From IMG/VR virus record IMGVR_UViG_3300034104_002149, positions 1 through 37,686 of that record: 37,686 bases of DNA. One strand, written 5' to 3'. The DNA comes from a virus. Lineage: Duplodnaviria > Caudoviricetes. A program made the translations under genes and the position numbers. The notes below the pieces were generated by a model. That model had not been told where the DNA came from. It did not search any database and saw nothing but the letters and a program-made list of their open reading frames with translations. Each line of letters begins with the position of its first letter. Within the stretch, counting starts at the first letter, position 1. Below, piece by piece: positions 1-37,686 of the stretch.

Positions 1-1
1 A

Positions 2-799
2 GAGATCTTCCGAACCGGCGGAAGGCAGATCTACGATTACATTGAGGACATGGAACGTGACCTCATGACATCGTTCTACACGGGCATGGAAGACTTGGTG
101 TTTGGCCCTGGGCCGACTGCACCAACTCAGACACCGTTCTCGGTCGCATCGTTGCTCTGGTGGATCACCGCCACGAACGACAGCGTGACGGAGAACAACG
201 CTCCGGAAGGGTTCAATGGCTTCGAGCCTGTTGGTTGGAGCGCTAACGGTGTTGGAGGTATTTCCTGCACCCAGTATCCACAATGGCGAAACCGCACGTT
301 CCCTTACACTTCGGTGAGCCGCAGTGATTTTGTCGAGAAGGTTATCAACTCGATGGATCTTTGCCAGTTTACGCCTCCTGTTCAGCGTCCTGACATCGTT
401 AGCCAAAAGCGAAGCGATTGGGAATTGTTGACCACTCACAGCGTCTTGGCTTCAGGTCGTCGATTGCTACAACTCGGCAACGATAACATCGGTGACGACA
501 TGGCTGCTCACAGCGGAACCGTGTACGTCCGTGGTGTTCCGATGACTTGGGTTCCAGCTTGGACGAACCAAAATAGCGTCAATGCTCGCACCGATGGTGT
601 CATCCTCGGCGTGAACTGGGCGACCTTCAAGGCTTACTACGCTGCCGGTCGGCAGATGCGTAAGCGAAAGGCGTTCCAGCACCCAGAGATGAGCAACGTT
701 CGCGTTCGCTGCATGGACGACTCGGTTCAAATGGTTTGCTTCAATCGCCGTGGAAACTTCCGTGGCTATTGCACTCAAACTGTGACTGAAACTGCCTAG
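2..799 (+). CDS. Probable major capsid protein, C-terminal part (5'-truncated by window edge)
   Basis: The frame is open from base 2 (EIFRTGGRQIYDYIEDM...), so the ATG at 50 is probably internal. Motifs YPQWRN, VRGVPMTWVP and the terminal VCFNRRGNF resemble phage capsid proteins. It is followed by a strong terminator and lies at the head of a structural module. Confidence 0.6.
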   Translation, partial: EIFRTGGRQIYDYIEDMERDLMTSFYTGMEDLVFGPGPTAPTQTPFSVASLLWWITATNDSVTENNAPEGFNGFEPVGWSANGVGGISCTQYPQWRNRTFPYTSVSRSDFVEKVINSMDLCQFTPPVQRPDIVSQKRSDWELLTTHSVLASGRRLLQLGNDNIGDDMAAHSGTVYVRGVPMTWVPAWTNQNSVNARTDGVILGVNWATFKAYYAAGRQMRKRKAFQHPEMSNVRVRCMDDSVQMVCFNRRGNFRGYCTQTVTETA

Positions 800-842
800 T
801 AGGTTTGCTGACATAAAGTCAGCAGATTGAAAAGAAGCGTCT

Positions 843-879
843 CTGGCGGGCAGACGGTAAATTCGCCCGCCAGTTTTTT
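843..879 (+). terminator. Rho-independent terminator after capsid gene
   Basis: Perfect 9-bp stem CTGGCGGGC (843-851) / GCCCGCCAG (865-873) followed by TTTTTT (874-879). A second hairpin TGCTGAC-ATAAA-GTCAGCA lies at 806-824. Confidence 0.8.
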
Positions 880-941
880 GTACTGGGACAACGCTCACCC
901 AAAGCTGAGACAATCCCTCAACTTTCCATAAAGGAAAAATC

Positions 942-1793
942 ATGCTTACATGGGACGAACTTGACATCGGATACCTTCCAAGTGGGAGGTTGTGGAAGAA
1001 TTTTCCTGCTCCATTCCGGCTTAATCCGCTCGGCGGCCCTGACTATGGTCAGTCTGGGAACCCTCTTTTTGGGTTCTTTGACAACTTCCATTCGTTCCAG
1101 GCTACCACGGCAGAAGGCCCGTATCGAATCCTTGAGGGAACTGGCTGTTCGATCGAGCAGATCGCTGACACCGCCACCGAAAAGGGCTTGATTCAGCTTG
1201 CGATCGACGGAAATGCCGCAAACGACGAAGCTGTCTTGCAGTGGGGTCGCGGTTTGGGTGCTCCGTTCTTGCTTGCCAACAACGACTTGGTGTTTGAGAC
1301 TCGACTTAGCGTCAGTGCAATCACTGCTGCTAAGTGGTCGTGGGCGGTTGGTCTTGGCGAAGTCAGTATGGGCGCGACGGACGGATTGTTTGCCGACACC
1401 ACTGGTGCTCTGGCTGACAAGAACTTCCTCGGGTTCGTGCATCTTCAAGCCGAGGGGGCTGCTGTTGACGGTTCTTACAAGGCAGATGGTCAGACGTTCC
1501 AAGACGGTGCCACCAAGACGAAGCTCAACGCGATCGCCACAATGGTCGCTGACACCTACGTCAAGCTTGGCTTCCGTTACAGGGCTATCCCGAAGACCGT
1601 TGAGTATTTCGTCAACGGTTTTTTGGCTGGAACTGCTTCGGCTCCTGCTCGCCTCACGGCTTCTGAGATCGATGCGGCAACTTTCCCAGACGATGTGCTT
1701 CTTGCTCCGATCATCGGAATCAAGGACATTGCTGGCAACGCCGCGTTGAACATGAAGGTCGATTGGATCGCTTGCGCTCAAATGCTGACCTAA
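942..1793 (+). CDS. Putative head decoration / minor capsid protein, beta-sandwich (lectin-like) fold
   Basis: 283-aa ORF with SD AAGGA upstream. Beta-rich pattern from FFDNF to VDWIACAQ. Lies directly after the capsid gene and is flanked by terminators. Confidence 0.5.
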   Translation: MLTWDELDIGYLPSGRLWKNFPAPFRLNPLGGPDYGQSGNPLFGFFDNFHSFQATTAEGPYRILEGTGCSIEQIADTATEKGLIQLAIDGNAANDEAVLQWGRGLGAPFLLANNDLVFETRLSVSAITAAKWSWAVGLGEVSMGATDGLFADTTGALADKNFLGFVHLQAEGAAVDGSYKADGQTFQDGATKTKLNAIATMVADTYVKLGFRYRAIPKTVEYFVNGFLAGTASAPARLTASEIDAATFPDDVLLAPIIGIKDIAGNAALNMKVDWIACAQMLT

Positions 1794-1814
1794 GCGTCTC
1801 TGTTTGAGATCTAC

Positions 1815-1850
1815 GGGGGGCAGGTAGGTGCCTGCTCCCCTGTTTTTCTT
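1815..1850 (+). terminator. Rho-independent terminator
   Basis: GGGGGGCAGGT-AGGT-GCCTGCTCCCC stem-loop (11 bp including 2 G-U pairs) followed by TGTTTTTCTT. Confidence 0.8.
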
Positions 1851-1876
1851 CGCAATCATCATTGTCGAGATCCAAC

Positions 1877-2806
1877 ATGCAAGACACAAGTCCTCCTGTT
1901 TATCTGCCACCAGATTTGGTCTCTAGTGTTCAGCTTTTCGCTGCTCCGGAGAACCTCTGGCACTTGCCAAAGGCGATCTTTGAGCCGATTTGGAAGCGAG
2001 GAACAGGTGCAAACATTCGTGCGGCTATCCTCGACACTGGAATGAACTCACACGATTTACTTCCAGAGCCCGTAGAGGCGAAGTCGTTCATCCAGGGTGA
2101 AAACTGGAGAGATGGCAACGGGCATGGAACCCATTGCGCCGGAACTGTTCTTGGAAGGGACGGTATCGGACTGGCTCCCGCAGCATCTCTGATGGTCGGA
2201 AAGGTTTTATCCAATCGCGGTAGTGGTTCGTCTGAGGCGATCGCTCAGGGGATCCGATGGGCGGCGGACAATGGTGCCGATGTGATTTCAATGTCGCTCG
2301 GATCTAACGCTCCCTACGCTCCGATGCAGGATGCAATCAAGTACGCATGGGGTAAAGGATCGATTGTCGTATCTGCTGCTGGCAATGCAGGATTCACCGG
2401 CAGGCAAAACACGATCGGATATCCAGCCAAATATCCAGAATCGCTTTGTATCGGTGCATACCGACAAGATGGAGAGCGAGCATCGTTTTCTTCTGGCGGT
2501 CGCGAGCTTGATATGTGCTGCCCAGGTCAGGACATCATTTCATGCTCGACCACCAATGGCTACCGAGCCATGTCTGGCACAAGCATGGCTACCCCATTTG
2601 CGGCGGGTTTGCTGTGTCTCATTGTTGAATTGATGCGACGAGAGGGGCAGGCGGCATTCACTGGCGTTGAGGCTGTCAGGGCTTTCCTTGCGCAATATGC
2701 CCAGGACAAAGGCAATCCTGGACATGACCCGTACTGGGGGTTTGGGATACCAAAGACCCAAGACATCATCGCCGCACTTGTAAATGATCAGATCACGTTT
2801 CTGTAG
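1877..2806 (+). CDS. Subtilisin-family (S8) serine protease
   Basis: Complete catalytic motifs LDTG (Asp), HGTHCAG (His), AAGN (oxyanion) and GTSMATP (Ser). ATG 1877 is preferred over TTG 1862. No signal peptide or long prodomain is visible. Confidence 0.95.
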   Translation: MQDTSPPVYLPPDLVSSVQLFAAPENLWHLPKAIFEPIWKRGTGANIRAAILDTGMNSHDLLPEPVEAKSFIQGENWRDGNGHGTHCAGTVLGRDGIGLAPAASLMVGKVLSNRGSGSSEAIAQGIRWAADNGADVISMSLGSNAPYAPMQDAIKYAWGKGSIVVSAAGNAGFTGRQNTIGYPAKYPESLCIGAYRQDGERASFSSGGRELDMCCPGQDIISCSTTNGYRAMSGTSMATPFAAGLLCLIVELMRREGQAAFTGVEAVRAFLAQYAQDKGNPGHDPYWGFGIPKTQDIIAALVNDQITFL

Positions 2807-2839
2807 TTTAGGTTTATCAATTTAGGAAAGGTTTTTACT

Positions 2840-3226
2840 ATGCCGTGCGAAAGCAAATTCACCTCGGATGTCTCCCTCTCTTGCGTTCTCAGCTTGGTAG
2901 CTGACATTCGCAAAGGGGTGACCACGCAAACCATCACTCAAGCGTTATGGATCGCTGGTTGCTTGGTTACGAAACTTGCCCCATCGGATGCGTCCAGCGA
3001 CACACCCGAAGTCGGAACCATGTCCTGCGCGAGTCTCGAAAGCTTGCTGGACGACCTTGAGTGCAAGTGCAACGAGCTCGAGCAAAATGTCTCGGCAACT
3101 TCAGTTCCTCCGTCTGCCGGTACGCAGGGTTGGGAGGTTTTGATTCCAGTCATTTTTGAGATTATCAAGATGATCATCGAAAACCGAAAGAAGAAGCAAC
3201 AGCCAGCACCAGAGCCTAAGCCCTAG
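2840..3226 (+). CDS. Hypothetical protein with hydrophobic/amphipathic N- and C-terminal helices
   Basis: 128-aa ORF with AGGA upstream. C-terminal VLIPVIFEIIKMII is followed by a basic tail. Confidence 0.7.
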   Translation: MPCESKFTSDVSLSCVLSLVADIRKGVTTQTITQALWIAGCLVTKLAPSDASSDTPEVGTMSCASLESLLDDLECKCNELEQNVSATSVPPSAGTQGWEVLIPVIFEIIKMIIENRKKKQQPAPEPKP

Positions 3227-3247
3227 TCTCTGTTTTTTGAAACTCAA

Positions 3248-3272
3248 AAAGCGATGCGATGTGCATCGCTTT
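3248..3272. terminator. Intergenic hairpin, terminator-like on the minus strand
   Basis: 10-bp perfect inverted repeat AAAGCGATGC / GCATCGCTTT with a 5-nt loop. The A-run on the left gives a U-tract on the minus strand. Confidence 0.4.
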
Positions 3273-3305
3273 GCATGCAGCACCGCAAGCCAAGTACAGG
3301 AAACC

Positions 3306-4010
3306 ATGAGAACACTGCTTCTTTTTTTAATGCTGGCAGTGCCAGCGATCGGACAAGAACTCAAAGCTTCGATTAAGGGGCCAGCGACGGCTCTTGCTGG
3401 AACGCTGGTGTTCCTTTCGCACGAGGATGCGGTTGGAGACAACAAGGTCTGGATTATCCCAGATGAACTCAAGTCGCAGTCGGCTTCATGCGGCGCAAAT
3501 GTGTTCTTCTCGATACCAACGGCTGGAAAGTACCAATTCGGTCTGATTGTTGCCGACAAGCAAGCAAACATTGCCTACAGTTGGCACACGATTAACGTCA
3601 CCGCTTCAGCGATCCAGCCAACTCCTACGCCAACGCCAGCACCAAATCCAACTCCGCAGCCTAACCCAGTTGCTCCGAATTACGAGTCGATACGCCTTAC
3701 TTCAAAAGCGGCGGTTGACACTCTTCAAGACGCAGGTACGACATCGCTTCTTGCAAGTTCACTTACGAATTTACTCCCTAAGCTGCCGCAATACCTACCT
3801 GATGCAAAAGGCATGGTAACAAGCACGATTGAAACTTGTTTTGGAATGCGGCAACCAACCAGCAGGAACAAAGACTGGTTAAACGTCTGGAGGATCCCTG
3901 TGGACAAGGAGATTGCAAAATCCAACCCTCAAACAACTGAAGAATACAAAGAGTGCTTGAAGGCCGTCATTCGAGGACTCTGCGTCAACGGAAACTGCCC
4001 AAACCCATAG
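3306..4010 (+). CDS. Exported protein: signal peptide, beta domain, Pro-rich linker, helical C-terminal domain
   Basis: AGGAAACC-ATG at 3306. MRTLLLFLMLAVPAIG is signal-peptide-like. Linker is QPTPTPTPAPNPTPQPNP. Confidence 0.75.
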   Translation: MRTLLLFLMLAVPAIGQELKASIKGPATALAGTLVFLSHEDAVGDNKVWIIPDELKSQSASCGANVFFSIPTAGKYQFGLIVADKQANIAYSWHTINVTASAIQPTPTPTPAPNPTPQPNPVAPNYESIRLTSKAAVDTLQDAGTTSLLASSLTNLLPKLPQYLPDAKGMVTSTIETCFGMRQPTSRNKDWLNVWRIPVDKEIAKSNPQTTEEYKECLKAVIRGLCVNGNCPNP

Positions 4011-4035
4011 TCGCCATTTTACAGAAAGATTAGCC

Positions 4036-4404
4036 ATGAGTATCGATTGGACAAGTGTTGCTCAATTTGTTCAAGCAGTAGGAATCCCGTTCGCCTGCCT
4101 GATTCTATTTGTTGGGCCGTTTCTATGGCTGTTCTTCACTCTTGGTAGAAAGTACGGCCCAAGGATCGCTGAAGCGCATATAGCCTTCATGAGCTCCGCA
4201 ACAGCGACGCAGGAGAAGAATGCAGAAACTTTAGCCAAGCTGGAAACAACAGCCACGAAGGATCAGCATTCTCATAACTTGACACACCATGCGATCAATC
4301 TGGTTGCTGAGGCTGGGATTGCGACTCTTGATGGCGATCATGACTCAGCAAGGGTTAAGCTGCAAAAGGTAGAAACGGTTTTGTTTCAAAAGGGACTGTC
4401 ATGA
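4036..4404 (+). CDS. Small membrane protein, holin-like
   Basis: 122 aa with one long hydrophobic segment (VGIPFACLILFVGPFLWLFF) followed by RK and a coiled C-terminus. The holin function is an inference. Confidence 0.5.
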   Translation: MSIDWTSVAQFVQAVGIPFACLILFVGPFLWLFFTLGRKYGPRIAEAHIAFMSSATATQEKNAETLAKLETTATKDQHSHNLTHHAINLVAEAGIATLDGDHDSARVKLQKVETVLFQKGLS

Positions 4405-4865
4405 CACCACAAGAACTCAAAGCGTTAATCGAGTCTGATGAAACGGCAACAAGGCTTGCAAACGCAGGGAGCGATTCTGATTGCGCTGTTAGATGCGGAG
4501 AAATAGCTCCTAGGCTACCAAAGCAGCTTAGGCTGTCTTTTGCGGGTTTGCTTTCGCTTTATCAACACGATACGGCGACTGGGATGTTTATTATCAATAA
4601 GCTACGTCAGGTAGCCGCCAGAAACTCGATTGTTGCAGAACTGCTTCCGTTTATGGCGGCAACGGCAGACGCAACTGGTTGGCCAGATTTTAGCCTGCCT
4701 CCAATTCGACAAACACTGACCGCGCCAGAAGAAAATGGCGGCATTGGGCTTACGGTAGAGCAAGCGATGCCAATACTTTCGGCTGGAGAGCAGGCTCAGG
4801 TTTTTTCAGCAGGAGAAGTTTCGGAGGCTTGGTCTGATTATCGTCCAAACGGAAGGGTTAAATAA
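4401..4865 (+). CDS. Hypothetical phage protein
   Basis: 154-aa ORF with an ATGA overlap with the previous stop and a TAATG overlap with the next gene (translational coupling). Confidence 0.75.
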   Translation: MTPQELKALIESDETATRLANAGSDSDCAVRCGEIAPRLPKQLRLSFAGLLSLYQHDTATGMFIINKLRQVAARNSIVAELLPFMAATADATGWPDFSLPPIRQTLTAPEENGGIGLTVEQAMPILSAGEQAQVFSAGEVSEAWSDYRPNGRVK

Positions 4866-5395
4866 TGGCGTTGCCTGATTATTTCAAAGTCGAGCAAGGT
4901 ACTGCGATTATCTGGGGCGAAGCAGGAGCTAGCGGCGTTACCCACACGCTGTCGTTCGACGGATTGGCCAACGGTTCGGCGATTCAGGGAGAATACGCAG
5001 ACCTTGGAGTAGATTGGGATCAGTGGTACATCGTCTACCCAAGAGTTGAAACCGGAACGGCTCCGACTGCGCAAAACACTGTCGATTTCTATCTCGTTTC
5101 GAATTACCAAACGACAGATTGGCCGGCTAAGATGACCGGATCGGCTGGTGCTTACACGCTAGGCACTTCGGATGCCAACCTTAGGCAAGCAGGGCCAGCC
5201 GTAGCGTCGCTGGTGGCTACTGCTGATGCTGATACGGTGCTAATTCAGGCTCCTGTTTTGTGGCGTCCATTGGGTCGCTATGTCGCTCCAATTGCAGATA
5301 ACAATCTAGGTCAAGCTATCCGCGACGAAGGCACAGCAACAAACAACGGATCGCGGCTAATCATTATTCCTTACCGTGAGTTCATCAAGGAATAA
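4865..5395 (+). CDS. Hypothetical beta-rich virion-type protein
   Basis: 176-aa ORF with TAATG coupling on both sides. Confidence 0.7.
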   Translation: MALPDYFKVEQGTAIIWGEAGASGVTHTLSFDGLANGSAIQGEYADLGVDWDQWYIVYPRVETGTAPTAQNTVDFYLVSNYQTTDWPAKMTGSAGAYTLGTSDANLRQAGPAVASLVATADADTVLIQAPVLWRPLGRYVAPIADNNLGQAIRDEGTATNNGSRLIIIPYREFIKE

Positions 5396-6210
5396 TGAGC
5401 CACTTTAACACCTCAACCCAAACTGGTTTCGCTCGCTCGGCATCGGAGGCAATGTTTCCGAGGTTGTTTCCTGATGCTGGATGGTGGTGTCCGTCGCTTA
5501 ATCCTGCAATGGGTGGTACTCGATTGTGGGATCTGTCTGGGAGGCAGAACTGGGGCACGCTCACAAGCATGGATCCTGCTACTGATTGGGTCGTCAGCGG
5601 TGGTAAGGGTGCGTTGGATTTCGATGGGTCGAACGACCATGTTAACCTCGGACAGCGATCTCCTTTTCAAATCGACTTTTCTAGTCGTTTCTCAATATCT
5701 GCGTGGATAAAAACAACCGCGACTTCGGGCGGGATTATTGGTAAGCGAGTGCTTGCCGGTTGGTATTTTTCGATCGAAGGCGCAAATGTCATTGGTTTGA
5801 TTTTGCAGGGCACATCAAGCGCGATAATCGTTACGTCTGTTGCAAGCGGTGTGTCCGATGGAAACTGGCACCAAGTCGCTTGCACTTACGCAGGAAACTC
5901 AAATGCATCTGGTATTTCGCTGTTTGTCGATGGTCGGCAAGTGTCTACGACGACGGTGCTCAACAGTGCAGTCGGTTCTTTGCTAAACGCAATAGATACC
6001 ACGATTGGAGCTGTAACCACGAATCAATTTTTCCTTGCTGGCCAGCTAGATGACCTTCGCATTTACAACCGAGCCTTGACAGCGGGCGAAGTGCGTCAGC
6101 TATACAATGTCGGTCGCGGTAACATGCCGTTGAGACGCAGGCGAAGGTACACGGAGCAAGCGGCGGGCGGAAACAGGCGTAGACGAGTCTTACTAGGAGC
6201 AGAGTGCTAA
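5395..6210 (+). CDS. LamG / concanavalin A-like jelly-roll domain protein
   Basis: Motifs ALDFDGSNDHV, FSISAWIKT, DGNWHQVACTY, LFVDG and GQLDDLRIYNRALTAGEVRQLY. Arg-rich C-terminal tail. Confidence 0.9.
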   Translation: MSHFNTSTQTGFARSASEAMFPRLFPDAGWWCPSLNPAMGGTRLWDLSGRQNWGTLTSMDPATDWVVSGGKGALDFDGSNDHVNLGQRSPFQIDFSSRFSISAWIKTTATSGGIIGKRVLAGWYFSIEGANVIGLILQGTSSAIIVTSVASGVSDGNWHQVACTYAGNSNASGISLFVDGRQVSTTTVLNSAVGSLLNAIDTTIGAVTTNQFFLAGQLDDLRIYNRALTAGEVRQLYNVGRGNMPLRRRRRYTEQAAGGNRRRRVLLGAEC

Positions 6211-7775
6211 TGAAGGGACTTAAGCAATCGACGGTAGCAACTGTAATCGTTGGGCCTGTTCTTGACTCAACCGGCGCGGCGGTTACCAATGCCGTCGTCG
6301 GTGATTTTCGGCTAGCTAAAAACGGGACGGTTGCAACATTGAGCGGTGCTACGGTTACGCACGATGCAAACGGTTATTACTTGATCGCATTGACGACAGG
6401 CAACACTGACACAACAGGACGCTTGGTTTTGACTTCGGGCAATACGGCTCACTCGATGGCATCGCATCATTGGAGCGTTCTTCCGGCTAGCGTGTTCGAT
6501 GCGATTTATACCAATGCAACTAACTCAACCGGAGGCTTGGCAACGGCAACAGGAAACATTACGGCTCTTGCAGGGGCGGTAAGTACGCTGACGGCGGGCG
6601 GCGTGAGGACTGAGTTGGCAACGGAGTTATCGCGAATCGATCAGACAATTGGAAGCCGAGCGACGCAAACCAGCGTTGACGCGATCGATGATTTTGTGGA
6701 TACCGAAGTGGCGGCAATTAAGGCCAAAACCGATTTGATTGTGCCATTCCCAGATAACTTCGGCAATCTCATTATCACTGATGGTGGGGCGATTGGAGAA
6801 CTGGGGCCGTCGGCTCTTTCTGCCAATGACCTTTATTCCCCGATTGCCGTTCGGGTATGGGACGAGGTGCTGACAGGCGCAACTCACAACATCGTATCCT
6901 CAGCGGGTCGACGATTGCGACAGTTGGCTAGCGTTATTGTCCGAGCAGGCACAGCACAAGGGCCAGGGACGGGCAACAATCAGATTCAGCTCGATGCGGG
7001 TGCAAGTGCGACCAACGGCGAGTACGATCCTAATGTGATATTTATTGAAACCGGAACAGGTGCAGGGCAGGCTCGGCTCATTTTGCAATACAACGGCTCG
7101 ACTAAGGTTGCAACAGTTGATCGAGACTGGCGAATCAATCCCGACAACACGAGCGAATTTGTTATTCTTGCGGATGCAGGCCGGAACTCGGTGAATGAAG
7201 GGTTAGCACAAGGTGGGTCGACGACCACGATAACGCTCAACGCAAGCGCATCAGCAACCGATGATGCCTACAATGGGCAGCTTGTATTTATTCGCAGCGG
7301 AACGGGCCAAGATCAGGTTGGGCTTGTCGAGGATTATGTCGGCTCAACAAAAGTTGCAACGATCCGAACAAGATCGGCGACAGGTCAATGGGCAACTGTG
7401 CCAGACACAACATCGGCGTACATGATGATTCCGAACTTGACGTTCACAGTGAGTGAGATTCAGTCGGGCTTGGCTACTAGCACAGCGTTGGCCGCCGTGG
7501 CGACCAACGTGACAGCCTTAGTTAATCGAATCCCCGAAACCCTGTTTGCAGGGATTACATCGCTAGCCAAATGGCTTGGAGCCATCGCAGGTAAGACCGC
7601 TGACTCGACCACTCGTTCGCAGATCAACGCTACAGCAGCCGGGGCGAGCTTTAACGAGACGACCGACTCGCTCGAAGCGATCCGAGATCGCGGAGATGCG
7701 GCTTGGACTAGCGGTGGTGGTGCTGGGGGAGTCACTAACATCACGGTTGAAGACCGAAGCATAACACTGGAGTAG
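6210..7775 (+). CDS. Ala/Thr/Gly-rich virion appendage (fibre-like) protein with a tandem duplicated domain
   Basis: TAATG-coupled start at 6210 with AGGAG upstream (alternative GTG 6204). Two ~80-aa repeats share AQG...ASAT...GTG.GQ/DQ...Y.GSTKVAT...W...PD.TS. Confidence 0.7.
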   Translation: MKGLKQSTVATVIVGPVLDSTGAAVTNAVVGDFRLAKNGTVATLSGATVTHDANGYYLIALTTGNTDTTGRLVLTSGNTAHSMASHHWSVLPASVFDAIYTNATNSTGGLATATGNITALAGAVSTLTAGGVRTELATELSRIDQTIGSRATQTSVDAIDDFVDTEVAAIKAKTDLIVPFPDNFGNLIITDGGAIGELGPSALSANDLYSPIAVRVWDEVLTGATHNIVSSAGRRLRQLASVIVRAGTAQGPGTGNNQIQLDAGASATNGEYDPNVIFIETGTGAGQARLILQYNGSTKVATVDRDWRINPDNTSEFVILADAGRNSVNEGLAQGGSTTTITLNASASATDDAYNGQLVFIRSGTGQDQVGLVEDYVGSTKVATIRTRSATGQWATVPDTTSAYMMIPNLTFTVSEIQSGLATSTALAAVATNVTALVNRIPETLFAGITSLAKWLGAIAGKTADSTTRSQINATAAGASFNETTDSLEAIRDRGDAAWTSGGGAGGVTNITVEDRSITLE

Positions 7776-7777
7776 CC

Positions 7778-9031
7778 ATGGCTCGCATAATTCGCAAAGT
7801 GTTTAAGGTTGACGGCGTTCCAACTAACGTAACGTCAGCGTTGCTTTCCGATCCAACCGGGACGTATGGTGTTAAGCGAAACGACACCAACGCTGTTGTT
7901 GTTGCTGACGGAACGGCTATGACGTTGGTTTCCACTGGAACTTACCAGTATGAGTTTGCTGATACTGTCAACGTCGCTTACACCGCTTACGTCGAGTTTG
8001 TTTATGACGGCGCAACTTATCACTTTGAGTTGGACTTCCCAGCCAGAACGAGTGCGACAGGTGGCGGCCCGATCAGCTACTCAATCTTGGTAAACAGGGT
8101 CGGGCACTATCTTTTCGGCGCAGAGGCAGGTGCATCCTTCACTCAGGAGCAACTTACCAGGATCGGCTATTGCATCACTGACGGTCTTCGTCGTGTTTAC
8201 GCAGCGCATGATTGGTCTTTTTTCAAGCCTCTGGTCGATGTCACAACCACCGCCCCGTACGCAACCGGGACTGTAACGATCGCTTCGGGCGTGGTAACGC
8301 TCGTCGGCGGGACTTTCCCTTCATGGGCGGCTAATAGCATTTTGAGGGTAAACAACAAGTATTACTCGGTGGCAAGTCGCTTGAGCAACTCTCAGATATC
8401 TCTGGACGACACAACTGTCACGGTTTCGAGTGCGTCGGCTTATCAGATCGCCAGAACCGATATCCCGATGGATGTTGCGTTTGATTCGGTCGCCAATGAC
8501 AGCGAGTTGACGTACTACCCAGGGCCAGACCAGTGGTTTCCGTCTGTTTGCAATCGGCATGACGCGACGATCAGGAAGCTTGAGACAACAAATCCTGAGT
8601 TTGGTCGTCCCGCTTATTACTCGGTCAGAACCGACAGATTCGACCCAAACGTCGGCAGCCGCAAGTCACTGGCATTTTATCCGGCTCCGGATGCGGCTTA
8701 TGTGCTCCGAGTTCCAATGATTTTGCGTCCCGTAGACCTGAGCGATGCAAATCCGTACCCAATTGGGGGGGAAATGCTCAGCCAAGTGTTCCTGGAGGCT
8801 TGCTTGGCTGCCGCAGAGCACAATTACGAGGAAAGAGAGCATGTCCACGAGAAAAGATACTTGGAAATGATTGCCCTGGCGATCAGAAACGACCAGGATA
8901 GGTCGAGCCCTACGAGTTTGGGTCAAGATATGCCTCGCGGAACTTATAGCAAATTCAGCGTTTTCGATTACAATTACCGCAGTCGCGAGCAACGCATAGG
9001 CAGACTGACAATCGAAGGAGATCCGCAGTGA
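7778..9031 (+). CDS. Putative head-tail adaptor (tail tubular A-like) protein with extra domains
   Basis: 417 aa with SD GGAG. Motifs HDWSFF, GRPAYYSV and FYPAPDAAYVL are typical of phage adaptor proteins. Confidence 0.55.
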   Translation: MARIIRKVFKVDGVPTNVTSALLSDPTGTYGVKRNDTNAVVVADGTAMTLVSTGTYQYEFADTVNVAYTAYVEFVYDGATYHFELDFPARTSATGGGPISYSILVNRVGHYLFGAEAGASFTQEQLTRIGYCITDGLRRVYAAHDWSFFKPLVDVTTTAPYATGTVTIASGVVTLVGGTFPSWAANSILRVNNKYYSVASRLSNSQISLDDTTVTVSSASAYQIARTDIPMDVAFDSVANDSELTYYPGPDQWFPSVCNRHDATIRKLETTNPEFGRPAYYSVRTDRFDPNVGSRKSLAFYPAPDAAYVLRVPMILRPVDLSDANPYPIGGEMLSQVFLEACLAAAEHNYEEREHVHEKRYLEMIALAIRNDQDRSSPTSLGQDMPRGTYSKFSVFDYNYRSREQRIGRLTIEGDPQ

Positions 9032-9351
9032 CAACCGCACGGTACAGCAATTCAATCGAAAATCTGGACATTGGCACCACTCTTTCCGCAAGCGATGAGA
9101 TCATTTACGGCGACTTTGAAAGAGGTATGGTTCACATACCCTCCGGATCCTCGCTGACGACACTTACTTGGTATTCCAGCATCAGCGCAACTGGAACTTA
9201 CCTTGCGGCTTACACCGAGTCTAACTCTGCTATCACCACAACGGTTGCGGCTGGTCGATCGTATCCGATCCCAGAAGCGTTGGCTGGTGCAAGGTTCTTG
9301 AAGATCACAGGCAATGCCGCTGGCGTTGTTGGGGTTACGTTGAAGGATTAG
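9028..9351 (+). CDS. Small beta-rich hypothetical virion protein
   Basis: GTG start overlapping the previous TGA, with AAGGAG upstream. 107 aa. Confidence 0.7.
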   Translation: MTTARYSNSIENLDIGTTLSASDEIIYGDFERGMVHIPSGSSLTTLTWYSSISATGTYLAAYTESNSAITTTVAAGRSYPIPEALAGARFLKITGNAAGVVGVTLKD

Positions 9352-9372
9352 TTTTTGCCCAAGGGGAAAATC

Positions 9373-9768
9373 ATGTCGGCTCAAAACGAATTACACGAAT
9401 TGCTCATGGCGTTTACGCCTGGAGGCCCAGGTAGAGTGCCTTTGGTCGCTTCTGCCACCGGAACCAAGATGTCGGATGAGGCTTTCATTCAGATGGTTAT
9501 CCCGACTTGGGGTAACGCGAATAACATTCTCATTTTGCCTGCTCCGGTTCCCGGTAGGATTGTCATTGTCGCTGGCGCTGCCACTGGCGGTGAGTTGCGA
9601 ACGACGGATCCGGCAACGATTGCGATCAACGGCGGTTCTGGTGCTAACGCTGAGTCAGCAGTCGCGGCAAACCAGATGGTCGTTCTGTTTTGCGAGTCTG
9701 CTACCTCGTGGAAAGCGCTAACGATCGCTAGCAATGGAACCGTAGCGGGTCTTGAAGCTGCCGCGTAA
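9373..9768 (+). CDS. Small virion protein resembling the C-terminal domain of the fibre at 11027
   Basis: AAGGGG SD before ATG 9373. Pattern ILPAPVPG...AING...NA...FC...W. Confidence 0.7.
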   Translation: MSAQNELHELLMAFTPGGPGRVPLVASATGTKMSDEAFIQMVIPTWGNANNILILPAPVPGRIVIVAGAATGGELRTTDPATIAINGGSGANAESAVAANQMVVLFCESATSWKALTIASNGTVAGLEAAA

Positions 9769-9776
9769 TTGATGAC

Positions 9777-11024
9777 ATGGCTACAAGTAAAGAGATACTT
9801 TTCCCATCGGGCGTTAATCGTCGCCTGTCTTTTCGCCAAAGCGTAGGCAGGCGGGAGAGGTATTTTTGTCCTTGGGCCGTGAATTGCAGAACGGAAGATT
9901 TCCAAGGTCGCCTTCGCGGTGGCTCTTGGGTTCAAGCTGGTGCTTCGACCGTCCCTGCAACCGAAGATCGGTATTTGACCGATAGCGCTGGTAATAAGAT
10001 AACCGACTCAAGCGGCAACAGGATTGTCGTTAGTACAGGTGTTGCGGCTGTTCACAGTGGTGGTACGGTTTACGTGACTCCAGGTGCTAACGCTCCAAAT
10101 AGCCATCCATCGCAGTGCATCTACCGAGATCGCTTCATTCGTCCTTCTGGGAGGGCGATTTTCGCTAGTAGACAATCAAACCACTCCGATTGGTCGCTCA
10201 GCGCTGATGTCAGCGATTTGATGCGTCCATTCGTCATGCAGTTGTCCGAAGCTGGTGAACTAGGGTCTGATGTGGTTTCGCTGATTCCACACAAAGATGC
10301 CTATTTGCTGGCGGCAACAAGTGGTTCACTATGGGTTGTCCAGGGTGATCCGGTTGCAGACGGAACGCTTCGAAACATCTCGCGGGAAGTCGGCATGGTC
10401 GGTGCAAAGGCTTGGTGCCGTGATCATCTTGATCGATATTATTTCCTTTCGTCGCATGGTCTTTACACGGTGTCGGCTTCTGGCGACGGCTTGCAGGCGT
10501 TGTCTGAGGACGCGATTCCTGAGCATCTGACGAACGTTACGAACGTTAATACGGTGCTCGAGTACGATCACGAATCGAGAGCCGTTTACATTCACATACC
10601 GTCCGCAGCGGTGTCCTGGATGTTTGACACGGAAAGGCAGGAGTTCTGGCCGTTCAAGGTTGGGCACTCAGGATCCTATGTCGCGATCGGGCCGGTGCTG
10701 ATGGGAAACGGAAGCACCTATGGAAGACTGATCCAATTGCACGGTATCACCGCCTCTGGTAGTGTGAACGTGACTTGGAGAGTTATGGTTGCTGACACGG
10801 CTGAGCAGGTCAGCATCAACGCCAAGGCGGCTATTGAGGCATTGATTGCAGGGACTACGCCTGCGGCTGTCCACAGTAGCGGAACTTGGACTGCGGGAGT
10901 AAATCACCGTAGCTACCCAAGAGCCAGGGGAAAATACATGATCCTTCTTTTGTCTGCTCCAAGTGGGAATTGGGCATGGGAAGGTGCAAACGCAGTGGTA
11001 GAGCCCTCTGGGGCGTGGAGATAG
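9777..11024 (+). CDS. Putative nozzle / DNA-stabilisation (tail tubular B or P22 gp10-like) protein
   Basis: 415 aa of beta-strand repeats (IFASRQ...DW, SLWVVQGDP, ISREVG, YYFLSSHGLY). Located after the adaptor candidate. Confidence 0.5.
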   Translation: MATSKEILFPSGVNRRLSFRQSVGRRERYFCPWAVNCRTEDFQGRLRGGSWVQAGASTVPATEDRYLTDSAGNKITDSSGNRIVVSTGVAAVHSGGTVYVTPGANAPNSHPSQCIYRDRFIRPSGRAIFASRQSNHSDWSLSADVSDLMRPFVMQLSEAGELGSDVVSLIPHKDAYLLAATSGSLWVVQGDPVADGTLRNISREVGMVGAKAWCRDHLDRYYFLSSHGLYTVSASGDGLQALSEDAIPEHLTNVTNVNTVLEYDHESRAVYIHIPSAAVSWMFDTERQEFWPFKVGHSGSYVAIGPVLMGNGSTYGRLIQLHGITASGSVNVTWRVMVADTAEQVSINAKAAIEALIAGTTPAAVHSSGTWTAGVNHRSYPRARGKYMILLLSAPSGNWAWEGANAVVEPSGAWR

Positions 11025-11026
11025 AC

Positions 11027-13165
11027 ATGCCTGATGTAAGTTTTGCAGATTGGGTGGCTGGTCTTGCGGTAGATACGCTTACAGGCCCAGAGAAGATTCC
11101 ATTGCTCGATGGAACCTCGTCTCGGCACGCCACTGCGGCTTTGCTTGCTGCTTTTGCGGTCGATCAGCTTCACCAAGCCTCGGTGATCACAACCCTCGCC
11201 GACACCGATGAGATAGTCGCCTTTCAGTCGGATGTGGAAAAGATCCTTACAGCGCAGAATTTCTTCAATTGGGTGGTTGATAAGCTCGAAGCGATCGACA
11301 CAAGTACCACTATCGTCTCGGGCGATAAGTTGGTATTCAATGATGGGGGTATCCTCAAGCAAATCGACATTGATAATGTCAAGGCGTTTCTCGATTCCTC
11401 GGTGACGGCTCTCGGGGCAGAGATCGCCGGTCTAGCCTCTGCCACACTGGCTGATTCGGATCAGTATGTCGTGGCTCAGTCGACGACAGCAAAAAAGACT
11501 ACGTTTTCAGCGATCGCAGCTCGCGTCCACTCTCAATTCCTGGCTTACACGGCTAGCTTGCCGGCCATCACAACCCTCGCAGACGGTGACACCTTCTATG
11601 CGAGCGACAGTGGTGTAGCGAGCAAGGTTACTGCCTCGACGATTGCCACCTACGTGCAAGGCAAGGTTGGTGCTGATGTTGTATCTGGTGCCTGGGATAC
11701 CTACTCGGCGCTGGGGGCGGCAGCAAACGCTACTGATGTGTTCTTGCTCGAGCGAAGCGGTACTGGCAGGACAGCTACGGGTGCGAATATCGCCTCGTAT
11801 GTGGTCGGAACGCAAAACAGTGCAGCCAGTGCCGTGGCGGCGGTTGCTGGCGACAGTTTCTTGATATTCCGATCGGGAACCCAGCTTAAATTGGACGTTG
11901 GTCTACTTTCGACTTATGTCCTGGCTTCTGGGTGGTCAGCCACGAGCGGAAATCCAGTCGCTACTGGCGACAAGGTGATCATTGGTCGCGGTGGAGTCAC
12001 CTACAGCGTCACAGTGGATCAACTCAAGACGTTCGTCAGTGCGGGTGTTCAGGCTGGCGTTTTGGATCTCACAGGTCTTTCCTCTGCTTCTCTTGCATCT
12101 GGATCGCTTTTCCTGGTTGGGGATAGCACGACACCTAAGAAAGCGACATTGGCAGAGCTCGAAACGAAGCTTTGGACGGACTACCAAACTTACGTCTCTG
12201 GTTTGACGGCACTCACAACGCTTGAGGATGCTGACACGTTTTACGTGATCGAAGGGACTACACCAAAGAAGATTACTGGCGCAAACATCGCCTCCTACAT
12301 CGAAACTGAGATGTGGGACAAGGCTGACGCAAGTCCTGCGGTTCAAGCTGGTGACGACCTTTGGATGCGAAGATCGACGACAAGCTACAAATTGGACGTT
12401 GGGGCTCTGGCTACCTACGTGGCTGGTATTGTGACTAGCAGTATTGATATGGGCGGTTTGAGCAGTGCAACGCTTTCGGATAGCGACTTGTTCTTGGTGG
12501 ACGAGGGATCAACTAACACAAAGGTTACGCTCGCAAATCTCCGATCGCACTTTTGGTCGGAGTTTACAACTTATGTCAGCGGTCTCACTGGTGCGGTTTC
12601 AGCGGCTAACGCGAACGTCCTTTACCTAGTAAGTTCAGGTTCTCCGCTAAAACTCACGATTGGCGACCTGTGGACTACTCGCTATCTACTGGACGCAAAA
12701 GCTATAAAACTCGACGACTTTGCGACTCCAGACGACAACACAGACCTGAACGCAACATCAGCCTGTCACGGATTGCTTCCGAAGTTGAGCAATAACACAA
12801 GGCAATTCATGCGTGGAGACGGTACGTGGGCTCCATACGCTAGCGTTACGGCTGTCTCTACGGCTTCCACTGGAAGTACGCACCTGGACGCTGCGGCGCT
12901 GTCTGCTACCAACACGACGTTTATCACCTCTGACAGTGCGGCTAAGGGTGTCAAACTCCCAACGGGTGCGGCTGGAGACATCATGGAGGTGATCAACAAC
13001 AGTGCGATCGCTGCAAAGCTATACCCAGCATTAAACGGTGCGATCAATGGGCTTGCGACCAATGCGGCAGTAGTGATACCAGCCAGCAAGGGTGTGAGGT
13101 GTTTCTGTTCTGCGGCAGACACATGGACGGTCTTTGACATGACAGCTCGGGCAACCACTGCTTAA
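11027..13165 (+). CDS. Tail fibre-like protein with about 13 degenerate 39-49 aa repeats
   Basis: GGAG SD before ATG 11027, preferred to the ORF-finder start 10970. Repeats follow (T/S/A)L..xD.hhh......Kh(T/D)...h..(Y/F)h. They are followed by HGLLPKL...FMRGDGTW and a C-terminal beta domain. Confidence 0.75.
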   Translation: MPDVSFADWVAGLAVDTLTGPEKIPLLDGTSSRHATAALLAAFAVDQLHQASVITTLADTDEIVAFQSDVEKILTAQNFFNWVVDKLEAIDTSTTIVSGDKLVFNDGGILKQIDIDNVKAFLDSSVTALGAEIAGLASATLADSDQYVVAQSTTAKKTTFSAIAARVHSQFLAYTASLPAITTLADGDTFYASDSGVASKVTASTIATYVQGKVGADVVSGAWDTYSALGAAANATDVFLLERSGTGRTATGANIASYVVGTQNSAASAVAAVAGDSFLIFRSGTQLKLDVGLLSTYVLASGWSATSGNPVATGDKVIIGRGGVTYSVTVDQLKTFVSAGVQAGVLDLTGLSSASLASGSLFLVGDSTTPKKATLAELETKLWTDYQTYVSGLTALTTLEDADTFYVIEGTTPKKITGANIASYIETEMWDKADASPAVQAGDDLWMRRSTTSYKLDVGALATYVAGIVTSSIDMGGLSSATLSDSDLFLVDEGSTNTKVTLANLRSHFWSEFTTYVSGLTGAVSAANANVLYLVSSGSPLKLTIGDLWTTRYLLDAKAIKLDDFATPDDNTDLNATSACHGLLPKLSNNTRQFMRGDGTWAPYASVTAVSTASTGSTHLDAAALSATNTTFITSDSAAKGVKLPTGAAGDIMEVINNSAIAAKLYPALNGAINGLATNAAVVIPASKGVRCFCSAADTWTVFDMTARATTA

Positions 13166-13180
13166 CGAAAGGGTTTAATC

Positions 13181-15190
13181 GTGTCGACAGAAAATGATGT
13201 GGCGAAGATACCGCCTATAAATCCAAACCAAAACGAGATCTATGTACCTGGAGTCATAAATCCGTTTATTTCGGTTGCTCAGTGGTTTGCTACTCAAACA
13301 ATCACTGACGTTCCAGAAAATGTCATGGGGTGGCTTGTTGCCCAGGGTTTTGAGATTACAAGCATCCGCCAGGACAACACCACAGTACCTCCAACTAACT
13401 ATTTCTCGGTCAAAAAAGAGGGGCTCACTCCATCTGGTGTCTTGTTGAGTTTGTGCAATTCCTTCACGTATGAAGCAAACAATGCGAGGGATGCCAACCA
13501 GCAAAGATACAACGAAGTCATTAGGAGTATGACATCAATGGTTGACAGTGCCCATCAACACTTTGATGCGCAAATCGAAGAGCAGAACGCACAATCGGGA
13601 GTGTTTCTGGCGGATCTCGACGAGTACATGAACGCGATCGAGACGATGATCACCGACAATCAGGCTCAGGTTGTCATTGATGCAAACAATGCCAAGATTG
13701 CCTTAGATGAAATGCTTACGCGGCTTGGCGACCTGGAAACCAATGCCAGCGACAACGCTGCGGATATCGAGGCTCTTTTCGCTGAGCAAAGCACAAATCT
13801 TGCGACTTATGTCAACAACTACAACAGCAGGCTTGCTGAGTTGGATCAAAACTTCGCGGCTTACCTGGGTGATGTTCTTTCGAAGATTTCTTCTCTCGAT
13901 AGCACCTTGGATAGCCACATAGCAGAATACGATCAAGCGTTTGCGATACTTTCCGATAATTACACGGCGCATGCAGCAAGCATCGATGTGCAGTTGGCTA
14001 AGGTTTCGTCGGATGTTGATGTCTATGTAGATCAGGTTGAAGCGATACTTGTGCAGCTTGAGGACGATTACCAAAAAGTTGCACTGGATCTCGAGCAAGC
14101 AAACGACGGTTTTGGTAGCACGCTGTCTCAGTATGCTGGTGATTACAACGCAATCCTGAGTCTACTAGAAACCGATTACGCCACTCACGCTCAACTAGCA
14201 AGAGGCTTCTTGACCAATCTCGGGCAGACCGACTTGGCAAGAATAAACGAGCAGTTTGCTTCGAGCCTTTCGTCTCAATTGCAGATGCTTGTAAGCAGGG
14301 GTTTGTCCATGGCGACAATGCCTGTTGATGTCACCGCAAGGAACCAGAGGGATAAAGATGAGCAGATTCAAATCCTCAACGACCGATTGAATCGCGAGAA
14401 GCTTGACAACCAGCACCGACTGTACGAACAACAGGTTGCCATGCGAGCAAGGAAACTTGATGGAGTGGACAGGCTCCACGCCGTTCGTCAGGAAGTGCTA
14501 CGCTACCAAGCAACATTCGTCAACAGCATCTACTCGCTTCGAACCGATGCGACCAACAGGATCTTGGCGGGAAGGCAGGGTGTTTTTGCCGCCAAAGACG
14601 CAAATAATAAATACGGGATCGAGGTGAGTTCCAGTCTCTACGGTAAGTTGCAGGATGTTAGGCAAAGAACGATCGACTCAATTGATCGCATTTATCAACT
14701 TCGAGACGTTTTCGCCAAATGGGACACCGAGGAAGCCAACAGGCGTTACGAAAGGATTCAGCAGATCGAAGCGCAATTCCTGGAAAGCACCCAGCGTCAG
14801 TATGTTGCTTCGCAGGATGTCACAAAGACTGAAATGGCTGAGAAACACACGCTACTCGGGCAGATTCAGAACGCATTGACCGCCTTGATGAGTGGCAAGG
14901 AACGATACGCTGTACTTCTCATGCAAAACGCCAACGCTCTTGCTGAACACAAACACAGGGCGATTGCCGAGATGGTCAACACCAAGGTTCAGCGTCTCGA
15001 AGGGTGGAAGTCGGTGGCTGCCGAAAACATGCGGCTTATGACATACCAGCTCGACGAGCGAAACAAGCTGCTCATGGCTGTTTATGCGTTTGTCGAACGA
15101 CGCGAGGATATCGGGCCTCAGTGGAACGACATGGCGAAGATGATTGCCGGTCTTGGCGACAGTGGTGGAGGCTGGCTAACGCCGAACTAA
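13181..15190 (+). CDS. Long alpha-helical coiled-coil protein (possible internal virion/ejection protein)
   Basis: 669 aa with a GTG start. Heptad-like D/Q/L/A-rich composition, with an acidic N-half and a more basic C-half. Function is inferred from context. Confidence 0.7.
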   Translation: MSTENDVAKIPPINPNQNEIYVPGVINPFISVAQWFATQTITDVPENVMGWLVAQGFEITSIRQDNTTVPPTNYFSVKKEGLTPSGVLLSLCNSFTYEANNARDANQQRYNEVIRSMTSMVDSAHQHFDAQIEEQNAQSGVFLADLDEYMNAIETMITDNQAQVVIDANNAKIALDEMLTRLGDLETNASDNAADIEALFAEQSTNLATYVNNYNSRLAELDQNFAAYLGDVLSKISSLDSTLDSHIAEYDQAFAILSDNYTAHAASIDVQLAKVSSDVDVYVDQVEAILVQLEDDYQKVALDLEQANDGFGSTLSQYAGDYNAILSLLETDYATHAQLARGFLTNLGQTDLARINEQFASSLSSQLQMLVSRGLSMATMPVDVTARNQRDKDEQIQILNDRLNREKLDNQHRLYEQQVAMRARKLDGVDRLHAVRQEVLRYQATFVNSIYSLRTDATNRILAGRQGVFAAKDANNKYGIEVSSSLYGKLQDVRQRTIDSIDRIYQLRDVFAKWDTEEANRRYERIQQIEAQFLESTQRQYVASQDVTKTEMAEKHTLLGQIQNALTALMSGKERYAVLLMQNANALAEHKHRAIAEMVNTKVQRLEGWKSVAAENMRLMTYQLDERNKLLMAVYAFVERREDIGPQWNDMAKMIAGLGDSGGGWLTPN

Positions 15191-15191
15191 G

Positions 15192-15977
15192 ATGTTTCGT
15201 AAGAAGCGCCGTCCAACTCCAGGTTTTCAGATCCCCTCGCCGTTCAATGCGATGCGTGGTGATCATGACGACTTGCAGTTGCACGGAGAGTGGCCTTATT
15301 GCGCAATGGTTCAGATTGCATGCGAGGACAAATACGAGAATCATGTCGTATGTCGTGGATTTGACCCGAGAATACTCAAGTTCATTGATTACGCAGAAAA
15401 CAATTCCGAGAAGCCTGGGATTTCAGTAGCAAAGCCGTTTGGATGTAGAGTCACCGAGGGTGGTGCGAAGCGATATCGCATTGGGGAAGTGTTTCCAGCG
15501 TTTTTGCCAACGCAGGGAATTGCAGATGTTGATGTGCATTATGTCCCCCCGTCTCCGATTGAGGTTAAATGGAGAGTAGGGCAAAACTCAGGTGTCGTTG
15601 ACGCATCCCCTTATGGTGGTCATCCGAAATGCCTTGAGGACGAGATATCGATACTAATGGATCACAATGGAAAAGTGATCAACTGGATGCTAGTTCATAC
15701 AGAAACTAAGCTATTCCAATTCCAGTCACAAGAGGATTTTGACACTGGAGAAGGGAAATGCTCAGCTTGCGTGCGTCAAATGACAGGCAAGTGGCCGCAC
15801 CTAGCAGACATATACGACCCGACTGGCGCATCGGATGAAATGGTGGCTGGGACGAAAGGTTTGGTTTTGTTCCAAGAGGGTAAGTATTGGATAATTGATG
15901 CCAAGTGTGATCCGGATGAAATTCTTCCGTGCGAGTGCGAACCAGAAGGGGAGGATGATTGTGAGTGCAAAGAATAG
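15192..15977 (+). CDS. Cys-containing hypothetical protein
   Basis: 261 aa with about 12 Cys by hand count and an acidic tail PCECEPEGEDDCECKE. Starts 1 nt after the previous stop. Confidence 0.75.
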   Translation: MFRKKRRPTPGFQIPSPFNAMRGDHDDLQLHGEWPYCAMVQIACEDKYENHVVCRGFDPRILKFIDYAENNSEKPGISVAKPFGCRVTEGGAKRYRIGEVFPAFLPTQGIADVDVHYVPPSPIEVKWRVGQNSGVVDASPYGGHPKCLEDEISILMDHNGKVINWMLVHTETKLFQFQSQEDFDTGEGKCSACVRQMTGKWPHLADIYDPTGASDEMVAGTKGLVLFQEGKYWIIDAKCDPDEILPCECEPEGEDDCECKE

Positions 15978-15993
15978 GCTGTCGAGGTACTAG

Positions 15994-17211
15994 GTGTCAC
16001 GAAGATGCTGTTGCGTTGAATGCCTGATATTCTCGGATGATTTCACGAGAGACGAGCCGGGAACTCCTCTAGGGAAGCGAGTGTCAGCCCCTTTTTCTGG
16101 TAAAGGCTGGTGCGACAACCCAGGCGACTACTACACGGTTGATGTGCCGACTTGGAGAGCTCGCTGCGAGGTGCCAGACGCGATAGCTGTCTGTAGCGTG
16201 AAGCACCCAGACGAAGTTGGGTCGATGTACGTGTCGATCGTTACGCAAGAGGAAGAACCAAGAGCCTACTCTGAGTATTCCAGCGGTCAGAAGTGGCGAC
16301 TCTACTTGAATGTCGTAAAGACCGACTCTGGCGATCCTGTTGTGTGCGAGCCGACATCCTACTATTTCGCAGAGTATGAGAGGCTCGGTGGTGTACCTAG
16401 TAGCGGATCTTCTGGGCCTGATGATCGAAGCTGGATAAGGCTTGGCATAGGAAGCGGCGGGAACGAAACAATACTCAAAGAGTTGCAGGTTTTTTCTGAA
16501 TCTGGACTGTCGAGGCGATTTTCCGCGTCGATCGATGATAATAGTTTTTGCGCAGGAATAGAAAATGGAATCTTGGGAGATGTCAGGATGAAATCACCAG
16601 GATTATTTGAAAACGGCTGGTACAGCGGCTTTGGCATGAGCGAAGAGGATATGCTGGCTGATGACTTTGAGTTCTATAGGCACTACAATAGCAACCCTCC
16701 AAAGACAAGGGACTTGAATTGCCCTCGATGTGGCTTGTGCCTTTGCGAAGAAGATCCGGAAGGCGAAACTGACGATGGAGTGGAGTTGCCTCCAGTGCTT
16801 AACGTTTGCATCTGGCCAAACCCAGAAAGCTGCGCAAGACTCGAAGAGTTAGAGCCGTGTTGCTTTGAGATAGAGTATGATCGAGTGGATGATACATGGA
16901 AGCACGAAGGGACAAAATGTTGCGGAGGATTCAGGGTTACATTTAACTGCGGAGGTGGAGGAGGATATGGCCTCGGAAACCTTGCTGGATGCACTGAAAG
17001 TGGAGAGGGGCCAAGCAGTCGCACTGCTTCTCATGTTCACTGTAATAGCGAAACTGGCGAATCTTGTTTTTTGTTTGGGCCATACTGGATTGCAGATAGT
17101 GATTTTGCCTGCCAGTGCCGCAATGTTTATTTTGGTACTGGATCTTGTGAATACTATATCACGGTGAGTTCTGATGACTGCTGTTCAAGAAAAGACTGTA
17201 GGGAGTTGTAA
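15994..17211 (+). CDS. Cysteine-rich protein (MSRRCCC...)
   Basis: GTG start with GAGGT upstream. About 29 Cys in 405 aa by hand count, with CCC, CC, CxC and CxxC clusters. No signal peptide. Confidence 0.75.
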   Translation: MSRRCCCVECLIFSDDFTRDEPGTPLGKRVSAPFSGKGWCDNPGDYYTVDVPTWRARCEVPDAIAVCSVKHPDEVGSMYVSIVTQEEEPRAYSEYSSGQKWRLYLNVVKTDSGDPVVCEPTSYYFAEYERLGGVPSSGSSGPDDRSWIRLGIGSGGNETILKELQVFSESGLSRRFSASIDDNSFCAGIENGILGDVRMKSPGLFENGWYSGFGMSEEDMLADDFEFYRHYNSNPPKTRDLNCPRCGLCLCEEDPEGETDDGVELPPVLNVCIWPNPESCARLEELEPCCFEIEYDRVDDTWKHEGTKCCGGFRVTFNCGGGGGYGLGNLAGCTESGEGPSSRTASHVHCNSETGESCFLFGPYWIADSDFACQCRNVYFGTGSCEYYITVSSDDCCSRKDCREL

Positions 17212-19006
17212 ATGTCCGCATTGCGATCAGTATTGCTCGAATGACATCCGACCCTATGTCTGCTCGTGCGGTGCCGTTTTTGGAAAGAATGGGTGGATTA
17301 CGACCATTACCGTAAAGCGAAGCATTAGTAAAAACTTGCACGACTACCATACAAAAAAAGCTTTGGACGGTCGAAAGGCTTGGTCGAAGCTGCATCGGAT
17401 CGAGCATGGAACGCCTGAACTATTCGAAGATTTCAAAAAGTACATGCCCGGCGGGTGCGAGTGCAAGAAGAAGGTTGATGCGATACTCAAGAAGATTCCG
17501 CCTCGCTACGGATCACCAGAAGAGTGGTTTGAGTTTACAGTCGAGTTTCACAACGAGGTGAATTTAACGCTTGACAAGCCTACCGTATCGCTGGATCGAG
17601 CCTACATGCTTTGGCGCAATCGAAGACCTAGCACCGGGAAAACCCGAGCTGTCATCACGGTGGCAAACGGCGTGGAGTTTTCGCAGATACTTGCTACAAC
17701 CAGATCGCACATGCAGGCTTATGCTGACAGGGTAAACGCCGATCTGATCGACCTGGACAACGACACTGAGACTTGGGGGCCGATGGAGAAATTCAGGGTT
17801 TACGAGTTTGCTAAGCAGTACGATGAGGTGATGTTTGTGGATGCCGACTGCATCATCACCGAAAACTGTCCAGACTTATTCAGCATGTTCAAGGGCGATG
17901 TGGTGATCCATGACGATTACGGTGTTTTGAGATCCCCGTCGATCATCAATGAAGAGCGCAAGAGAGTGTCCAGGCTGTCCGGAGTGGATATTCCGATACT
18001 GGAGACGGCCTTCAACACTGGTGTAGTGATCACTCGCGGAGAGGCAAAGCACATCTGGATACGACCGACTGTTGAAATAGGAACGTCTCGCTTCGCCGAA
18101 CAAGTGTGGATTGAAGGTCACATCAATCGCAACAATTTCCGCGTTGACGCGCTACCGCACCAAGCCAATTGGCAGTATTGGTACGGAAAGCACAGCCAGC
18201 CAATAACGCCATTTGAGGATGGTGTTCGTGGCGCATGGATAGTACACGCCTCAGCCAGCACGCAAAAGCTTTCGACGGTCAAGAGGGTTTCTGACCACCT
18301 TTCGATCAAGAATCCTCAGCCTCCGATAAGCGGACTTACTGCCGTGACATCATTGTCGCTTCTGCCGCATCACATCAAGGTTCAAGAGCGATGTTTGCAG
18401 TCTTGGGTGGATATGGGATTGAGGGTTGTTGCTGGAAACTCTGAGAGAGACATTGCTCAGTTGCGGGAGATCTATCCGTATGTCAATTTTGTACCTTGCC
18501 GACAGTCTAGTTCTTACGATCGACCGACTACGAGGATTTACGATCTTTTGCATATTGTTTCCGGAGCGTTTTTGCTGATAAATTCAGACATTGAGATGCA
18601 CGGATCGCAGTCGATACTGCTCGACGCGTTAAAATCCAGGGAAAGACTGATAGGACTTCGGCACAATTACGATCACGGGATATTTGAAACAAACATCGAA
18701 AGATGGGGAATTGATGCGTTTTTATTGTTCCCAGAGGATGTAGAATCATTCCCAGACCTGGATTTTGCGATCGGGCAGACAATGTGGGATTGGTGGGTTC
18801 CGATTCACTTAGAGAGCATAAAAGCCAAAATACGTTGGATTGGCGAGCCGTTTTTCTTCCATAAGTCGCACCCAGTTCACTGGAAACAGGAATCCCTGCA
18901 AATTGGCAGGGAAATGCTGCATCAGCAGTACAAAGTTCCAGTTGAGCACCCGTATTGGGAGTCTTGGAGGAAAGACAGACCGTTTAGCGACGGGGTTGCG
19001 ATTTAG
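17174..19006 (+). CDS. Fusion protein: Cys-cluster N-terminus, Erv1/Alr sulfhydryl-oxidase-like domain, two GT-A glycosyltransferase-like domains
   Basis: Erv-like motifs GRKAWSKLH, PGGCEC and WFEFTVEFHNEVNLTLDKP. The first GT domain has MFVDADC, FNTGV and EQ (GT8/GT34-like). The second has LLINSDI, GIDAF, WDWW and HKSH. Confidence 0.75.
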   Translation: MTAVQEKTVGSCKCPHCDQYCSNDIRPYVCSCGAVFGKNGWITTITVKRSISKNLHDYHTKKALDGRKAWSKLHRIEHGTPELFEDFKKYMPGGCECKKKVDAILKKIPPRYGSPEEWFEFTVEFHNEVNLTLDKPTVSLDRAYMLWRNRRPSTGKTRAVITVANGVEFSQILATTRSHMQAYADRVNADLIDLDNDTETWGPMEKFRVYEFAKQYDEVMFVDADCIITENCPDLFSMFKGDVVIHDDYGVLRSPSIINEERKRVSRLSGVDIPILETAFNTGVVITRGEAKHIWIRPTVEIGTSRFAEQVWIEGHINRNNFRVDALPHQANWQYWYGKHSQPITPFEDGVRGAWIVHASASTQKLSTVKRVSDHLSIKNPQPPISGLTAVTSLSLLPHHIKVQERCLQSWVDMGLRVVAGNSERDIAQLREIYPYVNFVPCRQSSSYDRPTTRIYDLLHIVSGAFLLINSDIEMHGSQSILLDALKSRERLIGLRHNYDHGIFETNIERWGIDAFLLFPEDVESFPDLDFAIGQTMWDWWVPIHLESIKAKIRWIGEPFFFHKSHPVHWKQESLQIGREMLHQQYKVPVEHPYWESWRKDRPFSDGVAI

Positions 19007-19053
19007 GTGGTAAGTCTTTAAAAAGACAATGTAAATAAAAGGAGTTTTGCGAA

Positions 19054-21396
19054 ATGCCAATTAGATTCCAGTATGACGCAGCGGCGGTAGCGCCCCCGAG
19101 CAGTAACGAACTGAAGAAGTACGGCGGTCAAATGCTGATGCAACAGCGCAAGTATGATTTGGATCAGCGCAACGATCAAGCAAGGATAAGCCAGATTGGA
19201 GCAATGCGCAATTACAACGCCGAACCGTCTATCGGCGAAGATGACGCGATGCTTGAGCAGGAGATCCGCAGTGGGGCTTACGACCCAGATACCGTTAGGT
19301 CGTTGCGAGACGATCAGCGTTCGATGCGTCAAATCCTGCGAGATAGAAACATTGACGGTACACAAAGAGCCCAGGCGATTGGTAATATCCAGTCTCGCAT
19401 GCGAATGACCAGATCTACTGGTAAAGTTCAGCCGATGATGCAGCAAATGCCTCCTGCGGCAGTGCAAGGGAAGCCGCCCATGACGGAGGCAGACTATTTT
19501 ATCGATCCGAAGAACTACAACGATGCGTATGCTGCCGCACAGGCTAGATTGCAAGAAGAAGGAGCCCCTGTAACTACGGATAACATTCACGCTCGAATGC
19601 ATAACGATTACCTAGCAAAGCAAAAATTCATAGAGAGCGTGAAGCCACCTCAAGGTCAGCAGCAGCAAGGTGCTCCTCCTGCTGGTCAACCGCAAGCGTC
19701 GATCACCTCGCCGCAGGTGTTTGGTTCGTCTACGGTGCTGGCACAAGGCGGTTTCCAGGGTGCGGGTCAGTCGGCGTATCAACCTACCGGAGACTACAGT
19801 AGCAAACCAGTGTTTGGTGTTCAGCCAGTGTTGGCACAGCAGGCAGCATCGCAACAAGCCGCACCGGCGTATCCAATGGAGGCTAACGCTGGTATGCGAG
19901 CGGGACAGCCTACTACGGCTCCGCAGGGTGGTGCGAGGAAATGGACTAGCAATGATGGCAAGTATTCAAGGCAGGGAGAGTTTCAAGGCTTTGCGCCTGG
20001 TCTTAGCCAGAGCGGATCTCCAATTGTCATGATCAAAAAGAGCGACAACCAGGAGACTATAACCGTTCCTCTCGATCGACTCAGCAACGAAGACAGGATG
20101 TTTTTGAGTAGAGACACTCAGTATTCCTTGCAGAATCCGCAAATGTCGGCTGGGCAAGCCTATTTCGATCCGAACAACCCTGTTTACGCCGAAATGCGAG
20201 CTGCCGACCAAAACATTGTCAATCCGCAAAGGCAAACATTTGGAGAGCCAGGGGGTTCGCGAGGTTTGGGTCAAATCAACTACGGTCAAGGGCCGAGCGG
20301 ACAGAATGTGTACGCCGACATTGTTCCTGGTGGCACAATGCCAGTAGCTAGACCAAGAGCCGCAACGCCAGAGGAGCAGGCGTATGATGAAAAGCAAAGC
20401 CAGAAGTATAAAGAGTGGAGGGCTAGACAGGGAGCGACCTCAAAAGCCGAGACCCCTTCTCTGACCACACTTCTGTCGAGAATGACTCCTAGTCAGCGAC
20501 GCAAATATACCGAGTGGCTCCAAAAAGACCCCAATCGATATGCGAACCGAAACGCGATCGCGGCACAGCAGTTGGATCAATGGGAGAACAACGTAGCGTC
20601 AGGAAACCTGCCGACATATCCTGGTTCTCAGCAACCCGCTCAGGGGCAACCTGCTGCTGCCACCAAGCCTGCTGCGAAAATTGACAGGTCGAGCCCAAAA
20701 GTAAAAGAGGCTGAGTCTATTGCTGTAAATCCACGGGCGACTCCAGATCAAAAAGAGAGTGCTGTAAATACACTGATAGACGCTGGCTTCACGCCAGACG
20801 AAGTGAGCGCGATGGTAGCGAAAGGCAGCCCCGCTAAGCCTCTTACTGGAGCCGAGATGGTTGGGAGTATTGATTCAAGCGGGAGTTTTCGCGAGGTTAA
20901 ACCTAGCACTAGTGATGCAATTAAAGATTTGCAGCAAATGGATGATGCGACGTTTGAATCCAAGTACGGTGCTGCGAAAAAACAAACACCTAAGACTTCT
21001 GCGCCTTCAAAGTATAATAATCAAACCCAAGAGGTTCCAAAACCTCCTGTTGCTGGACAGGTGGAGCCTCAAGCAGCCGCGCCGCAAGAGCGCTCATGGG
21101 AAGATGTTCGAAGCGCAATAAAGTCACCTCAAGCTAAAATGGTGTTGTGGGAAATGGAGAAATACTTCAGGAATGACCCAGAAAACTCCAAGGCTGTAAT
21201 GAGGTTCTTCGACCCGTCTACTCCAAACGAAGAGAAGACCAAGATCGTTCGCGAGTTGGTTAGCAAGGGTGTAGATTTACCCAAGATACAAAAGGAATTT
21301 GAATCGCGAGTTCTTCAAAAATCACCGCAACAATTCCCGAGAAACTATGGTTTGCCTGACACTGCTCGCGAAAAGAGCAAGGGTTTGGATGTTTAG
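19054..21396 (+). CDS. Gln/Pro/Ala-rich putative ejection (internal virion) protein containing an SHD1-like domain
   Basis: SD AAGGAG. 780 aa, largely low-complexity. RKWTSNDGKY...VMIKKSD...ITVPLDRLSNEDRMFL (about 19936-20106) matches the SHD1 pattern. Confidence 0.7.
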   Translation: MPIRFQYDAAAVAPPSSNELKKYGGQMLMQQRKYDLDQRNDQARISQIGAMRNYNAEPSIGEDDAMLEQEIRSGAYDPDTVRSLRDDQRSMRQILRDRNIDGTQRAQAIGNIQSRMRMTRSTGKVQPMMQQMPPAAVQGKPPMTEADYFIDPKNYNDAYAAAQARLQEEGAPVTTDNIHARMHNDYLAKQKFIESVKPPQGQQQQGAPPAGQPQASITSPQVFGSSTVLAQGGFQGAGQSAYQPTGDYSSKPVFGVQPVLAQQAASQQAAPAYPMEANAGMRAGQPTTAPQGGARKWTSNDGKYSRQGEFQGFAPGLSQSGSPIVMIKKSDNQETITVPLDRLSNEDRMFLSRDTQYSLQNPQMSAGQAYFDPNNPVYAEMRAADQNIVNPQRQTFGEPGGSRGLGQINYGQGPSGQNVYADIVPGGTMPVARPRAATPEEQAYDEKQSQKYKEWRARQGATSKAETPSLTTLLSRMTPSQRRKYTEWLQKDPNRYANRNAIAAQQLDQWENNVASGNLPTYPGSQQPAQGQPAAATKPAAKIDRSSPKVKEAESIAVNPRATPDQKESAVNTLIDAGFTPDEVSAMVAKGSPAKPLTGAEMVGSIDSSGSFREVKPSTSDAIKDLQQMDDATFESKYGAAKKQTPKTSAPSKYNNQTQEVPKPPVAGQVEPQAAAPQERSWEDVRSAIKSPQAKMVLWEMEKYFRNDPENSKAVMRFFDPSTPNEEKTKIVRELVSKGVDLPKIQKEFESRVLQKSPQQFPRNYGLPDTAREKSKGLDV

Positions 21397-21443
21397 TGGT
21401 TTCTTTGGGGTTCCGCGAAAAATTAAAAACTAAGGGCTAACAC

Positions 21444-24400
21444 ATGAGTGATTTTCTTGAGTTGTTTAAGAAAAGGCTTCAAGAAAGAGAGTCTGGAAGC
21501 TTGGCAAGTTTTCCAGCACAGGAAAGCAGCGGGACTCCTGGCTCCCTTGGGGCTCCACCTCAAACGTATGAAGACCCTCGCGAGAGGGCGATCATGGAAA
21601 AAAGAACCAAGGACTCTGGCAACGACTTTCTTGATTTGTTTTCGTTGAGATTAGCAGAGAAGCAAATTGAAAACCGTCGCCAACAGCGAGCCTACGCCGA
21701 GAAAGCACCAAAAGAGATTGTTGAGCCAACGAAGCAGATGCTTGCAAGTCGCAAAGATAGAAGCAAGCTTCTAGAGGTGTATCGAAAGTTGACACCCGAG
21801 CAGAGGCAAGAGGCTCTTAGAGTTGCTCCTGGTATTGGGCAGCAAATGGGCGACGATCGCGGAGGGATGCCATCTCGGATTGCCGAGTCTTTTGGTCTTG
21901 GCATCACGCAGATGGTTTCGCAACCGTACATGGAGCTTGCTGGCACTGGTGGAACAAAAGAAGAGATTGAGTTTATTCGCAAGCTTGATGCGATCGCCGC
22001 ACAAGAGTTTGATCCGGCTCTTCCGAGCGATCCTTGGTACGAGAGAGGGCCGCTGCAAGCCGCTCAGATGACTCCATGGATGGCAACGATTGTCGGAAGC
22101 GGTGGTCTGGGGGGTGTGATTGGGAAGGGTGGTGGAACACTGCTGGCTAGAGGTGCTGCAACGGGCGTTCCTGGAGCCAAGACGGCGTTCCAGACGGCTG
22201 GTGCTATCGGTCGAGTCCCAACTGCTATTGGATTAAAGGGAGCGACGACAAAAGGCGTTTTCCAGGGTGCTGGCACGCTCGCTGGCATCACAGCGGCGGG
22301 TTTCCCTGGCATGTACGCCCAAGAGGTTGACCAGCTCAAAGAGCTCGGAATGGAGGACGATTGGAAGTTGCGATTGCTTGCCGGTGGAACGGCGGTCGTT
22401 GGTGGTGCGGTTGAAGGCATTATCCCGAATCCGTTTGGCGGTAAGGTTAATTTTACGCAGGGCGCCATGAAGGCGGCTCGCCAATACCTATGGGAGTCGA
22501 TCAAAAAAGCTCCCGCTGAAATGTCCGAAGAATACATACAGGGCGTGACAAGCGGTTTGGGTGAGCACATCGCGCAGTACATCGCTGACGAGAAGGAGAT
22601 CGATTTTGGCGACGGGGAGAAGGTCAAGAGCGGCGTAAAGAAGAAGTCGATCGCCGACGCGTTTGCGAAAGGCTGGGAGCAGACCAAGGAAGCCGCTTTG
22701 CCAATGGCGTTTCTTTTGGGTGTACCTGCTGTTCCTGGTGCTGGACTTGCCGCTAGAAAAGCAAGGCTGTACGAACTCGAGCAAATAAGGGCTAAGCGTT
22801 TCGTGTCCGAAAAGGACGCTGAAGAGGCTGGCATTGAGGGTGACAACCGCAAGGAGCGAATGGCTAACCTGGAAGCCGAGGTTAATCGGATCACGCAGGA
22901 AATGCAGAGTCAGCCAAGTCCAGATGCGGAAATCGCGTCCATGGTTGGCGAACTTCCTCCCGAGACCGGCACCGTCGATCAACAGGGAGTTGTCGATCGA
23001 GATCCGTTTGAAGGGGAGGCTGGTCAGCCGCAAGTCGAAGCACCGATCACACCTGCCCCGCTTTACGAGGTCGCTGGTGATCAGAACATGGTGGCTAGGG
23101 TCTGGCAGAATCCTCAAGGGTTCTTAGTGAACCTCACGGATATAGACTCCGGTGAAGTGTTTCCGACTGCAAGCATCTTCCCGACGTTTGAGCAAGCAAA
23201 GCAGCACGCCGATACTGTTCGGTTGCCACAGCAGTCTCAGGTTGCACCGCCTACAGCCGGAGATCCGTTTGTGGAAGGCGAACAGCAGCAGGGTGCTCAG
23301 CAACAGACTCCAGCTTCGTTTGCAGCGCGGATGGCTAGAGGCGAGCAGATGACTTTGCCAGAAGATCAGCAGTATCGCATAAACAACGCAGCAGAGATTG
23401 AAGCCGAGTTGCAAAAGCTGATGCCGCCAACTGGAATAACGGCATCGCAACCACCAGCCGCACAAAACCCGTTTGAACCTGGAGTTTTACCACCACAAGG
23501 AGAAATCCCCGATGCCAGCGCAATACGAAGCCCTCAAGAGGAAGTACGACAAGAGCAAGGCGGCGCAGATCTACGTGGGTCTGGGCAAGAGCAAGTACCA
23601 GCGCAGCCAGAGAGCCAAGAGCCTCCAGCACAAGCGGAAGTACAAGTAGGGGAACTTCCAGAACCAAAGTCGGCGGAAGAAGTCGAATCGCTTCCAAAGT
23701 TCTCGCTTTACAAAACTACCGTTCAAGGCAAAGACTACATCGCCATTCGAGGGGATGGGCGAAGGGGTGGCGGCGACGAGTTGTATGAGTCTTTTGAGGA
23801 AGCCTCGCAAAAGGTGGAATCCAGGAGGTCTCAGGAGCAAGCGGCTATCGAAGCTGCTCAGAAGAAAGCCGAGCAGGAATCCGCTGCTGCGGAGGAACGA
23901 TCTAAGAATCTACCGTCGTATCGAGACTGGAGGTTTAACTCGACAGCAAGAAACTCAGGGAAGATCGTTCCTAATAAGGTCGGCGTAAAGTTCCTGCCGG
24001 ATCAAATGCAGTCGATCGCAAACTGGGCAAAGTCACAAGGTTTCTCGGTTTCAAACGTCACGCCAACTGGAATCAAGGTTCTCGATCCATCTGGCAAACG
24101 CTTGGACATCTCCATGTACGGTGCTGCTGGAGTCAAGGACGAAAAGGCAAAGGCAGCTAAAGCACAACAAGAAGCGGATCGCCGTAAAGCTGATGAAGAG
24201 CGCAAGAAAAAGACTGATAGCCGAAAGTCTGCGTCGTGGATTACAGAGACATTCGGCGGTGTGATAAACGACTATAACCGTAATGCTCTTTCTGATTTTC
24301 TTGAAGGAGACACCGACAAGTTCAAGGGTATGGTGTCCGCAAATTGGAGATCTGGGCTTGAGAAGGTTGGTGCCTTGAGTCCAGAAGGCAAGATCGATTG

Positions 24401-27400
24401 GGGTAAGGTCAAGTCAGCTTATGCCTCAACCGAACAGGCGGCAAAGCCAGAGACCGGCGAAAAGCCGCAAGCAGCGTCTCAATCAACTAAACCTTTGGTA
24501 GTCAAGCAGCGACTCAAGAATGCGGTGCGATTTGCTCCCGATACGGTGATTCCCGAGGGCGTTCCGTTTACCAGAGGCAAGCACCCTGCGTTTGGTGATT
24601 ACATCGAGGTTTTCAGTTCTCACCTCGATCGCATTCCTGGCTACTCAAAAGATCTGCCATCGGAGGGAGGTAGAACGCAAGCAAAGGTTCCATCAACGCC
24701 ATCTGAAATGGAAGCTGAATTGAGGGAACGTGTCGTCGAAAAAGTACAGCTAATGTATGACACGAAAAACTGGAACGAAACTGGCATTACCGCTGTGATC
24801 AAAACCGCCGTTGATGCTGAGTTTGGCGCTTTGACTACCGAAGTCGCCTACGCTGGAGACATTTCTCCAGAGTTGCGAGACTGGATCAACGGTTTCAATG
24901 CCAGCGAGTTCACCGGCATGGTGCGATCTTACCTTGGAAGAAATGAATCCAAGCCAGTGGCAACTGAGAAGTCGCCTGCTCAAAAACGAGACGAACGTCT
25001 TGATGAGTCAGAGGAAGCCCGCTTGTTTAGCGAGAACTTCATTAAAATTGTAGCCGATGACGTTTCCAAGATACGCAAGCAAGATATTTATCGATTGCTG
25101 TCGGAAGTCCCCAGCGAGCGAGCTGGCTATTTCGAGTGGTGGCTGATCAGGAGGCGTCCAGATCTGGCTGGAGAAATCAACGAAGCATCCAATGAAATAC
25201 TCGCTGAAAGAGCATCGCAAAAGAAGCCAGCCGCAGAACAGCCTCAAGCAGAAGGCGAGATGAGCGTTGAGGACTTCGTTAATGCTTTTGCTGGAACAAA
25301 GCAACCTGAGCCCAAAAAAGGCAAGAAGCCTACCCCTGTTAAGGCAGAGCCAGTAGCAGAGGAAAAAACGGAATACAGTGAACTAAAGCAGAATGTGGCA
25401 GGCATCGCCAGAACGATTCGAGCCATCAAAGGCAAGGATGTCCTGTTAATTGAATACAGCAAGTATTACTACACATGGTCAATTAGGAACGTTGACTCCA
25501 AGCAGGACATTGCCGGTGGAATAACCGATCTTAAACGCGCAAAGAATGTTGCCGAACGAATCTTTGCAGGCACGTTTGATATCGAAGCAGACAAGCGATT
25601 CACCATCACGGACACTCAGAGTTTAGCCTACTCGAACCAGAAGCTTGCAAGCTTGTGGGACGACGCTGGAAGGGCGATGCGTTTTGTTTCCGCCCTGCGA
25701 GATACTGGTTTCTACACCGATGGCAGGGTACTGATCAAGGTTTCTGAGAAGGACAGGGATGCGATACTAAAAAGCTCGAAATTGTCTGGAGAGACATTTC
25801 CTGCTCAAATCCAGGGAGTCATCGATTCCGCTAAAAAGCTTTCCAGTTACAGCGACAACGAAATGTCTCCTGCTGGTTATCGCGGGGGCGAATTGTCCAT
25901 AAGGACTGCCGTATTGAAAAACAAGACTGGTCAGTACGCAATTGTAGACAAGGCGTACCATGACACGATTATGAAGCGTCACCCGACAGCTAAGATATGG
26001 GGTAGCGAGGACAAGGGGCAAGCGATCAAGCAAGCGGTTCTTTACACGGTCGACGGCGAGCCCGTAGGTGTGCTTATGCCTATGGCGGCAGACAAAGAGG
26101 ACAAATACCTCACCGCGCTACTAGAGGGTAAGTACGAGGACGTAAAACCTACGGAGGCAGTCCCGCCAAAGAAACCAAGGACGCTCAAAAAAGAGCCGAA
26201 AGAAGGCGTTAAAGAGGGTCTGGACAAGGCTAAAGAGGGAGCCAAGCTGTTTATCGAGGGTATCAAGGACGCTGCCAAAGGCAACACTCCGTTTGCGAAC
26301 ATCCCGATGAATGAAAAGATCGCTCGCGGTCTTGGAATGATGGCTGACGGTCTGATTGAGGCTGGCAAGTACAAATTTGTCGACTTCATTGAATCGGTAG
26401 TGGAACTTGTCGGCATACAGAACGCCAGAAGCTATGCAAAGTACCTTGAGGCGGGTTGGAACAAGAAGGCTGAGTTTGACGATCGGCTCGATCAATCGCA
26501 GAGTGTTTTGGCTCTACTGGAAGAAAAGGAAACGGAAGATGGAAAGCAACAAGGTGAGCGTGGATCCGATCAAAACCTCCCAATGGGAGATGGCACTGGA
26601 GAACCTCAAGGAGATGGAGCCAGAGGCGACTCGGCAAATGATGCGGAACGGGACTCTAAAAAAGGAACTGGACCGCAGGGTGATCAGGTACTTCCAACTG
26701 ACGCAGAAACTACAGGCGTCGATGGACGAGGAGGCGGCGAACGAGACGGCACAGATGGAAGTGTTGACGCCAATCAACCCGAGCAAGGATCGACAGAAGG
26801 CACTGACGGAAGCGGAGGAACTACAGATAAGCAAATGGGCGGTCGGGTTGCAGTCAACCACGTAATCTCTAGCGAGGACGATCTGGCGGTCGCGAGTGTC
26901 ACGGAAAGCCTAAAGCGAAACATCAAGGCTTTGCAGATACTCAAAAAGCTAGAAGTAGACGGCAGGTTTCCAGACGAGTCGGAACGCAAGTCGCTGGCTC
27001 AATACACTGGTTGGGGTGGACTTTCGCAAGCTCTTGACTCGATAAAGGGGGAGCGAATGCTCCAGGGGTCATGGAACAGAGATGAAAACTGGGAGAAGAA
27101 ATGGGGTGACTCATACGTTAAGCTAAAGGAAATTCTAACTAAGGAAGAGTTCCAAGCCGCCCAAAACAGCACCGAAAACGCTCACTACACAAGCAAAGAT
27201 GTAATCCAGTCTCTTTGGAAGATAGCAGAGCGACTTGGGTATAAGGGCGGACGGGTTCTTGAGCTCGGCGCTGGAGTTGGTCACTTTGCTGGTCTTACAC
27301 CTTCGAGAGTTCGCGGTGTTACGCAGTTTACGATGGTCGAGATGGACAGCATTAGCAGTCGCATTGCCAAGATGCTTTATCCTTCGCACGACGTATTTTC

Positions 27401-30400
27401 TGGTGATATGCAGCAGTTTAAGGCTGTCCCTGGAAGCGTTACGATTGGCATCGGGAATGTTCCGTTCGCAGGCGGAACGGTAGCTGATTCCAATAAGCGA
27501 TACGGGGAGCCACTAAACCTTCACAATTACTCGATCGCCCGCCATTTAGATGCGTTGGCTCCAGGCGGGGTAGTTGTGGTGATTTCATCGCACAACACGC
27601 TAGATTCAAACATCAAGCAGAGAAAGCTACTCGCGTCCAAAGGTGAGTTGATTGGGGCGATTCGCCTGCCCAATGACGCATTTGCATCTAACGCAAAAAC
27701 CGAAGTCGTTACGGATATCCTCGTGTTTCGAAGACCGAGACAAGGAGATCCTGCGATCGGAGTACGGTTCGATCAGAACGTAGACATTACTGTAAAAAAC
27801 AAGGACGGTAAGGATGTAACTAAGCAGATCAATCGGTATTTTGTTGAAAACCCAGAGATGGTTTTGGGTACTCACTCTGCTAAAGGTTCGATGTATGCCG
27901 CAGATGAATACACCGTAGAAAGTACGCCTGGGGACTTGCAAAGCAAGATCAATGCAGCGATCGAAAAACTTCCGAGGGATATTCTCGGGACTGTATCAGT
28001 TGCCGAGTCAGTTGTCGCTACAGATGCGTCTATCCCGTTCGGAAGACTCGAAATGCGGGGCAAAAATGTTGTTATGGGCTACGGCGATTCGTTTACACCA
28101 ATAGCCGGAAAGAAGTTTGAAGGTTTTCCAGTTGACCTAACAGGTAAAACTGGTGTCGCGAGAGCTAAAGACTTTATTGGGTTGCGAGATGCGTTAGCCT
28201 TAGCTAGAGAGACTATGCTAAGCGAAGAAGCATCCGAAGATGACGTTAAAAGCGCACAGAAAAAACTTGGGGACGCATACGATAAGTACGTGGAAAAGCA
28301 CGGCAATCTGAATGACAGAAAGACCAGTATATTTAAGCGCGATCCGGATTACTATCGTGTCCTCGCCTTGGAAAACGAAAAAGGAGAGTATGACCCAGCT
28401 TCCAAGAAGATAGTCATAACGTACAGCAAAGCGTCTATTTTCACGGAAAGGGTCTTGGGGCCGCAGAGGGAGCCGACATCAGCAGCAAGCCCTGCCGATG
28501 CAATGTCAATTTCTCTAGCATGGAAAGGCGCTATAGATTCTGCTTACATTGGAAGGCTGTTGGGCTTAGACGCAATCGAAGCCGAGGCGAAGCTTATCGA
28601 AGAAGGTCTAGCGTTCAGAAACCCATCCACAACGCAACTAGAGATGTCTGACCTTTACCTAAGCGGAAACGTCCGGTCGAAACTTGAGCAGGCTAAAATT
28701 AGTGCCGAGGAAGATCCGCAATACCAAAAAAATGTCGATGCGCTTGAAAAGGTGTTGCCGGAACCAGTTGCGCTTAAAAAGGACACAGTGCGTCTTGGAG
28801 CAACGTGGATACCAGAAAACGTCATATCTGCATTTGCCGCACAAGCATTCGGTACTGAAATAGGAGTGTCTTACAATGCGAATACCGACTCCTGGACGGT
28901 AGGTACTCCTTACGGTATTTCGGAAACAGCAAAAGCAAGGTATCAGACTGAAAGAATTAGACCGCATGAAATTCTTGCCGAACTTCTGAATCTGCGATCC
29001 ATAAAAGTTTTCGACAAGGTTGAGACTGGCGAATCTGACAGTTCCGGTAGACCGAAGACTACGCAAGTTTTGAACGAAAAAGAGACGCAAGCCGCCAAGC
29101 ACAGGGCTTCTGTTATGCGAGCAGATTTCGAGAAGTGGGTTCTCGAAAACAGAGACGTTTCTCAGGTACTCGCAAAGATTTACAATGAAAGATACAACAA
29201 CTTCGTTCGTGCTAAATACAACGGGGATTTTTTAACGCTTCCTGGATCGAATCCGGAGGTCAAGTTACGTCCGTATCAAAAGGACGCAATCTGGAGGATT
29301 ATCAATCGCGGAACCGCCCTTTTGGCTCACGCTGTTGGAAGCGGAAAGACCTATACAATGATCGGCGCGGCGATGGAGATGCGTAGGCTCGGTATCGCTC
29401 GTCGCCCGTTGCTAGTCGTTCAAAACGCAACGCTCGGTCAGTTTGCAACCAGCTTTCAAAAAATGTATCCAAATGCCAAGGTTCTTGTTGCAACAAAAGA
29501 AGACCTTGGGAAAGGCAAGCGTCAGCTTTTCTTAAACAAGATAAGCACAGGTGACTGGGATGCTGTTGTCATGGCGCAGAGCACTCTGGACAACATGGCA
29601 TCTGATGAGAATGTTGAGCGTGCGTTTATTCAGGATCAGATAGACTTGCTCGAAGAGTCGATAAGAGAAGAAGGCGGGGCGCATTCAAAAACACCAACGG
29701 TCAAACAACTGGTTCGACAAAAGAAATCACTACAGGACAGGTTCGACAAGTTAATGGGAAGTCGAGCCAAGAAAGGAGACAACGTTGTATTCGAGGACTT
29801 GAATGTAGATGCGTTGTTTTTGGATGAGGCGCATGCTTACAAGAAGCCTACTTTTGCAACCAAGCTGTCTAACTTGGTTGGACTGAACACCGAGTCCAGC
29901 GCGAAGTCTTTAGCGACGATGATAAAAGTTAGGTCTGTTCAATCAGCCAACAACGGTAGAAACGTGATCCTTGCCACGGGGACTCCAGTAACAAACACTC
30001 TCGGTGAAGCATGGCACATGGTCAACTATGTTTCTCCAGCAACAAACGCGGCGTTTAACTCGCGAACCTTCGATCAGTTTATCAGCAACTTCGCTATGGT
30101 TGAGCCAACGTTGACAATGAACGCCGGTGGACAATATGTCTACAAAGATGCTATTGTAAAATTCAGAAACGGCAGGCAACTCGTTGAATACATTAACGAC
30201 AGTTGGGATATTGTAACTCCGGAAAACTTGCGGGCTTACATGGAAAGCAACAAAAAAGGCTTTCCTGTTTTGAGGAACGGAAAGCTTACCGCAATAACTG
30301 TTGATAGAACTCCTGGCGTAGCAAGCTTCATGGCGTTTATAGAAAGCGTTTATGCTAGATACAAGAGCCTAAAGGCTAAAGAAAGAAGGGAGTTAAGTTT

Positions 30401-33400
30401 TATACCGGCTTTGGCTTATGGAGCATCAAAGGCAGCCACCCTGGATATTCGGCTAGTTAGACCAAACGCAGCGGAGGAGAAAAACTCAAAACTCCAAGTT
30501 GCTGCCGATGAAATAACGCGAATATACGAAGAGTCGATGGAAAACAAGGGAACGCAACTTGTGTTTTCTGATGTCAAGAATCCGTACAGCATGGATCGCA
30601 TAAACCAGTTCATGGGCGGAGAGGCTATAAGCGCCTTTGAGGTTGACGATCAGATGGAAGGCGATGTGGTTGCTGAAGAGGCTCCAAGCGACTCCGACAG
30701 CTTTTTGTATCAAGAGTTAAAACGAAAGCTTCTTGCTTCTGGCATTCCTAGTGAGCAAATAGCGTTTATCTCTGATGCAAACACGGACGCAAAGCGACAG
30801 GCGTTGTTTCAAAGGGTGAACAATGGCGATGTGCGAATCTTGATTGGAAGTACCTCTAAAATGGGGGTTGGTGTCAATGTCCAGCAAAAGCTAGTCGCAA
30901 TACATCATTTCGACACCCCTTGGTTGCCAGCCGACCTTGAACAGCGAGAAGGGAGGATCCTGCGGTTCGGCAACGAAAATGAAATCGTAGAGGTGCTTCG
31001 GTACGCCATGAAGAAAACGCTCGATGGAGCTATCTACATGGGAACATCGAGAAAACAGAAGTTTATCTGGCAAGTTTTGAACGGTCAGCTTGATTCTGAC
31101 ACGTTCGACGATCCTTCGAGTGCTTCGATGTTAAGTATTGAAGAACAGCTCGCGGCGATTCAGGACGACCCAGTGTTCTTCGAAAAGATTGAGGTTCAGA
31201 ATAGGCTGCGAGAACTCGAACTTGAGCGACAATCGTTCTTTGATGCGCAACAAAGAGTTGCTGATTCTTTAAGGAACACCGAAAGCGATTTGAGATACAG
31301 AAGGGACTCGATAATCCCTCAACTTAAAAGCAGGCTGGATCGGATCGGTGAGATAAAAAAGAAAATCGAGGACGCTGGCGGATCGCTTGATGCGTTCTCA
31401 GCTAGGATAGACGGAAAAGACTACACTGACCCCAAAAAAGCCGATGAGGCTGTAAAAGCTAAGCTTGAGGAGGCTAAAAGGTATGTAGCCAAAAACTTCG
31501 ACAGCTTGCAAACTGTTTTTGCGGCTGGCGGATTGCTAAAGCTTAGCAGGAATCAATTAGTGACGTTTACTATTGGGCCTGCAAATGTAGCAATTGGGCT
31601 TGAGCCAATGTATATGCAAGAGCTTAACGACGAAGGCAAGGAGGTGACAAAAGCAGTCGCAAGGGCTAGGTCTATCGCTTACTTGATCGAGCCTTCCGGG
31701 GACTACATTTTCTACGAAGGCAATGCTACCGTCCCGGCAACATTCTTCGAAAAGATGGGCAATGTGCCCAATGATGTTAGGAGAGAAATAGAGAATAGCG
31801 AGGATTTGGTAGTTAGGTATGAGTCAAAGATAGCTGAGTTGAAAACACTACTTGGTAAGCAATGGGAAGACGAAGCAGAGTACCAGGAAAAAACTGGTAG
31901 ACTTTCGGAAATCGAAGCGATAATGCTTGCAAGTGGCGGTTCTCTCTCGGAAAAGAAAGCTGACGAGAAAACCGAAAATGAGCCGGAAGGAGATTCGGAT
32001 TTAGACAACAACCTCCGCAACCTCCCGCCACCGCTTTTCCAGACCGCCCCAGACGTAAACGAGAATATGTGGTCGGAGGCGTTGAACCTCTCCATCGCCG
32101 CTCAGGACGCTGGAATCAAGAGCCTACGCGACTTCGTTGCCTACTCGGTCAAAACCATTGGTCGCGATCGCACGTTGCAGGTGAGCCGTTTCCTTCGCTT
32201 AGCGGCAGAAGTCGCAGGCATGGATGGTGTACAGCAGGCGGCAGCCGTCTCGGGCATCACACGCGATCAAGTTGTCACGATGGCAAAGAGGGCGTTTGGC
32301 AAGAGGCTGTCCGAAGATCAGATTGAAACTGGAGTTACGATCGAGGACATCACCGCGTTCGGCAGAAACGAGATCGGATTTGCTCCGTTCGGAACGCCGG
32401 TGCCTGAAGAGGCGATGGCACAAGAAGATTTCGACCAACCATCGGGCTACAAGTTCACCGAGAGCGAATACCGTCCTGCCGTCGTGTCATACGCTCGCGA
32501 CAAGTGGGGTGAGAAGATTGCACCAAACGGTAAGCCGACATGGCAAAACTTCGTGCGGTGGTTTGGTGATAGCAAGGTGGTGGACAAGGACGGAAAACCT
32601 CTGGTTGTGTATCACGGAGGCGCAAAAACAATAGACGGCAATACTGTTCGCACGCCGTTCTTTTACATGACCGCCAACAGGTCTGAAGCGGAATACTGGG
32701 CGGGAGAAAACGGCAGAGTTCACGAGGTCTACCTGAAGTTCACCAAGCCATATCGGGACAGTCAGCACGACGACCGATTTATGGATATGGAGGAAAGAGC
32801 GCAAGATTACGATTGGGACGATCCCGAGTTTGCCGAAGAACTGCGAGAGGTGACGAGGGAAGCTGTATCTCGGATGAATGAGTTGAAGGGTCAAGGGTAC
32901 AACAGCATTGTGATGCAGGGGGAAGCAGATGAGAACTACGACAACTTCATTGCCTTCGACCCAACCCAAATCAAATCAGCAACGGGTAACGCTGGCACGT
33001 TCGACCCAAGTAATCCAAACATGCTCATGCAGAGGGCAACACAAACCGACACGCCAGCGTTCAAGGCTTGGTTTGGCGATAGCAAGGTGGTGGATGAGGA
33101 TGGAAATCCATTGGTGGTTTACCACGGGCGTGCATCTGGATACGATATTTTGAAAGGGGGAATGGGCGTCCGAACAGGACTTCACAGCGAGGGTATCTGG
33201 TTCACTCCGAACCCAGACTTTGCTTCCGAGTTTGCTGAATACGCACTACCGGAGGGTGGTGCTGGTCCAAACGTAGTTGCGGTTTATCTTTCAATTAAAA
33301 ACCCTGCGACTGTATACAACGAAGAACTTAGGTACGTGCGAGTCGCTGACCTGAAAGCACAAGGGTACGATGGCGCGTATGACGCTCAAACAGGAGCGTG

Positions 33401-36400
33401 GATCGCTTTTGACTCGGAGCAGATCAAGTCGGCCACCGGCAATCGCGGCACGTTCGACCCGAACAACCCTAGCATCTTGATGCAGAACCAACAGCAGGGT
33501 GGCAGCGTCAAGGGCTGGACGAAGTTCATCAGCGCACATCGAGCATTGATCGGAGCGACAAGCAAGGCAGACTTCTCGACGTTCATCCACGAGTTCTTCC
33601 ATCCGATGCGACTGTTCCTGCTCAACAAGAGCGTGCCAGCCGAAAAGCGTGCCGACATCACCGACGAGGAAATCGAAGCGTTAGAGAAGGCGAGCGGTGC
33701 TGGAAGCTTTGTGAATGGCAAATGGGTAACGAAGTGGGATGTGAAGGCGGAAGAAAAAGCCGCCAAGATGTGGGAGCAGTATTGGTATGAGGGTGACTCT
33801 CCGAATAGCGTCCTCGATTCTTTGTTCCAGAAAATCTCCCGTTGGATGCGAGAAGTCTACAGTGGCATTCAGGAAATCACTGGAACGCCTCTCCCCAAGG
33901 AAATCCGCGATCTGTTCGACAAGTTGGTTCAGCGAGGGTTGCCAGCCGACCAGCGTGGCGGCAAGGGCGGCGAGCCTGTTTCCAGGGGCGAGCCCGTCTT
34001 GCGTCCAGTAGACCCAGTGACGAGCATCAAGAACGAGGTGGCTAACCGAATAGCTCTACTTCGAGGATCCCCCGGGCTGGTGGAACCAGAAGCCCAAACG
34101 ATGGACGAATGGCTAGAGGAGGCTAGCAACAGGCTTAGGCAGGATCCAACCCTCGGAGATCGACTGGTTAAGGAATTGGATGCTGATCCTACAGGCCCAG
34201 ACCAAATTGACACAGCGGTCTTGCAGATGCACTACCGGGGGCTTAACAACGCTCTCTATGCGGCTCAGGATCGATTGTTTGCAGCTAAAGACCGAAAGGA
34301 CAGCGTTGCCGCAGCCAAGGCACTCAAGGAGGTTGATGCGATAACAAACTCCCTTGAGGAGATAGAGCGAGTCAACAAAAAGATCGGAACTTTGCAAGCA
34401 AGATCGTTTGCAGCTAGGAAAATCACGCTATATGCAGATTTCTCTCGCGCTGCATTGGAACGGCAAGGAAGGGCTGCCAATGGCGGTGAGAGGCTGAACG
34501 AAGAGCAATTGAGGCAAATTGCTGAACTGGCTGCGGAACTGGCGAAGGTTCAGGGCGACTTGGCGAAAGCCGAGCAAGTGATTGCCGACCTTCAACGGCA
34601 GGATGGTGTGCGTCAAGTGGTCGACGACGACTTGAAGAAAGCACCCAAGCCTAAAGCCAAGAGCGAGCCACGGCAAAAAGCCGCCACGGCAGTGCAGAGC
34701 TTCGTCAAGAAGTTCTCAAGCATCTTCAAGCCCAAGAATGGCTCTGACACGCTGATGCAGACCGAAGACGAACGAATGGCTGAAGAAGCCGAGAGCGTCG
34801 TCATGGCATACGTCGAAGCTGGCGTATTCTCCTACGGTGAACTGCTAGCCAATTTGCGCAAAGAGATAGGTGGCGAACTGCCTGTTCAGGCTCAGGCGGC
34901 TTTTGCGACCGCATGGGAGAAGATCAAGGCGCAAGGTGAAATCCCGATTCCTATGGTCAGCCCTGGGGATGTTGAGGGGCTTACCCGTATCGCTCGTGAG
35001 ATCCAAATAGCGATTATTGAAAGCGGAATCGTCACGGCGGATCAAGAAGACCGTGCCGAAGTCGTCCTCGATGCAGTCTGGAGATCGCTCCAAGAGATCG
35101 ACCCAGAGATCACCGAGCGGCAGACAATGGATGCGCTGAGTGGATACGGGCAGTTTACGCCGATTTCCAAAGACGAAATGAAGCGACTGCAACGCGACAT
35201 CAATGGTCAGTTGCTCCAAATGGCGAAGATCAAGGACTTGGAAGCCGATATCCGCCCCAAGGCTACGGGTGCTCAGCGTCGTGAAATGTCCGACGAGGAA
35301 CGAGCGTTGGTGCGACAGGTCAATGAATTGAAGCGCAATAGCAAGCTCTATACCGAGGATGAGCAGGGGCTCTTGACGACAGCAATCGGTGCGGCAATGC
35401 GGGCTACGAAAAACCGCATCAGGGATTTGCGCAAGGCTATGGATGAAGGCAAGCCGATCGCCAAGACGCAGGTAGACTTGGCGAGCAAAGACAAGGATTT
35501 GGCTGAGCAAAAGCGAATCCTGGCGGAAGTTACCAAAGACTACCGCGAGATGTTTCCTCGGCAGGGAGCGACCAAGGAGCAACGGCTTGCAGCAGCTCTC
35601 AGGGCTACCGATCGGGAGATCGAAAGGGTTACGGAACAACTCCGCACCGGAGATTTCTCGCCTAGAGGTCGTGCTGAGCCCGTAACGAGCGCAGAACTGA
35701 GAGCCAAGCAAGCAGAGCTCGAATCGTTGCGTGCTCAGAGGGACGCGATTAAGGCACAACAGAACCCCAAGATGAGCCCTCAAGAGCGAGCAGAGGTAGC
35801 TTATATCGCCAACCTGAAAAACAGGATTGCGGATTACGAAGATCGCATGGCGCACGGCTACTTTGGAGCAAAACCCAAGAAAGCACCGCTTGAAAGCGAC
35901 GAGATAACCAAGCACAGGAGGCGGCTTGAGGAAAAGAAAGAGGAGTTCTTCCGTTTGGCGGCAGAATGGCGATTGTCGCAGTTGAGCCCCAAAGAGAGGG
36001 TTTTTGACTGGGCTCGGGAGATTTCATTCCTGGCAAGAGCGATTATGACATCCATGGACTTGTCGGCGGTGTTCCGCCAGGGCGGCCCAGGGACGTTCGC
36101 CCACCCAATGCTTGCTAAAGAAGCAGCAAAGGAAATGCGACGGGCTATCTTCAGCCAAGAGGAAGAGTTTAATATCGCCGAGAACATCAAAAAGCACCGG
36201 CTTTATCCACTTGCCGTACAAACCAAGCTAGATATCACAACAAGTGCCGGAGCGATTCAAAATCAAGAAGAAGCTTTTTACGGTCGCTGGGCACGGGACG
36301 GCATTGGCAAGAAGGGCACAAAGATCAACAAGATCAGCAAGGCTGTTTTGACACCTGTTGCAATGTCTGCGAGGGCTTACACGACCTACCTCAACGGCTT

Positions 36401-37622
36401 GCGGTTCCGGCTGTTTGTCTACTTCGTCGATACCCTCGGGGCTAACGGCCAAGTGACGCTGGACGAAGCCAAGGCGATTGCCAATTTTATCAACGTATCG
36501 ACCGGCAGAGGGGACTTCGGGAGTTTTAACAAGGTAGCCGCAAACCTCAGCACCGTCTTGTTCGCACCTAGATACCTCGCATCTCGCTTCGCATATCTAG
36601 GGTTGCCGTTCTACATGCTTCAGGATGCCAAGGTTTCCGGCAGGGTTAAGCGGCTCATCGCCATGGAGTACGCTCGGCATGCCCTCGGTGTGGCTGGATT
36701 CCTAGCAACCGCCGTGGCACTCGGAGGATTACTGTACGACGACGATGACGAGGAATCGCCAACCGTCGAACTGGATCCGCGATCGACCGACTTCATGAAA
36801 CTCAAGATTGGAGAGACGCGAATCGACCCGCTGTCCGGCTTTGGTCAAATCGCTACGTTCATCTCGCAAGTTAGCCTTGGCCAGAAAAAGACGATGGAAG
36901 GCGAGATCATTGACATTCGCGGTGAGAAGAAGAAGTACGGGCAAGACGGCACATTCGATGTGACAGCCAACTTTATCCGCAAGAAACTCGCACCGATCCC
37001 CGCCGCTGGCATTAACATCATTGCCGGCGAGGATGTTGTTGGCAACAAAGCAACGGTAGCCACAGCGACCACAGGACTGTTCATTCCTCTGGCTGCACGG
37101 GAAGTCGTTGAAACGCTGATGGCTCGTGGTGTGCCAGAAGGCCCAGCGATCGCCATGCTGAACATCCTCGGGATGAGCGGTGGAACTTACGGCCCAAAGA
37201 CCAAGTACAAAAACGCCAACGCAGAGGAACGCAAAAAGCTGATCGAGAAGGATCTCGAAGCGATGGAATGGGACTCGAAGGATCCAGGCTACAAGGACTT
37301 CTTGACCAAGGACGAGCTTGAGCGATTCAAGCAGCGACGAGAGCAACGCAAGCAATCGCTAGTCTACTCTGCTTCAGCCAACCCGAAACGCAAAGACTTC
37401 CAGGACGACACGACCTACGCCAAGGCTGTTGCAGAGAGAGACAAGGCACTCAAGACCATGGTTGATGGAAAGATCGGGCCAGAAGAGGCAAGATTGCTAC
37501 TGCTGGCATACTGGCGCAGGAACAACAAAACCCTGTACGAGCGCAAAGGTCAGGTGCTTGTGATGAAGGACGCATTGGTCGAAAGATTGCGTCAAATTAC
37601 GCAAAAATTGAATCAAAAATAA
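21444..37622 (+). CDS. Giant polyvalent virion-associated protein (5392 aa): DarB-like N6-adenine MTase, SNF2 helicase, two ART-like domains, HExxH motif, C-terminal LPD-type helical region
   Basis: Uninterrupted 16.2-kb ORF. MTase motifs ELGAGVG (27261) and GNVPF (27453). Helicase motifs LRPYQ, HAVGSGKT (29328), DEAH (29823), TGTP and QREGRILRFGN. WFGDSKVVD..G.PLVVYHG occurs twice, and HEFFH is at 33588. Confidence 0.9.
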   Translation: MSDFLELFKKRLQERESGSLASFPAQESSGTPGSLGAPPQTYEDPRERAIMEKRTKDSGNDFLDLFSLRLAEKQIENRRQQRAYAEKAPKEIVEPTKQMLASRKDRSKLLEVYRKLTPEQRQEALRVAPGIGQQMGDDRGGMPSRIAESFGLGITQMVSQPYMELAGTGGTKEEIEFIRKLDAIAAQEFDPALPSDPWYERGPLQAAQMTPWMATIVGSGGLGGVIGKGGGTLLARGAATGVPGAKTAFQTAGAIGRVPTAIGLKGATTKGVFQGAGTLAGITAAGFPGMYAQEVDQLKELGMEDDWKLRLLAGGTAVVGGAVEGIIPNPFGGKVNFTQGAMKAARQYLWESIKKAPAEMSEEYIQGVTSGLGEHIAQYIADEKEIDFGDGEKVKSGVKKKSIADAFAKGWEQTKEAALPMAFLLGVPAVPGAGLAARKARLYELEQIRAKRFVSEKDAEEAGIEGDNRKERMANLEAEVNRITQEMQSQPSPDAEIASMVGELPPETGTVDQQGVVDRDPFEGEAGQPQVEAPITPAPLYEVAGDQNMVARVWQNPQGFLVNLTDIDSGEVFPTASIFPTFEQAKQHADTVRLPQQSQVAPPTAGDPFVEGEQQQGAQQQTPASFAARMARGEQMTLPEDQQYRINNAAEIEAELQKLMPPTGITASQPPAAQNPFEPGVLPPQGEIPDASAIRSPQEEVRQEQGGADLRGSGQEQVPAQPESQEPPAQAEVQVGELPEPKSAEEVESLPKFSLYKTTVQGKDYIAIRGDGRRGGGDELYESFEEASQKVESRRSQEQAAIEAAQKKAEQESAAAEERSKNLPSYRDWRFNSTARNSGKIVPNKVGVKFLPDQMQSIANWAKSQGFSVSNVTPTGIKVLDPSGKRLDISMYGAAGVKDEKAKAAKAQQEADRRKADEERKKKTDSRKSASWITETFGGVINDYNRNALSDFLEGDTDKFKGMVSANWRSGLEKVGALSPEGKIDWGKVKSAYASTEQAAKPETGEKPQAASQSTKPLVVKQRLKNAVRFAPDTVIPEGVPFTRGKHPAFGDYIEVFSSHLDRIPGYSKDLPSEGGRTQAKVPSTPSEMEAELRERVVEKVQLMYDTKNWNETGITAVIKTAVDAEFGALTTEVAYAGDISPELRDWINGFNASEFTGMVRSYLGRNESKPVATEKSPAQKRDERLDESEEARLFSENFIKIVADDVSKIRKQDIYRLLSEVPSERAGYFEWWLIRRRPDLAGEINEASNEILAERASQKKPAAEQPQAEGEMSVEDFVNAFAGTKQPEPKKGKKPTPVKAEPVAEEKTEYSELKQNVAGIARTIRAIKGKDVLLIEYSKYYYTWSIRNVDSKQDIAGGITDLKRAKNVAERIFAGTFDIEADKRFTITDTQSLAYSNQKLASLWDDAGRAMRFVSALRDTGFYTDGRVLIKVSEKDRDAILKSSKLSGETFPAQIQGVIDSAKKLSSYSDNEMSPAGYRGGELSIRTAVLKNKTGQYAIVDKAYHDTIMKRHPTAKIWGSEDKGQAIKQAVLYTVDGEPVGVLMPMAADKEDKYLTALLEGKYEDVKPTEAVPPKKPRTLKKEPKEGVKEGLDKAKEGAKLFIEGIKDAAKGNTPFANIPMNEKIARGLGMMADGLIEAGKYKFVDFIESVVELVGIQNARSYAKYLEAGWNKKAEFDDRLDQSQSVLALLEEKETEDGKQQGERGSDQNLPMGDGTGEPQGDGARGDSANDAERDSKKGTGPQGDQVLPTDAETTGVDGRGGGERDGTDGSVDANQPEQGSTEGTDGSGGTTDKQMGGRVAVNHVISSEDDLAVASVTESLKRNIKALQILKKLEVDGRFPDESERKSLAQYTGWGGLSQALDSIKGERMLQGSWNRDENWEKKWGDSYVKLKEILTKEEFQAAQNSTENAHYTSKDVIQSLWKIAERLGYKGGRVLELGAGVGHFAGLTPSRVRGVTQFTMVEMDSISSRIAKMLYPSHDVFSGDMQQFKAVPGSVTIGIGNVPFAGGTVADSNKRYGEPLNLHNYSIARHLDALAPGGVVVVISSHNTLDSNIKQRKLLASKGELIGAIRLPNDAFASNAKTEVVTDILVFRRPRQGDPAIGVRFDQNVDITVKNKDGKDVTKQINRYFVENPEMVLGTHSAKGSMYAADEYTVESTPGDLQSKINAAIEKLPRDILGTVSVAESVVATDASIPFGRLEMRGKNVVMGYGDSFTPIAGKKFEGFPVDLTGKTGVARAKDFIGLRDALALARETMLSEEASEDDVKSAQKKLGDAYDKYVEKHGNLNDRKTSIFKRDPDYYRVLALENEKGEYDPASKKIVITYSKASIFTERVLGPQREPTSAASPADAMSISLAWKGAIDSAYIGRLLGLDAIEAEAKLIEEGLAFRNPSTTQLEMSDLYLSGNVRSKLEQAKISAEEDPQYQKNVDALEKVLPEPVALKKDTVRLGATWIPENVISAFAAQAFGTEIGVSYNANTDSWTVGTPYGISETAKARYQTERIRPHEILAELLNLRSIKVFDKVETGESDSSGRPKTTQVLNEKETQAAKHRASVMRADFEKWVLENRDVSQVLAKIYNERYNNFVRAKYNGDFLTLPGSNPEVKLRPYQKDAIWRIINRGTALLAHAVGSGKTYTMIGAAMEMRRLGIARRPLLVVQNATLGQFATSFQKMYPNAKVLVATKEDLGKGKRQLFLNKISTGDWDAVVMAQSTLDNMASDENVERAFIQDQIDLLEESIREEGGAHSKTPTVKQLVRQKKSLQDRFDKLMGSRAKKGDNVVFEDLNVDALFLDEAHAYKKPTFATKLSNLVGLNTESSAKSLATMIKVRSVQSANNGRNVILATGTPVTNTLGEAWHMVNYVSPATNAAFNSRTFDQFISNFAMVEPTLTMNAGGQYVYKDAIVKFRNGRQLVEYINDSWDIVTPENLRAYMESNKKGFPVLRNGKLTAITVDRTPGVASFMAFIESVYARYKSLKAKERRELSFIPALAYGASKAATLDIRLVRPNAAEEKNSKLQVAADEITRIYEESMENKGTQLVFSDVKNPYSMDRINQFMGGEAISAFEVDDQMEGDVVAEEAPSDSDSFLYQELKRKLLASGIPSEQIAFISDANTDAKRQALFQRVNNGDVRILIGSTSKMGVGVNVQQKLVAIHHFDTPWLPADLEQREGRILRFGNENEIVEVLRYAMKKTLDGAIYMGTSRKQKFIWQVLNGQLDSDTFDDPSSASMLSIEEQLAAIQDDPVFFEKIEVQNRLRELELERQSFFDAQQRVADSLRNTESDLRYRRDSIIPQLKSRLDRIGEIKKKIEDAGGSLDAFSARIDGKDYTDPKKADEAVKAKLEEAKRYVAKNFDSLQTVFAAGGLLKLSRNQLVTFTIGPANVAIGLEPMYMQELNDEGKEVTKAVARARSIAYLIEPSGDYIFYEGNATVPATFFEKMGNVPNDVRREIENSEDLVVRYESKIAELKTLLGKQWEDEAEYQEKTGRLSEIEAIMLASGGSLSEKKADEKTENEPEGDSDLDNNLRNLPPPLFQTAPDVNENMWSEALNLSIAAQDAGIKSLRDFVAYSVKTIGRDRTLQVSRFLRLAAEVAGMDGVQQAAAVSGITRDQVVTMAKRAFGKRLSEDQIETGVTIEDITAFGRNEIGFAPFGTPVPEEAMAQEDFDQPSGYKFTESEYRPAVVSYARDKWGEKIAPNGKPTWQNFVRWFGDSKVVDKDGKPLVVYHGGAKTIDGNTVRTPFFYMTANRSEAEYWAGENGRVHEVYLKFTKPYRDSQHDDRFMDMEERAQDYDWDDPEFAEELREVTREAVSRMNELKGQGYNSIVMQGEADENYDNFIAFDPTQIKSATGNAGTFDPSNPNMLMQRATQTDTPAFKAWFGDSKVVDEDGNPLVVYHGRASGYDILKGGMGVRTGLHSEGIWFTPNPDFASEFAEYALPEGGAGPNVVAVYLSIKNPATVYNEELRYVRVADLKAQGYDGAYDAQTGAWIAFDSEQIKSATGNRGTFDPNNPSILMQNQQQGGSVKGWTKFISAHRALIGATSKADFSTFIHEFFHPMRLFLLNKSVPAEKRADITDEEIEALEKASGAGSFVNGKWVTKWDVKAEEKAAKMWEQYWYEGDSPNSVLDSLFQKISRWMREVYSGIQEITGTPLPKEIRDLFDKLVQRGLPADQRGGKGGEPVSRGEPVLRPVDPVTSIKNEVANRIALLRGSPGLVEPEAQTMDEWLEEASNRLRQDPTLGDRLVKELDADPTGPDQIDTAVLQMHYRGLNNALYAAQDRLFAAKDRKDSVAAAKALKEVDAITNSLEEIERVNKKIGTLQARSFAARKITLYADFSRAALERQGRAANGGERLNEEQLRQIAELAAELAKVQGDLAKAEQVIADLQRQDGVRQVVDDDLKKAPKPKAKSEPRQKAATAVQSFVKKFSSIFKPKNGSDTLMQTEDERMAEEAESVVMAYVEAGVFSYGELLANLRKEIGGELPVQAQAAFATAWEKIKAQGEIPIPMVSPGDVEGLTRIAREIQIAIIESGIVTADQEDRAEVVLDAVWRSLQEIDPEITERQTMDALSGYGQFTPISKDEMKRLQRDINGQLLQMAKIKDLEADIRPKATGAQRREMSDEERALVRQVNELKRNSKLYTEDEQGLLTTAIGAAMRATKNRIRDLRKAMDEGKPIAKTQVDLASKDKDLAEQKRILAEVTKDYREMFPRQGATKEQRLAAALRATDREIERVTEQLRTGDFSPRGRAEPVTSAELRAKQAELESLRAQRDAIKAQQNPKMSPQERAEVAYIANLKNRIADYEDRMAHGYFGAKPKKAPLESDEITKHRRRLEEKKEEFFRLAAEWRLSQLSPKERVFDWAREISFLARAIMTSMDLSAVFRQGGPGTFAHPMLAKEAAKEMRRAIFSQEEEFNIAENIKKHRLYPLAVQTKLDITTSAGAIQNQEEAFYGRWARDGIGKKGTKINKISKAVLTPVAMSARAYTTYLNGLRFRLFVYFVDTLGANGQVTLDEAKAIANFINVSTGRGDFGSFNKVAANLSTVLFAPRYLASRFAYLGLPFYMLQDAKVSGRVKRLIAMEYARHALGVAGFLATAVALGGLLYDDDDEESPTVELDPRSTDFMKLKIGETRIDPLSGFGQIATFISQVSLGQKKTMEGEIIDIRGEKKKYGQDGTFDVTANFIRKKLAPIPAAGINIIAGEDVVGNKATVATATTGLFIPLAAREVVETLMARGVPEGPAIAMLNILGMSGGTYGPKTKYKNANAEERKKLIEKDLEAMEWDSKDPGYKDFLTKDELERFKQRREQRKQSLVYSASANPKRKDFQDDTTYAKAVAERDKALKTMVDGKIGPEEARLLLLAYWRRNNKTLYERKGQVLVMKDALVERLRQITQKLNQK
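23512..23649 (+). CDS. Nested +1-frame small basic protein (45 aa) inside the giant gene
   Basis: AAGGAG at 23497-23502, a 9-nt spacer, ATG 23512 and TAG 23647-23649. Translation: MPAQYEALKRKYDKSKAAQIYVGLGKSKYQRSQRAKSLQHKRKYK. The host frame here is a low-complexity Q/E/P linker. Confidence 0.6.
   Translation: MPAQYEALKRKYDKSKAAQIYVGLGKSKYQRSQRAKSLQHKRKYK
26539..26865 (+). CDS. Nested +1-frame TnpV-like helical protein (108 aa) inside the giant gene
   Basis: AAGGA at 26526-26530, 8 nt before ATG 26539. Translation: MESNKVSVDPIKTSQWEMALENLKEMEPEATRQMMRNGTLKKELDRRVIRYFQLTQKLQASMDEEAANETAQMEVLTP... The host frame is a G/D/E/R-rich disordered linker over nearly the same span. Confidence 0.65.
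   Translation: MESNKVSVDPIKTSQWEMALENLKEMEPEATRQMMRNGTLKKELDRRVIRYFQLTQKLQASMDEEAANETAQMEVLTPINPSKDRQKALTEAEELQISKWAVGLQSTT
32547..33485 (+). repeat. Tandem duplicated ADP-ribosyltransferase-like module within the giant gene
   Basis: Two units (about 32547-33032 and 33045-33485) with near-identical ends: TGGTTTGGyGATAGCAAGGTGGTGGA at the start and QIKSATGN.GTFDP.NP..LMQ at the end. The middles are divergent. Confidence 0.85.
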
Positions 37623-37645
37623 CGTCAAAAATTCCCAGGGTGCTA

Positions 37646-37673
37646 TTGCATGGTGGGGTCTGCGTGCTAGGAT
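37646..37673 (+). promoter_or_regulatory. Possible sigma70-type promoter for the next module
   Basis: TTGCAT, a 16-nt spacer, then TAGGAT preceded by TG-n (extended -10), just after the giant gene's stop. Confidence 0.35.
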
Positions 37674-37686
37674 ACTGTCGTGCTGG

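What the first reader, a model, noticed from the sequence alone, without database searches (positions are those of the whole stretch)
23497..23649. Hidden overprinted gene 1: 45-aa highly basic peptide in the +1 frame of the giant gene
It is below the ORF-track cutoff. A strong SD (AAGGAG) sits 9 nt before the ATG. The frame gives MPAQYEALKRKYDKSKAAQIYVGLGKSKYQRSQRAKSLQHKRKYK, with third positions mostly G/C, as expected of a real coding frame. The host frame over the same bases is a featureless Q/E/P/A linker (DASAIRSPQEEVRQEQGGADLRG...), consistent with a by-product. Inference: a nucleic-acid-binding or DNA-condensing peptide co-expressed from within the ejection gene.
Basis: partly seen in the sequence, partly recalled or inferred. 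Interest (0 to 1): 0.75.

Follow-up and report, generated by a model that had tools for sequence, protein, structure and literature searches.

The report
Small basic gene inside phage giant
A conserved 45-codon gene for a very basic small protein lies out of frame inside a giant phage gene; its relatives are either nested the same way or stand alone in other phages, and the protein is likely an optional part of the phage head interior.

Summary
Confirmed. AAGGAG 23497-23502, ATG 23512, TAG 23649: 45 aa in the +1 frame of a 5392-aa DarB-like polyvalent gene. It belongs to an unnamed family (117 proteins). Of 95 non-redundant loci, 44 are nested in the same phase in 657-5392-aa ORFs, 48 are free-standing and 3 unclear. 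Selection protects the peptide: its identity exceeds host identity in 20 of 20 disjoint pairs. An SD-like motif precedes 37 of 42 nested starts against 235 of 2044 background ATGs. The high GC3 comes from the host frame being kept open, acidic and aromatic-free. The peptide is probably the older frame, moved in or out repeatedly (nested monophyly rejected, p-AU 4e-5). The gene is accessory: 6 of 27 near-complete phages with a related giant carry it, 4 of them search seeds. Unrelated basic microprotein families fill a similar slot in others. Best guess: a small internal head protein with a helical docking hairpin and basic tail. Translation and function are untested.

The parts
23497..23502 (+). 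Shine-Dalgarno motif AAGGAG of the nested gene
   Evidence: SD-like motif in 37 of 42 nested relatives against 235 of 2044 background +1 ATGs; start region unstructured
23512..23649 (+). Nested 45-aa basic microprotein gene (5.4 kDa, 14 K/R, 2 D/E, pI 10.4; predicted helices 3-11, 14-23, 28-38), +1 frame of the giant gene
23511..23648 (+). The same DNA read in the giant's frame: acidic, aromatic-free linker (9 D/E, 3 K/R), kept open by recoding of the peptide's third codon positions
21444..37622 (+). Host gene: 5392-aa DarB-like polyvalent protein (phrog_10089; ResIII/SNF2, Helicase_C, two ART-PolyVal stretches); read as an ejection/internal virion protein by inference
   Evidence: relatives' hosts carry LPD38, SLT, InPase, ddrB-ParB
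21702..22910 (+). Conserved N-terminal domain of the giant; the nested gene lies in the variable linker region after it
   Evidence: normal third-position variability in the host frame here

Best explanation
This is a conserved small gene nested in the +1 frame of a giant phage gene's linker, likely translated from its own ribosome-binding site on the late mRNA, and its product is likely an accessory internal head protein that would dock by a helical hairpin inside the procapsid while its basic tail would neutralise DNA. Shown by sequence comparison: own SD, start and stop; purifying selection in the peptide frame; recoding that keeps the giant's frame open and acidic; free-standing relatives; repeated switches between nested and free; patchy presence. 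Inferred: translation; late expression; virion location; docking and DNA contact. Inferred origin: a pre-existing small late gene was captured as a cassette into the domain-shuffling linker region of the polyvalent gene, where its -1 reading serves as linker. Direction (capture versus escape) is not rooted.
For: Real gene: 117 family proteins among 1043 candidates; 42 representatives at 50% clustering; 44 nested, 48 free, 3 unclear of 95 non-redundant loci. Peptide identity above host identity in 20 of 20 disjoint pairs, and peptide position 3 more variable than position 2 (host position 3) in 18 of 19, the reverse of the host's N-terminal domain in 5 of 5 comparisons. SD enrichment. L005 has a stop codon directly before the ATG. 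Host-frame selection: T at peptide position 3 in 0 of 534 stop-forming contexts and 6% of 853 others, against 27% and 25% in free copies. Cassette behaviour: identity to the window falls to 0.17-0.50 in the 30 nt after the stop in 11 of 11 relatives, including three that are identical at -60 to -31; one lake contig diverges at 23650. Repeated switching: at least 8 changes forced by starred branches; nested monophyly rejected, p-AU 3.8e-5. Virion link: 24 of 51 non-nested loci have a terminase, portal, adaptor, capsid, tail or giant gene within three ORFs (my hand tally), against 2 beside DNA polymerase. The module also forms the N-terminus of longer proteins (YS40_168, hhalign 85.8%; 9 longer hits). 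Other basic microproteins in the same slot match PHROGs 2423 and 16759, and L166 and L175 also match the N-termini of two PHROGs labelled virion structural protein. Invariant positions are M1, P2, Y5, A17, A18. Polyvalent genes lie among late virion genes (PMC5512222, passages); N-terminal capsid-targeting signals exist for P1 DarB and T4 IPIII (PMC9024508, passages).
Against: No expression or virion data. The neighbour tally has no background control, not all neighbours were scanned, and viral contigs are selected for such hallmark genes; about 20 of 51 loci had no annotated neighbour. The gene is absent from most related phages (6 of 27 near-complete records, 2 of 23 once seeds are removed), so it cannot be essential for assembly or for loading the giant. 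Peptide-found loci are ascertained for peptide conservation. The tree rests on 54 columns and its bootstrap had not settled. PHROG labels were not traced to experiments.
Confidence: 0.52

Rival explanations
1. Real gene, but the protein works in the cytoplasm late in infection (nucleic-acid- or ribosome-binding regulator, or anti-defence factor) and is not a virion part.
For: Patchy, accessory distribution; two free copies lie beside DNA polymerase and others beside a methyltransferase, an acetyltransferase or GroES; the host gene is an anti-restriction-type cargo.
Against: Most annotated neighbours are head, packaging or tail genes; similar modules head proteins labelled virion structural.
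Confidence: 0.22
2. A dedicated loading chaperone or adaptor for the giant, like P1 Ulx for DarB; nesting couples the two.
For: 44 copies sit inside giants and 3 free copies lie directly before one; Ulx is listed as aiding DarB localisation (PMC9024508, table passage); peptide and linker carry opposite charges.
Against: Most related giants lack it; most free copies are not next to a giant; the hosts' N-terminal parts fall into many unconnected clusters, so no shared binding domain is apparent.
Confidence: 0.12
3. A cationic outer-membrane-disrupting lysis peptide (disruptin, like phiKT gp28).
For: Similar size, charge and helicity (bioRxiv 10.1101/515445, passages); L056 and L085 have a neighbour with a lysis-category PHROG label.
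Against: Only 13% large hydrophobic residues, GRAVY -1.46; no holin or endolysin cassette seen around nested copies; conserved N-terminal MP..Y motif, also on a 361-aa protein.
Confidence: 0.06
4. Not a separate gene: conservation reflects a host-frame motif or RNA element, or the peptide is a frameshift tail on the giant's N-terminal part.
For: The host frame shows a recurring pattern (D or N at the start in 38 of 44, V at the stop in 32 of 44); translation is not shown.
Against: Host pN/pS above 1; 48 free copies whose -1 frame holds 178 stops; conserved ATG and SD; stop directly before the ATG in L005; no stable RNA fold at the start.
Confidence: 0.05

Closest known systems
Embedded gene pairs of tailed phages, e.g. 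lambda Rz1 inside Rz (recalled; Rz/Rz1 appears only as a spanin pair in the passages)
   Same: A complete small gene with its own start lies in the +1 frame of a larger late gene; nested and separate layouts both occur.
   Different: Rz/Rz1 are obligate partners in lysis. Here the host is a 657-5392-aa polyvalent gene, the nested gene is optional, unrelated families fill a similar slot, and no partnership is shown.
De novo overprinted viral genes (review PMC8227390, passages)
   Same: Internal +1 overlap in a region that looks disordered.
   Different: There the new frame usually lacks remote homologues. Here the +1 frame has a large free-standing family and the linker reading is the lineage-specific one.
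Pfam DUF7218 (PF23855)
   Same: About 47 positions; weak match over the first helix pair (E 0.001-0.003 for five relatives); Atlas neighbour at 0.84.
   Different: All scores lie below the 27-bit cut-off (best 19.6; window peptide 12-14); function unknown.
Small internal head proteins and capsid-targeting signals: T4 IPIII and P1 DarB signals (PMC9024508, passages); phiX174 J (recalled)
   Same: Small or N-terminal modules associated with the capsid interior; J is basic and DNA-binding (recalled).
   Different: No sequence or fold match found; likeness is by analogy only.

Membership tests
Nested (embedded) protein-coding gene | Own SD, start and stop inside another ORF in a shifted frame | tested here: met
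Nested (embedded) protein-coding gene | Purifying selection in the nested frame | tested here: met
   control
Nested (embedded) protein-coding gene | Host frame stays open and constrained | tested here: met
Nested (embedded) protein-coding gene | Translation shown | not testable with these tools
   needs ribosome profiling or mass spectrometry
De novo overprinted gene | New frame narrower in distribution than the host frame, without free-standing homologues | tested here: not met
   48 free-standing loci of 95; nested copies not one clade
DUF7218 (PF23855) | Score at or above the gathering cut-off of 27 bits | tested here: not met
   12.2-13.7 bits for the window peptide, at most 19.6 among 30 relatives
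Internal head / DNA-neutralising protein | Small and strongly basic | tested here: met
   net +12; mean +10 over 137 family sequences
Internal head / DNA-neutralising protein | Encoded in the late virion module | tested here: inconclusive
   24 of 51 non-nested loci by hand tally, no background control
Internal head / DNA-neutralising protein | Present in virions and binds DNA or capsid | not testable with these tools
   no cultured phage with a full copy found
Internal head / DNA-neutralising protein | Fold shared with a known member | tested here: inconclusive
   best Z 3.7 (rmsd 3.1, 45 aligned) and 5.3 (rmsd 2.6, 37 aligned)
Disruptin (phiKT gp28 type) | Gene inside the lysis cassette | tested here: inconclusive
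   nested copies lie in the giant gene; 2 free loci have a lysis-labelled neighbour; lysis genes of the window's phage not located
Disruptin (phiKT gp28 type) | Complements a spanin defect | not testable with these tools
   bench test

The most novel reading that the evidence does not exclude
The linker after the N-terminal domain of giant polyvalent ejection genes is a recurrent landing site for whole late microgenes. At least three unrelated families of basic 'MP-start' microproteins are captured there in the +1 frame, again and again, and recoded at third positions so that the same DNA reads as an acidic linker. The microproteins are interchangeable capsid-interior cargo or targeting modules, an unannotated layer of the virion proteome and a route to overlapping genes by capture, not de novo birth.
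Probability: 0.4. Interest if true: 0.8.

Novelty: new variant of a known kind. Interest (0 to 1): 0.6.

Why it matters
Standard gene calls keep the giant ORF and drop the nested one, so about half of the loci of this family examined here would be invisible. The case gives a clean example of overlap arising by capture of an old gene and recoding for a new host frame, with free and nested copies available as natural controls. It also explains a recurring linker pattern in polyvalent proteins as the shadow of a hidden gene, and names a family of basic microproteins whose virion role can be tested.

Tried and rejected
Family scans: no Pfam or PHROG hit at E 0.001 for the peptide; only sub-threshold DUF7218 and Carla_C4. 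Structure: no Foldseek match at E 0.001 in PDB or BFVD; VIA best Z 3.7 and 5.3; PDB sequence searches best E 0.085 and 0.34. A ChaB-like relationship (recalled idea) got no support from these and was not tested directly. GenBank phages: six tblastn searches with family peptides found no full copy. Hits in gp16-like genes of Nufs112, KL01 and Reminis are in frame with the host gene by their coordinates, so chance; the Erwinia hit (E 0.7) was set aside. P0008 (690 aa) clusters with P0004 but shows no likeness to it on reading; ignored. G015's weak A4 hit has no family start. Fusion of two ejection genes across the small gene: the gene upstream of free copies L009/L028 resembles the gene upstream of L014's giant, not the giant's N-terminus, so not supported. 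Four free copies overlap a long frame in the other phase; three of these frames are large terminase, with homology in L087 starting at codon 99, near the peptide's end, so read as end overlaps. No sigma-70 promoter on the + strand at 21000-24500. No RNA holder listed. The homodimer prediction could not be run because the queue was full, so oligomeric state is open. The Thermus phage paper sought for YS40_168 virion data is not held. Literature: nine searches listed no paper on this family or on genes nested in polyvalent genes, judged from titles and abstract starts; 'overlapping' occurs 0 times in the main text of PMC5512222. No supplements were read; those of PMC5512222 could bear on this.

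Full report
Observation. The window is a 37.7-kb viral record, estimated 59% complete. ORF 21444-37622 encodes 5392 aa with DarB-like (phrog_10089), SNF2/ResIII, Helicase_C and ART-PolyVal matches. Inside it, AAGGAG (23497-23502), a 9-nt spacer, ATG 23512 and TAG 23647-23649 define a 45-aa ORF in the +1 frame, as reported. It has 14 K/R, 2 D/E and pI 10.4. The start region folds less well than 198 of 200 shuffles. Basic charge is not evidence by itself: 102 basic MP-start ORFs lie in +1 frames of long ORFs in 81 loci, most without an SD.

Family. A single-sequence search gave 5 other proteins at 82-88%. A 12-sequence profile gave 117 of 1043 candidates and 42 representatives in the 50% library. 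Two subtypes share the first helix pair (hhalign 99.3%). Loci came (in one search, 80 of 103 confirmed matches were kept). Classing 111 loci including the window gave 52 nested, 56 free, 3 unclear; after removing identical peptide DNA 44, 48 and 3. All 44 nested copies have the same phase, in ORFs of 657-5392 aa (some cut by contig ends), 261-1394 codons from the start. Of 22 hosts scanned, 10 had Pfam hits, among them LPD38, ART-PolyVal, InPase, ddrB-ParB and SLT; 12 had none. Two of three loci from genome contigs are nested too.

Which frame is selected. Over 17 nested loci (136 non-independent pairs) pN/pS was 0.50 in the peptide frame and 1.27 in the host frame; identity 66% against 47%. 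With 20 disjoint pairs that I chose from the tree (first 36 codons only for the second subtype), peptide identity was higher in 20 of 20, and peptide position 3 varied more than position 2, the host's wobble position, in 18 of 19 untied pairs. In the giant's N-terminal domain the host's third position varied most in 5 of 5 comparisons. An SD-like motif precedes 37 of 42 nested starts, 27 of 48 free starts and 235 of 2044 other +1 ATGs in the same hosts (L073 and L099 left out, for an internal TAG and near-identity to L097). These loci were found by the peptide, which favours its conservation; four further contigs found through the host protein (L129, L162, L180/181, L200) also have intact SD-led nested copies.

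The host frame is constrained as well. Peptide third positions are T in 0 of 534 stop-forming contexts and 6% of 853 others in nested copies, against 27% of 658 and 25% of 992 in free copies. The host reading is 18% D/E, 10% K/R and 0.6% aromatic or Cys. GC3 is 0.84 in nested copies (background 0.61) and 0.61 in free ones (0.59).

Origin. On a 93-row, 54-column tree the nested state changes 20 times, at least 8 forced by starred branches; the bootstrap had not settled. Holding nested copies together is rejected (p-AU 3.8e-5). Free copies show no trace of a host frame (178 stops in 48). Similarity to the window ends right after the nested stop codon in 11 of 11 relatives and in one lake contig at 23650. 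L034 follows the window's giant to shortly before the cassette and then differs. I infer that an old free gene is captured as a cassette in a region where these genes exchange domains. The tree is unrooted, so repeated escape from an ancestral nested state is not excluded.

Against a core role. G001 (100% complete) and G002 (92%) have the same N-terminal domain at 65-71% identity and no family member. Among records found by the giant's N- or C-terminal domain, 50 of 81 loci were sent for whole-record search and 49 were held: 7 of 49 matched, 6 of 27 near-complete, 4 of those 6 being seeds of my host alignments. A local HMM scan of all 81 loci hit 11 loci on 9 contigs. Others carry different SD-led basic microproteins in a similar position: L160 and L164 match phrog_2423; L166, L175 and weakly L185 match phrog_16759 and the N-termini of PHROGs labelled virion structural protein; L183 matched nothing. 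Selection on those was not tested.

Function. AlphaFold2 gives three short helices for the window peptide (pLDDT 87.5) and a two-helix hairpin with an open tail for the second subtype (86.5). The invariant residues are M1, P2, Y5, A17 and A18, with I20 and Y/F21 nearly so; the basic tail varies. That suggests a specific docking surface plus charge (inference). By hand tally, 24 of 51 non-nested loci have a terminase, portal, adaptor, capsid, tail or giant gene within three ORFs, 2 lie by DNA polymerase, and about 20 have no annotated neighbour; there is no background control. The hairpin also starts longer proteins, among them Thermus phage YS40_168 and nine database proteins of 123-162 aa (in one it lies internally). 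Polyvalent genes lie among late virion genes (PMC5512222, passages), and P1 DarB and T4 IPIII use N-terminal capsid-targeting signals (PMC9024508, passages). I put a real translated gene at about 0.93, and an accessory internal head protein at about 0.52 overall. Rivals: cytoplasmic regulator or anti-defence factor 0.22, loader of the giant 0.12, lysis peptide 0.06, no separate gene 0.05.

Known and new. Embedded +1 genes are known (lambda Rz/Rz1, recalled). De novo overprinting as reviewed in PMC8227390 (passages) does not fit, since the nested frame has the wide family. DUF7218 is a possible distant relative below cut-off. Nine literature searches listed nothing on this family or arrangement (listings only; subscription journals mostly absent). 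Earlier AI notes of this scan describe similar nested basic genes in other genomes; they are leads, not support, and they show the pattern is recurrent within the scan. I also saw passages of bioRxiv 10.1101/515445 and PMC11437467. Verdict: real, a new variant of a known kind, interest 0.6.

Noticed in passing
window 26539-26865 (+): Second candidate nested gene, 108 aa in the +1 frame of the giant just before the methyltransferase region, with an AAGGA motif upstream and the same lack of T at third positions. No Pfam or PHROG hit and no convincing homologue.
   Followed up: partly
L160:8976-9134, L164 from 8272, L166:8520-8732, L175 from 8619, L183:8700-8852, L185:9423-9593: Other basic microprotein families (phrog_2423, phrog_16759 types) nested in the +1 frame of related giants.
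   Followed up: partly
L033:12227-12559; L034:9530-9814 and 12806-12973; L167:6927-7136; L131:12684-12794: Further +1 ORFs with SD-like motifs inside giants that lack the peptide.
   Followed up: no
L073 around 8001-8150: Nested copy with an in-frame TAG at codon 15; none of the 8 long ORFs of the locus ends in TAG, so the phage may read TAG as a residue, or the copy is broken.
   Followed up: partly
L132:11481-11603: SD-led nested ORF that begins and ends like the family but has an unlike middle; possibly a degenerate member.
   Followed up: no
L009:8773-10165, L028:81-2214, L029:240-867: Free copies whose upstream gene stops 1-4 nt before the ATG, in the phase that the host frame takes in nested copies; the giant starts about 250 nt downstream in L009 and L029.
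   Followed up: partly
window 1862-2806, 5395-6210, 17174-19006: Subtilase protease, laminin-G-like protein, and a 610-aa protein with a sub-cut-off Erv1/Alr match in the structural region.
   Followed up: no
P0150, P0152, P0154, P0158, P0072: The hairpin is fused to other small basic modules, one HNH-like by eye (label recalled; no Pfam hit).
   Followed up: partly

Follow-up and report, generated by a model that had tools for sequence, protein, structure and literature searches.

A conserved small gene nested in the +1 frame of a giant DarB-like phage gene, directly ahead of its methylase domain, and its possible role as an enzyme helper

Does the Gly/Asp-rich linker ahead of the methylase domain of a giant DarB-like phage gene carry a second protein-coding gene and, if so, what might its product do? 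We addressed this question in a virus sequence of 37,686 nucleotides (the window, which is a whole linear IMG/VR record with an estimated completeness of 59%) that is contained in runs from lake and freshwater metagenomes. Every long open reading frame (ORF) of the window lies on the plus strand, and the last is a 5,392-codon giant (21444..37622, +), both halves of which matched the 'DarB-like antirestriction' family phrog_10089 (E = 1e-179 and 2.6e-228). Motifs placed a helical domain followed by an adenine methyltransferase domain at 26859..27830 (+, ends approximate), with YTGWGG at host residue 1854 in the former and LELGAGVG (1939) and GNVPF (2004) in the latter; the helical domain is probably LPD36, a name suggested by its GXGU motif and by the position described in the main text of PMC5512222. 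Motif IV of this methyltransferase is NVPF rather than NPP(Y/F), a variant also found in P1 DarB and in 23 of the 54 related loci surveyed below. Downstream lie an SNF2-type SF2 helicase/translocase (29259..30971, +; Pfam PF04851, PF00176 and PF00271 above their cut-offs), with a Walker A motif at host residue 2628, DEAH at 2794 and a Helicase_C domain, and an ART-PolyVal domain, the better of two stretches of which spans 32583..33002 (+; PF18760, E = 6.9e-41). By phrog_10089, motifs and Pfam, the giant therefore joins in a single chain the LPD36-like domain, adenine methyltransferase and SNF2 helicase that make up a DarB-type dyad. Elsewhere in the window, we observed a subtilase-family protease (1862-2806), a protein with a laminin-G/concanavalin-like domain (5395-6210) and a protein with a weak, below-cut-off Erv1/Alr-like thiol-oxidase match (17174-19006), all upstream of the giant.

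An earlier note on this DNA had proposed that a small TnpV-like gene is overprinted on the linker, and its observation was confirmed, its interpretation in part. An AAGGA box resembling a Shine-Dalgarno sequence (26526..26530, +) stands 8 nt before an ATG at 26539, from which an ORF of 108 codons runs in the +1 frame relative to the giant (26539..26865, +; stop TAA at 26863-26865); the box is identical to that of the gene at 942, to which it had been likened, although the spacing there is 6 nt rather than 8. The nested stop falls, as had been stated, within the host residues V-N-H-V-I, where the methylase region starts. The stop-free stretch around the ORF (26401-26865, 154 codons) is the longest in the whole +1 frame of the giant, which holds 213 stops in its 5,392 codons. 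Across the overlap, the host frame (26538..26864, +; residues 1699-1807) is a Gly/Asp-rich linker, in keeping with the change in composition that had been described (24% Gly and 14% Asp, with large hydrophobic residues at 9% versus 29% elsewhere in the giant). Lake-metagenome contigs from two other studies matched the window here with 0-1 differences and no gaps (X2 covering 26430-27000 in two pieces and X4 covering 26405-26741), so the overlap is not an assembly slip. A search of 26000-27200 for sigma-70-type promoters found none (0.6 expected), and none of the 24 runs listed was an RNA dataset containing the window.

Other features of the giant were observed alongside. By eye, the host frame apparently contains three copies of a helical domain that shows a motif resembling 'I-E-A-G-x-x-x-F-x-x-F' (close to host residues 1636, 3553 and 4456, at window positions of roughly 26270-26500, 32030-32250 and 34740-34960), and this domain immediately precedes the nested ATG in many relatives. 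A 45-codon basic ORF at 23512-23649, also in the +1 frame and with AAGGAG 9 nt before its ATG, overlies a Gln/Glu/Gly-rich host stretch; no relative of it was found in the related loci examined, and the closest relative of the window (locus L036) has no such ORF in the part covered. It is on this ORF that the general strategy of absorbing small genes, suggested by the earlier note, would depend. The second-longest +1-frame ORF (32224-32634, 136 aa) has a weak start context and no Pfam match, overlies a conserved host domain and looks like a chance frame.

The two frames of the overlap differed strongly in their constraint. Between the window and L036, whose methylases are 80% identical, the nested frame had a dN/dS of 0.36 (57% identity), compared with 1.37 (44% identity) for the host frame over the same bases. 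The frame-specific dN/dS check that had been proposed was applied to 20 pairs, which share members and of which one had no differences; the nested value was below the host value in all 19 informative pairs, indicating purifying selection in the nested frame (0.10-0.55 in 18 pairs and 0.91 in the most distant pair; host frame, 0.89-2.43; methylase control, 0.01-0.39 in pairs where it was computable). A lake contig approximately 86% identical to the window told the same story at the level of single changes: among the 40 listed of its 81 differences, 26 fell within the ORF before a compensated indel, 18 of them at third positions of nested codons, and 17 were silent in the nested frame (5.7 expected; none of 3,001 simulations was as high), while 3 were silent in the host frame (7.8 expected). 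In this variant, the nested stop has changed from TAA to TGA, and termination is thus kept. The host frame, for its part, is held open: from codon usage, 7.0 stops would be expected across the nested gene and none was seen (P of about 2 × 10−4), and over 22 loci 111.9 were expected and none seen, a count that shows codon avoidance and not frequency, these loci having been pre-selected for open host frames. By comparison, 26 free-standing TnpV genes average 6.8 stops in the corresponding frame. Together, these results confirm, at the level of sequence, that 26539-26865 is a real gene, conserved and protein-coding, that sits within the giant in its +1 frame: a whole coding sequence within another, in a shifted frame, with a start signal of its own and with both frames maintained. 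The nesting part of the 'overprinted' proposal is thus real, but the constrained frame is that of the small gene, and the host linker is free in sequence and merely kept open; the word suits the linker better than the small gene.

To what extent is this arrangement shared? We surveyed 54 loci with this methylase, comprising 11 viral contigs, 21 cultured-phage records (chosen among 60 listed of 115 matches), 21 genome contigs and L036, which entered the set through a search with the small protein; the set includes some duplicates, and one of the two profiles used was seeded with eight of the viral loci. The conserved +1-frame ORF that the earlier note had suggested looking for upstream of the methylase was recognized by profile in 50 of the 54 loci (20 of the 21 cultured phages and 18 of the 21 genome contigs), with no profile match in any other frame or strand of these loci, and it was found in all five Lessievirus records examined. 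Not one of the 21 cultured-phage records annotates it as a gene. Four loci gave no profile match (L016, L045, L048 and L052): L048 covers just 694 nt upstream, the giant of L052 has no N-terminal arm, and the other two carry +1-frame ORFs at the usual place that neither profile recognized (L016:1157-1429 in phage 8P, 90 aa; L045:3459-3968, 169 aa), being either very divergent members or replacements. In the record of Sinorhizobium phage PBC5 (L020, about 620-630), a one-base shift approximately 14 codons ahead of the nested start breaks the giant in two, orf33 (which ends in the nested frame) and orf23. In eight close relatives the host frame continues uninterrupted there, and the shift is probably a single-base slip in the PBC5 record. 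Three further observations concern individual loci. The record of Pseudomonas phage Itty13 (L022, MW460249.1 3986-8458) lists only two coding sequences, on the opposite strand to the DarB-like gene, and leaves the methylase-bearing frame unlisted over 3986-8458; L038 has an in-frame TAG in the host arm approximately 185 codons before the methylase, at a position that is Glu in close relatives, with an intact nested gene; and the closest named genomes with this methylase type (L037, L038, L039 and L046) are Planctomycetota assemblies, which hints weakly at the hosts that this group of phages may infect.

A reverse survey, in which viral sequences were searched with a profile of eight cultured-phage nested proteins, that is, with the small protein alone as query, recovered 76 viral loci (69 distinct). 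In 72 of these (65 distinct), the gene is nested and a methylase follows 236-908 nt downstream in the same host frame; the remainder are one PBC5 locus, one with a broken host and two at a contig edge, and no free-standing copy was found among the 76. A GGAG, GAGG or AGGA box precedes 59 of 64 nested ATGs in viral loci, compared with 182 of 3,180 other ATGs in the same frame. A broader profile of 11 nested proteins matched 243 clusters at E ≤ 0.001. Querying viral sequences directly with the window's protein returned a single match, L001, which was rejected as false because its frame is stop-ridden, and scans with the protein P0007 and with a DUF1896 protein found nothing.

Consistent with the ordered helical product that had been anticipated, AlphaFold2 predicted a five-helix fold (residues 14-26, 28-37, 40-58, 64-76 and 91-106) with a pLDDT of 90, and the protein is acidic, not basic, in nearly all relatives. 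The window's protein alone had no convincing Pfam or PHROG family match, Foldseek of the model against the PDB gave none at E ≤ 0.001, and an HMM search of PDB sequences returned just designed repeat proteins and weak coiled coils. The top BFVD row, Q8W6J4_2 (probability 1.0, TM 0.59, E = 0.065), was dropped as independent support; it appears to be half of the 2,185-aa PBC5 orf33, which contains the nested frame. From the ESM Atlas came unnamed clusters (0.86-0.90) and a cluster at 0.82, 11% of whose members are TnpV; this serves as a lead only.

Is the small protein then TnpV-like, as its sequence pattern had suggested? At the superfamily level the link held, but the window's protein itself is not a Pfam TnpV, having no PF14198 row at E ≤ 1 (the Pfam cut-off is 27 bits). 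In the profile comparison that had been proposed against TnpV, the nested family aligned by hhalign to a profile built from 14 free-standing TnpV genes with probabilities of 95.6% (E = 1.2e-8, 45 columns) and 96.9%. PF14198 was matched at E ≤ 0.1 by 30 of 85 relatives (best, 2.7e-7), the next family by 3 of the 85. We examined 36 canonical TnpV loci from Clostridia genomes (two fragments were left out): 10 are nested in the +1 frame of long ORFs, the N-terminal parts of which match methylase-helicase giants, and 26 are free-standing without a methylase within 1.5 kb. In nine loci of Clostridia elements, canonical TnpV lies 2.1-3.2 kb upstream of the methylase.

A second family came to light through structure. 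The best solved-structure match of the model was 2apl, the DUF1896 (PF08989) protein PG0816 of Porphyromonas gingivalis, which ranked first of 48,161 (Z = 6.1, rmsd 3.3, 66 residues; the next had Z = 4.2), with a Z that is under the tool's safe mark for helical proteins and a Foldseek E of 8.2. The window's protein had no PF08989 row (Pfam cut-off, 25 bits), nor was that family among the 25 listed for the 85 relatives. Against DUF1896 subfamily 2 the nested-family profile reached 92.3%, where a reversed control gave 0.2% and the highest-scoring of 29 block shuffles gave 5.0%; against the PG0816-type subfamily 1 it reached just 2-5% and 5.1%, the two subfamilies matching each other at 81.8%; the nested-family HMM also matched three subfamily-2 proteins (E = 1e-9 to 8e-8, Z = 1000). 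With a Z of this size and a profile match to one of two subfamilies, we regard the DUF1896 link as moderate and weaker than that to TnpV. A relationship to Tad5 was set aside, having appeared as a single weak match on one DUF1896 protein (E = 0.0045) and being absent from the 25 families listed across the 85 relatives.

The genomic setting of DUF1896 bears on how the nesting may have arisen. DUF1896 occurred in 12 of 401 Bacteroidota genomes, and its 14 distinct loci share one layout: DUF1896 forms a gene by itself and is immediately followed by a DarB-type methylase with a separate start and without an N-terminal arm (the methylase was identified by tblastn in 12 loci and by eye in 2); in 8 of the 14, the DUF1896 stop overlaps the methylase start by 14 nt, and the two subfamilies track two Bacteroidota methylase subclades. 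The earlier suggestion that giants absorb small neighbours fits these separate pairs, but the methylase tree, which is unrooted and has unsettled bootstrap support, gives no direction and is compatible with either nesting or a separate gene coming first. Read-through of the upstream arm across the small gene is the simplest story, given that the constraint lies in the frame of the small gene and that this gene has free-standing relatives; the tree agrees equally well with an arm that was lost in Bacteroidota.

What, then, might the small protein do? What we infer of its translation, binding and function runs as follows. Ribosomes would start at the internal site on the mRNA of the giant, yielding both proteins from one message, and the host frame would cross the nested gene as a disposable linker; the small helical product would bind the methylase-helicase module and hold the enzyme in a soluble, inactive state inside the producing cell until its delivery alongside the DNA, the same helper gene serving phages, with delivery by the virion, and conjugative elements, with delivery through the transfer channel. 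According to PMC5512222 (main text), DarB-type proteins are delivered with the DNA of the element and are thought to methylate it while translocating. P1 DarB has been shown to be packaged in the virion and to protect DNA from type I restriction, and the JC1 homologue is present in virions (PMC9144972). Across three kinds of mobile element, the small gene keeps its place before this single enzyme module, and a role shared by phages and conjugative elements favours hand-over over DNA excision; since an enzyme of this kind would have to be kept soluble and silent where it is made and then handed over on both routes, a chaperone or brake is our first choice. We therefore favour, at about even chances, a dedicated helper that likely binds the methylase-helicase module and is probably a chaperone or brake. 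Structure prediction for the nested protein with host residues 1804-2605 gave complex scores of 0.27 and 0.25, against a mark of 0.32. The 26 free-standing tnpV genes, together with P1 (which has no PF14198 match and an unrelated Ulx), indicate that the pairing with the methylase is not absolute.

Several other explanations deserve weighing, two of which concern whether a free protein is made at all. A chance open frame, a mere shadow of the host linker composition, would agree with the missing family match of the window's protein and with the existence of an unsupported second long frame at 32224-32634; it is refuted by the frame-specific dN/dS, and the Shine-Dalgarno enrichment, the stop kept as TGA, the confident fold and the free-standing homologues leave it a negligible probability. 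A programmed frameshift into the +1 frame, by which the N-terminal arm would end in the TnpV-like domain instead of or besides the free protein being made, is exemplified in form by the PBC5 fusion of orf33 and by the few database proteins that carry the domain at the end of arm-like sequence (P0081, P0124 and P0150). We consider this most improbable in view of the open host frames of the eight close PBC5 relatives, the ribosome-binding boxes before nearly all nested ATGs and the many loci in which a +1-frame stop lies 2-12 codons before the ATG, leaving little room for a shift site.

The other two concern what a free protein would do. It could be packaged and delivered with the giant as an accessory subunit that works in the new cell, for example by switching on or aiming the methylase. 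The same context evidence (50 of 54 surveyed, 14 of 14 DUF1896 and 72 of 76 viral loci) suits such a subunit, as does P1 Ulx, an internal virion protein that acts with DarB and is needed against type I restriction (PMC12810830). In the text of PMC9144972, no Ulx homologue was found in Bcep22-like phages and such helpers are expected to exist, and all five Lessievirus records carry the nested ORF. Against this stand the lack of a sequence link to Ulx (the nested protein was rejected as a homologue at an hhalign probability of 0.2%) and the JC1 record, which does not list the nested ORF; although the data are compatible with a chaperone, a brake and a co-delivered subunit alike, we hold the last to be a possible but distinctly less likely reading. 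Less likely still, and in our view doubtful, is an independent role in moving or regulating the element, with the place beside the methylase reflecting inherited gene order. The protein fold is predicted to be all-helical, unlike lambda Xis, a winged-helix protein; it is acidic in nearly all relatives; and adjacency is kept across phages, Clostridia elements and Bacteroidota despite differing upstream arms, none of the 76 viral copies having moved away. Such a role would find support in the many canonical TnpV genes that stand alone and in the small mobilisable transposons in which tnpV sits, where an aid to excision like that of lambda Xis has been postulated (PMC3158075).

Returning to the helper of the methylase-helicase, we tentatively propose, as a possibility somewhat short of even, a wider scheme in which TnpV, DUF1896 and the hidden phage family form one superfamily of dedicated partners of DarB-type methylase-translocases, acting as a chaperone or inhibitor to keep the enzyme in check up to its delivery into a new cell and encoded as a separate coupled gene in Bacteroidota and swallowed whole into the linkers of giants in phages and Clostridia elements. 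If this were true, the free-standing tnpV of small mobilisable transposons would act in trans on the enzyme of a helper element, borrowing or blocking its protection, and two families of unknown function, TnpV and DUF1896, would gain a shared, testable job. The present findings add an unannotated gene to cultured phages including Bcep22, BcepIL02, DC1, JC1, PEp14, VvAW1 and Atu_ph08, and its product is probably a part of DarB-type antirestriction that has so far been overlooked in phages other than P1. They also offer a clear natural example of one protein-coding gene, held by purifying selection, being traversed by the linker of another, with a single frame relation kept across phages and conjugative elements.

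How does this locus compare with its closest known kin? With the TnpV of Tn4451/Tn4453-type transposons (PF14198), the window's protein shares the core L-x-H-L-x-E-x-x-P-x5-L-x3-G-x-L-x3-L, and canonical TnpV is likewise nested in the +1 frame of Clostridia giants (for example, L042 at 46.7 bits, above the 27-bit cut-off); however, only about 45-48 columns align, the window's protein has its own C-terminal P-x-N-P segment and last helix, and its gene lies in a phage rather than in a serine-recombinase transposon. DUF1896 genes adjoin the same kind of methylase upstream, as does the window's nested gene with its stop at the methylase start, but they are separate and start-stop-coupled, and their products are about 145 aa long with a C-terminal half that is not clearly shared.

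Among better-studied systems, the products of the phage spanin genes Rz and Rz1 interact. Rz1 lies entirely within Rz and shares its strand (PMC9144972), whereas the host of the present gene is an enzyme gene of 16 kb, the part overlapped is a linker that can be dispensed with, and the nested gene has free-standing homologues. Like P1 DarB, the window's giant has GNVPF in its adenine methylase, which it joins to the GXGU helical domain and the SNF2 helicase, as in the methylase-helicase dyad of polyvalent proteins (PMC5512222); P1 DarB differs in starting almost at the methylase, with no PF14198 match in P1. Ulx, a small protein encoded next to darB, offers a functional precedent but comes from a separate gene downstream of darB. 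We found no description of the nested gene in the literature on DarB, TnpV and nested or overlapping genes that we covered, the scope of which excluded most subscription papers, and the main text of PMC5512222 has no occurrence of TnpV, overlap or frameshift. Embedded genes and small DarB helpers are known kinds; the widespread, unannotated nested gene ahead of the DarB-type methylase adds a further form of the first and, with the function that we propose for it, probably of the second.
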